DNA of 64,000 bases from a virus. The translations under genes and the position numbers were made by a program. Location of the stretch: the IMG/VR virus record IMGVR_UViG_3300031963_014654, positions 6,502 through 70,501 of that record, one strand, 5' to 3'. Under the pieces are notes generated by a model that worked only from the letters and a program-made list of their open reading frames with translations, had not been told where the DNA came from and made no database searches. Positions 1-64,000 of this stretch are shown here, piece after piece; positions within the stretch are counted from its first letter, which is position 1; the number at the start of each line of letters is the position of its first letter.

Positions 1-456
1 ATGTATTCCATCTATTAACATCCCATTAAAATCCACAATTCGTATATTTTTGTTTGCGCTATATTGATTTTCTGGTTCAATATAGTTTAATGGTTGTACT
101 GTTTCTAATTCAACTAATCCTGTTGCCTCTCTCGAAAAGTATGATAAGTTATTATCTAAATTATCGGTATCGGTTGTGGAATAAAGAATTGAATCAATTA
201 TGTAAGGATTATTATCAACTTCTCTTTTAACCTCGCCATGTGTTGCTCCATTTACATTTACTCTTACGCCTGTTGATGATCCTGCATTATTAGAAAAACC
301 ATAAATATCGCCACCAAACAAAACATAAGAAAGACTTGTGCTAAGAGTATTTACAATTTCTACAACTAAAATTTTGTTTAACGCTTCAACTGTTTTTTCG
401 GAAAGCCCTGTAAAATCGTTGATTTTCGTTTCAAATTTGTTTAAGAAATCAATCAT
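1..456 (-). CDS. Capsid-like protein paralogue 3 (runs off window start; not in ORF track)
   Basis: Manual translation from ATG at 456: MIDFLNKF...SYVLFGGDIYGFSNNAGSSTGVRVNVNGATHGEVKREVDNNP...QPLNYIEPENQ...IRIVDFNGMLIDG. Aligns by eye with 534..1238 (YVVFGNNIYG..AGSSTGVTV..HAQVKRE..PLNYQEPEN..VRIPDFEGM). Confidence 0.8.
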   Translation of the reverse strand, partial: MIDFLNKFETKINDFTGLSEKTVEALNKILVVEIVNTLSTSLSYVLFGGDIYGFSNNAGSSTGVRVNVNGATHGEVKREVDNNPYIIDSILYSTTDTDNLDNNLSYFSREATGLVELETVQPLNYIEPENQYSANKNIRIVDFNGMLIDGIH

Positions 457-473
457 TGGTGATTTGTTTTTTG

Positions 474-505
474 AAAAAAAGCCAAAGAAACAAGTTCTTT
501 GGCTT
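474..505 (-). terminator. Intrinsic terminator after 534..1238
   Basis: Stem aagccaaagaa/ttctttggctt with 5-nt loop, followed by a T-tract on the minus strand. Confidence 0.85.
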
Positions 506-533
506 CTTTATAATTTACTTCCGTTTTTGGATT

Positions 534-1238
534 TTAGTAACCTAAAAACTTGCTACGTGTTGCAACATCAGGAGCAGCTACCGCTGTTGGTACAGCTAAA
601 GGAGCAGAAACTTGTAATTGCAATGGAGCTTGTCCGTTTGGAGCAGGTCTTGAAGTTGTTACGATAACTGAATCATCAGAAGCAGCGTTACGTAAATCTA
701 CTTTTGTACCTACTGAAAGGATTAAAGTGATTGTAGTACCTGTTTTAATGGTTCCTGTTAAATAACTACCACCATAAATATCCATACCTTCAAAGTCAGG
801 AATACGAACCAATAAAGATTGGTTGTTTTCTGGTTCTTGGTAGTTTAATGGTGTTACAGGGATTGATTGAAACTTACCTGTTGAATCTTTTTCGATGTAC
901 GAAATAGTATTCGATAAGTTATCAGCATCGCTAGTTTTGTACTTCGCCATTACCAATTGTGCAGGTGAGTTCGCTGTTTCGCGTTTTACCTGTGCGTGGC
1001 TTGATTCTGAAATTGTAACAGTAACACCTGTAGAAGATCCTGCAGAAGCAGCATCACCATAAATGTTATTACCAAATACAACGTAAGTTGCATCAGCATT
1101 TGTTGCATTTGTAATTAATACCGTGAAAGTACGGTTTAATTGTTGCAAACGGTTAGCAGGAGCCATTCCGTTACCTCCAAAATTGGAGAAACGTGAAGCA
1201 GATCTAGCTACCAATGATTTGTAAGAATTTGGGTTCAT
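534..1238 (-). CDS. Putative major capsid protein (single jelly-roll-like, beta-rich)
   Basis: 234 aa with 8-10 amphipathic beta-strand-like segments; own terminator; two paralogues flank it and a packaging-type ATPase is nearby. The fold is inferred. Confidence 0.55.
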   Translation of the reverse strand: MNPNSYKSLVARSASRFSNFGGNGMAPANRLQQLNRTFTVLITNATNADATYVVFGNNIYGDAASAGSSTGVTVTISESSHAQVKRETANSPAQLVMAKYKTSDADNLSNTISYIEKDSTGKFQSIPVTPLNYQEPENNQSLLVRIPDFEGMDIYGGSYLTGTIKTGTTITLILSVGTKVDLRNAASDDSVIVTTSRPAPNGQAPLQLQVSAPLAVPTAVAAPDVATRSKFLGY

Positions 1239-1289
1239 TGTTTTCTTTGTGTTTTTTTTGATTGATGTTTATTTTGCTTTTGAAAATAA

Positions 1290-1391
1290 TTAGCGACCTA
1301 ACATTTTGTTTACGCTTGGTTTAACTAATTCTGCAACTAAAATCGCAACTACGATTACACCTGCATACATAAGGGCTGTTTTAAAATTCAT
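1290..1391 (-). CDS. 33-aa single-TM microprotein (MNFKTALMYAGVIVVAILVAELVKPSVNKMLGR)
   Basis: Manual translation; hydrophobic helix; lies between terminator 1526-1553 and the putative MCP. Confidence 0.65.
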   Translation of the reverse strand: MNFKTALMYAGVIVVAILVAELVKPSVNKMLGR

Positions 1392-1525
1392 TTTGAATGG
1401 GTTTTTTGGTTTTTAATTTTTTTTGACTATAATAAGTGATGCAAAATTCAGAAAACATTATAAATATGGAAAGTGCTTTTGTTTTACAATTATGTTTTTT
1501 GTAAATAAATAGGCTAAATGGCACT

Positions 1526-1553
1526 AAAAAAGCCACATTTTCCAATGTGGCTT
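1526..1553 (-). terminator. Intrinsic terminator after 1602..2111
   Basis: Stem agccacatt/aatgtggct, loop ttcc, T-tract on the minus strand. Confidence 0.8.
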
Positions 1554-1601
1554 GTAATTTTATTTTTTACAAAAATTCTATTGTAAATATCAAATTTGAT
1601 T

Positions 1602-2111
1602 TTATTTTGGTACGCGTGTAAGTGTTAGGTTTGTTCCTGGTGCAAACAAATCAATTAATGATTTAATGAAATTTGACTTTTTTGTGGCTTGCTTTACCTT
1701 AATGATTACATCCATACGGCTATTGGCATTAATTACTCCTGTAATACCATCTTTACCTGTAATGGTAAGTTCGGGATTGCGAATTACAACAAAGTTTGGA
1801 ATTGAATTAATTACATCTACATAATCAACCGGATTGAATGATACTTGCACGTATTTTCCTGTTGCATCACTATGCTGCAATGTAATTGGATTACTCAATT
1901 GCTCATTGTTATTGGTGCGTATTTTAATTTCTTTTACATCAAAATAGGCTTGTGCGCTTTGGCGTGTTGCTTGCATAAGTGAACTTTCGGCTACATTTAC
2001 GGATACGCCTGGTCCACTTTGTAAGCCTTGGTTATAGCCAAATGCAGCCCATGGTAGGGCTGTTTTTGTATTATTTACTATTGTAATTGTGAGTGTATCG
2101 TTTTTAAACAT
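1602..2111 (-). CDS. Capsid-like protein paralogue 2
   Basis: Shares the pattern TITIVNNT..FG..GVSVNVAESS..LSNPI..DATGK..PVDY with 534..1238. Confidence 0.6.
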   Translation of the reverse strand: MFKNDTLTITIVNNTKTALPWAAFGYNQGLQSGPGVSVNVAESSLMQATRQSAQAYFDVKEIKIRTNNNEQLSNPITLQHSDATGKYVQVSFNPVDYVDVINSIPNFVVIRNPELTITGKDGITGVINANSRMDVIIKVKQATKKSNFIKSLIDLFAPGTNLTLTRVPK

Positions 2112-2769
2112 TGTGATTATGGATTGATGTTTCTGGTTGAATTATTTCGGGTGCTGTTTCAATTGGTGCAATTGTATTATCTATTACTGCTGCAGGTTCA
2201 ATTGCTTTTGTATCTGCAATTGGTTCTGGATGTATTGTATTTTCTACATCGGCTTGCTGAATTGTTTGCATTGCGGAATCAACTGAACTTATCATGTAAT
2301 CGGATAATTCAAGTACTTCGTTTCGCTTGTCGGACATAAACGATTTAAGCATTTTCGAAAACATTTTTGGTATTCCAGGCATTTCGGCATTTGGATCCAT
2401 CGATTCCTTTTGAGCAACAAAATATTGCTTTATGTTTAATAAAAACGATTTTGGTACTTGAATGCTTACAACTTCATCTACAAAGGTTTCTGAATTTGGT
2501 AATTCAACTTGTTTTGTTGTTTGTAATTGTGTTCCATCGGCATTCAGTACAACCAATTCATCGGGCTTTACTTCTAAAAAATATTGTTTTTTAGTAAGCG
2601 TTAAATTGTAATGTTTTGATAAATGTGCTTTTACATTTTCATCGTCAGAGCATAAGCCTTCTGGATGCTCAATTAACACAATATCCCCACGTACTCCATA
2701 TACGTATGTACGGTGCAATGGTTTATATTGATTAAATCCTATAAATTGTACTAAAGTTCCTTTTTTCAT
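2104..2769 (-). CDS. Hypothetical protein
   Basis: 221-aa ORF, coupled to its neighbours. Confidence 0.7.
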   Translation of the reverse strand: MKKGTLVQFIGFNQYKPLHRTYVYGVRGDIVLIEHPEGLCSDDENVKAHLSKHYNLTLTKKQYFLEVKPDELVVLNADGTQLQTTKQVELPNSETFVDEVVSIQVPKSFLLNIKQYFVAQKESMDPNAEMPGIPKMFSKMLKSFMSDKRNEVLELSDYMISSVDSAMQTIQQADVENTIHPEPIADTKAIEPAAVIDNTIAPIETAPEIIQPETSIHNHNV

Positions 2770-2780
2770 TTTTTTTGTTT

Positions 2781-3776
2781 TTATTTGTTATTTGGTAAAT
2801 ACATTTTTTTAAACTTTTCGGTTAATCGTTGTATTGCTTTTGAATGTACATCGGGGCTTTTTCGCTGTGCGGATGTAATTTCTTGGTCAAATACCATTGC
2901 TGTAATTTCATCTTGTATTACACGTGGATAATGCAAAATATATTTACGGCACGCAATGGCAAAGTTTTTATCGGATATTGGAAATAGTTTTCGTTTCCAA
3001 CGATCGATATAAATACAATACGATTTTGCTCCTAACCATTGTTCCTTGGTTATTTTTTGCGCTTCGTACAATTCATTTGCTAATGCATATTGCGCTTCTA
3101 CTGCAAAATGTGCAATCATTAACAAATTCATATCAAAATTGTTCTTTTTGTCGGCTGGCATACTCTCCGGACTATCTAATCCTTTGTGCAATCGAATAAA
3201 ACGAACGTTTTCGCATTCGGTTACTCCCATTTTGCGCCATGCTTGGTGGGCAAATAAGGTATGGCAACCACGGTGGCGCAATCCCATCAAATTACCTACT
3301 AAATCTTTGTCGCTCGATGTTCCAAATGCAGCATATCCATCAATATCATCAAATACGGCTAATCCGTTTCTGTAATTAGCCAATACATGCTTCATTACTT
3401 CTACTTTGCGCTTGCTATTCATGGCGCTACCATCACTATCAATTGGCGTTATTTGGCGTATTTCAACTGTTTTTTGAGAAACGAATTTTCGAATTGCTTC
3501 GGGTGTTGGTGGCAATGTTTTAAATTTTGCATAACCATCTTCGTTCTGAAAATTAAGAATAAGCACTTTTCTGCCATTTTTAACGCCTTGTATTGTTTGT
3601 GCGTACAATTTGCATTGCTCAATGTTTTTATGCGTTTTGCCAACGCCTGTAAGCCCAATTACGCTGGTAGAAAAACATTCCTCGGATTCAAATTTGAATT
3701 TAGGAGCTGTATCCACTTTTGCTGCAGGATTTTTATCCTTTGGAGCTTGGTTATTTGTTGGTTTTTTGGGTTCCAT
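2781..3776 (-). CDS. FtsK/HerA-superfamily (A32-like) genome-packaging ATPase
   Basis: Walker A GLTGVGKT, Walker B LAVFDD, arginine-finger/sensor segment GLRHRGCHTLFAHQ; next to capsid-like genes. Confidence 0.7.
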   Translation of the reverse strand: MEPKKPTNNQAPKDKNPAAKVDTAPKFKFESEECFSTSVIGLTGVGKTHKNIEQCKLYAQTIQGVKNGRKVLILNFQNEDGYAKFKTLPPTPEAIRKFVSQKTVEIRQITPIDSDGSAMNSKRKVEVMKHVLANYRNGLAVFDDIDGYAAFGTSSDKDLVGNLMGLRHRGCHTLFAHQAWRKMGVTECENVRFIRLHKGLDSPESMPADKKNNFDMNLLMIAHFAVEAQYALANELYEAQKITKEQWLGAKSYCIYIDRWKRKLFPISDKNFAIACRKYILHYPRVIQDEITAMVFDQEITSAQRKSPDVHSKAIQRLTEKFKKMYLPNNK

Positions 3777-4712
3777 TTATTTTACTTCTTCGGCTATTAT
3801 TGTTTCAATTTCTTCTTCGGTTTCCTTTGGTTCTTCTTTTGGACCGGATTGTTTAGGAGCTTGGCTACGGATTAAATCCATTAAGTTGTTTTCCAGAATT
3901 TTGTTTTCTTTACGTATTTCAACAACTATTTTTGCTTTTTTAACTCCTATCATTAATAATCCAACCACTAACTTTTCGCCATTTGTTAATCCACGGATGC
4001 CTTTTTCTTGCATCATGGCAACCAATGGCTCGCGAATCATATCAATATCTTCATCGTCAAACTTAATTTTTTCGGTGTTTTTTTCGTTTTGCTCCTTAAT
4101 TTGTTCAACGGCACCTTTAAAATTATAAAATTCGCGGTGCAATTTTACTCCAACGAGCATTGGACCAAAAATACCAATTGCATAGTTTAATCCTTTTTGT
4201 CCAAAATCGATTAAATCGTTTGCCGAACCGGATGGAATGTTAAATGGACTTGTTCCATCACCACCATCATTTACGGTGTGCTGTTCGGCATAACCTTCAT
4301 CTCCTGGTGGCGTTGGTTCAAATTCCTCGTTTGGTGGTGTTGGTTCAAAATCATTTGCTGGTGCTGTATCTTTTGGATTTTGCGGATTTGGATTTGGCTG
4401 CGCTGTATCGGCTTTGGCTTTATCATTTACAGTAGATGCTGTTTTGTGCGAGTTTACGCCTGCATCGGTATAATCGCGTTCCACGGTTGGGCGTGCAAAT
4501 GGTTCCTCCGAAATATTAATTTTTCCAACTCCTTCCAATTCTACTTGGTTATCTATTGGTGTTTTTGTGGTTTTATCGTTTAGTTGATCTTCCATGCTTT
4601 TTCTGAATTGTGTGTGTGTTGTTGGTTGTTCTGGTGTTTGGTTTATTTCTTCTGTTGGTTTTGGTGGCTCGGCTGTTTGCTTTGCTTTTGGGATACGTTT
4701 TTTATATGACAT
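3777..4712 (-). CDS. Hypothetical acidic, low-complexity protein, possible packaging accessory
   Basis: 311 aa; FEPTPP twice; hydrophobic C-terminal segments; abuts the ATPase. Confidence 0.6.
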   Translation of the reverse strand: MSYKKRIPKAKQTAEPPKPTEEINQTPEQPTTHTQFRKSMEDQLNDKTTKTPIDNQVELEGVGKINISEEPFARPTVERDYTDAGVNSHKTASTVNDKAKADTAQPNPNPQNPKDTAPANDFEPTPPNEEFEPTPPGDEGYAEQHTVNDGGDGTSPFNIPSGSANDLIDFGQKGLNYAIGIFGPMLVGVKLHREFYNFKGAVEQIKEQNEKNTEKIKFDDEDIDMIREPLVAMMQEKGIRGLTNGEKLVVGLLMIGVKKAKIVVEIRKENKILENNLMDLIRSQAPKQSGPKEEPKETEEEIETIIAEEVK

Positions 4713-4713
4713 A

Positions 4714-5160
4714 TTATTGTTGTTTAAATTTTGTAATGTTATTTGTTATTTGCTGGTAAATGGTATGGTGATTTTTGTCGATTGCAGGAAGATCAACAAT
4801 GTTTTTCATTTTTTTTATATCCGCACTTATTTGGTTTCGAGTGTATGGATACTTAGGAAATTTGCTTTTTATTTTTGCTGCAGAAAGGTTGCAATGCACT
4901 TTTAGCAGGTAAAAACAAGTTTTACGTGCTTTTTTGTACGGTTCGGTACGCGAAACGGCAAGGTTTTTTTGTTGCACTTTGTGGATTTCAACAACTTGTG
5001 CAACTATGTATTTTTGTAAATCGATTGAATGAAGCTGTGGATTACTTTCGAGTGAAAGTGCTTCGATAAGGTCGGCCGCTTTGGGGCTACCATGTTTAGC
5101 AATTAATGAATCAATTGCATTGTTGATACGCAATAGTGGGTTGTTTTCTGACATAAGCAA
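4714..5160 (-). CDS. Putative HTH DNA-binding protein (DnaA C-terminal-like)
   Basis: SRTEPYKKARKTCFYLLKVHCNLSAAKI resembles the DnaA domain IV-like motif. Confidence 0.45.
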   Translation of the reverse strand: MLMSENNPLLRINNAIDSLIAKHGSPKAADLIEALSLESNPQLHSIDLQKYIVAQVVEIHKVQQKNLAVSRTEPYKKARKTCFYLLKVHCNLSAAKIKSKFPKYPYTRNQISADIKKMKNIVDLPAIDKNHHTIYQQITNNITKFKQQ

Positions 5161-5272
5161 ATTAATGAATATTAATATGCGCTATATCCTACCGGTTTTC
5201 CATTTTTTAGTAGTTATCAAGTATCAGCTTGATGCTGTTCCCATTATTTTTTTATGCGTGTTGTAATAAGTA

Positions 5273-5602
5273 TTAAATGTAAGTAGATTCGTTGAATTTG
5301 CGTACTGCTCTTTTGTCGAACCAAAAATATAATTTTGTAAAAGCCATAATTGCAAATGTGAATGTAATTGCAATAATTGCATCTTTTGTAAATAATGCGC
5401 TAAAAATAATTGCAAGCACTCCCATTCCATACGTAGTATCGGGGCTTTCTTTTGCATATACATCACATACATGGTACGTGGTATCGGATGGTCCTGCTGA
5501 AAAAGTAGCACCATGCATTTCGGCCATATCTTTACGTGTTTGAACGCCACTAATAGCTATTTGAATATCTTTGCCTTGGTTATTTTTTACGTATAAAATC
5601 AT
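5273..5602 (-). CDS. Membrane protein
   Basis: Two hydrophobic segments in the C-terminal half. Confidence 0.6.
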   Translation of the reverse strand: MILYVKNNQGKDIQIAISGVQTRKDMAEMHGATFSAGPSDTTYHVCDVYAKESPDTTYGMGVLAIIFSALFTKDAIIAITFTFAIMAFTKLYFWFDKRAVRKFNESTYI

Positions 5603-5630
5603 GCTTTATTTTGGTTTTTTCAAAATATTT

Positions 5631-6011
5631 TTATAAAACATTTACAAATTTAACTGCATTATCCCAACCTTTATCTGTTGGTTCAAACCTTGCAATTGGT
5701 GAATAATAGTCTTTGTTATCGCAAAAGTGAGGATCAATTAGTATTTGTTTCATTAAGTCAGAATAAGAACACTCGTAAACCATAATCTTTTTTCCTTCGT
5801 AGTTAGTGCAATCGTGATATTTAATAAAAATTATTAAATAAACTCTATCTGGTGATTCTTTTAATACACTTGTCCATTTAACTACTGAATAATTATTTGG
5901 CTTTGGATTAGGCAAACTCGATTCAACAAAATTCGTTTCGCGTTTTTTATCGAATAAACTTCTGCTTTTCGAAAATGAGCTTTTACTAAAACCACAAGTA
6001 GGCATTCCCAT
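5631..6011 (-). CDS. Hypothetical phage protein
   Basis: 126 aa; PNPKPNNY..CTNYEGKKI..DPHF..PIARFEP resembles a recurrent phage family. Confidence 0.6.
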   Translation of the reverse strand: MGMPTCGFSKSSFSKSRSLFDKKRETNFVESSLPNPKPNNYSVVKWTSVLKESPDRVYLIIFIKYHDCTNYEGKKIMVYECSYSDLMKQILIDPHFCDNKDYYSPIARFEPTDKGWDNAVKFVNVL

Positions 6012-6021
6012 ATTATTATTT

Positions 6022-6618
6022 TTACTTTTTAGTTAATGTAAATACACTTTCGCTTGCATCTTTACGGTAAAGTTTAAATTCGCCAATGGTGCAACCGGTT
6101 GGTCCAATTTCGCCAAAAAATCCTGTATTAAATCCTGCTTTTTTAAGTTCGGCTGTTGTAACTGTTGTTTTGCCTAATTCAAATAAATTTGATAAGGCTT
6201 GTTTATCGTTGGATGCTGGTTTGCTTAATTCGGCAATACGTGCTTGCTTTGCTTCGGCTTCCTTTTTTTGTGTTTGATCTTCGGCAACCACTTTTTTAAC
6301 GGCTACTTTTGTATGCTTTTTGGCTGCATCTTTTTCGGCCTTTTTTTGTGCTGCATCCTGTTCTGCCTTTTTTTGCGCTGCAATTGTTTCGGCTTCGTCC
6401 TCCATATCAAAATAATCTGGAAGGGTTTGCATAATATCAGCATCAATTGAATCCAATTCAGCCTCTATTTTTTGCTTATCCTCAATTGAAATATCGGCTG
6501 TTATTTTAGATTGCATTGCACGGAACTTTTCAATTTTACGTAAAATTCCACGTGGTAAATCGGTATCTGTTTCTTTGATACCGTTGTCATTTAATATTTT
6601 TTCGAAATCGAATAGCAT
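6022..6618 (-). CDS. Hypothetical protein with Lys/Ala-rich linker
   Basis: 198 aa; AQKKAE repeats. Confidence 0.65.
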   Translation of the reverse strand: MLFDFEKILNDNGIKETDTDLPRGILRKIEKFRAMQSKITADISIEDKQKIEAELDSIDADIMQTLPDYFDMEDEAETIAAQKKAEQDAAQKKAEKDAAKKHTKVAVKKVVAEDQTQKKEAEAKQARIAELSKPASNDKQALSNLFELGKTTVTTAELKKAGFNTGFFGEIGPTGCTIGEFKLYRKDASESVFTLTKK

Positions 6619-6620
6619 AA

Positions 6621-6881
6621 TTATGTAGTTAATGTGTTTGTAAATTGCAAATTTTTAACATTTATATCGCATGGCAATGCTTCGGAAATATGAATAGCCT
6701 GGTGATCGCCATTTGTATAATTGTGTTTAATATAATTAATTGCTTGTGCTCTCTGGAACACGTGTGCATCAATATTTGAGTTTAAATAAAAAAACGATTC
6801 GCCATTATTATGAACATAATGCTCTGTTGTTTTAGATTGAACAAAATAAGCATCTGCATTTTTAAACTCTTGCTCTGTCAT
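6621..6881 (-). CDS. Hypothetical protein
   Basis: 86 aa directly downstream of promoter 6891-6922. Confidence 0.6.
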   Translation of the reverse strand: MTEQEFKNADAYFVQSKTTEHYVHNNGESFFYLNSNIDAHVFQRAQAINYIKHNYTNGDHQAIHISEALPCDINVKNLQFTNTLTT

Positions 6882-6890
6882 TTATGGGTG

Positions 6891-6922
6891 CTAAATTAAT
6901 AAGTGTTTTTATGAAATGCAAA
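6891..6922 (-). promoter_or_regulatory. Bacteroidota-type -33/-7 promoter
   Basis: Minus strand TTTG-N20-TAATTTAG. Confidence 0.6.
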
Positions 6923-7007
6923 TTTTTTTTGCGTATTTTTTTATTTTAATTATTTTGGGCCGTTTTTTTCGGAAAGTTTTGTTTGTGTTTTACAAAATTA
7001 CATATTA

Positions 7008-7095
7008 GGGTGTTGTTTGGGTATTGTTTGGGTGCCGATTGGGTATGCTATACAAAAACCGCAAAGCGCGGTATTCATCTTGGAATATCGCGCTT
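7008..7095. repeat. Four GGGT units at 11-bp period plus a GC-rich hairpin
   Basis: GGGT at 7008, 7019, 7030, 7041; hairpin aagcgcggtattc/gaatatcgcgctt at 7064-7095. Confidence 0.7.
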
Positions 7096-7124
7096 CGAAA
7101 CTAATTCATCCTATTGTGGAATGA

Positions 7125-7349
7125 TTAGCGGTGGTTGTTTTTGATGTTTACTGTATAATTTTTAGCATTATAGTAAATGGTGCATATACCAAATATTGCT
7201 AATGCAATGCGTACAATTGGGTGTAATTCCTTTGCTTTGTATGCTGCATAAATCATTACCGGACCAATTACCAAAACATCCAATACACGAATATTTTGGC
7301 TTTTTTGGTACTCCTGGATTGTTTCTGGTTTAGTTTCCGCTATCTCCAT
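7125..7349 (-). CDS. Small two-TM membrane protein
   Basis: Likely start MEIAET at 7349; KSQNIRVLDVLVIGPVMIYAA..IALAIFGICTIYYN. Confidence 0.65.
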   Translation of the reverse strand: MEIAETKPETIQEYQKSQNIRVLDVLVIGPVMIYAAYKAKELHPIVRIALAIFGICTIYYNAKNYTVNIKNNHR

Positions 7350-7767
7350 GTGTATTGATATAGTTTTGGTATTCGGTAGGGAAGTTTTGTTTAACCCACT
7401 TTTTATAGCCTTGCAAATAGGAGTTTGCTGTTTCGCGGCATTCTTTACCTTCGTAAAACAAAGCAATATATGCAAGGTTTCCTATTGTGCTTGTTGTAAA
7501 ATCTTGCAAGCAATCCAATTCGGCACCATCTAAATAGGCTTTAATGTGCAAATAATCATCCATTTTGGAACGAATTTCAATATCGGAATATTGAACTTGC
7601 TCGTTTATTGGATAAAATGCAATTTCGCGCTCAATATGCTTTAATCGGCCTAAATCAAATGAATCATTCGATTTTTTGTTGATAGCAAAAAGCATTTTTA
7701 CATAAAACAATATTCCGACTATAAATATTGCGCCTAATGATATTTGAATTAGTGTAATTTCTTCCAT
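7330..7767 (-). CDS. Hypothetical protein with N-terminal TM helix
   Basis: 145 aa; hydrophobic N-terminus. Confidence 0.6.
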   Translation of the reverse strand: MEEITLIQISLGAIFIVGILFYVKMLFAINKKSNDSFDLGRLKHIEREIAFYPINEQVQYSDIEIRSKMDDYLHIKAYLDGAELDCLQDFTTSTIGNLAYIALFYEGKECRETANSYLQGYKKWVKQNFPTEYQNYINTHGDSGN

Positions 7768-7784
7768 TTTTTTGGGTTTAGTGA

Positions 7785-8918
7785 TTATTTATACTTTGTA
7801 TCGATTAACTCTTGAATATCTTTTTCGAGCTGGTCGGCCATTGATTTTAAACCGTATTTGCTATAAACGGCAACAAGGTCCTTTGCAAATCCTTGGGCAT
7901 TTGTTTTGTCGGCTTTAAATTCCTTTGTTTTGAATACGGATGCAATGGTTTTGATTTGCTTTTCGCGCGCTGCAGTAGTTACTTTCTTTTTTGGTGCTTC
8001 GGCACGTTTAGCAGCAGCAGCTTCTCGCTTTGCATGTATTGCTTTAACTTCGGCAATTGCTGTTTCGCAATCTACTTCGGATGCATTTTTTAGAACAATA
8101 ACTAACTTATCACCATCGTGCTTGGGTGTAATTTCTTTGCCCTCCAAAAATGATTCTAATTTTGATAGTGGAAATTCATATTGCGATTTAGATGCATTTA
8201 CATAAACAGCACGTGTGGAAAATTTAGCATCATCAACTTTTGCAAGTGTAATTTTTTTTATTTTTGGCTCTTTTACTCCTTCTTCATAAACTTCCAACTC
8301 TTTGCCAACTAACATTGATAAATCAATATCCTTGCCTGTTGGTCCAATTGGTTCCGATTTTTTTATCAATTTTTTTTTATCTTCCGGCCTTATAATTCTT
8401 TCGTACGCTTTATAGCCAATTATTCCTATAATTTTTCCTCTATTTTTTTGCGAAAACTCATTTATATCAAAATACACATCGTTTGCTGGCGATTCATCAT
8501 CAAAAAGTATTGCAGCATCATCTTCTTCGGACGCATCCATTAAAAAACGAGAATCCTTAACACTTAATCCATCTGCATTATATTTGAATTTAGATTGCTT
8601 AATTCCCGACTCGTCTTGCGTTTCTATTTCTTTAGGATTGTATAATCCTGCCTTTTTAACCAATTTTTTCTTTGGTTCGGCTTTTTTAACAATTTTCTTT
8701 TTTTCGGAAGCCTTTTTAACTAATTTTTTTTTAGCTTTTAGTGCTTCTGGATGCTTGGATTCAATTATTTTGAACAAATCGTTAAAATTGTCCTTATAAA
8801 TTTCTACCAATTCTTCATCGGAAAAATTATCGGTATCGGCTGCTATTTGGTTTACTTCGGAAGCAATGTTTGCAGGAAGTTTATCAATTAAAATTCGGTT
8901 GTATTTGTCTATTAACAT
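7785..8918 (-). CDS. Lys-rich hypothetical protein
   Basis: 377 aa; KKK(L/I)VKKA repeated three times. Confidence 0.7.
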   Translation of the reverse strand: MLIDKYNRILIDKLPANIASEVNQIAADTDNFSDEELVEIYKDNFNDLFKIIESKHPEALKAKKKLVKKASEKKKIVKKAEPKKKLVKKAGLYNPKEIETQDESGIKQSKFKYNADGLSVKDSRFLMDASEEDDAAILFDDESPANDVYFDINEFSQKNRGKIIGIIGYKAYERIIRPEDKKKLIKKSEPIGPTGKDIDLSMLVGKELEVYEEGVKEPKIKKITLAKVDDAKFSTRAVYVNASKSQYEFPLSKLESFLEGKEITPKHDGDKLVIVLKNASEVDCETAIAEVKAIHAKREAAAAKRAEAPKKKVTTAAREKQIKTIASVFKTKEFKADKTNAQGFAKDLVAVYSKYGLKSMADQLEKDIQELIDTKYK

Positions 8919-8949
8919 TGTTTTGTTGTGTTTTATTAATTAAATTTTA

Positions 8950-9022
8950 GTTGCATGATTGGACTCGAACCAACGACCTCATAACTAACAGTTATGCGCT
9001 CTCCCAGCTAAGCTACATGCAA
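8950..9022 (-). tRNA. tRNA-Asn (GUU), no encoded CCA
   Basis: Minus strand TTGCATG-TA-GCTT AGCTGGGA GAGC-G-CATAA CTGTTAG TTATG-AGGTC-GTTGG TTCGAGT CCAAT-CATGCAA-C folds as a full cloverleaf. Confidence 0.9.
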
Positions 9023-9034
9023 TTGTTTTTTTTG

Positions 9035-9042
9035 CAAATATA
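9035..9042 (-). promoter_or_regulatory. -7 promoter element upstream of the tRNA
   Basis: TATATTTG on the minus strand, 12 nt before the tRNA 5' end. Confidence 0.5.
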
Positions 9043-9054
9043 GATTATTTTTGT

Positions 9055-9330
9055 TTACCACAATATTTTTCGTGCCCAATAGTTTGCCGAAAAAATATCG
9101 TTCTTTGTTAGTTTCCCTTTTGCATTGCGGATTCCTGCACTACGTTTTAAGTAGTTTTTTCTACGCGAAGGATCTTTATGCTTGGTGAAATCGGAATAAC
9201 CAACTTGCCCAAAATGTATTACTTTGGTTTTGTTGCCCTTTTTAGCGAGCACAACCATCTTTTTGTCGCTTCGCCATGATCTTACAGGCGAGTTTGGTTC
9301 CAGCTTTGCTATGCGTTGTGATGTTGTCAT
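9055..9330 (-). CDS. Small basic viral protein (DUF5754-like)
   Basis: KKMVV..IHFGQVGYSDFTKHKD..RRKNYLKR..SANYWARKILW pattern. Confidence 0.6.
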   Translation of the reverse strand: MTTSQRIAKLEPNSPVRSWRSDKKMVVLAKKGNKTKVIHFGQVGYSDFTKHKDPSRRKNYLKRSAGIRNAKGKLTKNDIFSANYWARKILW

Positions 9331-9331
9331 G

Positions 9332-12300
9332 CTATTTCATTTTACGTTCATATTCCAAAATATCCTCCATGCTTAACCATTCGGGCTTTTTATTATCTGG
9401 TAACTGATTCCACAATTTTTTCATTTCGGCTATTTGTCCCTCTACATTGCCTGCCCACAAATGCTTTACATGCTTGCTTTTGCCTTCGTTGCCTAAATAA
9501 TAATCATTATCTGCCCTTAGCCTATCAAGCATTCTATAATTGTATTTATAGTCATTTACAGATCCGCCTTGCTCCATTTTATCCAATTCTAAAATACGAA
9601 TACGTTGTGATTGTGCTGCAGCTTTTGCTTTAGCAATTTTCACTTTTCGGGTGCGGTTATCATCCGTTAGTTTTTGTTCCTTTTTAAAGTTTACGGTATC
9701 TGTTAATTTTGCATAATCGCGGTTTTGTGGGATTTTTTCGCCACCATGCTCCATTACTTGTCCTGACATACCATCCACAAGAATCCATCCATTCACCATT
9801 TTTTTAATTTGGTCGAATGCGGTATGGCCTGCATCAAATACTTCCTGCACTACATCCATTGGAACAAAACGCCCTGTACGTTTGTAACGATCAAGAACTC
9901 GCATTTCGCTTACTTCGCGTGGAACATCAATGTAAATAATAAATATTTCGTATCCTACTGATTTTAACTTATCAATAAGCTCGTAGTATTTTTTTGCTTT
10001 ATTCATTGTACCATCGTAAATAGTATCGAATTTACATTTGCCTCCAATATCATCAATTAATTCATCAACAATATCTTTTGTTTCGTGATGTGTTGCCGAA
10101 GCATTCCATCCTTTGTACTCTGGCAATTTTGCTCTAACTTCATCGGCATCAACATGGAAAATGTTTTTGCTCAATAAATATGGTGCATAATTTTTAAGGA
10201 AATGCGATTTTCCCGAACCTGGTGCACCACCTGTAAGTATTGCAATTGGTTTATCTTGCTTAATGCATGTTGCATTTTGCTTGAATGCCTCTCTTATTTT
10301 TGCATGTAGCTTTTTACGTTCGGCTGTATATTCGCCATCCTTATCCACATTTTGTTCTTTTGTTTGTGGTTGAGCATTAATACAAACGGTTAAGTGCTCT
10401 ATTGCTTCTTTGTCAATTCTGCGTTCGCCTTTTTCATCCAATGGAGGGCAAGCCATTGCAATTGGCTCTTGTTTTTTCGATTTTTTAACTTTATCGTCAA
10501 GCAAATAATTTAATCGCTCAAATTCTTTTGCACGGCCAATTGCTCCAACAGATTCAACTTTATTTGCAGCACGCTCTGCAGCAATATAATCGGCTCTTAA
10601 TTTAATGTTTTCTTCGCTTGTTATTTTTGCTTTTGATTCATCCAGCTCTTTAATTCTATCGTTTAAAGAATCTTTGTATAAAGGAAGTTTTTCAATTGTT
10701 AATCCGTTTGGTTTTAAATATTCTTTTTCGGCTTTTAATAAAGTTCTGTTTGCAAGCACCAATTTATCTTGATAATAAGGCTTTCCTGCTGGTGATTTAT
10801 CGGAATAAACAACACCTTCTTTGTTTGAACGGTTGTATGTGTATTCCATTTTTTTACCTTCAGCATCCAATTGTGTTTTAACTACACCGTTTGCCAATCC
10901 AAGCAAAGTAGCAAAACTACGTGTTTCGCCCTCTTTTTTAGGTCGGTATTCATCTACATATTTATCAAAATCATTAAAATATGCTTCGAATGTTTCTTTT
11001 GCCTCAATTATTTTATCGATGTTAGATTGTTCGTTTTTTAATCCACGAATATCATCATCAATTTTTTCTTTGTCCTCAATAAGTTGCAATTCGGCCAATA
11101 CCATTGGATCGGAAATAAGTGCCGATTTGATTTCGGAAGGGTTAAATTCCTGCAAATTAAATGTGTTGCTTTCTCCATTGCTATCCCAAATTTCGGCAAT
11201 ACGTGCTGTTTTTTCGGATAATTTTTGGAAGATAAAAATATCCATACTATCCTCCATTAATGGAGTAGCTATACGAACGCTATTGTATAGGTTTCCTTGC
11301 CTCCAAATACGGCCTTCCAATTGTTTTACATCTGTTGGATTCCAATCCACAAAACAGTTGTATAAAACAGTTGAATGCTTTTGTAGGTTTATTCCTTCTT
11401 TAATTGTACTTGAACCAATTACAATTTTCATGCGTTCGGCATCTGAAATATCGTATAATTCGCCCGATTTTGCATCGTATGCTTCGCCCAAAAATGCCAT
11501 TTTTACTTTTTCCTTTGCATCTTTACCTCCTGGCATTTGTGATTTTATAATTCCAACTTCATGCTCCTTATATCCTACTTCTTTAATTAAGTATTCCTTA
11601 ATTAATCCAAAATATTCAACTCCGCGGTCCATGTAAATTACTTGTCCGGAAACAGGAGTATTGTTTTTTTCGTGGTATTTTTTTACCGAACGAATACACT
11701 CAATTACATATTGTAATTTAGGTGATGTTTCGATATAATCAATATAGTTTGGTTTGCCTAATCCTGCACATTCGTATAAGTATGGGCTTAATGCTAAGTT
11801 ACGAGCATAACTCATTGCACGCAATGTTCTTACGCCTGCTTTTTCATCATCATTTAAGGTAGATTCATCTAACTCAACGCCTGCAGTAGCATCAACCATA
11901 TCTTCATCATCCGAATCATCGGCTGTTTTTTTATCGGATAAATGGCTTGTTCCACAAATAGCTGATAATTCAATTTTAGATTCGGCATAAGCCTTAATAT
12001 CGTCCATTAATGCTCTTTGTTGGGCACTAAGTGGTAATATTGTATCTACGCGTTCTGATTCCGACAATTTAATTAACTCACCATCAATTAATTTTGACTT
12101 GTATGGAAGCACGTATTTGTTTGGGCGTGGTACACGAACCATTTCGCCTGTTTTGTAGTTTACAAATCGGCTAATTAACTGTTGTAACGATTGCAAGTTG
12201 TTAAATCCTAAAACAACTTGTTTTCTTTCTGGACGCAATTTTGCATTAATAACCAACTCGTTTGTTGCATGAACGTATGTATCAAAAAACGATTTTAGGT

Positions 12301-15300
12301 TGTTTAATCCTGATTCGCGTAGTTTACCATAAGCAATAAATGTAAGCACGCTGAAAATTTCTAGCGGACTATTTGTGAATGGCGTAGCTGTTAATGTAAG
12401 TACGTTACGGTTATTGTTGTTTTTAAGGATGTACTGACTAATCATAAATCCTTTTAATGCAATGCTTGATGGTGCTCCACCTGCTTGTATTTGATACGGA
12501 TTTTTTTCGCGATCCTCGCCATTTGATTTCATTTCACCTTTAACGCCAACAAACAACTTTTTCATTTTGTGAGCTTCGTCATAACAAGCAAAATCAAATC
12601 CAAGGTCCTCAATATTGATTAAAGTACCTCTTAATCCTCGTCCAATAAGTGTTTGTAATCGTTCGTAGAACGATGCTTCGCGTTTTTGCCCTGATTTGGA
12701 TGAATAATCAACCGCCTTATCTGGATTTTGATCCAAAATATCATACATTTCGGCAACAATTTGATTTGCTGTGTTTTCGCTAAATCCAATTTGCTCAAAT
12801 CCTTCGTATGTTAATACGGAAATAGAGTTTTCGGGAAGCATTTCAATGTTTCCATCTGCATCTTTTAATTCCGATAAATAATCTTTGCTTAAATTGTAAA
12901 GATCATTAAATTTTACATCTGGGAACAATCCTTTACCTTCTGCCAAAAATTGCTTGTACACTTGGTTTGGCACAACAATAAATGGTCGCTTGCAATAGCC
13001 TGCATCCATAAATTGCTTTATAGCAAATAATGCGCTCCATGTTTTACCAACTCCTACATCGTAGGCAAGGCATCCGCTACCTTCATTCATTAAAAATGTT
13101 ACGGCTTCGCGTTTTTCGGGGCGAATATCTACTACTGAATTGCGGTATTCTTTTGCATGTGCAAATGCTACAGGAATTTTATTGTAATTAACAGGCAAAT
13201 AACCGTTAAAACGCTCATTCCAGGTTGTTTCAATTTTTACAATATCCTCTACATTTAACCATTCAGCTAAGAAAATAGAAAATAATCGATCGCCTTCTTC
13301 TTTTGTAATGTTTAATTTACGTTGCCAAATTGCTTCTGCTTCCTTTTTGTCGACTGGCGTACCATCTTTACCTAATGATGGTCGCTGACCTTGCTGTACG
13401 TAAATTTTAATAATTTCGGCATAGTTTGTATCTTTTTTAATTTGATACTCACCACGGTAATTTACAAGCCAATATTGGAATGCTTCGGTTAATGATAATT
13501 GACTGAACTTTGTTTTTTTCCAATCGCTCATGTGCCCAACATATAAAAAATCGGGCCTACCTGGTTGTTTTCCACCTGCAGGTTGCGATTTCATTTTAAA
13601 TTCTTTACCATCTACCAATGTTTCAATCATAAATGTATTGGCAAACTTACTAATTGGAAGCAATTTTAAACGGTTGTCGAAATTTGCATTGGTAAGTGTT
13701 AATCGCTTATCGTAGCTTATTTTAAACACATTATCCAAAACTAACTTTTGGTTTTCAAAAACTTGATTTCCATACAATTCAATTATGGTTGATTTATCGT
13801 TTTCAAGTGCCGATTTTTTCTCCCAAATGTTCCCTGACAAATATAAATATGCTGGAATTAATGATCCACGGAAATGGAAAACTAAGCCATTGTTAATCCA
13901 ATCTGTTAATGGGCTTGCTCCCATTTGCCATCCGCTTAATTGGTACCATTTATTTGAAAGACGCTCGCCAATTGCTTCCTTATACCAAACAAATACTTGT
14001 AATTCATCTTTTGATATTTCGGGATTGTTTTGGGCAAATACTTGCTCAAATGTAACCATATCGGCATCCAATACAGGATTGCTTGCAACAATTCGTGTAA
14101 CGGCTTTTGTATGTTTTTTAATTTCGCGAATAATTGTTTCTTTGCGTGTCCCTTCCAACGAAGTTTCAATATTTTGCTGTGCTTGTGGATCCTGTAAAAG
14201 TTGGTTTACAGTTTCGTTTTCAGTTGATATTGTTGGATTTTCGGATGCATTAATTTGCATAAAATTTAATGGAGCATCAATACGATTAACGCTATCAATT
14301 TTACCACGGTATTTTGTAACTTCGCCAAAACGCCCACTTGTTTTGTATGGCTCGCCAAGTACTTTATCTGGATTTTGAGCAAACCAATTATCGTTTACAA
14401 GTAAGTTTAATGTATTGGGCTGCTTTGCTTCGCCTGCAGCAACTAATTCCATTGGAGTGTTAAAAAAGTCCTCAATAGGATCGGTTGTAGTATCTGAAAT
14501 TAAAATAAATTTACCATCACCGTATTGATAATATTGTTCCGGAGTAGAAATTCCTTTATAAACTTCAACTTGCTTTCCAAGCATGTTTGAATACCATGCT
14601 TTTGGATTAGCTTCTTTTATCCAAACTTTAAATTTCTCAATTGGCACCCATTTTTCTACTTCTGGCTCTAGTGCTTTTGGCAACTCTGCTGCATTCTCTG
14701 CAAATTCAAAACTATCGGATGTGTTTTTACCATACTTTTTGGCACGTGCATCAAATAAAACAGAATCGGGATGTTCTGCAATATAATCATCTACAATTTT
14801 ATCAAAATCGGTTTGCCAACGATCATCAAACGAAGTATAGATTGATTGTTCTACTCCTGGTGCAATTGGCTTCATTGAAGATTGTGGAACAGGTGTATTG
14901 TATCCTTTAAGCACCAAAATATATGGGCTGTATGTTAATGTGGTGCCACGTGGCGAACGCTTTCCTTTTGGAATAAATGTTACGCTTAATGCTTTTTCGT
15001 ATTGAGCATATTTTTTTGCTTTGATTTTTATATCAGTAACATCTATTTTGTTTATATTTCCCATAAACTCGCTTGCCAAATACATTGTAGCTGGACCGGT
15101 ATATGAAAATTCCATTGGAAGTATTGGTGCGGTTGGTTTTGTTTCTGGCGTTTCTTTTTTTAATATCATGCCATCAATCGGGTTTATTTCCATCCAAACA
15201 TCCGATACTGAATTAGCGGTTTCTTCGTTTATAACGCTTATTATTAAATCTACTCCACCATCCGTTCTATCTATTATAGATTCTTTTATGCCCATATCGG

Positions 15301-17710
15301 CAATATCTCTAAATAGTTCAATCTTATTTTTAGGGAAAACAAATTTTCTATAATAACGATTATCTCCATCCCATTTTTGCCAAAGATCAAGTTCGTGTAA
15401 GTTATCTATAAAATCCGATTTTTGTTTTTTTGGTGCTTCTGTCATGTTTTTATCTGCTTCTTTTGTTTCAACAATAGTTGGTTGTTCTTCCAAGTATTGC
15501 CAAATTTGGTGATTATTGGTAAATGCAGGCTTTGTTAATTGTTCGGCTTGTATTCTTTTTAAGTCCAATAAAACTTTTTGTATAACAGGATTATTCAATG
15601 AATACGCCTCTTTTTTTATTTTGTTTAAAAAACTTGACTTAAATAAATTTATATCCCATCCTTCGGTTGTTCCTTTTTCGTTTTTGCTTTTTTGCAAAGA
15701 AAGAATGAACATAAAATCCTTTTTTAATTTTTTATATAATTCGCTTCCTTCTATATTCGACAATAGTTCGGATTGCTTTTGCTCTTTTTCGGCATTTCTT
15801 TTTTCCATAACCGCACTATTCATAATCGACAATTTTGCAGCAATTGCTTTTTCTAATGCTTTTTCATCATCGCTTTTAGGTGATTCAATATCCATGTTTG
15901 AATATTTTTTCTTTTTTAAAGCAATTAAATCATCCAATGGCATGTTATCATAATCCATTTTTTGTTCGGGCTGCTTTAATCCAAATTCCGCCAAATATGT
16001 TTCGGATATTTTGCCAGGAAATCTATCAGCATAAATCAAAAATAGCCTAATTACCTCTTTTCTTTTTTCTGTGTTTGTGCCCGATATATTATTTGCTATC
16101 TGGTTTAAAACATGCCTTTCTCTAAATATATCCCCTTTCCAATTATCGTGTGGATCAATTTTATCCAATATTGCTTGGTCGAAATCCTGGCTTGTGTTTG
16201 GTTCAATTGTAATTGTGCTATTAGCATTTTTGTTAATCAATGCAAGGTCCTGTGTATCTATTTTACTTGTAATATAGGTATCGTACATTTCTTGGAACGA
16301 TGGTTTATCACCAAAAAGGCTTTCGTTTTGGTTATCAATTGCGCTTTGGTTATATGCATCAATTGAACTTTTGAATTTATTTCTACCTGCAGCAAGCAAT
16401 CGGTTCATAATTAGCACGTTTTTTTCGGGTGCTTCATCAAACATGTTGCCTTGTACAATGTAATCTTTAAAATCAAGTCCACTATCGTGTATCTTTTTTT
16501 CCAATAAGAATGCTTTGTTCAACAAATCAATTAATGAATTTTCGGCCAATGAAGCATTTTTTGCTAATACCGGTAAACTTGTAATTACAATTGTTTTAAA
16601 TTGCCTTCCGCCTGCCATGCTACCTGCAATTAATGCATCTTTTGACAAAATCATTCCTGCAAGCAAATTTTCAATTAAATCTTTTCCATTTTCGGTAAAT
16701 CCACGTTCATCAAAATATGCTGCAAGCTCATTTTTTGTAATTATATTACATGAAATAAGCATATCGCGTAGTTTTACCTGGTCGGAATAACTTGCATAAA
16801 ATTGGGAGAATGTTTCGTATTCACCAACAAGCTCTGCAATCATATTTTTGCAGCCCTCGTTTTCATTCAGCATTTTACCAATTTTAATTGCTTTGTCAAT
16901 TGGGCGTTCGCTTTTTTTGGTTTCCTTGTTATACTTACTCAATTCGGTTGTATTGTACTCTTGGAAATCGTAATCTATACGAACTAAAATTGGATGGTCG
17001 AATGTTTTTGTTTCGCTATTTATTCCTGTAAAAGTGTATTTATATTCATAACTTTTACTTCCTGCAGAAACATCTACCTTTTTAATTCCAAATGCAAAAA
17101 CTTCTTCCACTAAAAAATTGCAATAATCTCTATATTCCTTTGGGAAATCGGTAATTGCTCTTTTTATGCTCATTGTACGGTTATTTCCAGATACAACAAT
17201 TCCATCTTTTGTAATTATTGGTGTTCCTGATGGTGTGCGGCTTGTGCTCACCAAAATATTTGGATCAAGGTTTTGTGCTACTTCAATAACTTTTGCTTGT
17301 GCATTTTTATCATCGGCATAGTTGCGATCGTTTATGTTTTCGCCATTTATTGTTGGATAGCCAATGGTAGTTACAAACGAATGTTCGTTATGGGATGCAA
17401 GAATATTATCGGCATTTACAATTGCAAATTGTGCTTGCCTTTTTTCGCCATTTGGCATTGATATTTCTATTTTGCGTCCGTAAACAATTGGCGTTTCCAA
17501 AAACAATGATCGGTATCCAATATTTACCGAATCGGTAATTTTGCCACCTTCCTTAAATGTGTGTTGGATATGCACTTGTTTGTGCCCTTGGTTGATTAAT
17601 GCTTGCTTTGTATGCAATGCAATTTCCTTGTCATGTGTTTTGTCAAATGATTTAAGTTCGTTGCTGGACTTATCCACATACATTATTTCATAAATTTCGG
17701 GATATTCCAT
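9332..17710 (-). CDS. Large polyvalent protein: DdrB-like ParB domain, SNF2/DarB-type helicase, zeta-toxin-like P-loop kinase, LPD11-like C-terminus
   Basis: ASH..NDR..GTP..VVSGNNR (ParB-like); YDVGVGKT, DEAH, TATP, EGINLQ, QLEGRIWRQGN (SF2); GGAPGSGKS/DADE/YDGT (zeta-like); YRMLDRLRADNDYYLG..HLWAGNVEGQI..KPEWLSMEDI (LPD11-like). Confidence 0.85.
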   Translation of the reverse strand: MEYPEIYEIMYVDKSSNELKSFDKTHDKEIALHTKQALINQGHKQVHIQHTFKEGGKITDSVNIGYRSLFLETPIVYGRKIEISMPNGEKRQAQFAIVNADNILASHNEHSFVTTIGYPTINGENINDRNYADDKNAQAKVIEVAQNLDPNILVSTSRTPSGTPIITKDGIVVSGNNRTMSIKRAITDFPKEYRDYCNFLVEEVFAFGIKKVDVSAGSKSYEYKYTFTGINSETKTFDHPILVRIDYDFQEYNTTELSKYNKETKKSERPIDKAIKIGKMLNENEGCKNMIAELVGEYETFSQFYASYSDQVKLRDMLISCNIITKNELAAYFDERGFTENGKDLIENLLAGMILSKDALIAGSMAGGRQFKTIVITSLPVLAKNASLAENSLIDLLNKAFLLEKKIHDSGLDFKDYIVQGNMFDEAPEKNVLIMNRLLAAGRNKFKSSIDAYNQSAIDNQNESLFGDKPSFQEMYDTYITSKIDTQDLALINKNANSTITIEPNTSQDFDQAILDKIDPHDNWKGDIFRERHVLNQIANNISGTNTEKRKEVIRLFLIYADRFPGKISETYLAEFGLKQPEQKMDYDNMPLDDLIALKKKKYSNMDIESPKSDDEKALEKAIAAKLSIMNSAVMEKRNAEKEQKQSELLSNIEGSELYKKLKKDFMFILSLQKSKNEKGTTEGWDINLFKSSFLNKIKKEAYSLNNPVIQKVLLDLKRIQAEQLTKPAFTNNHQIWQYLEEQPTIVETKEADKNMTEAPKKQKSDFIDNLHELDLWQKWDGDNRYYRKFVFPKNKIELFRDIADMGIKESIIDRTDGGVDLIISVINEETANSVSDVWMEINPIDGMILKKETPETKPTAPILPMEFSYTGPATMYLASEFMGNINKIDVTDIKIKAKKYAQYEKALSVTFIPKGKRSPRGTTLTYSPYILVLKGYNTPVPQSSMKPIAPGVEQSIYTSFDDRWQTDFDKIVDDYIAEHPDSVLFDARAKKYGKNTSDSFEFAENAAELPKALEPEVEKWVPIEKFKVWIKEANPKAWYSNMLGKQVEVYKGISTPEQYYQYGDGKFILISDTTTDPIEDFFNTPMELVAAGEAKQPNTLNLLVNDNWFAQNPDKVLGEPYKTSGRFGEVTKYRGKIDSVNRIDAPLNFMQINASENPTISTENETVNQLLQDPQAQQNIETSLEGTRKETIIREIKKHTKAVTRIVASNPVLDADMVTFEQVFAQNNPEISKDELQVFVWYKEAIGERLSNKWYQLSGWQMGASPLTDWINNGLVFHFRGSLIPAYLYLSGNIWEKKSALENDKSTIIELYGNQVFENQKLVLDNVFKISYDKRLTLTNANFDNRLKLLPISKFANTFMIETLVDGKEFKMKSQPAGGKQPGRPDFLYVGHMSDWKKTKFSQLSLTEAFQYWLVNYRGEYQIKKDTNYAEIIKIYVQQGQRPSLGKDGTPVDKKEAEAIWQRKLNITKEEGDRLFSIFLAEWLNVEDIVKIETTWNERFNGYLPVNYNKIPVAFAHAKEYRNSVVDIRPEKREAVTFLMNEGSGCLAYDVGVGKTWSALFAIKQFMDAGYCKRPFIVVPNQVYKQFLAEGKGLFPDVKFNDLYNLSKDYLSELKDADGNIEMLPENSISVLTYEGFEQIGFSENTANQIVAEMYDILDQNPDKAVDYSSKSGQKREASFYERLQTLIGRGLRGTLINIEDLGFDFACYDEAHKMKKLFVGVKGEMKSNGEDREKNPYQIQAGGAPSSIALKGFMISQYILKNNNNRNVLTLTATPFTNSPLEIFSVLTFIAYGKLRESGLNNLKSFFDTYVHATNELVINAKLRPERKQVVLGFNNLQSLQQLISRFVNYKTGEMVRVPRPNKYVLPYKSKLIDGELIKLSESERVDTILPLSAQQRALMDDIKAYAESKIELSAICGTSHLSDKKTADDSDDEDMVDATAGVELDESTLNDDEKAGVRTLRAMSYARNLALSPYLYECAGLGKPNYIDYIETSPKLQYVIECIRSVKKYHEKNNTPVSGQVIYMDRGVEYFGLIKEYLIKEVGYKEHEVGIIKSQMPGGKDAKEKVKMAFLGEAYDAKSGELYDISDAERMKIVIGSSTIKEGINLQKHSTVLYNCFVDWNPTDVKQLEGRIWRQGNLYNSVRIATPLMEDSMDIFIFQKLSEKTARIAEIWDSNGESNTFNLQEFNPSEIKSALISDPMVLAELQLIEDKEKIDDDIRGLKNEQSNIDKIIEAKETFEAYFNDFDKYVDEYRPKKEGETRSFATLLGLANGVVKTQLDAEGKKMEYTYNRSNKEGVVYSDKSPAGKPYYQDKLVLANRTLLKAEKEYLKPNGLTIEKLPLYKDSLNDRIKELDESKAKITSEENIKLRADYIAAERAANKVESVGAIGRAKEFERLNYLLDDKVKKSKKQEPIAMACPPLDEKGERRIDKEAIEHLTVCINAQPQTKEQNVDKDGEYTAERKKLHAKIREAFKQNATCIKQDKPIAILTGGAPGSGKSHFLKNYAPYLLSKNIFHVDADEVRAKLPEYKGWNASATHHETKDIVDELIDDIGGKCKFDTIYDGTMNKAKKYYELIDKLKSVGYEIFIIYIDVPREVSEMRVLDRYKRTGRFVPMDVVQEVFDAGHTAFDQIKKMVNGWILVDGMSGQVMEHGGEKIPQNRDYAKLTDTVNFKKEQKLTDDNRTRKVKIAKAKAAAQSQRIRILELDKMEQGGSVNDYKYNYRMLDRLRADNDYYLGNEGKSKHVKHLWAGNVEGQIAEMKKLWNQLPDNKKPEWLSMEDILEYERKMK

Positions 17711-17711
17711 A

Positions 17712-17933
17712 TTAATCGTTAATCATGTTTGGGTTATACTCTCTTTCAATTTCGTTTATTGCTTGCCCTACTGTTATTCCGCGTTCTAAAATTCGCTTTA
17801 ATACTTTTTCTTCTAATTCAGATTTTCCTTCTTTAGAATCCTTCATTTCACAAATTGTAGGAGTAAGTATTTTGTCGCATGATTCCAAATGTGAATGGAT
17901 CAATTGCTTTAGTTCTTTTAATTTTTCGCTCAT
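17712..17933 (-). CDS. Hypothetical protein within the DarB-like locus
   Basis: 73 aa, coupled to both neighbours. Confidence 0.65.
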   Translation of the reverse strand: MSEKLKELKQLIHSHLESCDKILTPTICEMKDSKEGKSELEEKVLKRILERGITVGQAINEIEREYNPNMIND

Positions 17934-17936
17934 GGC

Positions 17937-19799
17937 TTATTTTCTTTTAAATACAAGAATATCACTTAATACATCGGTACGGTCAAAAACTCCATTTGGT
18001 AATCGGTAAGCATCTACTAAATCGGCTTTATCGGCAATCATTTGCTTAATTTTGCTGTTCCCTTGCTGTAAAAATGGTGTGCCTCCATTTGCAACTTCGG
18101 TTCCAATAATGTAAATTAATAATCCGTTTGGCAAAGTTAAGTCTAATCCGCGTAAAATAAAATATTCTATCCAATTTTTTGCGTTTGTATATTGTTTTTC
18201 GCCCATTCCCATTCCTAATCCAGAAACATCGCCATAAGGAGGATTTCCAATTACAAGGTCGAATTTTTGAATATCCGACAACTTATTTTTAACGGTATCG
18301 CGGTTTTTAATAAAAATATTTTCGAATGGCTGCAAATAAAAGTTGAATTGAGGATACAATATTTTACAAATAGTATAGCTGTATTTGTTTATTTCATAAC
18401 CTGTAGCCATGCTTTGAGTTGGAACATATTTTAAAAATTCGCCTGTTCCTACGCTTGGCTCCAAAACAGATTGCCCATCTTTAAATCCAAACTTATAAGC
18501 CAATGCCCACATTTTGCGAATAATTGCATCTGGTGTATAAAATTCTGTTAATGCTTTTTTAGCTTCTTCTATTGAGCCAAATTCTTCTACATCAATACCA
18601 CCGTAACCGGAGTATTCGCGCAAAAATTGTTTTTCTGAAAACAGGTAATTGTTTGGATCATCACCTTTTTGGTCAATTAATTGCTCAATTTCTTTGTTTT
18701 TTTGATAATCGCTTTTTTGTGGTTCGGATTTAACTGAACCATATTTACCATCCTGCGATTTATCGTTTTTAGGAAATTTCATGCGTTTGTTGATTGATCC
18801 ACCGCGAGCCATATAATTATTCCCATTTATTGCAAGTCCTTTATATCCACCGTTAAAAATTGTATCTATTTTGGAGTTGATTCCAAAATTGTCTTTTAAG
18901 TATTTTTCTATTTCATAGTATCCTGTTCCAGATTTTGTAAATACGAATAGCCTTCCTGTCGGGCTGGAATATTGTTTTTCTTCATCAATTCTATATATTT
19001 TATCTTTAAATTGGCTATAAAGCTCTGCTTTTATTTCATCAAAATAATCATATAAAATTGAGCCTTTTTCAATAACATGCCCACCAATTAAACCACCACG
19101 TGCCATTTCATCAAATTCCAAATCAACATTGTTAAGTTTAATTTCGCCACCATGCTCCATTTTATCGGTTTGTTCGCCTGCACAACCGCAATCTAATGGT
19201 TTTCCATTACCATCGCGTTGGTTAATTTCAGATAATTCATGGCAATATTCTTTGCTATTTTCGGCATTAATTACCACTTCACCACCTTCGGCTTCGGCTA
19301 CCGGTTTATTATTTACAACAATTTCGATTCCGCCATTATCGTGGCTTGGACCTTTTAATACGGTTCCATCTTTTAACTCCTGGATTGGTCCACCTTGCTT
19401 TAACACACCCATTTCTAATTTACGGTAATAATCGGGTGTTTCTTGAATATGATCGGCTGCAATGTATTTTGCTGCTTTGGTTGTGGATGGTAATTCGGTT
19501 TGTATTTTTTTGATTGTGGCTTTATGCTCCAATTCGGTTTGGCCACCTTCATTTATTTTTTTGATTAAATAATCGATGTATTTTTTTTCGGCTTTTGATA
19601 CAAATGTAAATCGATGCCCAGAATGATCGTAAATAACGTATGGCTTTTGTTTATACGAATCCAATTGCTTTACATCAATAAGTTTTTTAACGAGAATAAC
19701 ATCATCAATCATTTCTTTTTTGGTGATTAATTTTTCTTCGTAAATAACCTTGTTACGCAATGCTGCAGGAAGTGAATTAGCTTTTTTGTAGTCAATCAT
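17937..19799 (-). CDS. DarB-like N6-adenine DNA methyltransferase with N-terminal accessory domains
   Basis: YSGYGG, EFYTP, LEPSVGTG, GNPPY; N-terminal ELEH..IAADHI.E.PDYY (DUF5661-like) and GPSHDNGGI..EAEGGE. Confidence 0.85.
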   Translation of the reverse strand: MIDYKKANSLPAALRNKVIYEEKLITKKEMIDDVILVKKLIDVKQLDSYKQKPYVIYDHSGHRFTFVSKAEKKYIDYLIKKINEGGQTELEHKATIKKIQTELPSTTKAAKYIAADHIQETPDYYRKLEMGVLKQGGPIQELKDGTVLKGPSHDNGGIEIVVNNKPVAEAEGGEVVINAENSKEYCHELSEINQRDGNGKPLDCGCAGEQTDKMEHGGEIKLNNVDLEFDEMARGGLIGGHVIEKGSILYDYFDEIKAELYSQFKDKIYRIDEEKQYSSPTGRLFVFTKSGTGYYEIEKYLKDNFGINSKIDTIFNGGYKGLAINGNNYMARGGSINKRMKFPKNDKSQDGKYGSVKSEPQKSDYQKNKEIEQLIDQKGDDPNNYLFSEKQFLREYSGYGGIDVEEFGSIEEAKKALTEFYTPDAIIRKMWALAYKFGFKDGQSVLEPSVGTGEFLKYVPTQSMATGYEINKYSYTICKILYPQFNFYLQPFENIFIKNRDTVKNKLSDIQKFDLVIGNPPYGDVSGLGMGMGEKQYTNAKNWIEYFILRGLDLTLPNGLLIYIIGTEVANGGTPFLQQGNSKIKQMIADKADLVDAYRLPNGVFDRTDVLSDILVFKRK

Positions 19800-19816
19800 G
19801 GTGTTTGTGAAATAGC

Positions 19817-19855
19817 AAAAAAAAGGGAAACAATATTTTGTGTTTCCCTTTTTTT
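19817..19855. terminator. Bidirectional intrinsic terminator
   Basis: A8-gggaaaca/tgtttccc-T7. Confidence 0.85.
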
Positions 19856-19866
19856 AAAATTTTATT

Positions 19867-20052
19867 TTACTTTTTTTTAGCAACCTTTGCTGGTGCTTTT
19901 TTTGCTGCTTTTTTTGGTGCTGCTTTTACAACTTCCTTTTTAACAGCTTTTTTTGGAGCTACTTTTTTCACTACTTTTTTTGGAGCTACTTTTTTTGCTT
20001 CTGCTTTTTTAGCAACCTTTGCAGGTGCTTTTTTTGCTACTTTTTTGGCCAT
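19867..20052 (-). CDS. Histone H1-like Lys/Ala/Pro-rich DNA-binding protein (61 aa)
   Basis: MAKKVAKKAPAKVAKK..; ATG at 20052 is downstream of the promoter, so the track's longer start is unlikely. Confidence 0.8.
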   Translation of the reverse strand: MAKKVAKKAPAKVAKKAEAKKVAPKKVVKKVAPKKAVKKEVVKAAPKKAAKKAPAKVAKKK

Positions 20053-20088
20053 GTGTTTAAATTTTTTGGTTATTAAATAATTAGATTG

Positions 20089-20120
20089 CAAATTTATGAA
20101 CTAATTGTTTAATAACCAAA
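20089..20120 (-). promoter_or_regulatory. Bacteroidota-type -33/-7 promoter
   Basis: TTTG-N20-TAAATTTG, perfect consensus. Confidence 0.75.
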
Positions 20121-20137
20121 TTTTTAAGGCACAATTT

Positions 20138-20467
20138 TTATTTTGTAGTTTTCCATTCTGGAATTGTGCCTAATTGTTTGTATTGAAAATCAATTTTTTC
20201 TAAAACTTCGTCAGTAGGCTTTAATGATAACGCGTGCCCTGGACAACCTTTTTGATAGCAAAAACGTGTGCAATCGGCATTCATTGGCAATACTCTTTTC
20301 CCTTCATATTGCGCCATTAAAAATATTTGCTTTGCTTTTTCGGGGGCCATTGGTGTTCCATCGCTTTCCGAACAAAAACGTATTTTTTTGCGTGTGAATT
20401 GGGCAAGCACCCCACCTACACTTATTGACATGTGGTGCTTTACTGATTTATTATAGTGCTTTTTCAT
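20138..20467 (-). CDS. Hypothetical protein
   Basis: 109 aa; C..FCYQKGCPGH motif. Confidence 0.6.
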   Translation of the reverse strand: MKKHYNKSVKHHMSISVGGVLAQFTRKKIRFCSESDGTPMAPEKAKQIFLMAQYEGKRVLPMNADCTRFCYQKGCPGHALSLKPTDEVLEKIDFQYKQLGTIPEWKTTK

Positions 20468-21027
20468 TACTTTTTAGAAATTGCTTTTAAGTATTTTTTA
20501 GCCTTTGTTGTTGGTTTCCACTTTTGGATACGGCTTTCGCCTGTGGTGCATTGCAGCAAACCTAATGCAACTAAACGGTTGAATGTATAATTATCCAATT
20601 GCTGTTGTTTATCTTTTTGCCAATTGATATGCAATGCTTTTCCAACTTTTACAATGTAACCTGCATGCGCACGCTTTAAAACAGTAATTTCGGGTGGTGA
20701 AAGGAATTGTTTTTTAAGTGTTTCGGCTCCATTTCGAAGCTCGCGGTACTCAAAAATGTGTTGGTATTTTTTGTTTTTAGATGCAAATTTGCGTGCATAA
20801 CGGCTGGTGAATGCATCGTTTATTTTCCATTTTGGATCTGTTGTTTGGATGCTTACATACCAACGGATGTAGCCAATTAATTGTTTTGCACTAATTTTTG
20901 TGCGCCCAAGCTGGATTGCTCTGAATACTTCTGATTCAAATTTTTTCCATACTAATGGATTTTTTTTGTCAAATTCGGAAAATGCAGCATCTATGCTTTT
21001 ATTGCGGTCTGATTGAAATGTTCCCAT
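20467..21027 (-). CDS. Hypothetical phage DNA-binding-like protein
   Basis: F..KNP.VW..F and KINDAFTSRYARKF resemble a recurrent phage family. Confidence 0.6.
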   Translation of the reverse strand: MGTFQSDRNKSIDAAFSEFDKKNPLVWKKFESEVFRAIQLGRTKISAKQLIGYIRWYVSIQTTDPKWKINDAFTSRYARKFASKNKKYQHIFEYRELRNGAETLKKQFLSPPEITVLKRAHAGYIVKVGKALHINWQKDKQQQLDNYTFNRLVALGLLQCTTGESRIQKWKPTTKAKKYLKAISKK

Positions 21028-21087
21028 TTTTTTGTTGTTTTTTTGGTTTATGATTTATTGAATATGAAAGTTATTGATAGTAAAGAT

Positions 21088-21429
21088 TTAAACGCTACCT
21101 GGCTGTGTGTTGTCTGTTGGTTTTTTATATTGTTCAATTACCTTATTTAAACTTCCACTCATTTGAGCAAATATTTGAAGTTCGGAAGCAACTTTTTGCA
21201 AGTCTGAAATCATTTCATTGATTGCGTCTAAAGTTGCAAAGCATCTGTATTCGCTTAGCTCTCTGTCTTTCTCAATAAACGATTCTGTTTTTACTTTTTT
21301 AATTTTATAAACAGGTTCTTGGGTAAGCAATATTATTTCCACTTGTGGTGTTAATAATAGGTTTTCATAATTAACACTCATTGTGCAATTGCTTCTTACT
21401 TGTATCAAATGTTTTTTTGTTGATGCCAT
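21088..21429 (-). CDS. Hypothetical protein
   Basis: 113-aa ORF with A-rich leader. Confidence 0.6.
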   Translation of the reverse strand: MASTKKHLIQVRSNCTMSVNYENLLLTPQVEIILLTQEPVYKIKKVKTESFIEKDRELSEYRCFATLDAINEMISDLQKVASELQIFAQMSGSLNKVIEQYKKPTDNTQPGSV

Positions 21430-21441
21430 TTTTTTGTTGTT

Positions 21442-21972
21442 TTAATTTGTAATTTGTTTTCTATAACTTTCGCTTTTTATTTTTGATGCCATTGCGTTGG
21501 CTCTTAACCACAACTCATGATCTTCTTTACTTAGCTCATTTGTGCTTTTGGCTCCATGTGATACAAGCAAATCATTTGCTTTACAAAATGCCACAAAAAA
21601 AATTTTAAGCTCCTGCTTATACAATTTTTGGTAAATATTGAGCATTGAATCAATTTCTACGTATTCGGCAACTGTACACGTAATCATATAATTACCTTGT
21701 AATCCCAAATCTTTTACTTTTTTTGCAGGAAATGGCCCATATTTTTTAATTTCATGGTTTACTCTTGCCACAACTTGCCCCCACAAACGTTCTTCTTCTT
21801 TTTTTAAAGTAAAAAAATAATCAATTGTTTGTTCTCCCTCAATATCTTCAATTTTCAAATTGTGCTTTTTAAGTAAATCATTAAGCATTTTTTCGGCATT
21901 AACTTTTTCGCCACCAACTCCTTTTTCGGAAAGTGCTTTAAGTTTTTTAGCTAATTCAATGTATTTGCTCAT
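21442..21972 (-). CDS. DUF2786-like protein
   Basis: KKLKALSE..GGEKVNAEKMLNDLLKKHNL. Confidence 0.6.
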   Translation of the reverse strand: MSKYIELAKKLKALSEKGVGGEKVNAEKMLNDLLKKHNLKIEDIEGEQTIDYFFTLKKEEERLWGQVVARVNHEIKKYGPFPAKKVKDLGLQGNYMITCTVAEYVEIDSMLNIYQKLYKQELKIFFVAFCKANDLLVSHGAKSTNELSKEDHELWLRANAMASKIKSESYRKQITN

Positions 21973-21995
21973 TTATGGTTTTTTATAAAATAAAT

Positions 21996-22382
21996 TTATT
22001 GAAGTAAATAATTAGCATAGGCTATTTGGTATCCTGTTCCTGATTGAAAATCGTGCGAAACTGTGGCCCCATTAACCTGTATTTGTGCATTAATTGCTGC
22101 ATACGGTATTGTTATATTGCAACTTACTGATATTGCAGGACGATCACCGCTTTCCATGGTGCAAACCAAATCGAATTTATCAACAAATGTTAATGTATCT
22201 GAAACATTGTGCCCTGCAAATGTGTAATTGATAATTTTTACTTGTCCGGATGGTGGCAAATCGCAATGGTAAGTTACCGTGTATTGCGTTTTTGGCTTTG
22301 CTGGTTCTTCTTTTTTGCATGAAACAAGTAATATTGTTGAAAAAAATGCAAATAGACTGAATTTTCTGAATAGCTTTTTCAT
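21996..22382 (-). CDS. Lipoprotein
   Basis: Signal peptide ending LLVS-C followed by KKEE, typical of Bacteroidota lipoproteins. Confidence 0.75.
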   Translation of the reverse strand: MKKLFRKFSLFAFFSTILLVSCKKEEPAKPKTQYTVTYHCDLPPSGQVKIINYTFAGHNVSDTLTFVDKFDLVCTMESGDRPAISVSCNITIPYAAINAQIQVNGATVSHDFQSGTGYQIAYANYLLQ

Positions 22383-22394
22383 ATTGAATGGGTT

Positions 22395-22841
22395 TTATTG
22401 GTTTAACTTTTTTTGATCTGCAATGTATTCTTCATCTACAGGTTCCCAATTTACAATTCTATCGGGAAAGTACTTTTTAATGGTTTTGGTGAATCGTTTT
22501 ATTTCTTTTTTATCATCTATACAATAGAACTCGATTAAAAATGGACCTTCGTGTGGCTCTGGATTATTTATGTTGCGCGGAACATAGTGCCAAAGTCCTT
22601 TTTTTACTTCGTAGCAATCCTGTATTTTGTTTACAATTGCTACTGCTTGCGTTGTAAATAAAAATGCTACATGCTTAAATGGTGATAAATCTACTTTTAC
22701 TCGTTCCTCGGTAACTCCGTATGTAATTTCCTCCACCACTTTTACTTCCTGACGCATTCCATTGGTTTCGGTAACGCCTTCTTTTAATTCGCCTATTGGT
22801 ATGTTTAATTTTGGGATTTCGGATGTGTTTTCTGTATTCAT
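22395..22841 (-). CDS. Hypothetical protein
   Basis: Likely start MNTENT at 22841, which avoids the overlap. Confidence 0.6.
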   Translation of the reverse strand: MNTENTSEIPKLNIPIGELKEGVTETNGMRQEVKVVEEITYGVTEERVKVDLSPFKHVAFLFTTQAVAIVNKIQDCYEVKKGLWHYVPRNINNPEPHEGPFLIEFYCIDDKKEIKRFTKTIKKYFPDRIVNWEPVDEEYIADQKKLNQ

Positions 22842-22849
22842 TGTGATTT

Positions 22850-23149
22850 TTATTTTGCTTGGTGTATAATTTTGAAGTTTAATCCTTTTGCAAGTGTATA
22901 TTCTACAATTGCACCTTTTGACTGTTGCCAATTATTGAGCATGTAAATTGAATCGCAATTTAACATTTCTTTTAAATCGGCACGCATGTAATTTTCCCAT
23001 GATTTATCGTGATCGTGATTTATTTTCATTGGATTAACTGTTTCGCAACCTGGATACATTCCCTTTAATTGTGTTTCGGCCAACTTGAATAAACCTTCGG
23101 CTTGTGGATGTGTTAGCCCTGTAATTTTACCTGATATGTATATTTTCAT
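22850..23149 (-). CDS. DUF4406-family protein (nucleoside deoxyribosyltransferase-like)
   Basis: MKIYISGKITG..VNP..WENYM..CDSIYML..WQQSKGA..E. Confidence 0.8.
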   Translation of the reverse strand: MKIYISGKITGLTHPQAEGLFKLAETQLKGMYPGCETVNPMKINHDHDKSWENYMRADLKEMLNCDSIYMLNNWQQSKGAIVEYTLAKGLNFKIIHQAK

Positions 23150-23153
23150 AAGA

Positions 23154-23294
23154 TTAATTTTTGAATTGTTTTTTTGCTAATGCTGCTGCAATTTTGAATT
23201 GCTGCAATCTGTTTATTTGTAAATTGTTTTGGGCTGCAACTAATTTAATTAGTGGCAATACTTTTGATACTTTTTGTTTTCCGAATGATTCCAT
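23154..23294 (-). CDS. 46-aa hypothetical protein (not in track)
   Basis: MESFGKQKVSKVLPLIKLVAAQNN.. immediately downstream of promoter 23318-23349. Confidence 0.5.
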   Translation of the reverse strand: MESFGKQKVSKVLPLIKLVAAQNNLQINRLQQFKIAAALAKKQFKN

Positions 23295-23317
23295 TTTTTT
23301 AATTTTTGATTACGGTG

Positions 23318-23349
23318 CTAAACTACTTTGCTTTTTTGTGTTTTGCAAA
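23318..23349 (-). promoter_or_regulatory. Bacteroidota-type -33/-7 promoter
   Basis: TTTG-N20-TAGTTTAG. Confidence 0.6.
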
Positions 23350-23403
23350 TTTATTTTTGCTTTTTTTCTTATTATTTTGCTAACTTATTGATTTTCAATC
23401 TTA

Positions 23404-24606
23404 TTATTTTTTTGGGTTTTCCAAAACTTTAGGAAAAATATCTACTAATAAATCGGTATTTGTATGCCAAGTGTATAGTTGTTGGACCGCTAAATTTGCT
23501 CCTTCCGCCATCTTTTTACGTGCTCCTTCATTGCTGATCATAAACTCTATTTTTGCAATCCAATCGTCTGGATTGTTGTTGCATTTTACTGCAGGTATTT
23601 TACCTGGTGCATATATTGTTTCGCCTTGTTTTGCAATAATATCGGTATATGGTTTTACATTACTTACAATGGCAGGAATACCCAATTGCGCATATTGCAA
23701 TAGTTTGTGATGACTTTTGCATCGGTTAAATTCATTGTCGAGCAATGGCATTAATACAAAATCTAATCGCAAATTTGCTAATGTTTTGAAATATTGCTGA
23801 ATGCCTACTGTTTTTACATGCTTAAATTTTACGCCTTGGAGTGCATTTACTTTGGCTTTTACTCCATCCCAACCAAATAGCACAAATTCTACTTTATCGG
23901 AATGCTTTTTAAGTATTTCCAACATTACTTTGCGCATTGGAGCAAGGTCCAAAAATTGTGTTGGGTTAAGTTGCATTCCTATTTGTAGCTTTTGCGGCTT
24001 TGGTTCTGTAATTTTTACACCATCGGCAACATAATAATCGTTGCTCATAAGATTTGGAAGGAATTGAAATTGTGGCAATTCATAACCATTTTGGGTTAAA
24101 AGGTTTGCATAATAATCAATAAGCTCCACGCTTGGGCTGGTAACAATATCAACTGCTGCTAGGTTTATTAGTAATTGTGATCGTCTTTTTTCGGCTGCTT
24201 GTGCATTTTCGCCATGCATTGAAATATGATAATTATCATCTATATGCATTCCAAACTTTAGGTTTGGCTTTTTGTTTGTTTCTTTTATGGCTTTAATATC
24301 GGCTGGTAAATCATGGAATGATGTATTGAACATGATGTAATCGGCCCACATAAGGATTGAATCGTTTATTTGAACATCGAATCCGTTGGATTGCTTTTGC
24401 GGAGTAGGTTCCTCTATTTGGTTTACAATTGCTTGGTGAGTGCTCGTTTTGTTTAATTCCATGGCAGGAATGATGCTTGAATACAAGCCTGTTCCATTGG
24501 CATAACATGCAATGAATAATACATGCACTTTTGATGGATCGGGATTAAGTACTTGTGCGTAACGGATTGCGTAATCCTCGTTTTGTAGGTTGAAAATTTG
24601 GTTCAT
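23404..24606 (-). CDS. Glycosyltransferase (GT-B, GT4-like)
   Basis: IDDNY, PL.DNEFNRCKS..KLLQY..LGIPAIVS.V.PY. Confidence 0.8.
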   Translation of the reverse strand: MNQIFNLQNEDYAIRYAQVLNPDPSKVHVLFIACYANGTGLYSSIIPAMELNKTSTHQAIVNQIEEPTPQKQSNGFDVQINDSILMWADYIMFNTSFHDLPADIKAIKETNKKPNLKFGMHIDDNYHISMHGENAQAAEKRRSQLLINLAAVDIVTSPSVELIDYYANLLTQNGYELPQFQFLPNLMSNDYYVADGVKITEPKPQKLQIGMQLNPTQFLDLAPMRKVMLEILKKHSDKVEFVLFGWDGVKAKVNALQGVKFKHVKTVGIQQYFKTLANLRLDFVLMPLLDNEFNRCKSHHKLLQYAQLGIPAIVSNVKPYTDIIAKQGETIYAPGKIPAVKCNNNPDDWIAKIEFMISNEGARKKMAEGANLAVQQLYTWHTNTDLLVDIFPKVLENPKK

Positions 24607-24611
24607 GTTAT

Positions 24612-25031
24612 TTATTTTAGTTTAACGGCTTGTTCTTTAATAGTTTTGGATGTGGTTACTTTTACAAATTCAATATCTTTTTTAATATCAAAATATTCAG
24701 ATGCACCATGCCCTAATGTTATTTGTGGGTGAAAATGAGTGCTAATATTCTTTTTGTTTAAGCGATTAAATTCTTTTTCGGTAAATCGCTCAATTAAAAC
24801 ACCTTTGCTATAAACCGTTTTGGCATAGTGAGTTCTGGTAACATTTCTACTTAAACGAGCTTCGTAGTGTACGATTTCGGATTGTTTTTCGGTAATATCT
24901 TTTTCGGGTTGCAGCAATTTGATTGCTTCGTTTACTTTATCTTTCCAGCAACCTTGGCAATGTGGTCCATCGCACTCTTGATTTTTAGGCAAAAGTGCCT
25001 CTTTTAGAATATCGATTATTTTACTGTTCAT
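24612..25031 (-). CDS. Hypothetical protein
   Basis: 139-aa coupled ORF. Confidence 0.55.
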   Translation of the reverse strand: MNSKIIDILKEALLPKNQECDGPHCQGCWKDKVNEAIKLLQPEKDITEKQSEIVHYEARLSRNVTRTHYAKTVYSKGVLIERFTEKEFNRLNKKNISTHFHPQITLGHGASEYFDIKKDIEFVKVTTSKTIKEQAVKLK

Positions 25032-25198
25032 TTTTTTATTTCTATTTTTAGTGATTGTGCGTTATCTTCGATATATGCTTTAATTTCGGGTGAGCATTTA
25101 TTGTTTTCGTACAACCATTTTAAATAATGATCCGGTACGTTTGCCATTTTTTTTCCTTTATGAGCACCCCAAGGCATTATTGTTTCGTCTGTTACCAT
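25028..25198 (-). CDS. 56-aa DUF3820-like protein (not in track)
   Basis: MVTDETIMPWGAHKGKKMANVPDHYLKWLYEN matches the MPFGK.KG..vP..YL.W motif; ATGA overlap with the next gene. Confidence 0.7.
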   Translation of the reverse strand: MVTDETIMPWGAHKGKKMANVPDHYLKWLYENNKCSPEIKAYIEDNAQSLKIEIKK

Positions 25199-25199
25199 G

Positions 25200-25637
25200 T
25201 TAATTATTTATTTTGTTTACTTTATCGTGGAGAATTTCCAGAAAATCGTGGCTAACTTCAAATATTCTAGTATCTGGATCATTATCAATTTCTTCGGCAA
25301 TCCATTGCGTTAATTCCTGGTGGAGTAACAACATGTTTTCTGTTTTGGTTTGCTTTTCCTGTAATTGAACTATTTGATTCCTTAAACCTTGGTTTACTTC
25401 TTCTTTATCGATTAAATTGTTTTGTAGCCTATCGCGTTGTTCCTCTGCTACAACAACTTCGCTTTTTAAATTTTCGCATTCAGTAACAAGCATATCGTTA
25501 TAATTTTCTTGCAAAATCAATTGATTAAGCAATACGGTTATTTCGCTTGTTTCAAATTCGAGTGGTCCATCTCCAAAATCAGCAATTTTATTTTTGATTT
25601 TTTCAAGTGTTTCTTCAGTTTTTAGTTCGTTAGCCAT
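25200..25637 (-). CDS. Coiled-coil hypothetical protein
   Basis: 145 aa, heptad-like. Confidence 0.6.
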   Translation of the reverse strand: MANELKTEETLEKIKNKIADFGDGPLEFETSEITVLLNQLILQENYNDMLVTECENLKSEVVVAEEQRDRLQNNLIDKEEVNQGLRNQIVQLQEKQTKTENMLLLHQELTQWIAEEIDNDPDTRIFEVSHDFLEILHDKVNKINN

Positions 25638-25833
25638 TTTTTTTAAGATTTGTTATTTTCAAATTACACTTGCCACCACAATCATCGCTTATGGAGCTGT
25701 GGTGTACTGCATGTTTTGATTTTAGTTTTAATTCTACTGCTTTTTTTGCTTCTGCTTTGTTTCGAGCATAGGTTGTTGTGCATCCAAAAAAATGCTTACA
25801 ACTATAATCGCATGAAAATTTTAAATTGTCCAT
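25630..25833 (-). CDS. Small Cys-containing hypothetical protein
   Basis: 67-aa coupled ORF. Confidence 0.5.
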   Translation of the reverse strand: MDNLKFSCDYSCKHFFGCTTTYARNKAEAKKAVELKLKSKHAVHHSSISDDCGGKCNLKITNLKKNG

Positions 25834-25846
25834 TTTTTTGTTATTT

Positions 25847-26686
25847 CTAAATTTTAATCCAATCTGCAGGAATTAAATCCTGTGTATTGTAATGGTTTAA
25901 TTGTGGTCCGAACCATTGGTTTGGTGCAATTGTGATTCCGTATTGGTTATCAAAAAACATGTTTTTGGCAAGCCATGCAGCCCACCAACTAAAACTACTG
26001 TTTGCAATAATGTGGCTTTTGCATTGGGCCATTAAAAACAAATCCACAATATCGGAGTTTCCAGATACAAAATGGAGCTTGCAAATATCGTCCGGAACGG
26101 TTATGTTTTGTTTGCACCATTCAATATCATCTGAAAATACAATAAAATTAACCATTGACTTTACAGGAAATTCAAAATCTTTATAACTTAATAGTTTTAT
26201 GATTGCTCTATTGTAATAATCGGTTTCGGATAATGGTGGATGGCAATCTGGCTTTTGCAAATAATCGCCTCTACGAACATGAATTGCTACGGTATTTTGT
26301 AAATTCAAAAATTCGGCTCCTGCATTTCGAACAACACGCAAAAATTCGTTTTTTGGCATAAAGTGCCTGATAATCAAATCTTTGTTTTGAACAAAATACT
26401 TTTCTGACTGAAAAAAGCCATGCAAAATTGCATTTTTTTCCAATGGTAATGGTTTGTATTCGAATTGCAGGGCAAGTAATGGGTTATGCATTATGCCATT
26501 AAATTTGCAATCGTATGTTGTATCCAAATTATCATCAATTGGATTGATAAAGTATTTATTGTATTCCCATGTGGTAAATTGGGCTGCATCGTTTACATTG
26601 GCTGCATGTGATAATGTAGCTGCAATTTGAAACAATTGATTGCCTAACCTACCGGTATTTGGTGGATCAATTTTAAATATTACCAT
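25847..26686 (-). CDS. Alpha-1,2-fucosyltransferase (GT11)
   Basis: GRLGNQLFQ, GFFQSEKYF, IHVRRGDY, FSDD, NSSFSWWAAWL; likely start MVIFKID at 26686. Confidence 0.9.
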   Translation of the reverse strand: MVIFKIDPPNTGRLGNQLFQIAATLSHAANVNDAAQFTTWEYNKYFINPIDDNLDTTYDCKFNGIMHNPLLALQFEYKPLPLEKNAILHGFFQSEKYFVQNKDLIIRHFMPKNEFLRVVRNAGAEFLNLQNTVAIHVRRGDYLQKPDCHPPLSETDYYNRAIIKLLSYKDFEFPVKSMVNFIVFSDDIEWCKQNITVPDDICKLHFVSGNSDIVDLFLMAQCKSHIIANSSFSWWAAWLAKNMFFDNQYGITIAPNQWFGPQLNHYNTQDLIPADWIKI

Positions 26687-26996
26687 CGTAACCTGCTTTT
26701 GGTGGTGTATTATCTGATACTTCTTTTTGGATGTTTTCGGGATTACCGATAATGGTATTTCCTTCCTGGTCGATAATTTTCCAACCTGCAATTGCACAAA
26801 AACGTGCAAAGTCGCGTGCGCTCATTCCACCATAACCTTTAATTAGGGATGAAATTTTGTCGGCACGAAGGTGCATTTTTTTTAAATGTGGCTCGCGTGG
26901 TTTGTTTTTTATAAAAAATTCGGATACAAACTTTAGAATATCAAATTGCTTAAATATTGGTAGTTTTTCTTCTGGTTTAATTGGCTGTGTGCTCAT
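26673..26996 (-). CDS. Hypothetical protein, possible HTH
   Basis: 107-aa coupled ORF. Confidence 0.55.
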   Translation of the reverse strand: MSTQPIKPEEKLPIFKQFDILKFVSEFFIKNKPREPHLKKMHLRADKISSLIKGYGGMSARDFARFCAIAGWKIIDQEGNTIIGNPENIQKEVSDNTPPKAGYDGNI

Positions 26997-27001
26997 TTTC
27001 T

Positions 27002-27796
27002 TTAGTTTTGTTTTTCTATAAAATGCTTTTTTACTATTTCTAAAATCCCTAAAATTTCTAATGTATTAACAGATTTTTCTGGAACAGAATCGTACTCTAA
27101 TCCTATTTGACCATTATTCATTATAACAGAAAAAGTTACTTTACGAATACCGCTATTCATTTCGGCTTCTTTTTCGGCACGTAATTGTGGTTGATTAAAC
27201 AAGTGGAACAATTTTAGGGATAGTTTTGATATTGCTTTATCTAAATTAAAACCAACATCATTGGCCATTTTGAAGTAAATATCCCAAAATTCTGTGTTAT
27301 TTAATTCAGAAACAAAAACATCGTTTTCGGATTTGTACATTGCAAATTTATGTTCGCAACGCATTTGTTCATTCTGCTTTGTTACATCCGATTCGTTTGG
27401 ATGTAGTTTTTCTTTACCTGCAAGTGAATATTTTACATTTGCAATGCGGTCGCACAATTTAATAATGGTTGCAAATGGATTTATTTTTAATTTTTCGTAG
27501 TATTCTGGTGAAGCTCGTTTACCGGTATGGTTTGTAAGCAACCAAACAAGTTCTGCTACTTGTTTTCCAAATTCGTCCTCCAAAACAGCATTATTGATTT
27601 TTTCATCTTCCATAATATCGTGCAACCATGCTGCAGCAATAACGGCATCTTGATGTTGTTTTGGGATTAAATGAATTACTTCAAGTAATTCATCTATAAC
27701 TATTTTTAGGTGATGTGTGTATGGTTTTGTTCCATACAAGCCTTTATGCTTATCGGCAGCAAATTTTTCGGCTTTTTGAGCGAGTGTAATTTCCAT
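27002..27796 (-). CDS. HD-domain hydrolase (SpoT/Mesh1-like)
   Basis: A..KH.G..KPYTHHL, AAWLHDIMED, IKLCDRIAN. Confidence 0.85.
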   Translation of the reverse strand: MEITLAQKAEKFAADKHKGLYGTKPYTHHLKIVIDELLEVIHLIPKQHQDAVIAAAWLHDIMEDEKINNAVLEDEFGKQVAELVWLLTNHTGKRASPEYYEKLKINPFATIIKLCDRIANVKYSLAGKEKLHPNESDVTKQNEQMRCEHKFAMYKSENDVFVSELNNTEFWDIYFKMANDVGFNLDKAISKLSLKLFHLFNQPQLRAEKEAEMNSGIRKVTFSVIMNNGQIGLEYDSVPEKSVNTLEILGILEIVKKHFIEKQN

Positions 27797-27858
27797 TTTT
27801 TATTGAATTTTAGTTAATTTATTGGCAATATTATACAATAAGTTTGTATTGTGCAAAT

Positions 27859-28494
27859 TTATTTTGTGTTTTTTTTGCTATTAACAAACATTTGTACTAA
27901 TTGTTCCTGTGATTTGTTATCGAATTTTTTTCGAATGTATTCAGCAATAAATGCTTGTACCCTACCTGGAGGATTTCCAAGGCTTATTAATTTGTCGGCT
28001 TGTGTATAAAGTTGTCCGTAGGTTTTGAAATTGTAATTGTTTATATCAAAATCATCTATTGCAGCTTTCTCTTTATCTTTTAATGGGCGAAGTCCAAGTG
28101 CCGGCCTTCCGCCATTAATTGCATCGTAAAAGTTTTGGAGGAATTTACGGATACGCCAATTAATGTTTTTTAGGTAATAATCGGATAACCGGTAATCATT
28201 ATGGTAAAGTGTAATGATTAATGGATCTTCCTGCTTTGATGCAATTGGTGCTTTGCGTTGGTAAATTTCGATGTGTGTTGCTCGGTTTAAATATCCATTT
28301 TTGTAGAGCATTTCGCACTTTGCCATTAATACATCTTCTTTGTCCTTGGCTTCGTCATAGTTTTGAAATTTTGAATAGCCTTGAATTTCCTGTGCATTGT
28401 TTTGTGGATTTTGTGGATCCAAGTAAATTATCCACCAGAAAGTACAGTTTACCTTATCGGCAAGTCCATGAAATTTTTTTCGGTTTTTTTCCAT
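27859..28494 (-). CDS. Hypothetical protein
   Basis: 211-aa ORF after a long intergenic region. Confidence 0.7.
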   Translation of the reverse strand: MEKNRKKFHGLADKVNCTFWWIIYLDPQNPQNNAQEIQGYSKFQNYDEAKDKEDVLMAKCEMLYKNGYLNRATHIEIYQRKAPIASKQEDPLIITLYHNDYRLSDYYLKNINWRIRKFLQNFYDAINGGRPALGLRPLKDKEKAAIDDFDINNYNFKTYGQLYTQADKLISLGNPPGRVQAFIAEYIRKKFDNKSQEQLVQMFVNSKKNTK

Positions 28495-28913
28495 TTTTAG
28501 AGTAGTTTAATTTATTTACAATTTTGTTTGTTTTTGTACAATTCGTTATGAATTTGTACCGTTTTGTTTAATATTCTGCAATTTTTGGCAATATTTTAAA
28601 TATTTGCGTTTTAATTTGTCGGCTTAATTGTTTAATTTTCAATGGTTTAATTGCATAAATTGGACCTTTTGGCGGCTCTCCTAACATTTAGTACATTTAA
28701 GTACTGTGTATTTTTGAACATAGAACATTAGAACATTTTTTACAAAAAGATTTTCGAGGTACACCCCTAACTGTATAACATGGAAATTTGTAAAAAATAA
28801 AATTTAGGCAATAGTTTTTTGGCTCGGTGCAAAAATGTTGTTTTTGCCGAAGGTATGAAAATTAAGACTGCTTATTTGTCGCGAACAACTAAGCCGAATG
28901 GTTTGGTTGTGGC

Positions 28914-29270
28914 TTAGTATTTTTTCATGGGAGTGATTGAGATTAGTTGTTGGTTAATACTTGTATTAAAATGCGACAAAACAGCCATTGTGTGAGGATT
29001 GGATGTTTTATGTTGCGCTAAATATGTTTGAACAGCAAAGCAATCGGCTGTAGATAATTTTAATGAGTATTTTTTACCAGGATTAAGGTAAAATGATTGT
29101 ATTTTGGATTCGATTGATTTATACAAGCCAGCTACAATTGCATAAACGCAATTTAGTGGATCGGTTTGAGTAGTAGGAACAAAATCAATTGCAGGTTGAA
29201 AAACAATACACAATGCTTGCATATCGCTTTCGGTTAGCTTTTTGATTTTTATTTTACTAAGCATTTGCAT
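28914..29270 (-). CDS. Hypothetical protein
   Basis: 118-aa ORF. Confidence 0.55.
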   Translation of the reverse strand: MQMLSKIKIKKLTESDMQALCIVFQPAIDFVPTTQTDPLNCVYAIVAGLYKSIESKIQSFYLNPGKKYSLKLSTADCFAVQTYLAQHKTSNPHTMAVLSHFNTSINQQLISITPMKKY

Positions 29271-29478
29271 CGAAATTTGATATTAATTCAATAAGACTTT
29301 TTGTATCTTCTGGCAATGGCAAATTAGCCATACCTGTTAAACCTTTTAAGGTTTTGATATGTGCATCACCTTTTTTAATAAAGAATTGGATTAATAGAAT
29401 TTGTTGTTTAGATAAACCATGGATAGAAAACTCCTGCTCTCCTTGCTCGTTTTTTGATTTGTCTATATATAGGTTCAT
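29257..29478 (-). CDS. Hypothetical protein
   Basis: 73 aa; variant promoter (CTTG-N20-AATCTTTG) at 29501-29532. Confidence 0.55.
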   Translation of the reverse strand: MNLYIDKSKNEQGEQEFSIHGLSKQQILLIQFFIKKGDAHIKTLKGLTGMANLPLPEDTKSLIELISNFDANA

Positions 29479-29577
29479 ACGCTTAAACTTTATTGGATGG
29501 CAAAGATTGAATTAATTTTTTAGTTGTGCAAGATATTTTTAAAATTTATTTTATTTAAGTTATTAACATGGTATTGC

Positions 29578-30062
29578 TTATAATAAAACTACTTTCCCTA
29601 GATTGCTATCTATTAATGATTGTACGTTGTTTTTACCGTATGCAATTAATACGCTTGGTGCTCCTGCAGAACCTTTTTTTATTCCATCAACTGTGTAAAA
29701 TTGGATTCTTTTTTCAATAAAACAAATAGCATTTGCACTATTCCATACATGATCAAAAAACATTTTTGTTTCTGTTCTGGCAAATACAAGTGCAATTGCG
29801 TTTCCATGTTCGGCACATTTACGAAGCCATAAGTGCGTTTTTTTACCGTATGGAGGATTGCACCAAACACGCTGCCCCCCCCCCCCCAATTTTGCTGCAA
29901 TCCATCGTCATTAATGGTAAAGTGTGTGGTTGCTGTATCCCATGGCCGATTAATTGGAGCGCATGGATCTAAATCAAATTTACCAAGTTTATGTACTAAT
30001 GAAGGTGGTGTAAGCCATTCTTCTTTATAGTTTACTATATTGCGTTCGAATTGTACATCCAT
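29578..30062 (-). pseudogene. Phage Dam-like N6-adenine methyltransferase, frameshifted at a G13 tract (29875-29887); possibly phase-variable
   Basis: EEWLTP..FDLDPCA..DGL in one frame; RVWCNPPY..LVFARTET..RIQF..APSVL in another; the junction is exactly the homopolymer. Confidence 0.8.
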
Positions 30063-30823
30063 TATATTACATCAATAAGTTTATTACTATTTTTAATTTC
30101 ATTAAAGCAATCAACTACATGCTGTTTGCCTTTTATATATTCAGCTCCAAATTGGTTTACTTTATTGTAGCTGCTTAACCGGTTGGCATATTGTTCGTGT
30201 TTTTGGATAAGGTAATCGATTCCAATGTATTTGTAATGCAGGAGCTTTAAATGTTCGCTGCGGTATGATAAGTTACGTTTGTATTGTTCTTTTATTACAG
30301 GATTGCAATAGTGTGCTCCTGGTCCATAGTTTATTTCTTCCAACATTTTTGGTTGAAACAGAATTGATTTATCAAAGTTTGGAGCACGAACGCCTTTAGT
30401 AATTAATGTTGTTAAATTGGCAATGTATTTATCTGGGAATGTTTCTGAAAACATATTATAGCCGTATGGCATAATTATAGGGCATGACGATCCAAGTGTT
30501 ATTAAAAAATCGATTATGCCAAATCCAGAATAGTTATAATGCAGCAACTCATCCATATCACAAACAATTACCCAATCGGCTTTGGATTGTTTCCAGCAAT
30601 TGTTTTTAATGTATGTATAGGCTGAATCGTTTAATTGATTGTTGGAATCGTATTGAACTATTTTTACACGTTCGGAAAATTCGTTTTTGATAATTGAAAT
30701 GGTATTATCGGTGCTGTAATTATCGATTATAGTTACTTTGCTGCAAAAGTTTAAATAATGGGCCAATGTGTAACGAATAAGTTTTTCTTCGTTGTAACAC
30801 AATATAAATGCTTCTATTTTCAT
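30062..30823 (-). CDS. Glycosyltransferase family 2-like
   Basis: CYNEE, IIDNYSTDNT, WVIVCDMDE, LLHYK. Confidence 0.85.
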   Translation of the reverse strand: MKIEAFILCYNEEKLIRYTLAHYLNFCSKVTIIDNYSTDNTISIIKNEFSERVKIVQYDSNNQLNDSAYTYIKNNCWKQSKADWVIVCDMDELLHYNYSGFGIIDFLITLGSSCPIIMPYGYNMFSETFPDKYIANLTTLITKGVRAPNFDKSILFQPKMLEEINYGPGAHYCNPVIKEQYKRNLSYRSEHLKLLHYKYIGIDYLIQKHEQYANRLSSYNKVNQFGAEYIKGKQHVVDCFNEIKNSNKLIDVI

Positions 30824-31261
30824 TTATTGTTGCTCAATTTTATTGTTTAAAACCATTATTTTATTAATAAGTTCGCTATTGTCCTTTTGTAGCCTTGTTA
30901 TTGTTTTTGCTTGCTTTGAAATGGTATCATTTAGTTTTTTGATACGTGCATCGGCTGCTAAATTTTTATCAATATCGGATTGTGATGTTTTTTCAACGGA
31001 TTGCATCTTTTGTTGCAGCTTGTACAGTTTTATTTCGAGGGATTTTGCGTATCCGCCCGATTTTAATTGAGTTATTTCCTGCAGAGAATCGTTGTAAAGT
31101 TTTTTATAGTCGGGAATGGATGTTAAATGCCATGCGTTGCATATATTGCAAAGGTAGGCACGTGTAGGCTGCTTTGCTCGCGTGCTTTTTTCTTTTATTC
31201 GGGCAATGTCCTGGTTGGCCAATTGCTCGGATGCATACATAACTTTTTTGCAGGTTCCCAT
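30824..31261 (-). CDS. Hypothetical protein with small Zn-binding motif and coiled coil
   Basis: CKKV.Y..RAYLCNICNAWHLTS. Confidence 0.65.
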   Translation of the reverse strand: MGTCKKVMYASEQLANQDIARIKEKSTRAKQPTRAYLCNICNAWHLTSIPDYKKLYNDSLQEITQLKSGGYAKSLEIKLYKLQQKMQSVEKTSQSDIDKNLAADARIKKLNDTISKQAKTITRLQKDNSELINKIMVLNNKIEQQ

Positions 31262-31270
31262 TTTTTTAGT

Positions 31271-31507
31271 TTACTTTCTAATTTTTTCTTTCAGAAAGGA
31301 AATATTATCATTTAGTATATCAATTAAATCAAAAAATTGAAGATGATCAATTGTGTCATCCATTACAAGTGCGCCAATGTATTGAAAACTTACTTTTTCG
31401 AGTTCAACAAGTAATTTTACGTATTCGTAGGTAGAAATATTGGGCTGTTTTAATTGTTTGCACAGCCGTTCCATTTGATTGCGAAAACGTGTTACTTTGT
31501 TGTTCAT
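31271..31507 (-). CDS. Hypothetical protein
   Basis: 78-aa coupled ORF. Confidence 0.5.
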   Translation of the reverse strand: MNNKVTRFRNQMERLCKQLKQPNISTYEYVKLLVELEKVSFQYIGALVMDDTIDHLQFFDLIDILNDNISFLKEKIRK

Positions 31508-31812
31508 GGCAATGGTATTATAGCTGGTTGGCTTTGTTTTATCATGTTAATCATTGAATCAACTGTAGGCACAAGCTCGTATTGTTCGGATTGAAAAATT
31601 AATTCTTGTCTTTTGTGGATTAATCCATGCAATGTGTTTATCATTTCTACCTGGTATTGCACTTGCCCAAAAAAACGATATTTTTTTCGTTTATGAATTT
31701 CTCGTATTGAGTAGCCAAGTTTTAAGACAGAATCGATGTATGGTTGTACCGTTTGTAAATCGGTAAACCATACGGTATGTATTGCTATTGCAGGATGATA
31801 ACTATAATCCAT
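31504..31812 (-). CDS. Hypothetical protein
   Basis: 102-aa coupled ORF. Confidence 0.5.
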   Translation of the reverse strand: MDYSYHPAIAIHTVWFTDLQTVQPYIDSVLKLGYSIREIHKRKKYRFFGQVQYQVEMINTLHGLIHKRQELIFQSEQYELVPTVDSMINMIKQSQPAIIPLP

Positions 31813-31823
31813 GTTAAATTTTG

Positions 31824-32441
31824 TTATTTAATTTTCCAAATATAATCATGTTCGGTTAATTGTTCAACTTTTTTATGTGTTTTTTTCAACAATTGTTCAA
31901 TTTCGGCTTGGTTGTATTGTTCCTCTATGCAAATATGGTTTACACGGTGGCGCATTGTTTCGAATCCTTTTAATGCTTGTGGTTCGTATCCTTCCACATC
32001 TAAGCTCAATAAATCTATTTGTTGATTAATTGGCAAATAATGGAAAATAAGTGTGTCTAATTTAATTGAATAGCAAATTTGCTTAACTCCTGGTTCGCCT
32101 GCTTTTTTTAAATGATCGCTTTCGGTATTTATTCCGGCAACGGTGCTCATTAATCCATTGCATTCGGGAGTATGAATTAATTCTATTTTTTGATTATCGT
32201 GCTCACCAAGGGCTTTGTTTACAATAATTGTGTTGTGATGCCTATTGCGTACACATGCTTGAAACTGTTCGAATATTGGTTCTACCAAAATACCGGTCCA
32301 TTGCATTTGTTGTTCAAAAAATGCGGTATTTGATTGTGTTAAACCATCGTTTGCGCCTGCTTCGATAAAAAAGCCTTTTTTAATTCCATCAAAATACTTT
32401 TGGCGGAGTAATTTATCAATATTGTTTATGGAGTGGTACAT
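31824..32441 (-). CDS. FkbM-family methyltransferase
   Basis: GFFIEAGANDG..SNT..WTGILVEP..IDLLSLDVEGYE. Confidence 0.9.
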   Translation of the reverse strand: MYHSINNIDKLLRQKYFDGIKKGFFIEAGANDGLTQSNTAFFEQQMQWTGILVEPIFEQFQACVRNRHHNTIIVNKALGEHDNQKIELIHTPECNGLMSTVAGINTESDHLKKAGEPGVKQICYSIKLDTLIFHYLPINQQIDLLSLDVEGYEPQALKGFETMRHRVNHICIEEQYNQAEIEQLLKKTHKKVEQLTEHDYIWKIK

Positions 32442-32446
32442 ATTGA

Positions 32447-32806
32447 TTATTTATTTTTTTGGTAATATTTTTTAATTTCATATTTTGCAATATATGATTT
32501 TGCTATTTGTTCACTTTCAGTTTTAACTTCAATGTATTCTTGCTTATAAGCATAATCGGGAGTTATGTGTTTTTTATCCACAAAATCGCCTTCTGGATAA
32601 AAATGCTTTATGGTTAAATTGCAATTTTCTCCTAAATACTTTTTAAGTGGCTCGCTATCACAAATAAGTGCCCTCCCTATATCTGGTTGAAAATATTCAG
32701 TTCCAAAACAATTAGTAAAAATTGCGCCTGTTAAATAATTAACAAAGTCGCACTTTTGCCCATAATTATGAATCCGCCAAGTTCTTTTTATTATAAAGTT
32801 TTGCAT
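32447..32806 (-). CDS. Hypothetical protein
   Basis: 119-aa ORF. Confidence 0.55.
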   Translation of the reverse strand: MQNFIIKRTWRIHNYGQKCDFVNYLTGAIFTNCFGTEYFQPDIGRALICDSEPLKKYLGENCNLTIKHFYPEGDFVDKKHITPDYAYKQEYIEVKTESEQIAKSYIAKYEIKKYYQKNK

Positions 32807-32809
32807 TTT

Positions 32810-33448
32810 TTATCGATTAATCCACTTTTTATGTTTTTGCAATAGAATGCTTTTGCCTCCATCAATCCAATTATTAAAGCTGCATGAAAACTGCTGTATT
32901 ATTACAAATTCGTGCTTGTATAACAAATCCAAAAAATCGGTTTGGTTAATAATTGAATGGTATGTTTTTGCATTGTAACTATCGTTTACTGTTGTACGTG
33001 TTTGGCCTGTATTATCAAATTCCTGCCTGTGCAATATTACATAATTTTTGGCATTTTCCAATACTTTTTCCAATTGCTGCAATGGATGCTCCATTACATC
33101 AATAAATGCATTCATAAGAATTATATCAAAATCGGCAATAGGTAGATCGTTTATGTTTTGGGATTTAATGTATTTATAGTTTGGGTGCCATTTTTGGGCG
33201 CATTGCTCAATTATGTATGGCAAATCGGAGCCATTGTATTCAAAATGATAATCATTAAATAGTTTTGAAATTTGGGCTGTTCCGCAACCAATATCCAATA
33301 CACGTTGTTGGTTATGGCGGAATGGTATTGCTTTTATTTGTTCTTTTAATACTTGTATGTGTTGTGTTTCGTCCATCAAATTAAGATAAACAGGATAATT
33401 GCGATTCATTTCAATTGCAACTTCGGGTGTGTGCCAGCATTCTATCAT
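32810..33448 (-). CDS. Class I SAM-dependent methyltransferase
   Basis: VLDIGCGT, FDIILMNA. Confidence 0.8.
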   Translation of the reverse strand: MIECWHTPEVAIEMNRNYPVYLNLMDETQHIQVLKEQIKAIPFRHNQQRVLDIGCGTAQISKLFNDYHFEYNGSDLPYIIEQCAQKWHPNYKYIKSQNINDLPIADFDIILMNAFIDVMEHPLQQLEKVLENAKNYVILHRQEFDNTGQTRTTVNDSYNAKTYHSIINQTDFLDLLYKHEFVIIQQFSCSFNNWIDGGKSILLQKHKKWINR

Positions 33449-33466
33449 TATATTGGTTGTTGGTTA

Positions 33467-34024
33467 TTAGTTGTTGGTTGTTGGTCTGTTTAAAATTCGG
33501 ATTGCTTTTATTGTGTTAATTTCGGTTAGTCCGTATCCATGAACATTATCTGGATGTTCTGATACATTTGAGCATTGCACATAATTGTTGAATTGTTTCA
33601 TTAAAAAATCGGTATCATCATCTAAAATAACGTAGTTTTTTATGGTTCCAAATGCTTGGGATTCGTTTTGTATCCAATAGTCTACTTCGCAACCACGTGG
33701 AACGGAATATCCTTTTATACGTGGTGTTTGTTTTGCAGATAATTTATTGTTCCAAAATTGAATATTGTTTGTTCCTTTAAATATATACAAACTTGGTGTT
33801 GTATCTATAACTTCGCCAGGTAAATTGCGGTATTCCCACATTTCCTGCATAATTTTTAATGAACTTTTGCGCCAACTGCTGCTTATTACAATTTTGGCTT
33901 GTGTTTCATCAATAATTCGTTTTAAGTTATTTACAAAATGTGGATGAAACAATTGTCCATATTCATCGTGCTCCTGACTTGCAACGGCTAAAACGCCATC
34001 AATATCTACAAATGCTATGTTCAT
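33467..34024 (-). CDS. HAD-superfamily protein (Swiss Army Knife RNA-repair-like HAD)
   Basis: FVDIDGVL, IVISSSWR, YVILDDD. Confidence 0.8.
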   Translation of the reverse strand: MNIAFVDIDGVLAVASQEHDEYGQLFHPHFVNNLKRIIDETQAKIVISSSWRKSSLKIMQEMWEYRNLPGEVIDTTPSLYIFKGTNNIQFWNNKLSAKQTPRIKGYSVPRGCEVDYWIQNESQAFGTIKNYVILDDDTDFLMKQFNNYVQCSNVSEHPDNVHGYGLTEINTIKAIRILNRPTTNN

Positions 34025-34524
34025 GGTTTTGTTGAATCATTTTTTTGTTGATTATAATATAATTGCATTATGTTTGCTTCGGATAGGATTGTTTTAAAAT
34101 TATCGTTTGAATAATAATTTGCACCAATCATTTTTATATATCCATTATCGCGTGCCCATGTTGTTCCGCTAATTAAACTTGGATATAAATGGTTTTGGAA
34201 ATTGGCTTCGAGCTGTTTTATTGCTGCATCGGCAACTATATGTGGAAAATTGTTAATTGCAGCATTTTGCACAACAACTTTCTCCCACAATTCTTTATGC
34301 TCTTGCTGTTTTACAGCATAAACAAGTGCCCCATATTCAAATGCTGATTTTAAAAATGCATGTTTATTTTCATACACATCAAAGCTATAAAGATTGTCTT
34401 GTATGTAATTTTGGATCTTGGATTTTGTTTCGGAATCAATTACATTGCATTTATCAATAATTTTATTGAGTTCATCAATTATTGCTTTGCGTAAATCGTG
34501 TTTGTTTATATCTAATGGGTTCAT
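34021..34524 (-). CDS. Hypothetical protein
   Basis: 167-aa coupled ORF. Confidence 0.55.
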   Translation of the reverse strand: MNPLDINKHDLRKAIIDELNKIIDKCNVIDSETKSKIQNYIQDNLYSFDVYENKHAFLKSAFEYGALVYAVKQQEHKELWEKVVVQNAAINNFPHIVADAAIKQLEANFQNHLYPSLISGTTWARDNGYIKMIGANYYSNDNFKTILSEANIMQLYYNQQKNDSTKP

Positions 34525-34634
34525 TTTACAATATTTTTTCGATTAATTTTAAACCTGCGAAATTTTTGTATTAATGTATTGGTTCAATGCTTTTTGCAAT
34601 TTTTCTTTTTGTGGTTTTTGTGCTTTCATGGTTT

Positions 34635-34904
34635 TTATTTTAAATCATCAAATTGTTTTTGGAGGTCGGCTATTCTATAAGTAATAGAATTATAAACCGC
34701 TTCGGCATCTTCTTTATGAATTTCTTTGAATGAACTTACATCATGGTGAATTGGAACTATGGCTTTTTGTCCAAAAAACTCCATTTCTACCTTAATTCCA
34801 AATGACTTGCCTTCAAATAATGCTGAAAGATATTGTTTTGTCATTCTCAAAAAGTAAATCCTTTGTTGGATTTGTTGTGCAACTTCAAATGTTTCTGGTT
34901 TCAT
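34635..34904 (-). CDS. Hypothetical protein
   Basis: 89-aa coupled ORF. Confidence 0.55.
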   Translation of the reverse strand: MKPETFEVAQQIQQRIYFLRMTKQYLSALFEGKSFGIKVEMEFFGQKAIVPIHHDVSSFKEIHKEDAEAVYNSITYRIADLQKQFDDLK

Positions 34905-35212
34905 TATAGTTTTAGTTTTGCTTCGTAATTTAACATTAATGCGCTTGGTTTGTTTTGTTTGCCTTCTTCAAAAAATGCATCCATTTTGGTTTTATCGTTT
35001 GGCTTCAACAATGTTAATGCATAGGCATATTTCATGCATGTAAGTTTGTAATACAAGTTGTTTTTACTACGTGGTGTGTAATGCTCAAATGCAATTAAAT
35101 AACCAAGCAAAATGGCTGTTTCTAGCTTTAATTGTTTGTAACTTAATTTACGTAAATATTTACGATATTGAACGAATGCAGGCAATGTGTTGCCTATGTT
35201 TTTTTTAGCCAT
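34904..35212 (-). CDS. Hypothetical protein
   Basis: 102-aa coupled ORF. Confidence 0.55.
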   Translation of the reverse strand: MAKKNIGNTLPAFVQYRKYLRKLSYKQLKLETAILLGYLIAFEHYTPRSKNNLYYKLTCMKYAYALTLLKPNDKTKMDAFFEEGKQNKPSALMLNYEAKLKL

Positions 35213-35831
35213 TATCTATAAGTTTAAATTCATATACAAATACCCATGGATTTTTGTTCCATGAATCGTTTCCATTAATAAAGCTCCATAAAGACTTAAA
35301 AGAATAAGTTGTTTGCTTATGTGCAAAATTATCATCAAAATAGCATTTATACAATTCGGTATCTCTCCAATGCTTTTCCACTCCTTCTTTTAAGGCATCG
35401 TATTCGGAAATATCCTGCAATCGTTCTACTCGAATATTGGTAACTTGTACTTTAAAACGTGCTGATACTGCAGGCATCATTAATTTTGATTTCCACTTTA
35501 TTTTTTTGCGTGCTTCTGGATCATAATCGGCTTGATAAATGTGATGGTGTGTTGTATTGCCTGCAATGGCATAGTTTTCCTTTAAATAGCAAATATCACC
35601 TATTTGGTATTTTGGCTTGCATGATATTAATGCTGATGTGCTTGGATTGTCTAAATCAACAAAAAGTGCATACAATTGGTCCTTTTCGGTAATTGGTGGT
35701 AATAATGCATGAAACTTGTAACGGCTTGGATTTTCATTGACTTTTTCAAGTCCGTGAGTTCTGCGTGTTTGTGTTTTTACTTTAGCAACAACTTGCTTTA
35801 ATAAAAACTCTTTGAACATAAATGATTTCAT
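35205..35831 (-). CDS. ASCH-like phage protein
   Basis: KTQTRR, WKSKLMMP, VTNIRVERLQDISE.DA..EG, NPWVFVYEF. Confidence 0.75.
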   Translation of the reverse strand: MKSFMFKEFLLKQVVAKVKTQTRRTHGLEKVNENPSRYKFHALLPPITEKDQLYALFVDLDNPSTSALISCKPKYQIGDICYLKENYAIAGNTTHHHIYQADYDPEARKKIKWKSKLMMPAVSARFKVQVTNIRVERLQDISEYDALKEGVEKHWRDTELYKCYFDDNFAHKQTTYSFKSLWSFINGNDSWNKNPWVFVYEFKLIDNG

Positions 35832-35850
35832 TTTCCCATTTTTTTTATAA

Positions 35851-36075
35851 TCAACTTGGCAATAATATACAATCTTTTTGATGTATCAAAATAAAATGAT
35901 TACATTCTTTTGTTGTTTTATAATAGTTTTTGCCATGTGGTACTACCGGAAGGCTTTGCCCAATACTTTTGGATAACAAAACGCTATTCCTATCGGTTAA
36001 AACGCCTTTGTATTCTACAATTGGATATGCTCCATTGGAGTATCCTGTAATTTGTACCCAAAGTTCTTGATCCAT
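35851..36075 (-). CDS. Hypothetical protein
   Basis: 74-aa coupled ORF. Confidence 0.5.
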   Translation of the reverse strand: MDQELWVQITGYSNGAYPIVEYKGVLTDRNSVLLSKSIGQSLPVVPHGKNYYKTTKECNHFILIHQKDCILLPS

Positions 36076-36680
36076 TATTTTTTCTTTTGTTTTGCTATTT
36101 TTAAGCCTGTTGCATGTTGTTCTGGACTAGCAATTACATCGGTAGCTTTTACTACTTTTTTGTTTTGTAGTGCTTTTATTTTAAATAAATGCAATGCAAA
36201 TTCGCCTTTTTGGTGCTGCAAGTATTGTTCGGCTTGGAAATACTCGTTTCTGCGGTATTGTTCCTGTGGATGATTAAAATCGAACATAAATACGCGTGTG
36301 GTATCTGTGCCAATGTTTTCGCACATGCGTGCGCAATGTACGCGAGCACGCCCACGGATAATTACTACCGAAAATTTGCCAAAACGTTTTAATTGTTGTT
36401 CGGCTTCCTGTATGTATGCATGAAACTCGCGTTCGTTACCATCATCGGATTGCATTGGCTCGGTTGGTGGAACATATACGGAAGTCATGTTTTGTGGCTG
36501 CAAATCAATAATTTTGCCTAACGCATCAAGCTCATGTGTAATAACGGTTACGTGTTTTACTTTATCGGCAATTTGAAGTGATAAATCACCATTTCCCCAT
36601 TCCAATACACGATCGGTAGGTTTTAAGTTTTTTAATAAAAAAGCTGCTTCGGCTTCGGTACAAATGTTTTCGAAATTCAT
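36075..36680 (-). CDS. Methyltransferase-fold protein (divergent)
   Basis: VLEWGNG.S and FSVVIIRGRAR..C parallel EYGMGAS and YDIILVDGRNR..C in 46693..47253. Confidence 0.6.
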   Translation of the reverse strand: MNFENICTEAEAAFLLKNLKPTDRVLEWGNGDLSLQIADKVKHVTVITHELDALGKIIDLQPQNMTSVYVPPTEPMQSDDGNEREFHAYIQEAEQQLKRFGKFSVVIIRGRARVHCARMCENIGTDTTRVFMFDFNHPQEQYRRNEYFQAEQYLQHQKGEFALHLFKIKALQNKKVVKATDVIASPEQHATGLKIAKQKKK

Positions 36681-36701
36681 GGTTTGTTTATTTTTTATTT
36701 G

Positions 36702-36920
36702 TTATTGAGCATCGATAAAATTAACGGAATTAAATCCTATGTTTGGTATTTCTTGAATATACACTACTGTATGCCATCCATCAACTTTGGTAGATTGAAT
36801 TGTGTATTTGCCTCCTACCTTTAAATACTTATTTGCTAATTCGGCTTCGGGTTCATTACCATTGTTAATTGATTCTTTTGTTACAATTACTTTGTGCCCT
36901 TGTTTTGCGTATATGTTCAT
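36702..36920 (-). CDS. Hypothetical protein
   Basis: Likely start MNIYAK; -7 element TATATTTG at 36942-36949. Confidence 0.6.
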   Translation of the reverse strand: MNIYAKQGHKVIVTKESINNGNEPEAELANKYLKVGGKYTIQSTKVDGWHTVVYIQEIPNIGFNSVNFIDAQ

Positions 36921-36950
36921 GGTATAAATTTTATTTAATTGCAAATATAA

Positions 36951-37517
36951 TTATTTTTTTATAAACAAATCTATTTGGTCGGGTTGCTTAAATTCCTTCC
37001 AATTGAAGTCTTTTTTTGTTTTTGTTTTGTGGCAAGGCTTGCACAATGGCTTGAAATTTCCTAACCAACAACCACCACCGCCATGCTTAACAGGTATAAT
37101 GTGATCTATATCTTCCCAATCATTTTCGTTGCATTCGCAACACTTGCTTCCGTAATATGTATGAAGAAGAACTTTTGCCTCTTTTGTTCCGTAAGCAATT
37201 ATTGAATAAACACGGTATGCAAAGTTTTTACAATTTTGGTCGGCCCAACTAAATTTTGCTTTTTGTCCGCAACCACAACGGCAATCGCCATTATCGTTTT
37301 TTGGAAACAGAGCTTCTATTGTTAATTTGCCTTGGTTTCTTCTGTATGGATTAATTAAATGGCTTATTCGTTGATATATTTCTGTGGGATTAAAGAATAT
37401 TAATCGCAATCGATTATTCCAATATCCCATTCTTAAAGAATCTTCCAAAAACCATTCGGGAGCACTAATTTCCTTTTGTGGTAATGGCTTTATTGTTTCC
37501 GCATTTATTTCCATCAA
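36951..37517 (-). CDS. HNH endonuclease
   Basis: CCEC..DIDHIIPVKHGGG..N..LCKPCHKTKT. Confidence 0.85.
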   Translation of the reverse strand: MMEINAETIKPLPQKEISAPEWFLEDSLRMGYWNNRLRLIFFNPTEIYQRISHLINPYRRNQGKLTIEALFPKNDNGDCRCGCGQKAKFSWADQNCKNFAYRVYSIIAYGTKEAKVLLHTYYGSKCCECNENDWEDIDHIIPVKHGGGGCWLGNFKPLCKPCHKTKTKKDFNWKEFKQPDQIDLFIKK

Positions 37518-38410
37518 TGAAACGCCCTTTCCAACAAAAATGGTGTTAATTGTGCTTCAAACTCCTTTTTTAGCTGTTTCATGGCTTTGGTGATAGCAAA
37601 TGGATGGCAACCTGTGAAACGTGTTGTATAGCAATCGCCACGTGCATCTGGTGTAAATTCGTGTACGCCTTGGTATTTTTGTTCTATTGATTGCTTTTGC
37701 TCTGCATTACCTGTTACCCATGGTAAATATACGCTATTGAAATAATCGGGGATGCATTTGCCTGGTGAAATTACTGCCCCCTCGTAATATTGTACTTTTT
37801 CGAATACTTGTCGCGGAAACGTGTAACTGTAATGATACATGTAAATTCCTTGTGCGGCCAATTGCTCGCTCGATAAGTGTTTTTTGTCTACTCCTGCAGG
37901 TAATTCCATTGTTGGTGGACGATGGTTTATCCATTGTGCGCCCCAATATGGATATTTGCGGATACGAATAAATTCGTGATCATGGTCGAAGCCGGTTAAA
38001 TAATGCTCAAATCCACCATAAAAACTGTATGCTTTAAATCCAACGCTGGTTGGTTTTTCGGTTTCGAGTAGTTTAATTGTTGATTGAATATCGGCTGCTT
38101 TAAAAACTTCATCGGCATCAATATTCCAGATGTAATCGGTATCGGCTTCTACATGCTGCATGTATGCATTGGCTTGCTCGGTTTTTTCCAAGTATGTGCC
38201 ATGTACAATTTTGATTTTTTTCTGTGGATCGGGAAAGTTTTTGAGTATTTGGTTTGTACGGTCCAACGATGTGGTGAATCCTTTATCTTTCCAATATGTA
38301 ACACAACCTTCGGAAATAAGGATTTGGTTCATGTATGGATAAATGCTTTCCAATACTTGTTGTAATACAAAATCGGAATTAAAAACGATTATTCCTGCTG
38401 CTATTTTCAT
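37514..38410 (-). CDS. Glycosyltransferase (GT-A/GT2-like)
   Basis: GIIVFN..ISEG..DYIWNIDADE..MYHYSY. Confidence 0.75.
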   Translation of the reverse strand: MKIAAGIIVFNSDFVLQQVLESIYPYMNQILISEGCVTYWKDKGFTTSLDRTNQILKNFPDPQKKIKIVHGTYLEKTEQANAYMQHVEADTDYIWNIDADEVFKAADIQSTIKLLETEKPTSVGFKAYSFYGGFEHYLTGFDHDHEFIRIRKYPYWGAQWINHRPPTMELPAGVDKKHLSSEQLAAQGIYMYHYSYTFPRQVFEKVQYYEGAVISPGKCIPDYFNSVYLPWVTGNAEQKQSIEQKYQGVHEFTPDARGDCYTTRFTGCHPFAITKAMKQLKKEFEAQLTPFLLERAFH

Positions 38411-38420
38411 GGGTTATTTT

Positions 38421-38822
38421 TTATTGTTCTCTATATTTGCTTAATAGCTGTTCAAACTTTATTCCTTCATCAACATTTCCATCTGACTTTTGATACCATA
38501 AACCATTTGCTCCTTTTATCCAATATCCAGCATCAATAAAATCAGCAAAATCCTCCATTTCATTGTTTTTTTTTACTGAATTTTCTTCTGCTCCCTTTTT
38601 TATAGTAATACTTGTTAATCCTGGAGTACCATCATCTGTCCATGTAAATTCTTCCATAACTGCAAATGAAGGATTTTCGCCTGTTTGTTGTTTGTATGCT
38701 TGTTTCAACGTTACAGCCAAACTCAAGCATTCCGATAAATCCGTTAAAAACAAATCTATATTATCTTTTGTTACTGCATTTACTGCATCGGCTACTGTTT
38801 TAATATTGTATTTTTTTGCCAT
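38421..38822 (-). CDS. Hypothetical protein
   Basis: 133-aa ORF. Confidence 0.55.
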   Translation of the reverse strand: MAKKYNIKTVADAVNAVTKDNIDLFLTDLSECLSLAVTLKQAYKQQTGENPSFAVMEEFTWTDDGTPGLTSITIKKGAEENSVKKNNEMEDFADFIDAGYWIKGANGLWYQKSDGNVDEGIKFEQLLSKYREQ

Positions 38823-38827
38823 TTTTT

Positions 38828-39070
38828 TTAATTATTGTTTTTACGATGTATAAAGCAATTTTGTGTTTCTATTTGGCATGTATTTGGAATAAATGCTACA
38901 GGTTTGTTGAATTTGGAGCATGTTCCATAATTGCAGCGATGCGATGCTTTTAATTGCCCTTGGTGCAAATGGTCGAATGATTTCATTTTTTCAAAATCGC
39001 GGACCATAAAAGCACAATCGTTGCAATTGCAATCTATGAGCTGCAATTCATACAAACTATTTTTATCCAT
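38828..39070 (-). CDS. Small Cys-rich protein
   Basis: DCNCNDC..YGTC..PNTCQ..CF. Confidence 0.6.
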   Translation of the reverse strand: MDKNSLYELQLIDCNCNDCAFMVRDFEKMKSFDHLHQGQLKASHRCNYGTCSKFNKPVAFIPNTCQIETQNCFIHRKNNN

Positions 39071-39283
39071 TTAATCTTTTTTTGAAAACAATGCCTTAAC
39101 AATTACTATTATTAAAAATAGCCCTATTGATATTACTGCTGGTGCCCATAAAGGTGCTGTTACTGCCCACCAACTCCAATTGGCTACCATACCAATTTGT
39201 GTAAGTTTTAGTACTAAAAAGATAAGGAATACTACTATTAAAAGTAATGATAAGGCTCCGGAGTTTGATTTTTTTTCTGACAT
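39071..39283 (-). CDS. Small two-TM membrane protein
   Basis: LIFLVLKL..WSWWAVTAPLW motif. Confidence 0.7.
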   Translation of the reverse strand: MSEKKSNSGALSLLLIVVFLIFLVLKLTQIGMVANWSWWAVTAPLWAPAVISIGLFLIIVIVKALFSKKD

Positions 39284-39288
39284 TTTTT

Positions 39289-39939
39289 TTAGTTTTTATA
39301 TTTATTATACAATTGTGTGAATAATGGTGTTGGATTTTTTAAGCAACAGGTGTTTTCGGCTCCATGATCATCGTCAATAGGGCGAAGTATTTCTACCTTT
39401 GGTATTAAGCATGTATATTCCATATCGGATTGATAGTGCCTTAATTCATAATCGTGTGGGCGATGGCCTATACGCCTAAAAAACTTTTTTGCATATTCGG
39501 CTTTAAAAATACAATTTGTTCCTAAATAAAATCGTTTGAAAGGTATGCAAAACTTTTCGAAGTTTGGTGCTGTAAATCGAATAATTTTAACAAATTCATC
39601 TTCATAAATTGCTGGTACATGTTTAGAGCACTCCATTTCTACCTGGTGGAAACTTGTACGAATAACATCTACGCTATGCTCTGCTGCTTTTTGCATAATG
39701 TAATCAAATGTATTTTTATCCTGCAGCACGCAAAAATGATCTTCCTCAAAATTCAAAAAATAATCGGAATCGGCTTTTAAATTATTGTTAATCAATTCAA
39801 TCATTTTTTCGCCATGGCTTTGTTCTGAATTTATTATAATTTCAGATGGAGCTTTAATAAAATCAATTGAATCTCTTGATATTGCATAAAACAATCCGCG
39901 CTCCTTTGATTTTAGGTGTATGTTGCCTAATATGTGCAT
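39289..39939 (-). CDS. Possible glycosyltransferase-like protein
   Basis: DYFLNFEEDH, an acidic motif after a hydrophobic strand; weak. Confidence 0.4.
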   Translation of the reverse strand: MHILGNIHLKSKERGLFYAISRDSIDFIKAPSEIIINSEQSHGEKMIELINNNLKADSDYFLNFEEDHFCVLQDKNTFDYIMQKAAEHSVDVIRTSFHQVEMECSKHVPAIYEDEFVKIIRFTAPNFEKFCIPFKRFYLGTNCIFKAEYAKKFFRRIGHRPHDYELRHYQSDMEYTCLIPKVEILRPIDDDHGAENTCCLKNPTPLFTQLYNKYKN

Positions 39940-40181
39940 TATTTGAATTTGATTTGTTTTAGATGGTCCATTAATTCTTTTTTGTTTTCGGGATTTATGT
40001 GCATATTGTGCTCGTTTCCGTTTTTATCGGTAAGGAGCATGTATTGTTGGCTTTGTTCGGAACCTTGGTCGAAGTTTAATCCAATGCGGCATTTTGGATT
40101 GCCACAAGCACATTTAACTTTTCGATTATCCAAGTTTGTTGGTGTATTTTTTAAATACACGCTGTACCATTCCATTGCCAA
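39939..40181 (-). CDS. Hypothetical protein
   Basis: 80 aa; CACGNPKC. Confidence 0.5.
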   Translation of the reverse strand: MAMEWYSVYLKNTPTNLDNRKVKCACGNPKCRIGLNFDQGSEQSQQYMLLTDKNGNEHNMHINPENKKELMDHLKQIKFK

Positions 40182-40245
40182 TTAGTATTCGGGCGATGCT
40201 GGACCATAAAGCGAAATAAGTGTTGAACGAATGTTTTGGTATGGT

Positions 40246-40515
40246 TTATTTGCGATTCCTGCCATTTTTTTTAGGTTTTTTTCTGCGTTGGTTACGTAAT
40301 TGCCTTCCTGTTGGTTGTATTTTATTTTCTACCAAATAGGTTGCACTATAATTATGAATTATTATTGGTGGTGGTCCAAAAACGTTGGTGATGCTTTTTT
40401 CTTCCGGTTCATGTTCGTTTTTTATAATTACCGTTGTTGTTTTTTCTGGAACGGTTGTTTGTGCAAAAATTGGAGCACTTGCGCCAATTATTAATATTTT
40501 ACTTCTTTTTGACAT
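40246..40515 (-). CDS. Hypothetical basic protein
   Basis: 89-aa ORF. Confidence 0.5.
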   Translation of the reverse strand: MSKRSKILIIGASAPIFAQTTVPEKTTTVIIKNEHEPEEKSITNVFGPPPIIIHNYSATYLVENKIQPTGRQLRNQRRKKPKKNGRNRK

Positions 40516-40520
40516 TTTAT

Positions 40521-41444
40521 TTAATATTGATTAATCAAATTTAATGCTTTTTGTAATTCGGATGCATAATTTTGGTAATAATTGCCAATTGCGGAGCAAT
40601 ATTGCTCAATTGGTTTACCATCTTGGTTCCATTCGCCATGATCATCGCTTCGCCAGGTTCCATCATTATTTATTACAAAATGGCTAAAATGATTAAACAC
40701 TAATGGTTTTGATGCTTCGCCAAATTTATGTACACGATTGTTATTATCAAAATGATAACGTGTAAAATTCCATGGTGCTCCATGCAAAATATCGGTATCT
40801 CTATCAAATACACATACGTTTTTTGCGCCAAACAGCGGAATAAACAGGTCTAAATACTTTTGATCGCCACAAGTGCCGTATTTTTCGTAATACTTGTTTT
40901 TAGGGTTTAATAACCAATTTTTCCAATGGTCGCTTATGATTGCTCCATCTATATCGTTACGGAAAAATACACAACCTACATTAAATTCGCCTACATTATT
41001 TGTATCTGGATTGTAGGATTCGAATTGATGTGTATGTATTCCTACCGAAAAAATAGCACATGCATCGAATATTAATTGCGGTGGATGGTAAAAATACAAA
41101 TCGGCATCGCAATAGAGTAATTCGCCTTTGCGTGGAATTTCGTTACGTAGTAACCAATTGATAAAATAAGGTGTTAAGGTCCAACAAAATTGGCTGTATG
41201 AATTACCATATTGGCTTGCTGGATTGTTGCGTGCCAATGATAATTCTTTGTTTTGCTGCTCTAAATTTGCTAAACTTATTGGTGCAAGGGATGGTAAACC
41301 AAGTTTACACAATGTTGTGTATGTTGAATCGTCTGTGCAAAGATAAAACAATTTAAAATTGGGATCCAATGCAGCAATTGAGTTGTACAATGCAATACCT
41401 TTTGCAAGGTAGTTTATATCGGAATGGGTGCAATAGTAGTTCAT
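40521..41444 (-). CDS. Glycosyltransferase (GT-A fold)
   Basis: YCT..D.NYL.KG.AL..S, YCDADLYF, FNVG, GDQKYLD, APWN, FNHFS. Confidence 0.85.
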   Translation of the reverse strand: MNYYCTHSDINYLAKGIALYNSIAALDPNFKLFYLCTDDSTYTTLCKLGLPSLAPISLANLEQQNKELSLARNNPASQYGNSYSQFCWTLTPYFINWLLRNEIPRKGELLYCDADLYFYHPPQLIFDACAIFSVGIHTHQFESYNPDTNNVGEFNVGCVFFRNDIDGAIISDHWKNWLLNPKNKYYEKYGTCGDQKYLDLFIPLFGAKNVCVFDRDTDILHGAPWNFTRYHFDNNNRVHKFGEASKPLVFNHFSHFVINNDGTWRSDDHGEWNQDGKPIEQYCSAIGNYYQNYASELQKALNLINQY

Positions 41445-41459
41445 TATGGTTGTTGGTTG

Positions 41460-41840
41460 TTAGGAATTATAAACGTTTTGATTTAATATTTCTGATTTTA
41501 AAGCATTATGATAATTATCACAAATAAGGAATCCAAGATCGGTACGGTATATTCGTAAATATTTTAAATTCCAATTTTCCCCATATCCTGTTAATTGAAA
41601 AAATCGCCATTCTTTATCTGCTCCACCAGAATCTACAAAATATCTATCAAGAAGTTGTTTCAATTGTTCTAATGTATGGAAAAAGTGGGGATATTTTTTA
41701 ATTAATTCCCAATCTTCGTGATTTTCTGTTTGAAAATTATATCCTGCATGAAAATCGCGTGTATCGATATTGAATCGGTTGTTTTTAGGGCAATTAAAAT
41801 CTAATTCTTTGTAAAATACCCATTCGTCTTTTTCTTCCAT
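41460..41840 (-). CDS. Hypothetical protein
   Basis: 126-aa ORF. Confidence 0.55.
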   Translation of the reverse strand: MEEKDEWVFYKELDFNCPKNNRFNIDTRDFHAGYNFQTENHEDWELIKKYPHFFHTLEQLKQLLDRYFVDSGGADKEWRFFQLTGYGENWNLKYLRIYRTDLGFLICDNYHNALKSEILNQNVYNS

Positions 41841-41843
41841 TTC

Positions 41844-42236
41844 TTAAATATTTACAGTTACAATTTTGTGATAGCCTCTTATTCTGTTAAAAAATGATTT
41901 TAAGCTCGGTTTTGGGTTTATGTATTGGTCTGCTCCCCATTCGTTATAAAAAATATCCAGCATTTGAATAATTCCTTCTCTTGAATTACGTTGTTCTACT
42001 ATATTATCCTTCCAATTTACATAAGAAAAAATGCTTTCGGAGCAAATAATAATTCCATACTTATCGTTATCAAATTCAAAACAATTGTATTGTCCTAAAT
42101 ATGGGCATGTAACAATACGAACGCGATTGCCTTTGTGCAAATTATTGATAAATGCAAATCGAGCATTGTTAATTATCCATTCTATTGTTTGGCTTTGCGA
42201 CCACAAATAGGATTGCTGAAATTTTATTTGTTTCAT
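41844..42236 (-). CDS. Hypothetical protein
   Basis: Likely start MKQIKF at 42236. Confidence 0.5.
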   Translation of the reverse strand: MKQIKFQQSYLWSQSQTIEWIINNARFAFINNLHKGNRVRIVTCPYLGQYNCFEFDNDKYGIIICSESIFSYVNWKDNIVEQRNSREGIIQMLDIFYNEWGADQYINPKPSLKSFFNRIRGYHKIVTVNI

Positions 42237-42237
42237 G

Positions 42238-42507
42238 TTATTCAAAAATATTTTTACTATGTGGTGAGTGAACAAAATTTTCGGCTGCTTTTTTTAACCA
42301 AGCATCTGTACGCCTTATTTCCTCCAATAATAGTTGTTTTTTGTATGCCGATGGTGGATTTCCTTTATCGTCTTTACCATAAAGGAAATAATCCATCAAT
42401 CGGTTTTTATAATCGCCAATATCCAACAAATCCTGTTGGTATATTGGCTTTGTATGGTGCTTTTTTACAAATGTAAAAAAAGGTAATGATTTATTCAATT
42501 CTCCCAT
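42238..42507 (-). CDS. Hypothetical protein
   Basis: 89-aa ORF. Confidence 0.55.
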   Translation of the reverse strand: MGELNKSLPFFTFVKKHHTKPIYQQDLLDIGDYKNRLMDYFLYGKDDKGNPPSAYKKQLLLEEIRRTDAWLKKAAENFVHSPHSKNIFE

Positions 42508-42518
42508 TTTTATTGAAT

Positions 42519-42815
42519 TTAATCGTTTAATAATTTATCGGTAAAGGCTTTATCGTTACCAAGGTAATTTACCCAATATCCGGATTGACCTTGTAATGCA
42601 AACTTTTTACGAACTTCATCGGATGAAGTATAGCATATTGGCCGCATTTCGGATTGTGTGCCTTGATATATCACCACTAAGTTTTTTTTAATGATTGCTA
42701 TCACAAAAAGCAAATCGCGGTTTTCGGCAAACATATCACCTTCCTTTAGTTCGGCAAAGGCATGGTTTGTATCCAATTGGTTTTTCTGAAAAGGATGTAC
42801 TGTTGATGCTTCCAT
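42519..42815 (-). CDS. Hypothetical protein
   Basis: 98-aa ORF. Confidence 0.55.
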   Translation of the reverse strand: MEASTVHPFQKNQLDTNHAFAELKEGDMFAENRDLLFVIAIIKKNLVVIYQGTQSEMRPICYTSSDEVRKKFALQGQSGYWVNYLGNDKAFTDKLLND

Positions 42816-42832
42816 TTTTTATGATTTATTGG

Positions 42833-43039
42833 TTAAATAAATTGTTTACGGTACAATTGCAAGCCATTTGTATCGATTGACATACCACATTTTTTGGTAA
42901 GATAATCTAACTTGCCCCAGCTTTTATTACCAAGTGGTTCGGCTTTGGTTAAATCGATTGCGCCTGTATTGGAAAAGTTTACTTTTTTTGCAGCAAGTGA
43001 TCTTATTGCTTTGTCGGGATTTAGTTCGCGTCCTTTCAT
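42833..43039 (-). CDS. Hypothetical protein
   Basis: 68 aa; LGNKSWGKLDYL motif. Confidence 0.55.
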   Translation of the reverse strand: MKGRELNPDKAIRSLAAKKVNFSNTGAIDLTKAEPLGNKSWGKLDYLTKKCGMSIDTNGLQLYRKQFI

Positions 43040-43045
43040 AAATTA

Positions 43046-43222
43046 TTAGTTGTTTTTTAAAATTGGTTGATTACCTGTTAAAATTGCTTTGTCGGACTTG
43101 TTTCCAACCCATTGATAGCCATCTTTATAGCTTACTTTGTGATTATCTTCGTATCCTTTACGAAGTAATGGTGTGGCTACTTGTGCGCAAGCAATACGCT
43201 GCTGAACTGAATTTTTGCTCAT
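43046..43222 (-). CDS. 58-aa hypothetical protein (not in track)
   Basis: MSKNSVQQRIACAQVATPLLRKGYED.. fills the gap between neighbours. Confidence 0.45.
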   Translation of the reverse strand: MSKNSVQQRIACAQVATPLLRKGYEDNHKVSYKDGYQWVGNKSDKAILTGNQPILKNN

Positions 43223-43271
43223 AAATGTTTTTTTAGTTTTGTTTTATGTTTTTACGAATATAGAACTTATC

Positions 43272-43466
43272 TTATGACTTTTGAAGAAATTTTATTTTCT
43301 TTTTTTCACCAATCATTGAATTATAGTCTAATTCAACTTTTAATGAATTAATTATTTTACCTGCCGTATTTGCAAGCTCTTTACCCATTTTCAAATCCAT
43401 TTTTTTTGTTTTCATTTGCTCATAATTATCAAGCAAACTAACTCTTAATTCTTCGATGTTTTGCAT
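43272..43466 (-). CDS. Small helical phage protein
   Basis: NIEELR..KELANTAGKIINSLKVELDY. Confidence 0.65.
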   Translation of the reverse strand: MQNIEELRVSLLDNYEQMKTKKMDLKMGKELANTAGKIINSLKVELDYNSMIGEKKKIKFLQKS

Positions 43467-44035
43467 AGTCTTTTTGTTTGGATTAATATTCTTTTAATTT
43501 CTAATAATTCTGGATTCTCCTTCAATTGATCCACGGTATATCCGTTTTTTTCCCTTAATAATTTACTTACATACCTATCCGCAATTTGCTCCCTTTTCGT
43601 CTTTTCTTTTTTGCTATCCCTTAAATTTATTTTTGCTCTGTTTTTTTTATTATAATCTTGATATGTTTTTTTGTTTTTGATATAATCATTTTTATTCCAT
43701 ACTTCGTTTTTTTGTTTCTTTTTACATGTAGGGCAATATTTAGCAATCAATATCCTATCAAACAATGAAGTTCCGCATCTCTTGCATAGGTTTTTAGCTT
43801 TTTTTTCTAAAATAATTTTTTCCTTTTTTTCACGATTTTCTTCTGCATTTTTAGAATGCCATATTTTAGAATTGTTACGATACCTTTTTAACTTTTCTGG
43901 ATTATTTAATAGCCAAATTTTATGATTAGCATATACGCATGATTTACAGCTACTTGTGTATTTCCCTTTTTTAATTTGAAATTCGGATATTTCTTTTTTA
44001 TCATTGCATTTAGTGCAAATCTTAAATTCAACCAT
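43445..44035 (-). CDS. Basic Zn-finger protein (homing-endonuclease-like N-terminus)
   Basis: KICTKC..KEISEF..CKSC; CKRCG..YCPTC; no clear HNH catalytic core. Confidence 0.6.
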   Translation of the reverse strand: MVEFKICTKCNDKKEISEFQIKKGKYTSSCKSCVYANHKIWLLNNPEKLKRYRNNSKIWHSKNAEENREKKEKIILEKKAKNLCKRCGTSLFDRILIAKYCPTCKKKQKNEVWNKNDYIKNKKTYQDYNKKNRAKINLRDSKKEKTKREQIADRYVSKLLREKNGYTVDQLKENPELLEIKRILIQTKRLCKTSKN

Positions 44036-44040
44036 AACGT

Positions 44041-44685
44041 TTAACCTTTATTTATGTTTTTACGAATATAGAACTTATCTCCCCAATGGCAATCGGTCAT
44101 TTTGCATTCGGCTGCTTCAAATCCATGTTCGGATAAAAAAGCATCAATTTCATGTACCAATGCACAACCTTTGTAAAGCTCCTGATCATTAACTTCGGTA
44201 TAAATGTAATTTATGTGCTTTAGGTTATTTTCCATGCCTTTTAATGCAAGCAATTCGGCACCTTGAATATCTATATTCAAAAAATCGTAATACTCCATAT
44301 CAATGCATCCATGTTCAATTATATCATCTGCGGTGATGGTAATCATTTCAATTGATTGCACATTTTGAACGGAAGGATGGTATTCCAAATGCTTATCGAG
44401 TGGCAAAAAGGATGAAGATTCGCCATTATTGTTGGTAATGTTGAATGTAACTGATTGAAGTGATTTATCACTTACACATGCTTGTATTGCAAATGCATGT
44501 GGGTTTGATTCGATGTGTTTTTGAAGTTGTTCGAAAATTTCGGGGATTGGTTCAATCCAAATTTGATTTTCAACTCCTTTATCCAGGTATTGTTGTGCCT
44601 CCTGCCCTGTATTGGCACCAATATGGAATACACCCTTGGGGCGTATTCCGTATTTATCTATAAGTGTTGCGAATGGTATAAGCAT
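44041..44685 (-). CDS. FkbM-family methyltransferase
   Basis: GVFHIGANTGQE, WIEP, SSSFL, FLNIDIQGAEL.ALKG, YTEV, WGD. Confidence 0.9.
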   Translation of the reverse strand: MLIPFATLIDKYGIRPKGVFHIGANTGQEAQQYLDKGVENQIWIEPIPEIFEQLQKHIESNPHAFAIQACVSDKSLQSVTFNITNNNGESSSFLPLDKHLEYHPSVQNVQSIEMITITADDIIEHGCIDMEYYDFLNIDIQGAELLALKGMENNLKHINYIYTEVNDQELYKGCALVHEIDAFLSEHGFEAAECKMTDCHWGDKFYIRKNINKG

Positions 44686-45083
44686 TATTTTTGCTCTCCT
44701 TTCATCATTTTTGCTGCTACAGCAAAAAATTCGCCTTTATCAATTGTAATTGATTGATTTTGGATTTCGTGCATTTTTTGTAAGATAATGTTAAAATCAC
44801 CAGAAACATTAATTTTGCAATCGTTTGCTTCGTTTAATTCAAATGATACACGTGCGGTAATTTTTGGACCGGATTGCATTTGACTTTCTCTAATTTTTTG
44901 TTCCAACTTTTCACTTTCTGCACCTGCAGTTCTACCGTGCAAATATGCTCCAATAATTTTTTTATCGGTTTCGGATGGTGCTGTTGGTTTAAATATTTTT
45001 ATTGATTTTTCTTTCGAAACACTTTTTGATTTACCTGCAGCCTTTTGGGGTGCTGTTTTTTTTGTGGTTGCTTTTTTTGCCAT
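44685..45083 (-). CDS. Hypothetical protein with basic N-terminus
   Basis: 132-aa coupled ORF. Confidence 0.55.
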   Translation of the reverse strand: MAKKATTKKTAPQKAAGKSKSVSKEKSIKIFKPTAPSETDKKIIGAYLHGRTAGAESEKLEQKIRESQMQSGPKITARVSFELNEANDCKINVSGDFNIILQKMHEIQNQSITIDKGEFFAVAAKMMKGEQK

Positions 45084-45087
45084 GATT

Positions 45088-45822
45088 TTATTTTTGTTTA
45101 TAGGTTTGAATTAATTGATTGATTTTTTCGGTATAATTTTTTGTATTGAAATGACTATTTGCATGAATGCGGTGGTCCACTAACTTTTGGTTTATGTTAG
45201 TGAATTTAGCATCGGTATAACGCATAATGCGTAGCCATAAATCATAATCTTCTATTCCATCAAGTTCGGGATTGTATGGAAATTGTTCCATTAAATTGGC
45301 ACGAATAAGTGCGCTGCAATTTACAATTGGGTTGTGGCCATTGTAGGCATCTTCTACTATTTTATCGTGCAAAAATGGGCGTGGGCGTGGATTTATTTCT
45401 ATTTCTTTGCTTTGTGCATCAATATAATAACAATCGGTACCAATAACATCGTATGCATTGGCGTATTTTAATTGTTCTTCCAGCTTTGTTGGATGCCATA
45501 CATCATCTGCATCTTGGATTGCAAACCATTGTGCTTTTGGAAGCGAATATAAATTTTCTGAATATTGTAGTAGCAAATTAGATATAAAATTTAATGCATC
45601 TGATTTATTATCACAAGTTCCCATTGTAAAATCTTTAATTTTACCTGGATTATTTAAACGATATTCATCAACAATTTTTTGAGTATTGTCGGTGCATCCG
45701 TTTAACGCAACAATAAGATTAAAATTTTGGTGGGTTTGGTTTAGAACGCTTTCAATAGCTTGCCTAATGTAGCGTTCGCCATTACGAACCGCTAAAAGCA
45801 CATATACATGATTATTTCCCAT
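45088..45822 (-). CDS. Glycosyltransferase family 2
   Basis: VRNGERYI..AIESVLNQT, GCTDNT, IQDADD..KLE.Q, EDYDLWLR; likely start MGNNH at 45822. Confidence 0.9.
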   Translation of the reverse strand: MGNNHVYVLLAVRNGERYIRQAIESVLNQTHQNFNLIVALNGCTDNTQKIVDEYRLNNPGKIKDFTMGTCDNKSDALNFISNLLLQYSENLYSLPKAQWFAIQDADDVWHPTKLEEQLKYANAYDVIGTDCYYIDAQSKEIEINPRPRPFLHDKIVEDAYNGHNPIVNCSALIRANLMEQFPYNPELDGIEDYDLWLRIMRYTDAKFTNINQKLVDHRIHANSHFNTKNYTEKINQLIQTYKQK

Positions 45823-45907
45823 TTTTTGTTTGTAAATTTTAGGCAATATTAAACCTTTATTTGTAATATGCAAACTTTATTTTAATTTACTTATTAACAA
45901 TTAAATG

Positions 45908-46696
45908 TTAATTACGGTAATAATTGGTTCCTTTTGCTGCTTTATCTTTATCTACAAATATAATTTTGGGCGTAAATGGTGGTTCTATTGCCCAACGCTG
46001 TTTAATGTATTCTTGGTTTTCCATCCAAAGTTCGTACATGTATGGGTTAAGTTTACCAGGTTCGTGCTCGCAATAATGGTAGGTTGGTGGTAGAATTTTC
46101 ACCAAAGGTTCATTATTACACACAAATTTATTAATTGCTGATTCATCGTGCCAAATTGGTGTAATTCCAGCAAATTTATCGTTTTGAATGTATAAAAACA
46201 TTAATGCGCACATAGCTTTAAAATTATACGTTTGACCTCCATAAAATCCGCCTCCTACATAGATTGTTGGCTTGTGAGCAAAGCATGATGAATTGGCGTT
46301 TGTTTCGAATGGTGCTGCATCTGTTCTGTTTATGTATGCGCCATGTGCAACACAAACAATATGGTGCTTACATATTAAAGGAGTGATTTCGGAAGCAAAA
46401 TAAGCATCGGCATCTATTGCAAAACAATGTGTAAATTTTTCGTAGTGATTAAAATCGGAAAGGTATTTTGAATAAAAATACGAACGCCACATGGATGCTT
46501 CTGGGAATGGCTTATGCTCTACTTCGATGTATTCAATATCTCTTTTTGTTTCGGGCAAAGGTGTTGCTATATCGGAAACAAATATAACGTAAACAACTTC
46601 CTGCTGTGGCAAAAAATATTGATCGGCCGATTCGATTAATTTTGGAAGAAACTCGGTGTATTTGCCGGTTGCTGTAATAAATAGTGCTATTTTCAT
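45908..46696 (-). CDS. Family 6 glycosyltransferase (ABO/alpha-1,3-Gal(NAc)T-like)
   Basis: IALFITATGKY..F, FAIDAD, PFE, YVGGGFYGG, WHDESAINK. Confidence 0.85.
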   Translation of the reverse strand: MKIALFITATGKYTEFLPKLIESADQYFLPQQEVVYVIFVSDIATPLPETKRDIEYIEVEHKPFPEASMWRSYFYSKYLSDFNHYEKFTHCFAIDADAYFASEITPLICKHHIVCVAHGAYINRTDAAPFETNANSSCFAHKPTIYVGGGFYGGQTYNFKAMCALMFLYIQNDKFAGITPIWHDESAINKFVCNNEPLVKILPPTYHYCEHEPGKLNPYMYELWMENQEYIKQRWAIEPPFTPKIIFVDKDKAAKGTNYYRN

Positions 46697-47253
46697 TTTA
46701 TTAAAGAAAGTGTTTTTGGTATTCCGTTTTTAAAAAAGAATGTAGTAGTCCAACCTGTATAAGTAAATCCGTATTTGTCGGGTTCGTGTTGGTATGTTTC
46801 TATTCGTTGAAAACTATTCATTAAATTTTTTCCTGGTGCATAATACTCGCGTTCGGAATTATCCAATATTAAAACTCCATTTTTGGCTAAATATGGCAAT
46901 GCGGATTGAATACATGCTGCACGATTGCGCCCATCTACCAAAATAATATCGTATTTATCCCCAATTTTAGCTGCTTCGGCAATAGCATCGTGGTAAGATT
47001 GCTCCCTGCGCATTAACATACCATCTTGAGGCTTTGCTAAAAAACTTTTAGCTTGTTTGGTAATCTCATCCCACCATTGTGTATCGTGCTCCACAGAATG
47101 CAGCACTTTTACATTTTTTTGCTTTAAAAACCAAATGGTGCTTGCTCCCATTCCGTATTCGAAAATACGCAAATCTTTGCCATTATCAATTATTTTTTGA
47201 AGTATTCGATTAGCTTCTTCGGTAAGCCATGGTTCGGTGCGTAGTTGGTCCAT
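46693..47253 (-). CDS. Class I SAM-dependent methyltransferase
   Basis: PWLT, IFEYGMGASTIW, SVEHD..W, YDIILVDGRNR, GVLILDNS. Confidence 0.85.
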   Translation of the reverse strand: MDQLRTEPWLTEEANRILQKIIDNGKDLRIFEYGMGASTIWFLKQKNVKVLHSVEHDTQWWDEITKQAKSFLAKPQDGMLMRREQSYHDAIAEAAKIGDKYDIILVDGRNRAACIQSALPYLAKNGVLILDNSEREYYAPGKNLMNSFQRIETYQHEPDKYGFTYTGWTTTFFFKNGIPKTLSLIK

Positions 47254-48091
47254 TTGAGTTTAAATTTATATGTGATATTGGAGTTTGTATTTTGCTAATT
47301 GTATTGTGGCTCAAATGTAAGTAAATATTTGTTGTTTTTACATTGTTGTGCCCTAATAATCGTTGTATTAAATTAATATCTGTACCATATTCTACCATGT
47401 GCGTAGCACTTGTGTGGCGAATAAGGTGAGCATATATTCGCTTATTGCAAATTCCGGCTTTATCGGCCAATTGTTTTAAAACTTGGTTTACGCTGCTTTC
47501 GGTATATTGAATATCAAATTGGCCATTTAACACATACGTTTGGGATTTGTATTGATAATAATATGTTTCCAACAATTTTATTAAATCGGGATCAAGTGGA
47601 ACTTGCCTATCTTTTTTGCCTTTTGCTTGAATGATATTTATTATCATTCTACTACGATCAATGTGTTGCCATTTAAGGTTTATTAATTCGGAAACACGTA
47701 AGCTGCAGGAGTAAAGTAGCGATAATATTACTTTGTGCTTTAGGTTTGCACATACATCAAACATTTTTTGTATTTCCTGTACCGACAAAACGATTGGTAA
47801 TTTTTTGTCTTTTTTAGAAAAAGGAATTTTTTCTAATTTAATGGGCATTCCAACTGTTATTGAATAAAAGGATTTTATTGCACATAGTTTATGGTTACGT
47901 GTATTTATTGTTGGAAACGTTAATAGCCATTCTTTAATTTTTTGCGTTGAAATTGCTTTTGGCTCTGTTTCGCTGCTAAAATATTTTAAGAATGTTCCAA
48001 CCGAACACAAATAGTTTTCTTGCGTTCGCTCACTTGGATATTTTAACTTACAATCTGTCGAATATTTATCATACCATTTTCGAAATTCCAT
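47210..48091 (-). CDS. Tyrosine recombinase (candidate non-canonical integron integrase)
   Basis: Intact R-K-HxxR-H-Y set: LRVSE, AKGKKDR, HLIRH, LLGH, TNIY; N-terminal SAM-like YPSERTQENY. Confidence 0.92.
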   Translation of the reverse strand: MEFRKWYDKYSTDCKLKYPSERTQENYLCSVGTFLKYFSSETEPKAISTQKIKEWLLTFPTINTRNHKLCAIKSFYSITVGMPIKLEKIPFSKKDKKLPIVLSVQEIQKMFDVCANLKHKVILSLLYSCSLRVSELINLKWQHIDRSRMIINIIQAKGKKDRQVPLDPDLIKLLETYYYQYKSQTYVLNGQFDIQYTESSVNQVLKQLADKAGICNKRIYAHLIRHTSATHMVEYGTDINLIQRLLGHNNVKTTNIYLHLSHNTISKIQTPISHINLNSNGPTTHRTMAYRRS

Positions 48092-48130
48092 TTTGGACCT
48101 CCTTGTTTTATTGTTGTTTTAGACTGTTTT

Positions 48131-48150
48131 ATCTATATAGTAGTTAGGTG
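48131..48150 (+). other. attI-like primary recombination site (G|TTAGGTG at 48143)
   Basis: GTT core about 50 bp upstream of the recombinase start; the sequence after it is the reverse complement of CACCTAAC at the other end of cassette 1. Confidence 0.6.
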
Positions 48151-48181
48151 CAAGTTTTAAAACCCTACCCACCTGTGTTTA

Positions 48182-49042
48182 TCAAACTAAGTGGTTAAAA
48201 ATGTGTTCTATTACAGGTACAGTCCATCCGTTTCCTAGTAAATGGTATCTTTTACCACTTGCCACACCATTTGTATAATCTAAAGTAACCCCTTGTAATA
48301 TCTCACACTCATTTTCTGTTAATTTTCTAAGCCCTTTTTTCATCTTAACTATATTAGTAGCTGACCTATCGCATCTAAACGAATGTGGTGTTATGCAATT
48401 AGCTCTATTGTATTTTATTGATTTATTATAAAAATCAACAACTTCAATAGTATTTCCACTTTCTAAATATCTACAATTATCGTAATGTTTTATCTGATGT
48501 TCTTTACAGTAATATTTTTCATCTACATTTTCTAACAATACATTATCTATATAATATTGCTTAGTTATTATGTTTTCTAAAGGAATATTTGTCCAATAAT
48601 ATCTTTCTCTATTTTGTGCGGTAAAATTATTTGAATTTATTAAAACGCCTTTTACTCCTAAAAAATTATCTAAATCCAATTTACTTTTTTCTTTCATTTT
48701 TACATTTTCTAATAAAAAGTATTTAGGATTAGTTTCTTTTAAAATTCTTAGGTATTCATAAAATAGTTTTGATTTATCACCGTCTAATTCCTTACGTTCA
48801 AATTTTAAACTTGAAAAATCCTGACAGGGTGAGCCTCCAATAAGTAAATCAATTTTAGGTAAATCAATTGACTTTACATCAATAACGCTTCCGATATGTT
48901 TTGTATTTGGATAGTTTTTTTTAGTTATGAAAATAGCATCTTTATCAATTTCACTCGCAAAATAATTATCTACTTTGATTCCTAAATTATTTAAAGCTAT
49001 TTGTCCACAACTCATTCCATCAAATAAACTAAGTACATTCAT
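48182..49042 (-). CDS. C5-cytosine DNA methyltransferase (cassette 1)
   Basis: SLFDGMSCG, GGSPCQ, LLENV, QNRERYYW, LGNGW. Confidence 0.92.
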   Translation of the reverse strand: MNVLSLFDGMSCGQIALNNLGIKVDNYFASEIDKDAIFITKKNYPNTKHIGSVIDVKSIDLPKIDLLIGGSPCQDFSSLKFERKELDGDKSKLFYEYLRILKETNPKYFLLENVKMKEKSKLDLDNFLGVKGVLINSNNFTAQNRERYYWTNIPLENIITKQYYIDNVLLENVDEKYYCKEHQIKHYDNCRYLESGNTIEVVDFYNKSIKYNRANCITPHSFRCDRSATNIVKMKKGLRKLTENECEILQGVTLDYTNGVASGKRYHLLGNGWTVPVIEHIFNHLV

Positions 49043-49106
49043 TTTGTTTTAATTTTAAATTATATGTTTTACATTCCAATTTGCACTCCTTCGTTTTAAA
49101 ACCAGA

Positions 49107-49163
49107 CACCTAACCGCACCTAATAAACAGCAAGCCGATTTATTAGCTGCAAACCGTTAGCAG
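49107..49163 (+). repeat. attC-like site 1
   Basis: CACCTAAC..gcacctaataaa/tttattagctgc..aaaccGTTAGCAG. Confidence 0.75.
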
Positions 49164-49169
49164 AAAGCA

Positions 49170-49871
49170 CTACACTACTGCTAAAATTGAACTTTCGATT
49201 ATTTCTTGACATAATTCTTTTGGTATTTTTGAACGGTTAAAACTTCCTTTTTTGCCTTGCGTTCCTGTTTTCGATCCTCTTGGTGCAGGTTGATGATGAC
49301 AATTTTTGTTTCCGTTGTGGCACATTGGTCTTGGTTGCCATACTTCGCTATTTGTCCATATATCCGTTGGCTTTGCTCTATCGTCGCCATAAGTACAATA
49401 CCAAACCGTATGCCTTTTAAATCTTTGCATAAATGGCATTTTACGCATCATTCCTCTTGGGTTTTCAATAAAGAATACCATTTTAGGATTAATCAAAAGC
49501 CATTCATCGATTAGGCTAATAAAGTGTTGGTTTACTGCATCGCATTTTTTAGCGTATTCGCTTTTTGGATCTGTTCCATTTCGGTGTGTGCTTATTGCTG
49601 CAATAGTGTAAGTTGTGCAATCAGGAGAAGCCCAAACAACATCTGGAATAAATGGCACATCTTTAGTTTGTAATTCTTCAATATCAATGGCTAAATCTAT
49701 TTTATCAAACTTTTGCCAATCAATACTAAAAACATTCATCCCTTTTGCTTCGGCTACACTTCCAACGGATCGAGAACCAGCGAATAATTCTACTAAATTA
49801 CCCGTGCCATCTGCTAACATCGGTTTGGCAAAATTGCCGTTTGGTGCTTCTATTGAACTTTTATCTATCAT
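49170..49871 (-). CDS. C5-type DNA methyltransferase, divergent (cassette 2)
   Basis: ELFAGSRS, VWASPDCT, FIENP, YCTYG..KPTDIW, RSKIP. Confidence 0.8.
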   Translation of the reverse strand: MIDKSSIEAPNGNFAKPMLADGTGNLVELFAGSRSVGSVAEAKGMNVFSIDWQKFDKIDLAIDIEELQTKDVPFIPDVVWASPDCTTYTIAAISTHRNGTDPKSEYAKKCDAVNQHFISLIDEWLLINPKMVFFIENPRGMMRKMPFMQRFKRHTVWYCTYGDDRAKPTDIWTNSEVWQPRPMCHNGNKNCHHQPAPRGSKTGTQGKKGSFNRSKIPKELCQEIIESSILAVV

Positions 49872-49938
49872 TTGAACATTTGTTTTTTAATTAAACTTTT
49901 GGGAACGGCAACTTCGCCAAGCCGATAACCGTTATGTG
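49811..49938 (+). repeat. attC-like site 2
   Basis: CTGCTAAC + 23-bp arms atcggtttggcaaaattgccgtt/aacggcaacttcgccaagccgat + aaccGTTATGTG. Confidence 0.8.
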
Positions 49939-49942
49939 CCAT

Positions 49943-50467
49943 TTAAAGAGCGACACTACTCTCAACTTCATTGCCCCAAACATCCCAACCATCGGGTTTT
50001 ATTCGGGCAAATAGTTCAATCCTGTCTTTTCCGAAAATCTCTATCATCTCTCTTATCTCTTTTGGTTTTTCTGAATGTCTTAATTTTTTTGAACTTATCT
50101 GAATAAGTGTTGGTATAGTTTTCCGTTTTGGGAATTTAGGTAAATTACCTTTTCTGCCAACTAATAGAAATTCAGTTCTGTGATGGAATCCGTATAAGCA
50201 CAATCCATTCATTTTATCCCAAGTAATAGTTCTTTGATAGTTAAATCCCCATTCTTCCATAACTTCAAATGCTTGTCTTAAATATCCTTGTGTTGTCCAC
50301 AAAAACAAAATACTATCATCTTTTGCCAACATTTCCACATTCAAATTTTTTATATCCTCTATTTTCATCATCGGATATGAATGTTCTATCTGATTTGGTC
50401 TTGTTTTTCTTTTAAACATTTTTACATCCCAAGCAGGGTCGGCATATATTACATCGTATTTCTTCAT
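49943..50467 (-). CDS. MT-A70-family adenine methyltransferase (cassette 3)
   Basis: YDVIYADPAW, LFLWTT, WGF.Y, TEFLL, HSEKP, IELFAR, GWDVWGNE. Confidence 0.9.
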   Translation of the reverse strand: MKKYDVIYADPAWDVKMFKRKTRPNQIEHSYPMMKIEDIKNLNVEMLAKDDSILFLWTTQGYLRQAFEVMEEWGFNYQRTITWDKMNGLCLYGFHHRTEFLLVGRKGNLPKFPKRKTIPTLIQISSKKLRHSEKPKEIREMIEIFGKDRIELFARIKPDGWDVWGNEVESSVAL

Positions 50468-50497
50468 ATTTCTAAATTAAATTCGTAAATAAAAAAC

Positions 50498-50595
50498 GGC
50501 ACATAACACGGTATATAAGCAAGTTTGCCATTAAGTTTGTGGGTAATTTGAAACATTCTGCAAGGCAAACCTGCTCATATACCCATCCGTTATAT
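50498..50595 (+). repeat. attC-like site 3
   Basis: GGCACATAAC + 20-bp arms ggtatataagcaagtttgcc/ggcaaacctgctcatatacc + catccGTTATAT. Confidence 0.8.
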
Positions 50596-51009
50596 CCCCT
50601 TAATCAAATCGGCTACATTTTTCCAATCATTTGGTGATGCTGTGCTTTTGTTTTTATATAATTGGCGCAATACATTTAAAGTGTTATTAACCCTATCTTT
50701 TTTGGTATTATTGCTTTCATTATTTTTAACAGGCAAATTATCTGTTAAATCCCATTCTATGCAAATTCTACCGGTAACGCTGCATTTCTTTTCACCTTTT
50801 TCATAAATAACGCCTAATTCTCTTAACTCTGTGAACCTTGCTCTTGCTTGTGAAAAAATATTTTTCGAATTTAAACTATTTTGCATTGCCTCCGAACTTG
50901 TGCAAGGAGCATGTTGATATATCAATTCATAAACTTCTAGCCTGCGTTTTGTAAGCAAACCTTCGTTTTTTATTTGATTGTAACAATCAATGGATGTTTG
51001 TCTTGCCAT
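50590..51009 (-). CDS. Winged-helix-like DNA-binding protein
   Basis: VYELI..PCTSSE..RARFTELRELGVI....KC.VTGR. Confidence 0.6.
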   Translation of the reverse strand: MARQTSIDCYNQIKNEGLLTKRRLEVYELIYQHAPCTSSEAMQNSLNSKNIFSQARARFTELRELGVIYEKGEKKCSVTGRICIEWDLTDNLPVKNNESNNTKKDRVNNTLNVLRQLYKNKSTASPNDWKNVADLIKGI

Positions 51010-51013
51010 TTTT

Positions 51014-51313
51014 TTATTTATTTTGATTGTTATTTTTCATTTCGGCCATTTCGTTAAGTTTTTGCTGGAACTTACTTACTTTTAATACCTTTTTTGGCGT
51101 TTCTGTGGCTGCAGGTTCATTTTCTTGTTCCTGGTTAATTTTCCATACATAGTATGTTTTAAAATCGCTATCGGAAGTATTTAGTATGTTGCACCAAAAT
51201 TGAGCAATCCATTTGAACTTGAATTTTGTTGGATTGTGATTTTTGGGCTTACAAAACAACCAAAAACGTACTGATCCGTATGTGAATATTCCGTTGTATT
51301 TTATTATGTGCAT
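51014..51313 (-). CDS. Hypothetical protein
   Basis: 99-aa ORF. Confidence 0.5.
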   Translation of the reverse strand: MHIIKYNGIFTYGSVRFWLFCKPKNHNPTKFKFKWIAQFWCNILNTSDSDFKTYYVWKINQEQENEPAATETPKKVLKVSKFQQKLNEMAEMKNNNQNK

Positions 51314-51331
51314 ATTTTACAATTTTTATAT

Positions 51332-51460
51332 AAAAACAAAGCATCCCGAAACGGCTAGGTAAACAATAGTGGAAATGGGAAACCACACATGAAAACCATC
51401 GCCAATTTCGGGATGCTTCTTATTTCGTTACAGTTCAAATTTCCCATTTTTTGAATGTTT
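51332..51460 (-). ncRNA. Structured leader RNA or attenuator candidate containing a 30-codon ORF (51355..51447)
   Basis: 13-bp perfect inverted repeat aagcatcccgaaa/tttcgggatgctt around 54 nt, followed by a T-rich tract; directly downstream of promoter 51469-51499. Confidence 0.45.
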
Positions 51461-51468
51461 AACCGTGG

Positions 51469-51499
51469 CAAATATAATGGTTTATTTTATACTTGCAAA
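51469..51499 (-). promoter_or_regulatory. Bacteroidota-type -33/-7 promoter
   Basis: TTTG-N19-TATATTTG. Confidence 0.75.
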
Positions 51500-51661
51500 T
51501 TTATTTTATAAACACTTATGCCATGCCCGATTTTTTCAAATCAAGCTCATACTGCAATTTGCGGTATTTGTGGCCTTGGTGTATATTCCAAATGCTTAAT
51601 GCAAAAAATGCTACTGTTAGCAATGTAATTGCTGTTTGCATTCGTTTATGTTCGAGTAAAT

Positions 51662-51901
51662 TTACCATCTTTTTGCTGGGCAATATTGTTTTTTTAATGT
51701 TTGCTTTTCACTTAATATACAACCACATAATTTTATTACTTTGCCATTGTAATTAACATAGTTACCTGTTATTGGTGTTCCGCACCATTTACCATTTTTG
51801 AAGCTACATGTATTGCATTGTGCTTTACGAAAATTAATAACGGCTTGACTTGCTAATTCATCATTAGTAAGTACTTTAACTATGTTGGCTATTGTTCCCA
51901 T
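51662..51901 (-). CDS. Small Cys-rich protein
   Basis: R..QCNTC..CG..CGC.L..K......CP..RW. Confidence 0.65.
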   Translation of the reverse strand: MGTIANIVKVLTNDELASQAVINFRKAQCNTCSFKNGKWCGTPITGNYVNYNGKVIKLCGCILSEKQTLKKQYCPAKRW

Positions 51902-52133
51902 TGCGGCTTTTCTTTTCGGCTTTGCGTTTGCTTAAATAGCTAAATAACGATGCAACAGCAACACTACTACCTGCCAACAGTCCTACATCTTTAATTATTA
52001 CGCCAATAAATTCGGCAACTTCAGTTGATTCGGGAATATTTATCATAGCAATTAAGCCTGTGGTAATTGAACTTAACAATCCAGATACTCCAGGATGCTC
52101 AATTATTGCATTGGCAAGTTGTTTAAAAATCAT
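51876..52133 (-). CDS. Two-TM membrane protein (holin-like)
   Basis: Likely start MIFKQL at 52133; two hydrophobic helices and a basic tail. Confidence 0.55.
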   Translation of the reverse strand: MIFKQLANAIIEHPGVSGLLSSITTGLIAMINIPESTEVAEFIGVIIKDVGLLAGSSVAVASLFSYLSKRKAEKKSRNGNNSQHS

Positions 52134-52154
52134 ATTTTTGTTTTGCGTTTGATG

Positions 52155-52186
52155 CAAAGTTAAGTATTTTTTTATTTGTTTACAAA
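52155..52186 (-). promoter_or_regulatory. Bacteroidota-type -33/-7 promoter
   Basis: TTTG-N20-TAACTTTG. Confidence 0.7.
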
Positions 52187-52492
52187 TATTTCGTAAATGG
52201 GCACCAAATCAACAGATAATTTGTTTTCGTCATTTATTTTTTTTAACCCTTCGCGAATTTCGTTTAATTCTAATTCACTAAATTCTATTAAAAAAGTTGC
52301 TTTTGATCCTTTTTCGTTCCATCTTAATTGTGGTCCAAATTCAGTTATTTCAAAATCTTTTAATTCTTTTTGTGTTAATTGGCATTTTTTTGTAATGTCT
52401 TTATTGATAATCATTTGTGAGTAATTACCTTCTTTTTTCAATACGCCTGGAATCATTAAACGATCCAACAATGTTAATTTGATTTTTTTCAT
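52172..52492 (-). CDS. Hypothetical protein
   Basis: 106-aa ORF. Confidence 0.6.
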   Translation of the reverse strand: MKKIKLTLLDRLMIPGVLKKEGNYSQMIINKDITKKCQLTQKELKDFEITEFGPQLRWNEKGSKATFLIEFSELELNEIREGLKKINDENKLSVDLVPIYEIFVNK

Positions 52493-52515
52493 TTTTTTTG
52501 GTTTTTTATTTATAA

Positions 52516-52734
52516 TTAATAATTTTTAAAACTATCTTCTTTTTCTTCCATATTAGCCCACTCTATTCCTTTTTCCTTTATTTTACCGGTTTGTTTTTCA
52601 ATAGATATGGATTCATCAATTTTTTTATTGAGCTTGTTTTCTTCCAACCAATCCTCAAGATGCTTTTCGTTTTCAAACAATTGGCTCCCATTCATTCCTT
52701 CTGGTGGATTTGGTATTGTTAATAGTATTTTCAT
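52516..52734 (-). CDS. Hypothetical protein
   Basis: 72-aa ORF. Confidence 0.5.
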   Translation of the reverse strand: MKILLTIPNPPEGMNGSQLFENEKHLEDWLEENKLNKKIDESISIEKQTGKIKEKGIEWANMEEKEDSFKNY

Positions 52735-52736
52735 TG

Positions 52737-53303
52737 TTATTTTTTAGTTAAAATAAAATGTAAATCATCAACTACATTCCAATAATGACTGCCTGCAAAT
52801 TGCTTTGCCTCTAATGATCGTGCAACCCAATTACCATTAACTGCTTCGCCAACAACATAATCAAAATCGCATTTAACATTGTAATGGTCTAATTTATTTA
52901 CTTCTCTCCATGCTTTGTTAAAATACAATACAGTTTGTGCTGGAATAAATCTACGATGTGTTGGATCTTGAAATGCTCTTGTACTTGTACAGTTTGGGAA
53001 AATTAATGTTACTTTGCCTCCTGGTTTTAAAATTCGGTAGCATTCATCAATAAATGCAAATAGTTTATCTTTTCCATTTATAAACTCCATGGGAATATGT
53101 TCAATAAAATGTGATGAAAATATTTCATCTACCGTATTATCTTCGAATGGATAAGGGAAGTTGTTAAACAAATCGTGTTTAATATCACAATCGCCTGCTA
53201 TATCAACGCCAATAAATCCTGGTTGCTTGTTTTGGCCACATGCTAAATCAACTCTTAATGGACCTTCTGGTTGTACTGTTTTAATGCTTTTTTTCTTTGT
53301 CAT
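52737..53303 (-). CDS. SAM-dependent methyltransferase (type 11-like)
   Basis: VDLACG, GVD, PFEDNTVDEI.SSHFIEH, ECYRILKPGG, DPTH. Confidence 0.9.
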   Translation of the reverse strand: MTKKKSIKTVQPEGPLRVDLACGQNKQPGFIGVDIAGDCDIKHDLFNNFPYPFEDNTVDEIFSSHFIEHIPMEFINGKDKLFAFIDECYRILKPGGKVTLIFPNCTSTRAFQDPTHRRFIPAQTVLYFNKAWREVNKLDHYNVKCDFDYVVGEAVNGNWVARSLEAKQFAGSHYWNVVDDLHFILTKK

Positions 53304-53315
53304 ATTTTTTTATTT

Positions 53316-54029
53316 TTACCAAGTTATATCTGAATTTAAGTCATAATGACCTACTTTAACCGAACAATCTATTGCGCAACGGTATCCATGTTTTCGAGCA
53401 TCGGCCCAAAAATATAAATCTTGCGTTCCAATACCTTGCCCTTCAATGCCTGTTAATGTTTTGAACCATGGCCTTCTTAGGTTTGAATCTTTAAACATTG
53501 ATATTCTCCATAAATTAAAGCCCATGCCTGTTCCGCAGCATTCAACTAATCCGCCATTAATATCTGGTGGTTGTGGTCTAAAATTTATGTTTGGATCTTT
53601 TGCATCGCCCCATATTTGTGGCACGCCTCCTTCTCCTTTGGTCCAATACAATCCTCCAATACATGATAAATGTGGATTTTTTTCCATTGCTTGTATTAAT
53701 CGAAGTAAACCATCTGCAGGTGGAATATTATCATGTTCAATTGTTAGTATGTATTCCCATTGCGATAATTCTGGATGTGATAATACTTGCTCTATTGCAG
53801 ATGAAAATGCCTCGCCTACTTCCAATCCAATAGCAGCCATTTTAAATGAACCGTTGTTTGGTGGAAACATTAATGAGCAATGCGATAAATAAACTTTTGT
53901 TGGAATTGTTTTTGCGGCTGGAATAATCATTACAACACGTTGTTGTTTCCATGAACCGCCTTCAATTATTCTTTTTTGTGAATTAACAAGATTTTGATTG
54001 TGAATCCCACTTTCTATTCCTACTATCAT
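53316..54029 (-). CDS. Glycosyltransferase (GT2-like)
   Basis: YILTIEHDN, IGGLY, GMGFNL..F, PWF, QDLYF, VKVGH. Confidence 0.75.
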   Translation of the reverse strand: MIVGIESGIHNQNLVNSQKRIIEGGSWKQQRVVMIIPAAKTIPTKVYLSHCSLMFPPNNGSFKMAAIGLEVGEAFSSAIEQVLSHPELSQWEYILTIEHDNIPPADGLLRLIQAMEKNPHLSCIGGLYWTKGEGGVPQIWGDAKDPNINFRPQPPDINGGLVECCGTGMGFNLWRISMFKDSNLRRPWFKTLTGIEGQGIGTQDLYFWADARKHGYRCAIDCSVKVGHYDLNSDITW

Positions 54030-54049
54030 ATTTCATTTTTTTATAATCG

Positions 54050-54081
54050 CAAATATATAGTATTATTTTTTATCCAACAAA
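54050..54081 (-). promoter_or_regulatory. Bacteroidota-type -33/-7 promoter
   Basis: TTTG-N20-TATATTTG. Confidence 0.7.
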
Positions 54082-54082
54082 A

Positions 54083-56092
54083 TTATCTTGATATAAATGT
54101 CATCATAGGCATAACTGTTGCTGTCATACCCATTGCTGTTATGTTTACAGCACTTGGTAGTTGTGAACCACCATAAGCAGCCGAACCTGTTGATGTTGCA
54201 ACGCCCCAAGGAATTTTAACTAAAGTGTTTGCTGTTCCTGTGTAAGCTGCGGTACTTGAACCTAATCCCCCTGCACTTACAGGTGCCGCCATTACATTAC
54301 CACCTAACGCAAAAGCCATTCCACCGTTGGCGCTTGATGAACTTTGTCTTTGATGAATACCCACCCAATAAATCCCTTCACTCATACTCATAGTGTTGCC
54401 AAAACCAAAACTCATAATTCTATTACCTGCTGTACCAAATAAAGATTGTGCTTGTGCTGTTGTGGTTGCATTAAAGTTAGAATATGTGTATCCTCCTGCT
54501 GTTCTATAAGACGCTGGACAATTTATAGTAAAACTTACAGAACTACCTGTTAAACCAACCGAATAAGAACTTGAACTAATAAGGCTTAATGTTCCTGCAT
54601 TATTTGAAAATAGACCAAATTGATGTGTAACAGTATGGCTAAATGCAACCGATGAACTAACAACCGAAGCTGTCATTAATTGTTCTAATTGATTAAATTC
54701 AATAGGTTCCAATAATAAAACAGGGAAATACCATGCAGATGCACTTGTTACTCCTTGCGCCCCTAAAGTTTGCACCCCTGTTGATGCAGGATAGTAAGGG
54801 ATATGAGTTTTTATTGGTTGTTTATCTACTGTTAAAGTAATACTATTCCCATTTATAGATTGGCTCATTCTTATCCCATCCTCTCCAACAAAAACGATTT
54901 GACCACCTGCACCAGCTACCGTTCCTGTTGTTCCTGCTGTATTTCCAAATGTAGAAACACCAACATTTATAGCATTAAATGATGCCGTAATTGTTGATCC
55001 GCTTAATCCAAAGGATAAATTATTTGAATTGGCAAAAGATACATTTGCAAGTGCTGCATTTGTTGATCCTGCACTAAATGTTACATTTCCTGCTGCTGCA
55101 TTTGGTGCGTCAATAACAACACTTCCATTGCTTACTCCAACTGATACTGCACCTTGCCCTTTGAATATAAGATTACTTAATGCAATTGTTCCAGATGAAC
55201 TATTTGTAGTATTGCTTGTTGCGTATGCTGTAAGTTGTGTTAATCCGCCACCTGCTGCAACTGATATGGCTAATCCATTGCTATTTAATGTAACGCTTGC
55301 ATTTGTAGCACTTGTTCCTGTGCCTGCATAACCTGCTGCATTAATAGAAATTCCACTACTATTTACAGTCCATGTTACATTGGTTTGGGCTGTATTTAAA
55401 CCAACTCCATCATTTGATGCACGTGCTGTTGTTAAATAGTTTGTTTGTACGCTTGCTGTTACAATTCCATTTGTTTCTAATCCAAATGTTACACCATTTA
55501 AGTTTGAAAAAGTTACATCCGACCTGTTGGAAGATAATGTGCCTGCACTTACTTTTATTGCTGATAATAATCCATTTGTTGTAACAGGAGCAGCTACCGA
55601 AACAGCTAATCCATTGCTATTTAATGTAACGCTTGCATTTGTAGCACTTGTTCCTGTGCCTGCATAACCTGCTGCATTAATAGAAATTCCGCTACTATTT
55701 ACAGTCCATGTTACATTTGTTTGGGCTGTATTTAAACCAACTGCAGGTTGTGTGCTTTGTTGTGTTATACCATTGTGCGATGCTGTAATAACAGAACTAT
55801 TGCTCATTCCAAATGTGATTCCATTTTGGTTTGAAAATAATACAGAATTTGTGCTTCCTGCTGTTTGTGTTCCTGCTATTAATATATTTCCACCATCACC
55901 TGCACCACCAGCATTAGCCGATAATACAATTGTGGAACCTGTAATGGATGCTGTTAAATTACCTGCAGCGGATAAATAAATATCACCACCGGTAATTGAT
56001 GTTCCACCTGCTGTATTTCCTGTAAGTAAAATACTTTGCACCATTTGCACGCTTTGCGATGCCTGTATGTTTCCAAATTCTGATAGTGCCAT
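54083..56092 (-). CDS. Fibre/spike structural protein
   Basis: 669 aa, very rich in S/T/G/N/A; repeated F.N.NG.TFG...TAS units. Confidence 0.7.
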   Translation of the reverse strand: MALSEFGNIQASQSVQMVQSILLTGNTAGGTSITGGDIYLSAAGNLTASITGSTIVLSANAGGAGDGGNILIAGTQTAGSTNSVLFSNQNGITFGMSNSSVITASHNGITQQSTQPAVGLNTAQTNVTWTVNSSGISINAAGYAGTGTSATNASVTLNSNGLAVSVAAPVTTNGLLSAIKVSAGTLSSNRSDVTFSNLNGVTFGLETNGIVTASVQTNYLTTARASNDGVGLNTAQTNVTWTVNSSGISINAAGYAGTGTSATNASVTLNSNGLAISVAAGGGLTQLTAYATSNTTNSSSGTIALSNLIFKGQGAVSVGVSNGSVVIDAPNAAAGNVTFSAGSTNAALANVSFANSNNLSFGLSGSTITASFNAINVGVSTFGNTAGTTGTVAGAGGQIVFVGEDGIRMSQSINGNSITLTVDKQPIKTHIPYYPASTGVQTLGAQGVTSASAWYFPVLLLEPIEFNQLEQLMTASVVSSSVAFSHTVTHQFGLFSNNAGTLSLISSSSYSVGLTGSSVSFTINCPASYRTAGGYTYSNFNATTTAQAQSLFGTAGNRIMSFGFGNTMSMSEGIYWVGIHQRQSSSSANGGMAFALGGNVMAAPVSAGGLGSSTAAYTGTANTLVKIPWGVATSTGSAAYGGSQLPSAVNITAMGMTATVMPMMTFISR
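55269..55742. repeat. 138-bp internal direct repeat in the fibre gene
   Basis: 55269-55406 vs 55605-55742, 2 mismatches; encodes GLNTAQTNVTWTVNSSG..LNSNGLA. Confidence 0.9.
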
Positions 56093-56093
56093 G

Positions 56094-58049
56094 TTATGTT
56101 CCTATTATTCCGTGTGTTGTTAAATCGTCAATTAGAGCTTTTAAAGTTTGTGCTAATTGCGTTACTGTTGCTGTTGTTGTAGCATACCCTGCTCTTGATG
56201 CTGTTCCTGTTGGAGAAGTCCACCCTGTTACGCGTGGGCCTAATACTTGTGTTCCTGTATTAAATAAATTTCCATTTAATAAATTCAACTTCCCATCAAC
56301 TCCCAATGCATAAGAATTGGTTATTGTTGCATTTGATCCTACTATTGGTGCCCCTGATACGTAAGCGGTATATGCATTTGTAATAATACTTGCAGCAACA
56401 AAACTATAAGTTGGAGCTTGTATTAAAAATTCGCGTTGTCTTGTTATTGCGCCTGTAGCCCATGTGCGAGTAGCCGATAAATTTGCATTAAAACCAACTA
56501 TTTCGGTGGATGCTGTTTGCCCTGTATTTGAAGCCGATGTAAACGTAAATGGAGTTACTGCTCCTGTTGTTGCTATTCCAGGACTAAACGTAGCTGCTGT
56601 ATTGCTAAATGAAGCTCTTTGACCATTCAAAACTCTAATTTCTACAGTCCCATTTGTTCCAGGAGCATTGACCAACGTTGATGAAGTAGTTGTTAATAAA
56701 GTATAGTTAGTGCCTGTGAGTGATGCACTAACCATGTATATACAAGCATTACTAGAAGATACTGTTTGATCTCTAATTGTTACTGCTGTTGATCCTACAT
56801 CAAAACGTGCTGCTCCGCTTTGGCTCCAAATACTGTATGAATTTGTAATTGATGCATTTGTACTCGCAATTGGTGCTCCGGAAATAGCTAATGTTGCTGC
56901 ATTTGTTATAACACTTGCACCAACAAAACTATAAGTTGGAGCTTGGATTAAAAATTCGCGCTGTGTTGCTATTGCACCGGTAGCCCATTGCCTACCATCG
57001 GTTGTGAATAAAACTCTGTTTATTTCGGCACTTGCTGTTTGATTTGTGTTTGATGCTCCTGTAAATGTAAAATCTACCTGCGCCCCTGTTGTAACTGCTG
57101 TTGGGCTAACTGAAATAGTAGTGCTAAATATAGAACCTCCTGTACTATTAACCCTCCATCTTTCGGTTAATGTACCTGCACTATTTGCTGTTTTAAATAA
57201 TATTCTACCTGGAATTTGGTCGGATGCTATTGTTCCTTCTGCTTCGTGCTCAATTGATGATGAAATTGCAAAATCAGTTCCATCGTAACCTAATGCAAAT
57301 ATGTCTAATATGTTATCGCCACTTTGAATTACTGCAGGAGTTGCAAATGAACCCCTTGCCCTTGTTCCGTAAATAGTTGTTCCCCATGAAGCTGTTGCGC
57401 TTGTTGAATGAAATTCGGCATTTGCTACAGAAGTTGATGAACTATGTACAGAAAATCGCAGTCCAATAGATGAACCACCAATTGTTACTGTAGTAGAATT
57501 TCTACCAAGTGCTAATCTATTATTTGTTTCGTCTAATATAAATGCATTTGCGCTTCCTATAATAACACTTCCTTTTGTTGCATTTATTGTGCTTTGAATT
57601 GTTAAGTTTTCATTGGCTGCTGTTCCACCATAAATAGTTTGCCCTCCCGAAATACCTGTACTTATGTTTGCTGTTACAGTATTAACCAGCCGCGTTAATC
57701 CTGTACTAAATGTTAATGGACGCTCAACTGTGGTTGCATTTGCTAATGTGTATGGCGATACGAATTGATCGGTAACGATACCAGCATCCACAACAAGTTG
57801 CGATGCTTGGTATGGACTTTCGGCATAAAACCATGTTACACCATTTGAATAATATAAACCTGCAGGATAATATGTTCCACCAAGGCTACCTGGCAACCAT
57901 GCTGTTCCTTGTGGTGATTCTACAAAGTAAAATTCATCGGGTGCGGCTGCAGGTAATGGTAATGCGGAATAATTGGCAACAACGCCTGTTATGCCTTTTC
58001 CTGTTGGACCATAAACAGGAAATCCTATATATATTCCTTGATTAAACAT
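56094..58049 (-). CDS. Fibre/spike structural protein
   Basis: 651 aa, T/S/A/G-rich; WATGAI..QREFLIQAPTYSFV occurs twice; C-terminal LKALIDDL..HGII; starts MFNQGIY. Confidence 0.7.
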   Translation of the reverse strand: MFNQGIYIGFPVYGPTGKGITGVVANYSALPLPAAAPDEFYFVESPQGTAWLPGSLGGTYYPAGLYYSNGVTWFYAESPYQASQLVVDAGIVTDQFVSPYTLANATTVERPLTFSTGLTRLVNTVTANISTGISGGQTIYGGTAANENLTIQSTINATKGSVIIGSANAFILDETNNRLALGRNSTTVTIGGSSIGLRFSVHSSSTSVANAEFHSTSATASWGTTIYGTRARGSFATPAVIQSGDNILDIFALGYDGTDFAISSSIEHEAEGTIASDQIPGRILFKTANSAGTLTERWRVNSTGGSIFSTTISVSPTAVTTGAQVDFTFTGASNTNQTASAEINRVLFTTDGRQWATGAIATQREFLIQAPTYSFVGASVITNAATLAISGAPIASTNASITNSYSIWSQSGAARFDVGSTAVTIRDQTVSSSNACIYMVSASLTGTNYTLLTTTSSTLVNAPGTNGTVEIRVLNGQRASFSNTAATFSPGIATTGAVTPFTFTSASNTGQTASTEIVGFNANLSATRTWATGAITRQREFLIQAPTYSFVAASIITNAYTAYVSGAPIVGSNATITNSYALGVDGKLNLLNGNLFNTGTQVLGPRVTGWTSPTGTASRAGYATTTATVTQLAQTLKALIDDLTTHGIIGT

Positions 58050-58407
58050 TTCTACTCAATATTTTATTGAAAAACAAATTAAATGTAATGTTCCAAATTA
58101 ATCCTGCAAATGCTATTAATGCCAAAACAAAACAAAAGTTATTTATGCTTGATTTGCCATAACAAAATGCAATTGCCCAAGCAATGCAAATAAAAATAAT
58201 CATTGCACTTTTAAACAAGTGCCATGCATCTAATTTATATTTTGTGAATGGAATAATTTTAGCTGTACGCCAACTTACATTTGGATTCCAAAAATTTGGA
58301 TCTAATTTATTAAAAACGCTTTTGTGAAAATGCCATGCCAATTTATCCATACATGCATTGCAAATGGCTGCCAAAATAAAAAATAAAATGGTTAATGATA
58401 AAATCAT
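58042..58407 (-). CDS. Membrane protein
   Basis: Three hydrophobic segments; NACMD..FWNP..SW..DAWHLFK. Confidence 0.7.
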   Translation of the reverse strand: MILSLTILFFILAAICNACMDKLAWHFHKSVFNKLDPNFWNPNVSWRTAKIIPFTKYKLDAWHLFKSAMIIFICIAWAIAFCYGKSSINNFCFVLALIAFAGLIWNITFNLFFNKILSRNV

Positions 58408-58622
58408 TTTTTTGAAATACGATTTTTAATTGGATTAATTATCCATGCAAATATTATCATTACAATAGTTAATACTATTGGATAAATTAATGAAATAAAC
58501 ATTGCTGTTTGGCACCAATCAATCCAATTTGCTAATATGCCAAATACAATTGATAGGAATAAGCAAATAAATAACCATCCTATTTTTGTGCAAAATATTT
58601 GTTGGAGCATAAATTTGTTCAT
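58404..58622 (-). CDS. Small membrane protein
   Basis: Two TM helices. Confidence 0.6.
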   Translation of the reverse strand: MNKFMLQQIFCTKIGWLFICLFLSIVFGILANWIDWCQTAMFISLIYPIVLTIVMIIFAWIINPIKNRISKK

Positions 58623-58927
58623 TTTAATTCAACTGTTACTTTGTAACCTTGTTTTTTTAATTGTTTTGCAAGTTCGTCCGAAGCAAGCTGTACTGTTTGT
58701 TCTTTTACTTTAAAATTGTATCCCGATGAATGTAATTCATCAATTTCCAATATGTTGCTATTTGCTTTAAATGCTTGCTTTGTTTCGTAAATATACAATC
58801 CTGCATTTACATTTTTACCGCATGGAGCAAATGAAAATTCGGTACGAACATATACTTTTTTAACATCAATGCTTGTGCCTTTAATGTTTAATTTTTTAGT
58901 TTTGGTGCTTTCTATAATTAGTGCCAT
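58619..58927 (-). CDS. Hypothetical protein, possible fibre chaperone
   Basis: 102 aa directly after a fibre gene. Confidence 0.5.
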   Translation of the reverse strand: MALIIESTKTKKLNIKGTSIDVKKVYVRTEFSFAPCGKNVNAGLYIYETKQAFKANSNILEIDELHSSGYNFKVKEQTVQLASDELAKQLKKQGYKVTVELK

Positions 58928-58949
58928 TGTTTATGCTTTTAGTAATATT

Positions 58950-60026
58950 TTATATAGTATATAGTAATATTTTATAATTTGTTCCATTTATTTTTACTAG
59001 CCATGTAGCATCGCTTGTTACTGCTTCGGCTGTAACTGCTCCTGCATTTGTTGCTGCAGAGCCAATTACAAATTGATTATTGCCTGTTATTGTTGCGCCA
59101 TGACCAATTGCAATGCTGCCCGAATCTGCAGCATTGGTAACTGCTGTTTCTGCACCAATAATGGTAAGTTTTTGGCCTGTTGTTAATATTGTTGCTGCTG
59201 AATTATAGCCTATTAATGTATTGTAAGATCCTATTGTTACAGAAGAACCTGCTCCTGCACCAATTGCGGTATTGTAATCGGCCGAAGATTGATTTCCTAG
59301 TACATTCCACCCAACTGCCGTACACTTTGTTCCTGTTGAATTATACATTGAATTGTATCCAATTGCTGTATTTTGACCACCAGATGCACCAGAACCAATT
59401 GCATATGCGCCAATAGCTGTGTTTTGACTTGTAGTAGAACTAAACAATGATCTGTAGCCAATTGCTGTATTAGAATCTGATGTTGAATTTGAAAAAAGTG
59501 ATTGCGATCCAATTGCAACACAATATGAACCCGAAGTAAGGTTTCTTAATGCTTGGTATCCGAATGCTATATTAAATGAGCCGGAGGTTAAATTATTTAG
59601 GGTATTTGAGCCTAAAGTAGCATTTGTTCCTCCTGTTAAAGTACTATTTCCAGAAGAATCTCCAATAAATATATTGGCTATTGTTCCATTTGGATTTATA
59701 TAAAATATTTTTTCGGAACCAATCCAATATCCATTTAGCGAGCTTACTGCACCATCGTTACGAACATAAAACAAATTGGAAACAGTACTGCTATCGGCAC
59801 GGAATGCATACGTGCCCGAAGTGTTTCCTGCACCAACTACATGTAATTTTGCACCTAATGATGATGAAATATTAATTCCAACATTTGTACCATTATCGAA
59901 TATTTGGCTATTGCCAATGGTAACTCCATTTGGTGTCCATTTTGCAACATAATTAACGGTACCGGATCCACCAACGAATCCACCTGTCATTTGTGTGCTT
60001 TGGTGATATATTCCTTGATTAAACAT
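58950..60026 (-). CDS. Fibre/adhesin with YadA-head-like beta-roll repeats
   Basis: Repeated NTAIG..(S/A)L units; GSGTVNYVAKW..IGNSQIFDNGTNVGI; starts MFNQGIY. Confidence 0.75.
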   Translation of the reverse strand: MFNQGIYHQSTQMTGGFVGGSGTVNYVAKWTPNGVTIGNSQIFDNGTNVGINISSSLGAKLHVVGAGNTSGTYAFRADSSTVSNLFYVRNDGAVSSLNGYWIGSEKIFYINPNGTIANIFIGDSSGNSTLTGGTNATLGSNTLNNLTSGSFNIAFGYQALRNLTSGSYCVAIGSQSLFSNSTSDSNTAIGYRSLFSSTTSQNTAIGAYAIGSGASGGQNTAIGYNSMYNSTGTKCTAVGWNVLGNQSSADYNTAIGAGAGSSVTIGSYNTLIGYNSAATILTTGQKLTIIGAETAVTNAADSGSIAIGHGATITGNNQFVIGSAATNAGAVTAEAVTSDATWLVKINGTNYKILLYTI

Positions 60027-60029
60027 CGT

Positions 60030-60293
60030 TTACCAAATTACTTTAATTAATAACGTTGTGCCTGTTGCATCATACGTGCAACCTTCGGCATAGGCTTTGC
60101 CTACAAATGGATATGTTTCGGCTGTTCCTGCAGGTATTGTTTGCCCATCGAATGTTGCATCGGCTGCACCTGTATTAAGGATTCCTAACATAAAAAATCC
60201 TCCGTCAATTGTTCCTTTATCGGATACGGTTGCTGAACTACGATATGCTTTTTCTGGTACCGGTTGGTTTACTGCGCGTGTTATACTTGACAT
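60030..60293 (-). CDS. Small beta-rich structural protein (possible vertex/penton)
   Basis: 87 aa, immediately upstream of the spike genes; function inferred. Confidence 0.4.
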   Translation of the reverse strand: MSSITRAVNQPVPEKAYRSSATVSDKGTIDGGFFMLGILNTGAADATFDGQTIPAGTAETYPFVGKAYAEGCTYDATGTTLLIKVIW

Positions 60294-60296
60294 TGT

Positions 60297-60677
60297 TTAA
60301 AATATTTGATTAAGTTGTACTTGTTGTTTTACTTGCCTTTTTATTAAGTAAAAATATTCCATGGAGCCTTCAAATTTTATTTGAACATCAATTTTGGCAA
60401 CACTTTGCTCATTGGCATATTTTTGAATTATTTCGTGTAATTTTTGTTCTACTTTGCCTTCGTTGGTAATAAACTTTTCCAACATATTTAGCTTCAAAAT
60501 TTCATTTATTGTAGCATATTTTAAAAACTTCATGTTTTGATACAATTCGTATTTTAAATTTCCGCTTGCATTGTTAGAAACAATAAGTTTTAAATCGGTT
60601 TGCTTTGCATTAAATGCAATTGATTGTGAAATAAAGAACTCCGAAATTTTACTTTCTACTGTTTTTGTAATATCCAT
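60297..60677 (-). CDS. Hypothetical protein
   Basis: 126-aa ORF. Confidence 0.55.
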   Translation of the reverse strand: MDITKTVESKISEFFISQSIAFNAKQTDLKLIVSNNASGNLKYELYQNMKFLKYATINEILKLNMLEKFITNEGKVEQKLHEIIQKYANEQSVAKIDVQIKFEGSMEYFYLIKRQVKQQVQLNQIF

Positions 60678-60680
60678 TTT

Positions 60681-61364
60681 TTATCGAATTAAAGTTTTTA
60701 CTGCGTAGGCTGTTCCAATTGTGGATGCTGCACCTACAATACAACCGCCCAAAAATACGAAAATCTTTTGGTTTTTTGGTGGTTTTACAGTAAAATTTTT
60801 TAATTCAATGGTTTGTGTATGCGTATTTAGGTTTGTTACTGTTATTTCGGGAATGCGAGCTTTGTACCATTTTGGCTTGTTGTATCTTACAACATAATCA
60901 AATTCATTAAATACTTTGTAATCCAGGTGAAACGAATCTTTATTGGCTGTAATACTAAAATCTTCCCAACGGTTTTTAAATTTTGTAGCATAGGTTGGAT
61001 ACAAATACGTTGTATCATTTTTTGTAATGGTATCGTATTTTGTGATGGCTGTTCCGCTATTAATGGAATTGCCTGTAACTGTTCCGTGAACGGTTGCCGA
61101 AATAGTGTGCTTATCAACAATGCTTTGCAAGTGTGCAATAGTGCTGTCTTTTCCTGCCTCTATTTTTTTAAAATCGGCAACCGTGCCTTGCATAATTGCT
61201 ATTGTGCTCTCATATTGTCCTTTTTCGTTTTTTTGAGTTCTTATGGTATCACTTTTTGCTGAATTTATGTTATCAGCATCAGTTAATTTACCACATGTTT
61301 TTATGTTAAGGAAAATAAGCGCAATTAATGCCAAGGCAAGTGCTATAATTATTTTAGTTTTCAA
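60681..61364 (-). CDS. Spanin-like protein (N- and C-terminal hydrophobic anchors)
   Basis: N-terminal TM, T-rich middle, C-terminal hydrophobic segment; follows a holin-like gene. Confidence 0.45.
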   Translation of the reverse strand: MKTKIIIALALALIALIFLNIKTCGKLTDADNINSAKSDTIRTQKNEKGQYESTIAIMQGTVADFKKIEAGKDSTIAHLQSIVDKHTISATVHGTVTGNSINSGTAITKYDTITKNDTTYLYPTYATKFKNRWEDFSITANKDSFHLDYKVFNEFDYVVRYNKPKWYKARIPEITVTNLNTHTQTIELKNFTVKPPKNQKIFVFLGGCIVGAASTIGTAYAVKTLIR

Positions 61365-61587
61365 TATTGGGTGTTTGGTTGTTTTGTACTGAATTTTCTT
61401 TTGTTTTGAAACGGCTTAAATATCCTCCAAATGCAATGATTCCGGATAATGCTAATTTAAAACAATTTTTTTGGTCCAACTCAAAGTTTTCCCAATCAAT
61501 AGTAATCCAGGCATTTGCAATGGCTACCAATGCACCAATTACGGTTGCCGACCAATCGGCTAATTTGCGTTTTAATGTTTTTGTCAT
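61354..61587 (-). CDS. Holin-like two-TM protein
   Basis: W.AT.IG..IDW..L..GIIAFGGY. Confidence 0.55.
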   Translation of the reverse strand: MTKTLKRKLADWSATVIGALVAIANAWITIDWENFELDQKNCFKLALSGIIAFGGYLSRFKTKENSVQNNQTPNIEN

Positions 61588-61588
61588 A

Positions 61589-61834
61589 TTATGCTGTTTT
61601 ATCTGCTTCGTTATCTAATTTATTTGCTGCAGGCAATAGTGCTAATCGAGTAGCACCACCAATTACAATTGAGCCTAACAATCCAAATCCAACGTATCCC
61701 CAAAATCCTGTTTTACGTTTGTATGCAATAATTAATCCTACAATTAATCCAATTGTTCCGCCTGCATAGGCAATGGTAATTAATGTGCGTAACTTTTTAC
61801 GTTGTTCGGGTGTGTAATTTTCTAAATCGTTCAT
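61589..61834 (-). CDS. Small two-TM membrane protein
   Basis: GG.IGLIVGLIIAYKRKTGFWGYVGFGLLG. Confidence 0.65.
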   Translation of the reverse strand: MNDLENYTPEQRKKLRTLITIAYAGGTIGLIVGLIIAYKRKTGFWGYVGFGLLGSIVIGGATRLALLPAANKLDNEADKTA

Positions 61835-61837
61835 GGT

Positions 61838-62344
61838 TTAGCAACTTGTTATTTGTTGATTACTTGGTGCAAGTATTTCGGCTAAAGTCATTGATGTATC
61901 TATACTCAAATTGTTTACCGAAATAATGCTTGTTTTGATGTTAAATTTGCCTTTAATATGAATACGCACCTGGTTAAAATCCTGTGCAATTGCAGCAAAG
62001 CCTTGTTTTACCAAATTGCTTGGATCAAAGTTTGCGGTAAGTGTAATATCGGTTGAAGCATTGCGCGTAATTACATGCCTATTGGATTGATTTAGCTTTG
62101 CTACAAAGTTATTATTGATATAAATATCAAATGTTTCACCGGTAGCAAGCAAATCAATATCCGATTTGTTTGTAATACGCAATGTAATACTTAATTGAGC
62201 ATTTTTACCAAACAAGCCTGTTAAACGGTGATTAACCATTTTAACGCATGTTTTTTTAAGCAATGTAATTTGGTTAAATAATAAATAACCTCCATACGTT
62301 GCTGCAAGTAAAAGTGCCGAAATTAAGATATACTTTGGTTTCAT
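61838..62344 (-). CDS. Membrane-anchored LEA_2/WHy-like protein
   Basis: N-terminal TM; LSITLRITNKSDIDL..FDIYINNNFVA. Confidence 0.55.
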   Translation of the reverse strand: MKPKYILISALLLAATYGGYLLFNQITLLKKTCVKMVNHRLTGLFGKNAQLSITLRITNKSDIDLLATGETFDIYINNNFVAKLNQSNRHVITRNASTDITLTANFDPSNLVKQGFAAIAQDFNQVRIHIKGKFNIKTSIISVNNLSIDTSMTLAEILAPSNQQITSC

Positions 62345-62559
62345 TATGCTCGCGATGTTACTGTTTGTTGTGTAATTTGCGGTGTGCTTGGTGGTGGATT
62401 TAACACTACAGGCTTACCATTTGATGTTACTATTGGCGGAGCCAATGCAGGGCTTGCTGCACCAGATGGTGTTTGTTTGGCTTTGTATGCTTTGTAACCA
62501 AAATACGCAATTGCACCCAATACGATTGCAATTCCTCCGAAGATTAATACTTTTTTCAT
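62344..62559 (-). CDS. Small single-TM protein with Pro/Thr-rich tail
   Basis: Likely start MKKVLIF at 62559. Confidence 0.65.
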   Translation of the reverse strand: MKKVLIFGGIAIVLGAIAYFGYKAYKAKQTPSGAASPALAPPIVTSNGKPVVLNPPPSTPQITQQTVTSRA

Positions 62560-62563
62560 GTTT

Positions 62564-62668
62564 TTAGTCGTTTGGAGTTTCTTGTGATTTTTTGTATGCT
62601 TTGTAACCAAAGTAAGATACTGTTCCTACTACGGCCAAAATTAATGTGATGATGATTACTTTTTTCAT
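62564..62668 (-). CDS. 34-aa single-TM microprotein, paralogue of 62344..62559 (not in track)
   Basis: MKKVIIITLILAVVGTVSYFGYKAYKKSQETPND vs MKKVLIFGGIAIVLGAIAYFGYKAYKAKQTP. Confidence 0.7.
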   Translation of the reverse strand: MKKVIIITLILAVVGTVSYFGYKAYKKSQETPND

Positions 62669-62694
62669 GGCTTTGTTGTTTGGGTTTTTATGGT

Positions 62695-62997
62695 TTATTT
62701 TTTACTTGATTTTTTTACTGCAATAATTCCTAAAACAATTAATGTAACTGATACAAATGCAACTAATAACCATTGCATTGGTGTTATTTTTTTAAATGTA
62801 TCTGAAACAGTTTGCGATGCATTTACAGTTGTGTATTGTTGCTGATTGTAAACAGGTGGCTTTTGTTGGCTTGCTGCATAAGCCGTTCCGCCTGTTGTTA
62901 TTAATGCCGTAATTGCATTCCACATTCCTGTTTGTGCTTCGGGTGTCATTGCTTTGTTAGAAACAATTTCTGCGTTTCGTGTGTTTGTGCTATACAT
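62695..62997 (-). CDS. Membrane protein with C-terminal TM and basic tail
   Basis: WLLVAFVSVTLIVLGIIAVKKSSKK. Confidence 0.65.
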   Translation of the reverse strand: MYSTNTRNAEIVSNKAMTPEAQTGMWNAITALITTGGTAYAASQQKPPVYNQQQYTTVNASQTVSDTFKKITPMQWLLVAFVSVTLIVLGIIAVKKSSKK

Positions 62998-63015
62998 GAT
63001 TTTGTTTTTTTTGAT

Positions 63016-63219
63016 TTATTCTTCTATTCTTTTTGGTGCTTTTATTAATGCTCCAATGCTGTATCCTACTGCTGATCCTAAAAAACTAATAGCAACAATG
63101 CCCAATACGCTTTTTTTGGTTGCAATTGCATAAACTAATCCAGCCAAAAACAATGTACCGGCCAACTTAATGGTCCATGTATTGTATTGATATTTGCCTA
63201 AATTATATGAATCGCTCAT
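63016..63219 (-). CDS. Small two-TM membrane protein
   Basis: Same TM-KK-TM layout as 61589..61834. Confidence 0.65.
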   Translation of the reverse strand: MSDSYNLGKYQYNTWTIKLAGTLFLAGLVYAIATKKSVLGIVAISFLGSAVGYSIGALIKAPKRIEE

Positions 63220-63361
63220 TGTTAGTATTTTGTTTAAAAGTTTTTGGCGTTACAGTTGTTTTTTTGTATCTTTGCACCACGTTCATCTCCTACCGGAAGT
63301 TGTTTGCAATTTACGCTTATTGCATCAACAAAAATAGCCTGATACTTGTATCGGGCTTTTT

Positions 63362-63736
63362 TTATTTTGCATATACAAGCGATGCTGCTACATAGGTATT
63401 TGTACCTACACGGTAAAATTTGCTTCCTGCTAAATTCTCTTCGGAATAAGCCATTCCCATCCACTCGTCCTTTTTACCAATTTTGCGTACCGAACCATTT
63501 GAATAAACCTCTTTTACTCCATCCTGTTTTGCATACACATTTTTACCAACTAAACTTGTTGGTGCTGTTGTTGCAGCTCCACCTGTTGTATTACCGCCTG
63601 TTGTGTTTCCGCCTGCTGCTGGTGCTGCACCTGTAGTAGATGCTTTTGATGGTTTGTAGATTAAAAAATAATATGAAATAGCTGCAACCAATGCACCTAC
63701 TCCTAAAATTAATCCAACTTTTGCGTTTTTTTTCAT
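63362..63736 (-). CDS. Membrane-anchored protein with linker and small SH3-like domain
   Basis: N-terminal TM, GGNTTGGNTTGG linker, beta-rich C-terminus. Confidence 0.55.
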   Translation of the reverse strand: MKKNAKVGLILGVGALVAAISYYFLIYKPSKASTTGAAPAAGGNTTGGNTTGGAATTAPTSLVGKNVYAKQDGVKEVYSNGSVRKIGKKDEWMGMAYSEENLAGSKFYRVGTNTYVAASLVYAK

Positions 63737-63737
63737 G

Positions 63738-63992
63738 TTACTTTTTTGTGTTTTTTGCTATATCGTAAATAAAATATCCTAATCCAAGTGCTGTTACTAA
63801 TACTGCTGTTGCAATAAGCCATGGAAATGGTTTTTTAGCTTGTATTTCTACTACTTCCAACTGACTACCAGATTCTAATTCAAAATTTTGAATTGTGGTA
63901 CATGGGCTTGCAATACATTGTTGCGCAATTGGCTGCACTACCTGTTTTTTCATTCCTACAAATGATGCTGTTACATAACTTCCATTTGGCAC
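63738..63992 (-). CDS. Membrane protein with C-terminal TM (start uncertain at window edge)
   Basis: PWLIATAVLVTALGLGYFIY..KK. Confidence 0.55.
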   Translation of the reverse strand: MPNGSYVTASFVGMKKQVVQPIAQQCIASPCTTIQNFELESGSQLEVVEIQAKKPFPWLIATAVLVTALGLGYFIYDIAKNTKK

Positions 63993-64000
63993 AAAAAAAG

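Follow-up and report, generated by a model that had tools for sequence, protein, structure and literature searches.

Organization of the locus

The question raised by this locus is whether a phage carries an integron-like gene-cassette system of its own and, if so, which enzyme moves the cassettes. The window, meaning the whole 64-kb stretch of DNA that was analyzed, belongs to a complete 70.5-kb phage record and contains, at positions 47210 to 50595, a tyrosine recombinase gene, a hairpin-free AAC/GTT site, and three units. All three units consist of a single DNA methyltransferase gene and a single imperfect hairpin within TAAC...GTTA bounds. The features are as follows.

47210 to 48091, minus strand: Xer-like tyrosine recombinase, 293 amino acids, without the IntI-specific insertion (PF00589, E = 2e-36, and PF13495)
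48126 to 48150, minus strand: attI-like simple site without a hairpin (minus strand TAAC followed by TACTATATAGATAAAAC; AAC at 48143 to 48145)
48143 to 49158, minus strand: cassette 1, C5 cytosine DNA methyltransferase (ORF 48182 to 49042) and hairpin site 1
49107 to 49163, minus strand: attC-like site 1, 57 nt (TAAC, 4-nt unpaired GGTT, imperfect stem-loop, GTTA)
49156 to 49933, minus strand: cassette 2, phrog_757 DNA methyltransferase (ORF 49170 to 49871) and hairpin site 2
49811 to 49938, minus strand: attC-like site 2, 128 nt, whose loop contains the first ATG of the cassette 2 ORF
49931 to 50591, minus strand: cassette 3, MT-A70 family N6-adenine DNA methyltransferase (ORF 49943 to 50467) and hairpin site 3
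50498 to 50595, minus strand: attC-like site 3, 98 nt, at the distal array end (from the fold and the covariance model)
50590 to 51009, minus strand: backbone gene, 139 amino acids (from the ORF list; phrog_1123, E = 1e-11)

Every element that the original prediction had named (recombinase, GTT site, and three hairpin units) was present at the claimed coordinates. The recombinase had also been described as diverging from the site; this was correct for position only, and in the ORF list all three cassette genes share the minus strand of the recombinase and are transcribed toward it. Because the cassette genes are encoded on the strand that folds and point toward the recombinase, each hairpin is 5' of its own gene, and a Pc-type promoter located at attI could not drive the cassette genes. 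At the distal end, the outermost TAAC box supplies the TAA stop codon of the backbone gene. Sites do not continue beyond this gene: the covariance model R1 (described below) gave no matches past 50598, and the terminal TAAC box has no partner anywhere else in the window.

The cassette 1 protein matched PF00145 (E = 4e-39), TIGR00675, and phrog_116, and the cassette 3 protein matched PF05063 (E = 2.6e-29) and phrog_359. The cassette 2 protein, whose ORF has an alternative start near 49820, matched phrog_757 (E = 1.4e-26) and showed no match in Pfam.

Hairpin sites in the window

The claim that the ends of each unit are complementary to each other was verified for three pairs (48143/49107, 49156/49805, and 49931/50498). 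In cassette 1, GTTAGGTG at 48143 to 48150 is complementary to CACCTAAC at 49107 to 49114; in cassette 2, GTTAGCAGA..GCAC at 49156 to 49170 pairs with GTGC..TCTGCTAAC at 49805 to 49819; and in cassette 3, GTTATGTGCC at 49931 to 49940 is complementary to GGCACATAAC at 50498 to 50507.

The predicted bottom-strand folding was also borne out, with the minus strand more stable than the plus strand at all three hairpins. The DNA folds of the minus and plus strands were -10.4 and -5.6 kcal/mol for site 1, -19.2 and -17.0 kcal/mol for site 2, and -19.0 and -13.5 kcal/mol for site 3. The minus-strand z-scores were -4.47, -2.5, and -3.65, respectively, and none of 200 shuffles was as good at site 1 or site 3; the plus-strand folds had z-scores of about -1.9. 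In addition, the sites were searched with the covariance model R1, whose seed consisted of sites from other viruses and window site 2, unfiltered over 40000 to 58000 on both strands. This model ranked exactly the three window hairpins first and on the minus strand only: site 2, itself in the seed, scored 105.7 bits (E = 2.5e-21); site 3, outside the seed, 44.8 bits (E = 2.9e-8); and site 1, 23.8 bits (E = 1e-3). The next match was at 11.2 bits (E = 0.48), and plus-strand versions scored 9.4 and 5.5 bits. The hairpin scanner found no additional strong site over the whole 64-kb window. The three-site pattern exceeds chance.

The sites showed no evident conserved extrahelical bases; instead, they have a lopsided spacer of 4 to 5 nt on one side and 0 to 2 nt on the other. 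The hairpins had no match in Rfam.

Site enrichment and cassette structure in related loci

The same layout recurs in related viruses with differing gene content. We compared 80 viral loci whose recombinases are 55 to 77% identical to that of the window. In the 411 kb upstream of these recombinases, the scanner found 147 sites on the recombinase-sense strand and 32 on the opposite strand, compared with 27 and 23 on the two strands in the 609 kb downstream, an upstream enrichment of about 8-fold. Upstream sequence of 3 kb or more was available for 43 loci, and 37 of these had a site within 3 kb of the recombinase; of the 56 loci with 1.5 kb or more, 15 had no site inside 1.5 kb at the scanner threshold. 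The site family, its strand bias, and its linkage to the recombinase are computational observations.

The consensus site on the gene-sense strand was 5'-RYYYAAC, 4 to 5 unpaired nt (G G/T W W), stem-loop-stem, 0 to 2 nt, and GTTRRRY-3'. In an alignment of 55 sites, compensatory changes were found at 12 of 13 consensus pairs, 89.7% of cells were paired against 54% in shuffles, and the covariation score was 0.772 against 0.193 in shuffles (reached by 0 of 500), with slid controls at 0.177 or less. The G-T to A-C count in the relatives' sites was 263:44. Because the scanner accepts only sites with a stem and scores G-T pairs favorably, the pairing percentages and this count are partly built in.

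The 8 nt outside the triplets matched across the gene (at least 7 of 8) in 25 of 66 consecutive pairs, but none of 124 comparisons inside a single hairpin reached this level, and 23 of 5,000 random pairs did; this pairing of flanks across genes is likewise observed. The 66 well-bounded units had a median body of 376 bp, and their longest ORF ran in the sense direction in 63 and in the antisense direction in none. Among these 63 cassette ORFs, 14 have the TAA of TAAC as their stop codon, and 26 start inside the loop under the longest-ATG rule. C5-methyltransferase cassettes homologous to cassette 1 occur in relatives' arrays (for example, L041), and site 3 is 82.6% identical to an L041 site in a different context. 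A cassette 3 homologue (L175, 78% identical) is also a hairpin-bounded unit with different boxes. Of 53 distinct cassette proteins in the relatives, 10 matched DNA-methyltransferase Pfam families and 2 matched TET-associated glycosyltransferase; the cargo includes additional methyltransferases, DNA glycosyltransferases, and many small unknown proteins. The cargo looks like an exchangeable anti-restriction repertoire.

These data bear on the possibility that the units are small transposon-like elements with terminal inverted repeats, or chance intergenic palindromes. Inverted repeats of 8 to 15 nt do flank each gene, but outside TAAC/GTTA they differ between units and no transposase is present, and the sites are strongly enriched, strand specific, and tied to one recombinase family. 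We regard this explanation as scarcely credible.

Evidence for movement of units

Cassette 2 was found in two other phage contigs (L180 and L181) at 92 to 93% nucleotide identity, with homology starting in the hairpin loop and ending at 49154 and 49156, the AAC. In the window and these two contigs, it has three different downstream neighbors, and its upstream flank likewise differs in all three. This sequence comparison supports mobility of cassette 2 of the window itself.

The strongest evidence for rearrangement came from the near-identical cultured Polaribacter phages Freya, although their recombinase is only 31% identical to that of the window. Their differences are whole units joined at AAC, an observation made by genome comparison. 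Relative to the reference Freya_10, blocks of 304 to 4942 bp differ in Freya_1, 2, 5, 6, 8, and 9, and Freya_6 has in addition a 441-nt insert absent from Freya_10. All six junctions of the six length variants are at AAC, with compared flanks 99.6 to 100% identical, and all of the rearrangements involve the recombinase-adjacent hairpin-free AAC site. The Freya_2 and Freya_9 junctions have merely 3 nt in common. The Freya_8 junction shares 28 nt, and homologous recombination between similar sites is therefore possible there.

Metagenome contigs, placed at 90% likeness rather than as raw reads, break at the three sites and run into other sequence at 49110 and 49162 to 49163 (site 1), at 49931 and 49936 (site 2), and after 50585 (site 3). 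Summed contig depth over the three sites was 120 to 476, compared with about 17; it was 476 at site 2 in run X3, compared with about 17 for the phage, and 475 at site 3, also compared with about 17. The original prediction of a cassette-shuffling platform in a viral genome is supported by the three contexts of cassette 2 and the Freya AAC junctions. That the platform is active in the window's own phage remains an inference without circle or enzyme-assay data.

Variation in promoter/stem-loop modules of T4-type phages has been proposed to arise by homologous recombination. The hairpins could similarly be elements of a polycistronic mRNA, acting in stability, processing, or translational control, with gene variation arising through homologous recombination between similar hairpins. 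The strand that folds is also the sense strand of the mRNA, and RNA readily accommodates G-U pairs; sense-strand folding with G-T pairs suits an mRNA structure just as well. Both the ORF starts within loops and the Freya_8 junction are compatible with this explanation. An RNA hairpin, however, leaves unexplained why flanks pair across the gene and never within a hairpin. The AAC/GTT triplets are invariant and lie outside the stem, the terminal partner site is entirely hairpin free, and the two 3-nt Freya junctions offer little shared sequence. In addition, 46500 to 52500 contains 0 intrinsic-terminator-like sites (shuffle mean, 3.8), and the Rfam search was negative. We therefore consider an RNA role with homologous exchange improbable, and movement of units as cassettes is preferred.

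Recombinase and attI-like site

Movement of cassettes raises the question of the responsible enzyme. The catalytic residues R132, K157, H222, R225, H248, and Y257 of the recombinase are invariant across 27 relatives; the enzyme is catalytically intact by residue content. Its top NCBIfam match was XerA_Arch (184.5 bits, under the cut-off of 220), and its closest fold neighbors were XerA (5hxy) and IntI4 (2a3v), in a near tie. The integron-integrase model TIGR02249 matched in two stretches only (profile 10 to 177 and 239 to 314), and compared with VchIntIA (2a3v), the protein has 23 residues in place of IntI4's 66. Identification as an integron integrase was rejected because the IntI insertion is missing. 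According to the available part of one report, integron integrases require the helix I2 insertion for folded attC sites (PMC7790495). Its absence counts against action of this enzyme on folded sites.

The AAC of the attI-like site (48143 to 48145) precedes the recombinase start codon by 51 nt, and the flank before this AAC shows complementarity to the beginning of the adjoining cassette. No DNA structure was detected in 48092 to 48181 by folding against shuffles (z-scores of +1.0 and +0.4). In 42 of the 80 related loci, a block with the consensus TAAC followed by TACTATATGTA is located in the 300 nt preceding the recombinase gene. The distance from AAC to ATG is most commonly 51 nt (range, 50 to 67 nt), and the site is conserved and hairpin free.

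Alternatively, the recombinase may perform lysogenic integration or Xer-like multimer resolution while another enzyme, such as a recombinase of the host or of a co-infecting element or a host integron integrase, moves the units. Arrays of the same site type occur without a nearby recombinase in Polaribacter phage P12002L and in all 47 loci with homologues of cassettes 2 and 3 (0 of 47 within 4 kb), and the window enzyme is equally close to XerA, XerC, XerD, and IntI. In the accessible portion of Qi et al. 2023, an attC of P12002L from a two-methyltransferase CALIN recombined with attI1 under IntI1, on the bottom strand only (PMC9892861), and the authors of the cultured relatives, in the portion available, call the gene an integrase and a sign of a temperate lifestyle (PMC8776804). 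Against this alternative, the array adjoins the recombinase gene in most relatives, as counted above, the hairpin-free AAC site is held at its fixed distance from the recombinase start, and every Freya rearrangement involves that site. Recombinases more than 60% identical were found in only 2 MAG contigs among 185,579 species-representative genomes; prophages with such an enzyme are therefore rare. Classical integrons are almost unknown in Bacteroidetes, according to the part of the IntegronFinder 2.0 preprint that was available. Movement by another enzyme is unlikely, although less so than an RNA role. We judge it probable, short of certain, that this locus is an integron-like gene-cassette platform on a phage, most likely operated by the Xer-like tyrosine recombinase that the phage itself encodes. 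The catalytic link between recombinase and hairpin sites is inferred, with no assay or excised circle.

Proposed mechanism

In the mechanism that we propose, the site would fold when the gene-sense (window minus) strand is single stranded. The AAC/GTT boxes would form one recombinase-binding duplex and the stem base a second, and the lopsided bulge between them may mark the strand. The recombinase would cut at AAC and swap strands either with a second folded site or with the attI-like site, which is double stranded and unstructured (TAAC followed by TACTATATA, 51 nt upstream of the recombinase gene). A unit would then be excised as a circle, or a circle inserted beside the recombinase, with the junction presumably resolved by replication, as in integrons. 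Expression would need upstream phage transcription and possibly signals in the loops. Catalysis by the window recombinase, single-strand folding, replicative resolution, and the expression route are inferences only.

Comparison with known systems

Integrons, especially sedentary chromosomal integrons, resemble the phage array in having a recombinase gene with an adjoining simple site, mostly single-gene units, and imperfect palindromes that vary in length and sequence but conserve the AAC/GTT triplets. Cassette-specific end complementarity, one better-folding strand, triplet junctions, and duplicated and empty units are also shared. In contrast, the phage enzyme lacks the IntI-specific insertion, the sites have the lopsided spacer in place of evident conserved extrahelical bases, the cassette genes are on the folding strand toward the recombinase with the hairpin 5' of the gene, and the host of the array is a virus. 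The platform functions like an integron yet is not a classical one, because its recombinase has no IntI-specific insertion and its cassette genes face the recombinase.

The CTX phage of Vibrio cholerae integrates by host XerC/XerD via folded single-stranded DNA. This is a precedent for single-stranded phage hairpin use by Xer-type enzymes that, like the window recombinase, have no I2 helix. The Xer/pdif resistance modules of Acinetobacter plasmids, as described in the available part of the source, are genes bounded by recombination sites (PMC7399989), resembling the window in having single genes between sites. Both systems use host chromosomal XerC/XerD and 28-bp dif-like sites, whereas the window has a single phage-encoded recombinase, long-looped hairpins of 47 to 130 nt, and an array.

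Integron-like arrays with insertion-less Xer-type recombinases were also found in Pedobacter glucosidilyticus (L101) and a Melioribacteraceae MAG (L102). Their sites belong to the same family (R1 up to 85 bits) and have the same chained end complementarity, and the recombinases are 42 to 44% identical to that of the window. Unlike in the window, the Pedobacter array is downstream of the recombinase, its genes run antisense to the strand that folds, as is the polarity of classical attC sites, and its sites are nearly identical 124-mers. Our literature search found no published account of arrays of this type with such recombinases.

In the P12002L CALIN, sites of this type likewise lie between DNA methyltransferase genes, on the gene-sense strand, and our hairpin scan found at least 12 sites of the window's type in this phage. 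In the part of Qi et al. 2023 available, P12002L has two attC and no integrase and is viewed as carrying bacterial integron components; the main text does not mention Xer (PMC9892861). The window array differs in that a recombinase and an attI-like site of its own are linked to it, and the literature search returned no description of a phage array with a linked Xer-like recombinase and attI-like site. The swappable methyltransferase cassettes probably let the phage alter its protection against host restriction.

Organization of the methyltransferase array

The window covers bases 6502-70501 of a virus record of 70,501 bp that is rated complete by CheckV. Every gene around the array is carried by the minus strand, and transcription runs from a small gene through the methyltransferase genes to the recombinase gene.

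Features of the array locus, with genes in transcription order
50590-51009, minus strand: 139-aa gene, phrog_1123 (first)
49943-50467, minus strand: MT-A70 adenine methyltransferase (second)
49170-49871, minus strand: phrog_757 methyltransferase (third)
48182-49042, minus strand: C5 cytosine methyltransferase (fourth)
47210-48091, minus strand: tyrosine recombinase, 293 aa (last)
49107-49163, 49811-49938, and 50498-50595: imperfect hairpins bounded by TAAC and GTTA (sites 1 to 3), one upstream of each methyltransferase gene
AAC/GTT box at 48143: attI-like block, TAAC followed by TACTATATA, no hairpin, 51 nt upstream of the recombinase start

Two hairpins separate the neighboring methyltransferase genes, and the third separates the MT-A70 gene from the 139-aa gene. 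The original prediction held that each unit begins with the reverse complement of its own last bases. Every one of these end complementarities was found in place, with lengths of 8, 9 (+4), and 10 nt. No partner was found when one was sought for the outermost box, and the array therefore ends at 50595. Sigma-70-like promoters were found 28 times against 29.2 expected; this count is uninformative, and the promoter type may not suit the host.

Strand-biased folding of the hairpin sites

The computed DNA folding energies of the three sites were lower on the minus strand than on the plus strand, namely, -10.4 versus -5.6 kcal/mol for site 1, -19.2 versus -17.0 kcal/mol for site 2, and -19.0 versus -13.5 kcal/mol for site 3, with minus-strand z scores of -4.5, -2.5, and -3.7, respectively. 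No structure was given by DNA folding for the region of 48143. On the minus strand, all sites of the window take the form RYYYAAC, 4 to 5 unpaired bases starting with GG, a stem, a loop, a stem, and GTTRRRY. Imperfect palindromes with RYYYAAC/GTTRRRY ends, a conserved structure, and variable sequence and length meet the criterion for attC sites.

The covariance-model check proposed for the three sites was carried out with R1, a model seeded with 54 sites from other viruses and site 2 of the window. In an unfiltered search over 40000-58000 (18 kb), the three sites ranked at the top, all on the minus strand (105.7, 44.8, and 23.8 bits); the next match scored 11.2 bits, and plus-strand versions of the sites scored 9.4 and 5.5 bits. 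With default filters, R1 gave no match in the window, its own seed site included, which was attributed to the filters. R1 is based on the class of 110 to 130 nt and detects short or divergent sites poorly.

Enrichment of sites upstream of related recombinases

The protein database held 4916 proteins with E values up to 1e-30 among 5995 candidates, and the best 120 relatives, the window's own entry aside, were 68 to 81% identical to the window recombinase. When viral contigs were scanned with an alignment of homologues, 80 loci were obtained whose recombinases are 55 to 77% identical to it. Sites were searched as AAC, up to 6 nt, a stem with G-T pairs allowed, up to 2 nt, and GTT, at a score of at least 12. 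Upstream of the recombinase, 147 sites were found on its own strand and 32 on the opposite strand in the same 411 kb, and downstream the counts were 27 and 23 in 609 kb. A site occurred within 3 kb upstream in 37 of the 43 loci having at least 3 kb of upstream sequence and within 1.5 kb in 41 of 56 loci. Several loci overlap or are near-duplicates, and 124 of the 147 sites are unique. The attI-like block TAAC followed by TACTATATGTA was present in 42 of the 80 related loci; its distance to the start codon is 50 to 67 nt in most carriers and most commonly 51 nt, which is exactly the distance in the window. Ten of the 80 viral contigs (among L006-L085) stop 10 to 279 nt upstream of the recombinase start. 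The assemblies suggest that metagenome assembly routinely breaks at arrays, and arrays would therefore be under-represented in contig collections.

Sites of the relatives are about 45 to 290 nt long, and 72 of the 147 measure 120 to 129 nt. An asymmetric spacer is conserved, with 4 to 5 nt after AAC against 0 to 2 nt before GTT, and the post-AAC spacer starts with GT or GG in 100 of the 124 unique sites. The consensus of 55 aligned sites contained no conserved bulged G or T like the extrahelical bases that set strand choice in the folded bottom strand of a classical attC site. In this alignment (A2), pairing was kept through two-sided changes in 12 of 13 consensus pairs, and 89.7% of cells were paired versus 54% in shuffles. 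The covariation score was 0.772, a value reached by 0 of 500 shuffles, versus 0.193, and sliding the partner by 1 to 3 columns gave at most 0.177. Because outward extension of the A2 consensus stem mixed registers through gap placement, only the 13 inner pairs were counted. The level of pairing is partly built in, since the sites were chosen by a scanner that demands a stem; site enrichment and the strand counts are the unbiased control for these figures.

Loops of the class of 120 to 130 nt share an A/T-rich motif near TTAAATTWA (A2 columns ~97-110), about 20 to 35 nt before the 3' arm and at ~49845-49860 in site 2 of the window. At many sites, an ATG in the loop opens a reading frame that crosses the 3' arm and the GTT box and continues into the cassette. 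The loop motif is unexplained, and a promoter, a translation start module, and a protein-binding site are all possible.

A proposed circular-unit signature across genes

The 8 nt beyond the triplets were compared between the right flank of each site and the left flank of the next. At least 7 of 8 positions matched in 25 of 66 consecutive pairs, while the same comparison gave 0 of 124 within single hairpins and 23 of 5000 for random pairs. The flank of the last site matched the attI-like flank at the same level in 12 of 33 loci. Low-scoring consecutive pairs probably hide an undetected site between them. This complementarity across genes is the trace that a circular unit cut at the triplet would leave; in classical integrons it pairs the first bases of a cassette with the R'' box of its own attC site. 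If the hairpins were plain RNA hairpins or terminators, the matching of flanks across genes would be left unaccounted for. In addition, an Rfam search of 46500-52000 with E values up to 1 gave no match, and a search for intrinsic terminators around the array found none, no hairpin being terminator-like.

The 66 well-bounded units had bodies with a median of 376 bp (range, 33 to 2268 bp). In 63 of the 66 units, the longest open reading frame lay on the recombinase strand, reading towards the recombinase; no unit had it on the opposite strand, and three bodies of 33 to 35 bp were empty. In 14 of the 63 units, the TAAC box supplies the stop codon with its TAA, and under the longest-ATG rule the reading frame started inside the hairpin loop in 26 of 63. 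In one locus (L001, ~6200-6235), an empty unit, delimited by a GTT box and the AAC box that follows, contains little beyond two complementary ends. In another (L038, 2372-3886), one array holds three copies of the same 122-nt site with a short body, separated by other units; these repeats are a duplication of a unit like those known from large chromosomal integrons.

Unit differences among cultured phages and metagenomes

A tblastn search identified recombinases 30 to 33% identical to that of the window in the Polaribacter phages Leef_1, Freya_1-10, and Danklef and in Cellulophaga phage Ingeline, and hairpin sites were found upstream of the recombinase gene in Leef_1 and Freya_10. The records of the ten Freya isolates range from 43,978 to 48,920 bp in length, and the differences are located just upstream of the integrase. 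Relative to Freya_10, 4942 bp are absent from Freya_1, 4097 bp from Freya_2, 3195 bp from Freya_5, about 900 bp from Freya_8, and one 304-bp unit from Freya_9. The overlap at the junction is AAC only for Freya_2 and Freya_9, a 13-nt similar box is common at the junction for Freya_5, and 28 nt are common for Freya_8. Freya_6 carries a 441-nt insert that is not in Freya_10; the last bases of the insert are ...CCAAC, and the attI-like sequence follows immediately. The identity of 99.6 to 100% among the isolates refers to flanking stretches of 3.9 kb (before) and 5.2 kb (after) and not to whole genomes. The criterion for attI, a simple site beside the 5' end of the integrase that is the point of cassette insertion, was met; the Freya variants differ exactly there. 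In PMC8776804, the recombinase gene of the Freya-group phages is taken as a sign of a temperate lifestyle, and the words cassette, hairpin, indel, and insertion are absent from its main text.

In ten public metagenome runs, at least half of the words sampled from 46700-51300 were present, and the assembled contigs of four were compared with the window at 90% likeness. In run X3, the word depth of the phage backbone was about 17, and the bins over the three sites reached 120, 476, and 475 (7- to 28-fold; window 49010-50703). Given this excess over the hairpins, the site sequences are common to more abundant genomes in the same samples. A 63.6-kb contig of X3 stops at 49025, and the array is split into pieces ending at sites. 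Contigs depart from the window sequence before 49110 and 49931 and behind 49162-49163, 49936, and 50585, and all departure points lie in or beside boxes. This pattern fits sites that are common to many co-occurring arrays. Because contigs rather than reads were compared, presence is shown, not events. We disregarded one joint that skips from 48159 to 49097 (937 nt, one contig, side 23), joints with a side under 30 or with intervening sequence that is not known, and the uncovered parts of runs X10 to X12. A skip from 49992 to 50457 at a depth of 553 resembles what a diverged homologue from a genome of higher abundance would give.

Evidence for relocation of cassettes of the window

A scan with the cassette-2 protein (phrog_757) gave 42 loci, two of which (L180 and L181) were 97% identical in protein and 92 to 93% identical in nucleotides over cassette 2. 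Their homology to the window extends from the hairpin loop (49901 and 49874) to 49154 and 49156, which is the AAC, and nothing else in the rest of these loci resembled the window when compared with it, except one site-like stretch. After the common AAC, the window continues with site 1 and the C5 methyltransferase, L180 with a different short hairpin and another unit, and L181 (~4660-4700) with an attI-like AAC followed by TACCGTATATAAG and then an unrelated gene that is not a recombinase. This attI-like sequence may be a relic or a displaced attI. The upstream flanks of cassette 2 also differ among the window, L180, and L181, and that of L181 is complementary to the start of its own upstream neighbor. 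The MT-A70 homologue of another locus (L175) is 78% identical and lies in a bounded unit with other boxes and another hairpin, and site 3 of the window is 82.6% identical to a site of a further locus (L041) in a different context. Crossover at the triplet (between G and TT, or AA and C) was supported to a resolution of 3 nt by the Freya isolates, by L180 and L181, and by the contig switch at 49931. An invariant gene set at this locus was one part of what would have refuted the original prediction; the relatives instead keep the same architecture with different cargo.

No recombinase homologue was found within 4 kb in any of the 47 loci holding homologues of cassettes 2 and 3, L181 included. 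The main rival explanation is that another enzyme moves the units and that the window recombinase serves integration or multimer resolution, and it stays alive because arrays without a nearby recombinase exist. Our inference is that the phage recombinase itself would most likely move the units through the folded minus-strand sites. For recombination of the sites as single strands, the only evidence is the computed folding bias.

An Xer-like recombinase without the integron insertion

The SAM-like and catalytic domains typical of simple tyrosine recombinases are both present in the window recombinase. It scored about equally against the XerA, XerD, XerC, and integron-integrase models, in all cases below the cut-off (equivalog cut-offs for Xer). 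For TIGR02249, the hmmscan match was 149 bits versus a cut-off of 265 and consisted of only two stretches, profile positions 10-177 and 239-314 (90.2 and 61.5 bits), with 178-238 skipped. None of the matches of TIGR02249 in control genomes was above the cut-off. In an alignment with VchIntIA (2a3v), the IntI4 integrase, a stretch of 66 residues in IntI4 corresponds to 23 in the window recombinase. The predicted structure (mean pLDDT 75.6) shows a helix at 168-181 followed by coil at 182-197, without an extra helix, and the best structural matches were XerA and IntI4, almost level. The IntI-specific insertion (I2 helix region), which is the criterion for a classical integrase, is not present in this enzyme. 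On profile scores and a modeled fold, the window recombinase is therefore judged to fail the defining test of an integron integrase. The catalytic Arg-Lys-His-Arg-His-Tyr set was unchanged in 27 relatives; since it is invariant, the protein is considered a competent Xer-like enzyme, and catalysis on these sites is inferred. In a collection of 185,579 species-representative genomes, only two MAG contigs carried a recombinase more than 60% identical, and the next best were at most 46% identical.

Comparison with known integron systems

In a classical integron, genes are read away from attI, the attC site is 3' of the gene, and the promoter is at the integrase end. In contrast, all three genes of the window are on the folding strand and are read towards the recombinase, so that the orientation criterion was not met. 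The integron-like reading of the original prediction was supported, with comparative evidence that reaches the window's own cassette, but the array is not a classical integron, because both the IntI insertion and the gene orientation fail.

Qi et al. (2023; PMC9892861) screened 10,705 phage genomes with IntegronFinder and detected three complete integrons, carried by temperate phages, along with 17 integrase-less attC clusters. One of these clusters lies in Polaribacter phage P12002L and has two methyltransferase cassettes, and one P12002L attC site recombined with attI1 under IntI1, on the bottom strand only. We found at least 12 sites of the window type on the gene-sense strand of P12002L, versus two attC sites reported in the literature; the site tested in PMC9892861 may be among them. 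Sites at ~29050-32930 and 38030-40950 of the P12002L locus (L086), on the minus strand, lie between small genes and four annotated methyltransferases, and the array after the last methyltransferase ends in ...CCTAAC followed by unstructured sequence. R1 gave one weak match in this phage (25.2 bits, plus strand), and no recombinase homologue was found in its genome.

Several other sources bear on the comparison. Integrons are described as almost absent from Bacteroidetes (IntegronFinder 2.0 preprint), the I2 helix is presented as an innovation for single-strand recombination (PMC7790495), and the IntI insertion is called 'not fully conserved' in an integron-like subgroup (PMC8138268). PMC11194056 reports XerD genes next to tetX, catB, and further resistance genes of Chryseobacterium and other Bacteroidota but describes no sites. 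The phage CALINs of PMC9892861 and the integron-like subgroup of PMC8138268 are the nearest published systems found. No description of an Xer-like, insertion-less recombinase linked to such arrays in phages was found in the literature searched, in which subscription journals were mostly uncovered.

Some of the more distant enzymes, at most 46% identical, have an array of this site family next to them. On a scaffold of Pedobacter glucosidilyticus DSM 23534 (L101, 9347-16892), a bacterial chromosomal array of six chained units was observed. It has five R1 matches (37 to 85 bits) and near-identical 124-nt sites. Its recombinase is a 481-aa protein with an N-terminal extension of about 200 aa and no IntI insertion, 42% identical over the Xer-like part. 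The array lies downstream of the recombinase, and its genes run antisense to the strand that folds, as in the classical attC polarity. No Pfam family was found for five of its seven cassette proteins, and one has PLD-like and helicase-associated domains. A Melioribacteraceae MAG (L102, 3462-8769) has six R1 matches; its array, unlike that of Pedobacter, is placed as in the phages, upstream of the recombinase and on its strand. R1-positive sites were seen beside recombinases 36 to 65% identical in five contigs of the genome collection (L089, L092, L094, L102, and L106).

Cassette cargo and implications

The cassettes of the window encode three DNA methyltransferases, each of another family. Among 53 distinct proteins from well-bounded units of the relatives, Pfam families comprised C5 methylases (4), N6/N4 methylases (4), Dam (2), and the TET-associated glycosyltransferase (2), with PAPS reductase, DUF4326, and SNF2/helicase domains in single proteins; no Pfam family was found for at least 34 of the 53. 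We infer that the arrays form an exchangeable set of DNA-modification functions, which probably also includes other counter-defense functions. Because most cassette proteins have no known family, the arrays mark candidate counter-defense genes.

We consider it moderately probable that Bacteroidota phages and some host chromosomes run a separate lineage of integron-type gene-capture platforms, with a compact Xer-like recombinase that acts on folded hairpins without I2. This lineage would either represent integrons in their ancestral state or have arisen independently with the same logic, and its phage version would be turned round, with genes on the folding strand, and serve as an exchangeable bank of anti-restriction and counter-defense genes. 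If so, cassette capture at folded DNA sites needs no IntI-specific domain, which bears directly on the origin of integrons from Xer-type recombinases. IntegronFinder-type surveys that require IntI would call such systems orphan attC clusters or miss them. The system is directly testable; whole-unit differences at the site already exist among the cultured Polaribacter phages Freya_1 to Freya_10. Phages would gain a dedicated, site-specific means of swapping single accessory genes, and swapping among three methyltransferase families could account for rapid shifts in host range in the face of restriction systems. A preprint (10.1101/2024.07.02.601686) reports that anti-phage defense cassettes are stored in bacterial chromosomal integrons. 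If the reading given here is true, the phage arrays would mirror, on the viral side, these bacterial integrons and their banks of anti-phage defense systems.

Follow-up and report, generated by a model that had tools for sequence, protein, structure and literature searches.

Our main finding is that the analysed viral DNA (hereafter the window, i.e., the whole stretch of 64,000 nt) carries a recombinase gene, an adjoining junction and a set of hairpin sites that together most probably (roughly 0.78) constitute an integron-type gene-capture platform of Bacteroidota phages. Under this reading, a cassette would comprise one hairpin site together with one or more genes downstream of it on the coding strand. 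Cassettes would be excised and inserted by site-specific recombination, possibly via circular intermediates, with the neighbouring recombinase as the likely catalyst and the crossover placed within a 4-nt core, i.e., TAAC on the recombinase-coding strand and GTTA on the + strand of the window. New cassettes would enter at an attI-like junction beside the recombinase gene. The substrate would be a folded single strand, like the bottom strand of attC, and this strand would be marked by a one-sided internal loop and two conserved G.T wobbles that replace extrahelical bases. Viewed on the + strand, the layout is that of an integron: the recombinase gene is directed away from the primary site, with the cassettes beyond it and each of them ending in a GTT-core site. 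Respective positions are provided in Table 1.

Table 1. Predicted platform elements and neighbouring features (positions refer to the window).
Feature	Position	Strand	Details
Xer/XerA-like tyrosine recombinase, 293 aa	47210..48091	-	based on Pfam, NCBIfam, PDB alignments and catalytic residues
Primary site, attI-like	48092..48152	-	reads ...TTGCACC-TAAC, then TACTATATAGA...; core TAAC 48146-48143
Cassette 1, adjoining recombinase	48143..49159	-	site A, then C5 cytosine DNA methyltransferase 48182-49042
Hairpin site A	49111-49159	-	13 pairs
Cassette 2	49156..49934	-	site B, then DNA methyltransferase 49170-49871 (phrog_757, 1.4e-26)
Hairpin site B	49815-49934	-	22 pairs; arms 49926-49904 and 49841-49819; loop 62 nt; inverted repeat I4
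Cassette 3, distal	49931..50592	-	site C, then MT-A70 N6-adenine DNA methyltransferase 49943-50467 (Pfam MT-A70 2.6e-29)
Hairpin site C	50504-50592	-	stem 20-21 pairs; fold -16.1 kcal/mol, z = -2.9
Distal array boundary, backbone half-site GGGGATA-TAAC	50589..50598	-	overlaps stop codon of gene 50590-51009
GC-rich 13-bp-stem hairpin, then TTTGTTTTT	51339..51418	-	fold -22.7 kcal/mol, z = -3.7

Up to position 50592, the window shows the system-level features of an integron, with a primary site next to the recombinase gene and an array of cassettes, each bounded by a palindromic site. Sites A, B and C are all located upstream of the recombinase gene and on the same strand. Our site finder asks for TAAC, 0-6 nt, a stem of at least 13 pairs (at most one mismatch, no gaps), 0-6 nt and GTTA; all remaining matches within the 64-kb window have at most 12 pairs. 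The finder assumes the TAAC/GTTA core, while the comparison of blocks between loci L011 and L009, the comparison of Freya phages and the structure-blind alignment of sites, all reported below, are independent of it.

The core of the primary site is found 51 nt from the ATG of the recombinase gene, and the 6 nt preceding its TAAC are those of the last cassette. Cassette 1 is delimited by this core and the one at 49159-49156; its methyltransferase matches Pfam DNA_methylase with 4e-39. The ORF of cassette 2 begins inside the loop of site B; a second possible start, the ATG at 49820, overlaps with the GTTA core. Concerning the cassette ends, the flank GTTAGCAGAT of cassette 2 agrees with the reverse complement of TTCTGCTAAC at 9/10 positions, and the flank GTTATGTGCC of cassette 3 is the exact reverse complement of GGCACATAAC. 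No partner GTTATATCCC was found upstream of the distal half-site. An equivalent backbone half-site, GATAGATAAC, is present in the homologous loci L011, L009 and L008. The stretch 48092-48181 had also been considered as a hairpin site and was rejected; it shows no fold (z = +0.4) and represents the primary-site junction.

Next, we evaluated the arrangement in a sample of 80 viral contigs encoding homologues of the recombinase. The original prediction, made from the window alone, had expected that homologues flank such hairpin arrays, and this is what we observe: 113 sites are found within 351,115 nt upstream of the recombinase vs. only 4 within 523,821 nt downstream. Among the 63 loci with at least 1 kb of upstream sequence, 49 have one or more upstream sites. 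The other 14/63 are without TAAC sites; some of them show CAAC sites and others none.

Consecutive sites are linked by a flank rule, i.e., the 6 nt following GTTA, read as reverse complement, equal the 6 nt that precede the next TAAC. Using a threshold of at least 5/6 matching positions, the rule holds for 33/53 consecutive pairs vs. 161/5000 random pairings, and the window's own pairs reach 6/6 and 5/6. The two flanks of a single site, on the other hand, match at chance level (2.2 vs. 2.0 of 6). That is, cassettes end in inverted 10-mers, which is an integron signature. Most of the 20/53 pairs that fail the rule are more than 900 nt apart, such that sites may have been missed. Given the counts of upstream and downstream sites and of flank pairs, a chance origin of the sites is excluded.

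The junction is conserved as well. The motif AAC-N2-5-AT[ACT]T[AG]T is present in 44/51 unique upstream regions compared to 55/2000 control windows, and 35 of the motif-bearing regions have its AAC at a distance of 51-52 nt to the ATG. The window itself carries the variant TATATAGA, which is outside this regular expression and is shared (by eye) by loci L003-L005. The junction flank and the flank of the last site are complementary to each other in 18/30 loci. Distant relatives of the recombinase (31-33% identity; Leef_1, Freya) are accompanied by (C)AAC...GTTG/GTTA sites that obey the flank rule. As judged from these sequences, the core co-varies with the recombinase lineage. Among 32 cellular and archaeal loci that are more distant than the 80 viral ones (L082-L113; AAC/GTT finder, at least 14 pairs), 24 are without any match and three (L083, L095, L096) have upstream sites.

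Comparison of related loci shows that the cassettes are discrete and mobile with crossover at the conserved core, as is also reflected in the flank rule. Loci L011 and L009, whose recombinase regions are 98.8% identical, share three blocks whose order is reversed. A TAAC marks the start of two of these blocks, and neighbouring blocks have an overlap of 4-5 nt at one boundary and of 29 nt at the other. The array of L008 is a wholly different one, located between the same two boundaries. Among cultured Polaribacter phages, Freya_10 equals Freya_1 plus an array of about 4.9 kb placed exactly at the junction, between ...TGTTTACAAC and ACCCCTATAAC..., i.e., 47 nt before the integrase gene; the content of Freya_6 differs at this point.

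For the window, tblastx against L002-L081 as well as L082 and L083 identified only the recombinase and homologues of the methyltransferase cassettes as shared parts, such that none of these loci represents a close relative of this particular phage. Public metagenome contigs, which are mixed-population assemblies that include relatives at 90% identity, diverge from the window at 49156 (one run, X12), 49931 (three runs) and 50585 (two runs). When considering 24 loose contig ends (with 177 more beyond these), 6 are at most 7 nt away from the GTTA cores of sites A, B and C, with up to three runs per site, and the summed depth peaks in the bins that hold the sites. Some contig joints skip whole ORFs (e.g., 49943 to 50492); they have short sides with unknown letters in between and are left out of consideration.

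We also studied the structure of the sites. Sites A-C share bulge-free stems, the invariant TAAC...GTTA core and an asymmetric internal loop. The latter had been described beforehand as an asymmetric spacer of 0-2 nt after AAC and 4-5 nt ending in CC before GTT, and it is found in this form, i.e., on the + strand 1, 0 and 2 nt follow AAC and AAACC, AACC and CATCC precede GTT at the three sites. The accompanying claim that the sites lack extrahelical bases stands with regard to the stems, which are without bulges, while strand-specific irregularities (two conserved G.T wobbles and the one-sided internal loop) take their place. In a structure-blind alignment of 53 sites, the TAAC/GTTA pairs are invariant and 11/17 pairs show compensatory changes. 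Two G.U pairs are kept in 52/53 and 51/53 sites, respectively. Within the stems, G.T outnumbers A.C by 218 vs. 96 and is the more frequent of the two in 73/98 sites vs. 6. A site thus most likely acts as a folded single strand, namely the recombinase-coding one. The best-folding strand is at the same time the mRNA strand, and several loops contain a start codon, such that the G.U bias could also stem from a role at the RNA level (e.g., termination, processing or control of translation).

The recombinase ORF, which contains ...KGKKDRQVPLDPDLIKLLETYYYQYKSQTYVLNGQFDIQYTESSVNQVLKQLADKAGICNKRIYAHLIRHT..., encodes an N-terminal SAM-like core-binding domain and a catalytic domain (Phage_int_SAM_4; Pfam Phage_integrase 2e-36). 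Both the RKHRH/Y residues and the two-domain layout of simple tyrosine recombinases are present in the 293-aa protein. The residues R132, K157, H222, R225, H248 and Y257 are invariant among 24 aligned homologues (276-293 aa, 303 columns), and with regard to these residues the protein is catalytically complete. Its about 16 C-terminal residues extend past the ends of the homologues and overlap the next gene. The best NCBIfam match is XerA_Arch, and the archaeal XerA structures 5hxy and 4a8e align in a single stretch. None of the Xer equivalog cut-offs is reached, i.e., scores are 184.5 vs. 220 bits for XerA_Arch, 156 vs. 329.6 for XerD and 151.9 vs. 335.15 for XerC.

Canonical IntI carries an extra I2-helix insertion that is said to read the extrahelical bases of single-stranded attC. 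It had been proposed that the recombinase of the window lacks this insertion and that tools relying on IntI profiles would miss it. Both expectations agree with our results, the latter with regard to TIGR02249, PRK15417 and the 2a3v alignment. The alignment with 2a3v (Vibrio cholerae IntI4) is split into query 16-173 / chain 15-176 and query 197-274 / chain 243-319, with 23 query residues vs. 66 IntI residues in the gap between these blocks. The integron-integrase profile TIGR02249 is matched at positions 10-177 and 239-314 only, leaving 178-238 without counterpart. The recombinase remains below the respective cut-offs (149 vs. 265 bits for TIGR02249, 74 vs. 435 for PRK15417), while true IntI, found in 91/251 genomes, score 270-509 bits. 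An IntI-type insertion is also absent from all 24 aligned homologues. According to these alignments, the recombinase lacks the IntI-specific insertion of about 40-60 residues.

The same proposal had placed the enzyme in a separate or ancestral lineage. In a quick IQ-TREE search (LG+G4) including 18 IntI rows, all from gammaproteobacterial genomes, IntI is monophyletic (support 100) with the phage clade outside. The latter (support 100) is nested in a Bacteroidota-associated group (support 99). Separateness is thereby supported, while ancestry is not borne out because the tree does not settle the branching order of IntI, archaeal XerA-like proteins and the Bacteroidota-associated group. The lineage may have arisen independently, or it may be a relative of IntI's Xer-like ancestor that has survived.

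We compared these observations with other explanations. In PHROGs and by the depositors of related cultured phages, the recombinase is labelled an integrase, from which Bartlau et al. conclude that such phages are temperate. Since the hairpins directly follow stop codons, belong to the mRNA strand and allow G.U pairs, one could consider the enzyme an ordinary lysogeny integrase or a dimer/concatemer resolvase and the hairpins unrelated terminators or RNA elements between early genes. We regard this as very improbable. Terminators explain neither the invariant TAAC/GTTA core, the inverted 10-mers and the fixed 51-52 nt junction nor the exchange of blocks at core breakpoints. Close relatives also seem to be rare in cellular genomes, which would not be expected for a lysogeny integrase: among the best 80 of at least 592 matches, 2 exceed 60% identity, both on metagenome-assembled genome contigs, while viral contigs gave 134. 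A second role of the recombinase in integration or resolution may nevertheless exist. Similarly doubtful is a scenario in which the cassettes are real but moved by host IntI, host XerC/D or short-homology recombination, with the neighbouring recombinase as a bystander. It would be in line with phage P12002L, which has arrays of such sites while no recombinase gene is annotated in its record and our recombinase finds no match at E <= 1e-20; that is, the enzyme can act in trans, be lost or be dispensable. Furthermore, Qi et al. (2023, PMC9892861) report that IntI1 recombined an attC site of P12002L in vivo, and cassette shuffling in phages, for which short-homology recombination has been proposed, is described for the PeSL elements of T4-type phages (PMC2839356, PMC4122927). 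On the other hand, the overlaps of 4-5 nt and 29 nt between exchanged blocks, whose hairpins are otherwise unlike, offer little length for homologous recombination. The sites show a polarity towards the recombinase gene and reach as far as a junction of fixed distance, the core changes along with the recombinase lineage, and the 18 IntI sequences of the tree are gammaproteobacterial and form a clade of their own.

A less distant alternative keeps both platform and enzyme and assumes duplex recombination as done by Xer at dif. Here, TAAC/GTTA would be binding half-sites, and the hairpin would serve another purpose, e.g., cassette expression. The stems are free of bulges, and the enzyme is Xer-like and without the IntI element said to read extrahelical bases, which is in line with this view. 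Still, we consider duplex recombination unlikely. The conserved wobbles together with the excess of G.T over A.C point to selection on one folded strand. In addition, the stem sequence varies freely while pairing is kept (the 11 covarying pairs), where a duplex binding site would conserve its sequence. The folded single-stranded genome of CTX phage is integrated by host XerCD, i.e., there is a precedent for a Xer-type enzyme using a hairpin, and gene modules flanked by pdif sites exploit Xer recombinases too. The proposed capture platform shares with Xer recombinases the two-domain architecture without an arm-binding domain as well as the top profile and structure matches (XerA and XerD). It differs in that its recombinase clade is phage-borne, apart from XerC/XerD on the tree and below all Xer equivalog cut-offs, and in that its hairpin sites measure about 49 to 133 nt (main size classes), in contrast to the 28-bp dif sites.

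With regard to integrons, which are in practice defined by IntI and its extra domain such that detection tools require it, the likeness is extensive. Both have a recombinase gene directed away from the primary site with the cassette array beyond, and both have imperfect-palindrome cassette sites with AAC...GTT cores, where the crossover takes place, which results in hybrid sites and complementary cassette ends. In both, one strand folds better, which corresponds to the attC bottom strand, the cargo varies widely and is for the most part without known function, and recombinase genes without an array resemble In0. The phage platform differs by its recombinase, which is without the IntI insertion, below the TIGR02249/PRK15417 cut-offs and outside the IntI clade. 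Furthermore, its sites show the one-sided internal loop and conserved G.T wobbles instead of extrahelical bases, its cassette genes run towards the recombinase, each preceded by its site, and the platform is phage-borne.

A search of the literature found no description of the system. PeSL shuffling is said to proceed by recombination between repeated motifs, with no dedicated recombinase involved. As in the phage arrays studied here, the variable genes of T4-type phages are flanked by repeated stem-loops and shuffled as modules (PMC2839356, PMC4122927); the present platform is set apart by its recombinase, its primary site and its 4-nt crossover core. The CALINs that Qi et al. (PMC9892861) reported in phages are attC clusters without an integrase. 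Their carriers include Polaribacter phage P12002L with its methyltransferase cassettes, and around its methyltransferase genes we find sites of the same form that obey the flank rule. The difference is that here a dedicated Xer-like recombinase and a primary site adjoin most arrays. Qi et al. used IntegronFinder and HattCI for their search; they reported no associated integrase for these phages, and the term "Xer" is absent from their main text.

Finally, we investigated the cargo. ORFs of the arrays cover 74.4 of 93 kb on the + strand vs. 18.3 kb on the other strand, and the 145 unique ORFs fall into 128 families. Pfam annotation of 144 representatives identified 16 DNA methyltransferases in addition to TAGT, Tad3, Lar and deoxyribosyltransferases. 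That is, DNA methyltransferases are the most common among the cassette ORFs with a Pfam match, and a few match anti-defence families. Based on the identifiable cargo (DNA methyltransferases, DNA-modification enzymes, a Thoeris inhibitor and Lar), the platform would swap counter-defence genes, and the annotations suggest such an exchange as its role.

We somewhat favour the more specific view that Bacteroidota phages carry their own integron-type capture system based on a Xer-like lineage that never acquired the IntI insertion. If true, recombination of a folded hairpin cassette site needs no IntI-specific domain, and "orphan" phage attC clusters have a cognate integrase that is invisible to current integron finders. 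In that case, counter-defence genes are also traded as cassettes between phages on the time scale of single isolates. A second recombinase lineage running such a platform in phages would widen what counts as an integron and would offer a natural test of the enzyme and site features needed for hairpin-site recombination. It would also provide a candidate enzyme for the phage attC clusters reported without integrase and reveal a phage route for swapping methyltransferases and other counter-defence genes. The idea can be tested directly, since carriers are in culture (Polaribacter phages Freya and Leef). As a caution for annotation, a small phage "integrase" need not signal lysogeny.

No Rfam family was found at permissive thresholds within 42-54 kb, and a simple terminator scan reported none at the sites and fewer terminator-like sites than in shuffled sequence. 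A generic repeat finder did not reveal the array, as it is structure and a 4-nt core, not sequence, that the sites have in common. The GC-rich hairpin listed last in Table 1 was considered as a fourth site and rejected, since it ends in GTTT instead of GTTA and its flanks match no cassette. It folds equally well on either strand and is probably an ordinary terminator outside the array.

The locus appears, judging from its sequence, to be an integron-type cassette platform of a phage with a Xer-like recombinase that is not IntI. It belongs to a viral metagenome record of 70.5 kb (estimated complete), whose bases 6502 to 70501 form the window, with a G+C content of about 33% and almost all genes on the minus strand. 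When folded on the minus strand, the regions between the three methyltransferase genes form long stems. Our pattern finder, which requires TAAC and GTTA around a stem, reports three sites of 13 to 22 ungapped pairs in the window and no other match of more than 12 pairs in the 64 kb scanned. The original prediction of hairpin arms without clear bulges and with asymmetric spacers is borne out, i.e., the stems are ungapped and the spacers on the plus strand are as first described.

Features of the locus (window positions unless a locus is named)
Feature	Position	Strand	Remark
phrog_1123 gene	50590-51009	-	
Hairpin site C	50504-50592		
MT-A70 DNA methyltransferase	49943-50467	-	
Hairpin site B	49815-49934		
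Second DNA methyltransferase	49170-49871	-	phrog_757
Hairpin site A	49111-49159		
C5 cytosine methyltransferase	48182-49042	-	
Junction (attI-like primary site)	48092-48152	-	TAAC at 48146-48143
Recombinase	47210-48091	-	Phage_integrase + SAM-like domain
Overlap of recombinase tail with next gene	47210-47253		
Gene next to recombinase	46693-47253		
Sugar- and methyl-transferase block	44041-47253	-	
Hairpin rejected as site	51339-51418	-	upstream of ORF 51014-51313
2792-aa single ORF	9332-17710	-	
Shared block	L011 6421-6759		= L009 2702-3040
Shared block	L011 6756-7090		= L009 1513-1847
Shared block	L011 7062-7400		= L009 1179-1517
A/T-rich repeat (D11/D15 families)	38793-38836		with 53274-53317
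A/T-rich repeat (D11/D15 families)	36683-36723		with 52494-52534

The association of recombinase and sites was evaluated for 80 viral loci with recombinase homologues, each oriented by its recombinase. Here, 113 sites are found within 351 kb upstream of the recombinase compared to 4 within 524 kb downstream, such that the homologues are associated with hairpin arrays. At least one site is present in 49/63 loci having at least 1 kb of upstream sequence; the largest array comprises nine sites (L011), while the densest shows seven within 2.3 kb (L034). Within 1 kb of the recombinase, a contig end is present on the upstream side in 18/80 loci vs. 4/80 on the downstream side, as expected of assemblies across a hypervariable, repeat-bearing region. 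A further 32 loci, cellular and archaeal (L082-L113), carry more distant homologues, including Bacteroidota ones of about 32-46% identity; 24 of these loci are without any site match and only three (L083, L095, L096) have sites upstream of the recombinase. L096, a Melioribacteraceae MAG contig (homologue of 44% identity), carries three sites of about 124 nt and L083, a Saccharimonadales MAG contig (65% identity), two of about 85 nt; either contig may represent a prophage or a phage contig that was placed in the MAG by binning.

The recombinase combines a Phage_integrase catalytic domain (2e-36) with an N-terminal SAM-like domain. Its best curated profile is archaeal XerA (184.5 bits, cut-off 220), and it scores 156 bits for XerD (cut-off 329.6), 152 bits for XerC (cut-off 335) and 149 bits for the integron integrase TIGR02249 (cut-off 265), such that every score is below its cut-off. 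With the XerA structures 5hxy and 4a8e it aligns in a single stretch, and with Vibrio cholerae IntI4 (2a3v) in two, where 23 residues are placed opposite 66 IntI residues. Since this alignment is split and TIGR02249 is covered at profile positions 10-177 and 239-314 only, the IntI-specific insertion is absent, as had been claimed. Nor does it occur in any of 24 aligned homologues, all of which retain the catalytic residues R, K, H, R, H and Y. The ORF is 293 aa long (276-283 aa in homologues), and its C-terminal extra tail shares 44 nt with the start of the next gene.

More than 5000 relatives are found at E < 1e-20. A tight clade of 54-81% identity stems almost wholly from viral contigs; with one genome per species (185,579 species), 2 among the best 80 of at least 592 matches exceed 60% identity. 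We computed a quick maximum-likelihood tree (73 rows, 293 columns) from 18 true, gammaproteobacterial IntI (91/251 genomes had a match above the cut-off), XerC, XerD, archaeal and Bacteroidota relatives and 24 phage sequences. Therein, IntI is monophyletic (support 100), XerC and XerD form one group (99), and the phage recombinases are a monophyletic clade (100) nested in a Bacteroidota-associated group (99). The tree settles no branching order among IntI, the archaeal XerA-like proteins and the Bacteroidota-associated group. With the phage clade outside a monophyletic IntI, the phage recombinases represent a separate lineage, in agreement with the original prediction.

Next, we consider the structure of the sites. 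About half of the 102 unique sites are around 125 nt long; the rest mostly measure about 50-95 nt and a few 160-180 nt. We aligned 53 sites of the 125-nt class with MAFFT and folded them with RNAalifold without fitting. In the resulting structure, TAAC pairs invariantly with GTTA (four pairs), the fifth pair is G.U in 52/53 sites, and there is an internal loop with the 5' side being the longer one. The stem comprises 12 pairs, with compensatory double changes at 11 of them, and a second G.U is retained in 51/53 sites. When the finder scores G.T and A.C alike, the stems contain 218 G.T vs. 96 A.C, with G.T commoner in 73 and A.C in 6 of 98 sites. This bias argues for selection on the structure of one strand, namely the recombinase-coding one. 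Extrahelical bases are absent from the sites; obvious candidates for strand markers are the one-sided loop and the wobbles.

Within the integron frame, i.e., taking the window's plus strand as top, the recombinase-coding (folded) strand is the bottom strand and the crossover core is its 5' AAC, the position at which IntI cleaves attC. The folded strand is also the mRNA strand, and the hairpin structure may therefore have a role at the RNA level. In many 125-nt sites (e.g., L004:2689-2825) an ATG lies in the loop, and translation from it would turn the 3' arm, together with the GTTA core, into the N-terminus of the cassette protein. At 49815-49871 of the window, ATGTTA provides an alternative start that overlaps with the core. 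The site seems to be interwoven with the start of the gene.

That the hairpin-bounded units are cassettes is indicated by three independent lines, namely flanks, junction and comparisons made without the finder. With regard to the flanks, the 6 nt after GTTA are the reverse complement of the 6 nt before the next TAAC in 33/53 consecutive pairs (at least 5/6 matching) vs. 161/5000 random pairings, and the two flanks of a single site match at chance level. For the window itself, these pairs are GTTATGTGCC/GGCACATAAC and GTTAGCAGAT/TTCTGCTAAC. Such complementarity is expected if a circularised cassette were to rebuild a site with a 10-bp paired base, the crossover taking place in the 4-nt core, and cassettes of integrons are defined by the same pattern. 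Furthermore, arrays terminate at a conserved junction, nnnnnnTAAC|TAYTATATGTA, found in 44/51 unique upstream regions vs. 55/2000 control windows. In 35 of these 44 regions, 51-52 nt separate the AAC of the junction from the recombinase ATG downstream of it, and in 18/30 loci the variable 6 nt before TAAC are complementary to the last hairpin site's flank. The window's junction reads ...TTGCACC-TAAC|TACTATATAGA, with 51 nt to the ATG.

Independent of the finder, we compared L011, L009 and L008, whose backbones are 91-100% and recombinase regions 98.8% identical. L011 and L009 have three blocks in common, in reversed order. Two of these blocks begin exactly at a TAAC, and the third begins 9 nt ahead of one. 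Neighbouring blocks share 4-5 nt at one boundary and 29 nt at the other. Each block comprises a site and the gene downstream of it, and L008 holds an unrelated array inside the same two boundaries. A repeated unit in L034 keeps its 3' flank and changes its 5' flank, which likewise shows the unit to be a site plus its downstream gene.

No close recombinase homologue was found in cultured phages. The wider recombinase family is represented by annotated 'integrases' in the Polaribacter phages Leef_1 (33% identity) and Freya_1 to Freya_10 (31%), upstream of which (C)AAC...GTTG/GTTA hairpin sites follow the same flank rule. Freya_1 and Freya_10 are identical on either side of a point located 47 nt ahead of the integrase gene (...TGTTTACAAC|ACCCCTATAAC... 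in Freya_1), exactly where Freya_10 carries a cassette insertion of about 4.9 kb; at the integrase-proximal point, the content of Freya_6 differs again. Given these differences, cassettes are gained and lost at the recombinase-proximal junction among isolates of one phage species. In its passages on the integrase gene, the Freya/Leef paper (PMC8776804) takes it solely to indicate a temperate lifestyle.

We also mapped public metagenome contigs from four runs on window positions 45000-53500. Their points of divergence include 49931 (three runs), 50585 (two runs; continuing ...CCGTTA|GCACCC), 49156, 49163 and 49936, i.e., positions no more than 7 nt from the GTTA cores of sites B, C and A, and their summed depth peaks in the bins holding the three sites. 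Since the assemblies represent mixed communities, we take this only as supporting evidence for cassette mobility.

The ORFs of the arrays cover 74.4 of 93 kb on the recombinase strand vs. 18.3 kb on the opposite strand, and the 145 unique ones (at least 60 aa) fall into 128 families. A Pfam scan of 144 representatives finds no family in more than 7 ORFs. DNA methyltransferases account for 16 ORFs (7 N6_N4, 5 C5, 3 Dam, 1 MT-A70) and PAPS-reductase-like proteins for two; TET-associated glycosyltransferase, nucleoside deoxyribosyltransferases, the Thoeris inhibitor Tad3, Lar, YopX and a few more families occur as single examples. The window's array consists of three cassettes with a DNA methyltransferase in each. 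One array ORF (alignment A2 of cassette ORFs, loci L002-L081) matches Phage_integrase and the SAM-like domain and would be a second recombinase gene inside a cassette array.

Our full-text literature searches found no description of an integron-like phage platform with a Xer-like recombinase. The nearest work, Qi et al. 2023 (PMC9892861), applied IntegronFinder and HattCI to 10,705 phage genomes. Its sections on these genomes report 17 attC clusters without integrase, two methyltransferases in the cluster of Polaribacter phage P12002L, and in vivo recombination of one P12002L site by IntI1. In the P12002L genome we find many sites of the same form as the window's, e.g., GTTAGGCACT...methyltransferase...TTGTGCCTAAC, and no integrase gene is annotated in its record. 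Observation and inference of the original prediction outlast both refutation tests, i.e., match to an integron-integrase profile (TIGR02249) and homologue-array association. Platform architecture and cassette mobility emerge from the sequences compared, and we infer the recombinase to be the catalyst, its substrate to be single-stranded and the intermediates to be circular. That recombinase and sites form one working system is given a probability of about 0.78.

The hairpin upstream of ORF 51014-51313 was rejected as a member of the site family. It is a strong hairpin whose GC-rich stem of 13 bp encloses a structured loop of 54 nt, with TTTGTTTTT coming after it, and it resembles an intrinsic terminator in which the loop is unusually large. 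The block directly downstream of the recombinase encodes an FkbM-type methyltransferase, family 2 and family 6 glycosyltransferases and a SAM methyltransferase, an unusual set of glycan- or DNA-modification genes for a phage, which is found in none of the loci compared (viral L002-L081 plus L082 and L083). A single ORF of 2792 aa is located elsewhere in the window. Summed metagenome contig depth also peaks at 52384-52667 and 53236-53500 (83 and 38 vs. about 8 elsewhere), and contigs diverge at 52475-52520, too. Finally, short A/T-rich intergenic sequences immediately before gene starts recur at other positions of the window (D11/D15 repeat families) and may be a shared promoter or leader element.

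Follow-up and report, generated by a model that had tools for sequence, protein, structure and literature searches.

In the 64-kb stretch of viral DNA analyzed here (the window), three DNA methyltransferase (MTase) genes lie in a row on the minus strand, each preceded by an imperfect-palindromic, attC-like site, and are followed by the gene of an Xer-like tyrosine recombinase (Table 1). A strict scan of the 64 kb returned exactly three hairpin sites, all on the minus strand and between the MTase genes, and none on the plus strand. The initial annotation of this DNA, made from the sequence alone, had placed one MTase in each of three cassettes, and the positions of the sites agree with this. 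From this setting we interpret the three genes as the cargo of three mobile cassettes that form an integron-like array on a phage, whose hosts probably belong to the Bacteroidota.

Table 1. Features of the cassette array and other genes discussed in the text, in window coordinates.
Feature	Position	Strand	Details
Polyvalent "DarB-like" protein, 2792 aa	9332-17710		ddrB-ParB, SNF2, Zeta-toxin and LPD11 domains
Fourth DNA-MTase gene	17937-19799		N6_Mtase/Eco57I
Endonuclease VII/HNH-like ORF	43445-44035
Other SAM-MTase	44041-44685		FkbM
Other SAM-MTase	46693-47253		Methyltransf_24
Tyrosine recombinase, Xer-like, 293 aa	47210..48091	-	PF00589 2e-36, PF13495
attI-like junction	48133..48150	-	5′ box CACCTAAC of last cassette abuts constant motif TACTATATAG
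Cassette 1, 1013 nt	48144..49156	-	attC-like site C, then C5 MTase ORF
C5 MTase, Dcm-type	48182-49042	-	PF00145 E 4.2e-39; TIGR00675 dcm 9.6e-40; phrog_116 3.6e-60
Site C, 47-nt span	49108-49162	-	5′ box TGCTAAC, 3′ box GTTAGGTG
Cassette 2, 775 nt	49157..49931	-	attC-like site B, then divergent C5-type MTase ORF
Divergent C5-type MTase (ORF2)	49170-49871	-	phrog_757 "DNA methyltransferase" 1.4e-26
Site B, 118-nt span	49812-49937	-	5′ box ACATAAC, 3′ box GTTAGCA
Cassette 3, 658 nt	49932..50589	-	attC-like site A, then MT-A70 MTase ORF
MT-A70 MTase	49943-50467	-	PF05063 E 2.6e-29; phrog_359 5.2e-53
Site A, 87-nt span	50501-50595	-	3′ box GTTATGT
First gene past the array, 139 aa	50590..51009	-	phrog_1123; stop codon inside site A 5′ box
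Other SAM-MTase	52737-53303		Methyltransf_11

The boxes at the ends of the sites define the cassette boundaries. The 3′ boxes of sites A and B are reverse complements of the 5′ boxes of sites B and C, respectively, and that of site C is complementary in the same sense to the junction box at 8 of 8 positions, so that the rule of complementarity between a 3′ box and the next 5′ box (the box rule) holds at all three window junctions. Folded as single-stranded DNA, all three sites are more stable on the minus strand, with energies of −10.4 kcal/mol against −5.5 for the plus strand at site C (z −4.05), −18.2 against −16.8 at site B and −17.4 against −12.6 at site A. The annotated ATG of ORF2 and its first 17 codons fall within site B, a second candidate start codon, the ATG at 49820-49818, shares sequence with the 3′ box of that site, and homologues of the protein align mostly from residue 25-26 on. 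The walk along the chain of boxes ends at site A, and the gene beyond it was left out of the cassette count. Upstream of site A, a hairpin at about 51345-51430 was considered as the mark of a fourth cassette and discarded; it fits the chain at one of four positions and is followed by a run of T. Since the array abuts a recombinase gene, it is not a CALIN, the class of array in which two or more attC sites occur with no integrase nearby.

The identities that the initial annotation gave to the three enzymes are borne out by Pfam and phrog matches for the C5 and MT-A70 enzymes and, less firmly, by a phrog match, profile alignment and an AF2 fold for ORF2. The C5 MTase scores 135.3 bits against PF00145 (cut-off 22) over profile positions 1-322 of 324 and has the PCQ and ENV motifs, as expected for its class, and the MT-A70 enzyme covers the whole of PF05063 (positions 1-172 of 172) with a score of 102.8 bits (cut-off 23.9). 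ORF2 has no match in Pfam or NCBIfam, and searches of PDB sequences with either the protein itself or its profile yielded no usable match. Its family profile aligns with that of the C5-MTase cargo across motifs I-VI (105 columns, probability 95.1%, E 3.2e-8), and the best Foldseek matches of its AF2 model (pLDDT 72.6) are M.HhaI, M.HaeIII, DNMT3 and DNMT2, with E values of about 1e-6, a probability of 1.00 and moderate TM-scores of 0.41-0.52. The motifs SPDC and ENP are invariant across 26 homologues; a canonical target-recognition domain is absent, and the C-terminal part is Cys/His-rich and modeled with low confidence. Taken together, the phrog_757 match, the profile-profile alignment and the fold make "divergent C5-type" a fair label for this protein.

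None of the neighboring ORFs tested (44041-53303) matches a restriction endonuclease family, as the initial annotation had also found, and the adjacent ORFs therefore do not pair any of these MTases with a cognate endonuclease in a restriction-modification system. Against the total of five MTases given there for the window, four DNA-MTase genes were confirmed, those of the three cassettes and one N6_Mtase/Eco57I gene. The "DarB-like" protein that had been counted among the five shows no MTase domain at E ≤ 0.001, and PF01555 is absent from the genome. Three further SAM-dependent MTases sit among glycosyltransferase genes and match no DNA-MTase family. An endonuclease VII/HNH-like ORF is also present in the window.

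The recombinase retains R132, K157, H222, R225, H248 and Y257, which are invariant across 38 homologues. In sequence and length it best matches the Xer/dif recombinases (XerA, XerC/D), aligning over its full length with proteins of the XerA/XerC-like type and missing the insertion of ~40 residues that is specific to IntI. Xer proteins act on a double-stranded dif site to resolve chromosome dimers, and we know of no link between them and arrays of hairpin-bounded cassettes. Against the NCBIfam XerA/integron-integrase model the protein scores 184.5 bits, under the cut-off of 220, and against the integron integrase model TIGR02249 it scores 149 bits in two stretches, under the cut-off of 265. The alignment to IntI4 (2a3v) likewise splits in two where 23 residues (174-196) of the phage protein stand opposite 66 residues (177-242), and the IntI-specific insertion, the I2 helix, is lacking. 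This insertion underlies single-strand recombination by integron integrases according to PMC7790495, so the mechanism of recombination here may differ from that of integrons.

A junction with the features of an attI site adjoins the recombinase gene at its 5′ end. It is located 54 nt upstream of the recombinase ATG in the window, and in related loci a motif of the type yTAAC/TAyTATATGTA (the slash marking the boundary) is found 53-126 nt upstream of the gene. Even loci with identical sequence to the right of AAC diverge to the left of it, such that variable sequence starts exactly at AAC. The sequence evidence suggests that the enzyme is probably the cassette integrase, and the phage may also use it for lysogeny. 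A megablast search of 50,697 phage records with 20 kb of the window gave no match, and a tblastn search with the recombinase found only three records, at ≤40% identity. Among 64 bacterial loci with distant homologues of the recombinase, none has a chain of three or more sites, four have a chain of two and 11 a chain of one. A complete 68-kb phage genome carries an array and no recombinase of this kind.

Of 81 related viral sources, 57 have the cassette system, and the longest array comprises 13 cassettes. With detector thresholds of our own choosing and a chain walk that demands exact 7-mers, these 57 sources hold 175 chained sites, and 28 sources have three or more. Upstream of the recombinase gene, 299 hairpin sites were counted in 380 kb, as against 70 in 529 kb downstream. 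When sites were first picked by their hairpin alone, 98 of 190 consecutive pairs matched at all four variable box positions, against 4.9 expected from shuffled partners, whereas the two boxes of one and the same site matched at all four in only 10 of 299. Cassette boundaries thus lie in the R box, and the ends that meet there are complementary, the signature of hybrid boxes. Among the 142 unique sites, 134 have a 5′ spacer that is 2-4 nt longer than the 3′ one, a G directly follows AAC in 140, and on the recombinase strand G.T pairs number 208 as against 53 A.C pairs. These sites therefore have the imperfect inverted repeats, AAC/GTT core, unpaired spacer and conservation of structure over sequence that characterize attC. 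Four proteins from the window flanks have no match in 80 viral loci (tblastn, 1e-5); with flanking genes not common to the loci, the module evidently occupies varied backbones.

The array shares much with bacterial integrons. In both, a cassette consists of one short ORF and an imperfect-palindromic site with AAC/GTT boxes, site lengths are about 45-130 nt, the boundary boxes are hybrid, one strand folds better than the other, the insertion site lies near the 5′ end of the recombinase gene, and cassette order varies between near-identical elements. Apart from being carried by a phage, the array differs from them in its recombinase and in its polarity: the longest ORF is on the recombinase strand, reading toward the recombinase gene, in 133 of 137 unique cassettes, whereas classical cassette ORFs point away from intI, are transcribed from a promoter located at the attI/intI end and have attC at their 3′ side. 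Because the ORFs lie on the opposite strand from the classical layout and read toward the recombinase, each site is 5′ of its ORF and transcription runs toward the recombinase. The missing IntI-specific insertion and the inward-pointing ORFs lead us to regard the phage array as a variant integron. A search of the freely accessible literature found no earlier description of a recombinase-linked phage cassette system.

Sites of attC type in virulent phages have been reported by Qi et al. 2023 (PMC9892861), including CALINs in Polaribacter phage P12002L, with orphan DNA MTases as cassette cargo and an anti-restriction benefit already suggested. That work covers 21 phages, 17 arrays without integrase and five MTases; it is not known to include a phage-specific recombinase family, an attI-like junction, a cargo census or shuffling between phages. 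The site type in P12002L is the one described here, its MTase genes gp35 and gp38 are surrounded by sites that obey the box rule, and a tblastn search of that phage found no close homologue of the phage-array recombinase. The arrays of four of our related loci (L162, L163, L165 and L171) likewise fit the description of a CALIN within the sequence examined.

Comparison of related loci indicates that cassettes move between phages. The loci L009/L012 and L011/L013, with backbones 99.2% identical, have cassettes F17, F19, F20 and F21 in common but in a different order, and L162 and L163 agree in backbone and right flank and differ in their cassettes. Cassette 2 of the window recurs in both L162 and L163 at ~95% DNA identity that ends exactly at the TGCTAAC box, beyond which all three contexts diverge; compensatory changes in the arms separate the three homologous sites. 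The closest relative of the MT-A70 gene (78% amino acid identity, in L244) is also bracketed by cassette sites, with another attC and another neighbor. Contigs from other metagenomes end at both edges of site C (49110 and 49162) and, in the case of sites B and A, at the crossover points predicted for them (49931 and 50585, respectively), and many further loose ends of such contigs fall inside genes. Contig joints such as 48159 to 49097 and 49992 to 50457 were set aside, their sides being 20-62 nt long at 90% likeness. The habitat labels of the metagenome runs, taken as labels only, are freshwater, "fungus", lake and wastewater.

These observations bear on whether the array in this particular phage is a fossil, acquired once and left with dead sites beside a recombinase that serves only prophage integration. 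The viral loci yielded no variant of precisely this three-cassette array, the I2 insertion is missing from the recombinase, and arrays exist also without this recombinase, all of which would suit such a history. Boxes, arms and strand bias are nevertheless intact in all three sites, the catalytic residues are conserved, and the junction motif is kept beside the recombinase gene throughout the family. In addition, other metagenomes contain contigs in which different sequence adjoins the MT-A70 cassette and site A exactly at the predicted crossovers. We consider a fossil array quite improbable.

A catalogue of the cargo in homologous viral arrays, which the initial annotation had proposed, proved to be enriched in MTases. 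DNA MTases are the commonest recognizable cargo and account for 23 of the 135 unique cassette ORFs, all 23 belonging to the 57 ORFs of at least 140 aa; by type they comprise ten N6_N4, seven C5, four Dam (one weak), one MT-A70 and one of the ORF2 type. The cargo MTases match four of 749 flanking ORFs of the same phages (Fisher p 3e-16), a phmmer control that detects only MTases resembling the cargo, and by this measure MTases are ~30-fold more frequent in cassettes than in the flanks of the same loci. No MTase family appears among the 25 Pfam families listed, of 49, for 150 flanking ORFs, and no restriction endonuclease family among the 24 Pfam families matched by the 135 cargo ORFs. Other recognizable cargo includes Tad3 (one), TAGT, the TET-associated glycosyltransferase (two), HAD_SAK_2 (two), RLIG1 (one) and PAPS-reductase-like proteins (four). 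The cargo as a whole is diverse: the 135 ORFs, mostly short and of unknown function, fall into 113 clusters. Stacked MTase cassettes recur in L163, L165, L168 and L171, and the window holds the sole all-MTase array found beside this recombinase.

The idea of an adaptive anti-restriction library, put forward in the initial annotation, is thus upheld in part. MTase enrichment, cassette mobility and the stacked arrays speak for it, but MTases are missing from 39 of the 57 arrays, and 112 of the 135 cargo ORFs encode something else, so the library must be broader than a "methylome". The same diversity of cargo, mostly short unknowns, raises the alternative that the cassettes are real and mobile yet form a neutral or selfish collection, in which orphan MTases, as small, self-contained and promoter-independent genes, are merely abundant passengers drawn from the accessory pool of phages and do no harm. 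Relatives of both the C5 MTase and ORF2 are indeed common outside cassettes. None of the five close relatives of the window C5 MTase (73-75% identity) is part of a cassette chain, and three stand next to another MTase in a tandem, and so MTase stacking can arise without cassettes; for the ORF2 family, at least 7998 relatives were found, some in MTase tandems of Bacillus phages, and 67 of 80 of its loci have no cassette bracketing. Such a collection would hardly account for the ~30-fold excess over the flanks of the same loci, for other recognizable cargo being of a counter-defense or DNA-modifying kind (Tad3, TAGT, RNA ligase, HAD_SAK_2), or for arrays that stack different MTase classes instead of duplicates, and on balance we find it unlikely.

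A second alternative accepts a function for the MTases, one other than evading restriction. They might set the time of phage gene expression or packaging, guard against nucleases of the phage itself or of a competitor, or modify host DNA to assist takeover. The endonuclease VII/HNH-like ORF and the polyvalent protein, with its nuclease-related ParB and Zeta-toxin domains, would fit such roles, and the phage is uncultured with no known host restriction system. Three specificity classes and an enrichment over unrelated backbones, however, suit general defense evasion better than regulation tied to one backbone, and orphan phage MTases are treated as established anti-restriction devices in PMC9892861. 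We accordingly give this alternative little credence. Like other orphan phage MTases, which are solitary C5, N6 and N4 enzymes without a restriction partner and may occur in tandem, those of the window stand alone; they differ in that each seems able to move singly and has a recombination site to itself.

The explanation that we favor, with a probability of roughly 0.7 for the whole of it, is that an Xer-like recombinase handles mobile, integron-like cassettes whose MTases shield the phage DNA from host restriction. Each cassette comprises one ORF and an imperfect hairpin; the hairpin has a 5′ box that ends in TAAC, then an unpaired spacer, two arms and a loop, and lastly a 3′ box starting with GTTA. 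The adjacent recombinase would cut within the AAC/GTT core of the folded single-stranded sites and thereby add cassettes at the conserved junction next to the recombinase gene, and remove or reorder them; we infer both this activity and the strand on which it takes place. The cassette ORFs would be read toward the recombinase within the single-direction transcription of the phage, which places each site 5′ of its ORF, and site B would supply the start codon of the cassette 2 ORF. The three orphan MTases, two acting on cytosine C5 and one, the MT-A70 enzyme, on adenine N6, would methylate the phage's own DNA and leave it uncut by host restriction enzymes, and in this way MTase cassettes probably help the phage to escape them. 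Across the family, the arrays may form a bank of accessory genes, largely for counter-defense, with MTases as the commonest identifiable item.

Sedentary chromosomal integrons have been described as banks of anti-phage defense systems (bioRxiv 10.1101/2024.07.02.601686). As far as that account goes, they resemble the phage arrays in storing genes of phage-bacterium conflict in cassettes, and differ in serving defense on the bacterial side, where the cargo here looks like counter-defense on the side of the phage. We put forward tentatively, and at slightly less than even odds, the wider proposal that Bacteroidota phages have their own kind of integron, in which an I2-less, Xer-like recombinase works on folded hairpins, the build is "backwards" (genes toward the recombinase, the site as 5′ leader), and the array serves as a rapidly reshuffled counter-defense bank of MTases first, then Thoeris inhibitors, DNA-glycosylating and RNA-repair enzymes and small unknowns. 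If this is correct, it would be the viral mirror image of defense-loaded bacterial integrons, a testable counterpart to the chromosomal integrons that store defense systems, and phages would swap anti-restriction genes singly through a dedicated site-specific system, beyond chance pick-up. It would also present a natural case of hairpin-site recombination without the I2 helix, which would bear on the evolution of integron integrases from Xer-like ancestors, and would tie published "integrase-less" attC clusters such as those of P12002L to a recombinase family able to act on them. The more than 100 short cassette ORFs of unknown function would then be candidate counter-defense proteins, and the arrays a rich source of undiscovered anti-defense proteins.

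On the minus strand, which carries nearly all ORFs of the window, an imperfect hairpin site precedes each of three methyltransferase (MTase) ORFs, and no restriction endonuclease family occurs among ORFs 44041 to 53303. To this extent the observation at the core of the initial annotation stands. Each site comprises a 5' box ending in TAAC, four to five unpaired bases (G first), two arms and a loop, zero to two unpaired bases, and a 3' box beginning with GTTA. A strict scan of the 64 kb returns sites A, B and C and no others on the minus strand, and zero sites on the plus strand. As single-stranded DNA, all three fold more stably on the minus than on the plus strand (A, -17.4 versus -12.6; B, -18.2 versus -16.8; C, -10.4 versus -5.5 kcal/mol). 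The 5' and 3' boxes within one site are not mutually complementary; the 3' box of each site complements the 5' box of the site that follows it downstream (the box rule). GTTATGT of site A thus pairs with ACATAAC of site B, GTTAGCA of site B with TGCTAAC of site C, and GTTAGGTG of site C with CACCTAAC at the junction, a box next to a constant motif that precedes the recombinase ATG by 54 nt. Integron cassettes look like this once recombined inside the core box.

Features of the cassette module and its surroundings in the window
Feature	Coordinates	Strand	Remarks
Tyrosine recombinase, 293 aa	47210-48091	-	PF00589
Junction box CACCTAAC	48143-48150		pairs with site C
Cassette 1	48144-49156		
Cassette 2	49157-49931		
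Cassette 3	49932-50589		
Dcm-type C5 MTase, full length	48182-49042	-	PF00145 E 4.2e-39; TIGR00675
Putative divergent C5-type MTase (ORF2)	49170-49871	-	phrog_757 'DNA methyltransferase' 1.4e-26
MT-A70 MTase, full length	49943-50467	-	PF05063 E 2.6e-29
Site C, imperfect hairpin	49108-49162	-	5' of C5 MTase ORF
Site B, imperfect hairpin	49812-49937	-	5' of ORF2
Site A, imperfect hairpin	50501-50595	-	5' of MT-A70 ORF
Motif GGTTTTAAAAC	48156-48166, 49090-49100	-	also in related locus L001, about 6640
11-bp stem, ~60-nt loop, then T run	about 51345-51430	-	just upstream of ORF 51014-51313
Cys-rich ORF, 196 aa	43445-44035	-	weak endonuclease VII/HNH PHROG matches (1.1e-7); near cassette module
Glycosyltransferase gene clusters	44041-47253, 52737-54029, 25847-26809	-	GT2, GT6, GT11, further GT-like ORF
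Polyvalent protein, 2792 aa	within 9332-19799	-	ddrB-ParB, SNF2 helicase, Zeta-toxin/AAA_33, LPD11 domains
Fourth DNA MTase	17937-19799		N6_Mtase/Eco57I domain

The annotated start codon of cassette 2 and 17 codons fall inside site B, and the homologous site of the related viral locus L001 (6227-6363) encodes a similar leader ahead of an unrelated ORF. In both, the start codon lies in the loop and a short leader peptide is coded through the 3' arm; many ORF2 homologues have the same N-terminal extension. The recombination site may double as a translation start region. The motif GGTTTTAAAAC, found again a short distance upstream of cassette ORFs and close to where cassette 1 ends, is a possible expression signal. 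The stem-loop beyond the array does not obey the box rule and may represent a terminator or the remains of a terminal site.

Pfam, NCBIfam and PDB sequence searches returned no match for ORF2, and several results place it as a probable divergent C5-type MTase. FAGS, SPDC and ENP motifs are invariant across 26 homologues, its profile aligns with that of the C5-MTase cargo over motifs I to VI (95.1% probability), and its structure model (pLDDT 72.6) is nearest to M.HhaI, M.HaeIII, DNMT3 and DNMT2. Its relatives number at least 7998, and in their source records some bear the name cytosine methylase. The C-terminal third is Cys/His-rich, poorly modelled and without a canonical target-recognition domain.

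Searching viral contigs with the recombinase profile returned 80 loci. Nearly all those with enough upstream sequence have a common junction motif, and loci identical to the right of AAC diverge to its left. When hairpin sites are located independently of the box rule, their density on the upstream side of the recombinase gene is six times that on the downstream side (299 per 380 kb versus 70 per 529 kb). Of 190 consecutive pairs, 98 satisfy the rule at all four variable positions, compared with an expectation of 4.9 from shuffling. Walking outward from the junction by this rule, we recovered 175 sites; 57 of the 81 sources have a chain, and the largest array holds 13 sites. Among the 24 chainless sources, 5 have no recognisable junction and 10 have <400 nt upstream. 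A more permissive walk on 64 loci of distant bacterial-genome homologues never linked three sites or more. Architecture is uniform across the 142 unique sites: 134 have a 5' spacer that exceeds the 3' spacer by 2-4 nt, 140 have G after AAC, 79 are 120-129 nt long, and G.T pairs outnumber A.C on the recombinase strand (208 versus 53). There are 137 unique cassettes (median 556 nt); 133 of them have their longest ORF on the same strand as the recombinase gene and pointing towards it, so that each site is 5' of its ORF. Some cassettes are 'empty', with about 25-40 nt from the 3' box to the next 5' box (L006/L008, about 1700-1760; L011, 5322-5342; L001, 6199-6231).

Related arrays bear traces of cassette mobility. 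The backbones of L009/L012 and L011/L013 are 99.2% identical from the junction onwards, with cassette orders of F17 F18 F19 F20 F21 F22 F23 and F15 F16 F21 F20 F17 F24 F25 F26 F19, respectively. Over a stretch that starts 14 nt before its site's 3' box and runs to exactly the next 5' box, the DNA of the window's cassette 2 shares about 95% identity with L162 and L163; past this box all three sequences differ, and the arm differences between its site and their counterparts are compensatory. L162 and L163 themselves share backbone and sequence right of AAC and differ in their cassette pairs. The MT-A70 gene has its closest relative (78% identity) in another cassette, whose site and neighbour are different. 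Contigs of four other metagenomes diverge at site C's edges and where crossover is predicted in sites B and A; many further breaks in this comparison fall inside genes.

With the plus strand taken as 'top', the arrangement of the recombinase gene, the insertion site, the boundaries of the cassettes and the better-folding 'bottom' strand matches that of a classical integron. Gene orientation is the exception: nearly all cassette ORFs read towards the recombinase. The recombinase, its catalytic residues conserved across 38 homologues, scores highest with the XerA/integron-integrase model, yet below every curated cut-off. With 23 residues opposite IntI4's 66 in a two-piece alignment, it lacks the insertion that defines integron integrases and that has been tied to single-strand recombination (PMC7790495). 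Its relatives number 5316 at E<=1e-20, the best 120 all >=68% identical. One cassette of a related array (L063, 4561-5541) has as its cargo another tyrosine recombinase gene (326 aa, PF00589 9.8e-38). Qi et al. 2023 (PMC9892861) report integron parts in 21 phages; one of these, Polaribacter phage P12002L, has two MTases in an attC cluster that lacks an integrase. They count five MTases in phage cassettes and suggest an anti-restriction benefit. We find gp35 and gp38 of P12002L flanked by the same site type, with the box rule holding. Within the journals of the searched collection, we found no account that links a phage recombinase family to such arrays, reports reversed cassette-gene orientation or takes a census of cargo. 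A chained MTase-cassette array is also present in L171 (record G004, 68 kb, terminal repeats, rated complete). Because this complete genome has no recombinase homologue, some arrays must depend on recombinase supplied in trans or be static.

The source record (70.5 kb, rated 100% complete) belongs to a tailed phage, as portal, terminase, capsid and tail-tube genes are present in related loci. For 11 of the recombinase's 16 best genome matches, the contig carrying the close homologue had been binned with Bacteroidota (Chitinophagales, Flavobacteriaceae, Pedobacter, Flavobacterium and others), which points to a Bacteroidota host, binning of phage contigs being unreliable. Glycosyltransferase clusters interspersed with FkbM, Methyltransf_24 and Methyltransf_11 genes lie on both sides of the cassette module; their substrate may be sugars of the host surface or of DNA. 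Five MTases had been counted in the window, of which we confirm four and not a fifth; the polyvalent protein itself has no MTase domain. The N6_Mtase/Eco57I-type domain lies in a separate 620-aa ORF directly upstream, and the pair resembles a DarB-like injected anti-restriction protein in two ORFs.

The 137 unique cassettes hold 135 primary ORFs in 113 clusters, classified by Pfam tally and then protein by protein. DNA MTases account for 23 of the 135, and for 23 of the 57 of >=140 aa: ten N6_N4, seven C5, four Dam-type (one weak), one MT-A70 and one ORF2-type. Other cargo includes four PAPS-reductase-like proteins, two TET-associated glycosyltransferases, two HAD_SAK_2 proteins, and one each of Tad3, RNA ligase, Radical SAM and the second integrase; the Pfam tally of the 135 ORFs contains no restriction endonuclease family. 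MTase families also top the PHROG tally. Among 150 random same-strand ORFs downstream of the recombinase gene, no MTase appears in the 25 families listed of 49 matched, and the 23 cargo MTases match only 4 of 749 non-redundant flank ORFs (Fisher p 3e-16). At least one MTase is present in 18 of 57 arrays, the window's being the only all-MTase array (L035, 3/5; L068, 2/3). MTases are stacked again in arrays located through ORF2 relatives, the recombinase not being in the sequence examined: N6_N4 and ORF2 type in L163, the same plus an unknown in L165, C5, N6_N4 and ORF2 type in L168, and two N6_N4, ORF2 type and a weak C5 in L171. The Tad3-type Thoeris inhibitor and the two glycosyltransferase homologues (L044, 5697-6311; L045, 5641-6504; L048, 1924-2799), the latter matching beta-glucosyl-HMC-alpha-glucosyltransferase in PHROG, are predicted counter-defence and DNA hypermodification functions.

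The initial annotation had read the array as an adaptive anti-restriction library, a swappable 'methylome'. The comparative test that it proposed supports this interpretation; 'methylome' proves too narrow, since most cargo is not MTase. Also against the 'methylome library' reading, none of the five close relatives of the C5 gene is in a cassette, and plain MTase tandems are a frequent setting for them; 67 of 80 ORF2-family loci are not cassettes. We infer the biochemical steps of cassette and MTase function. The comparisons of cargo support a wider role, in which the array would be a bank of counter-defence and accessory genes, MTases being its most frequent item.
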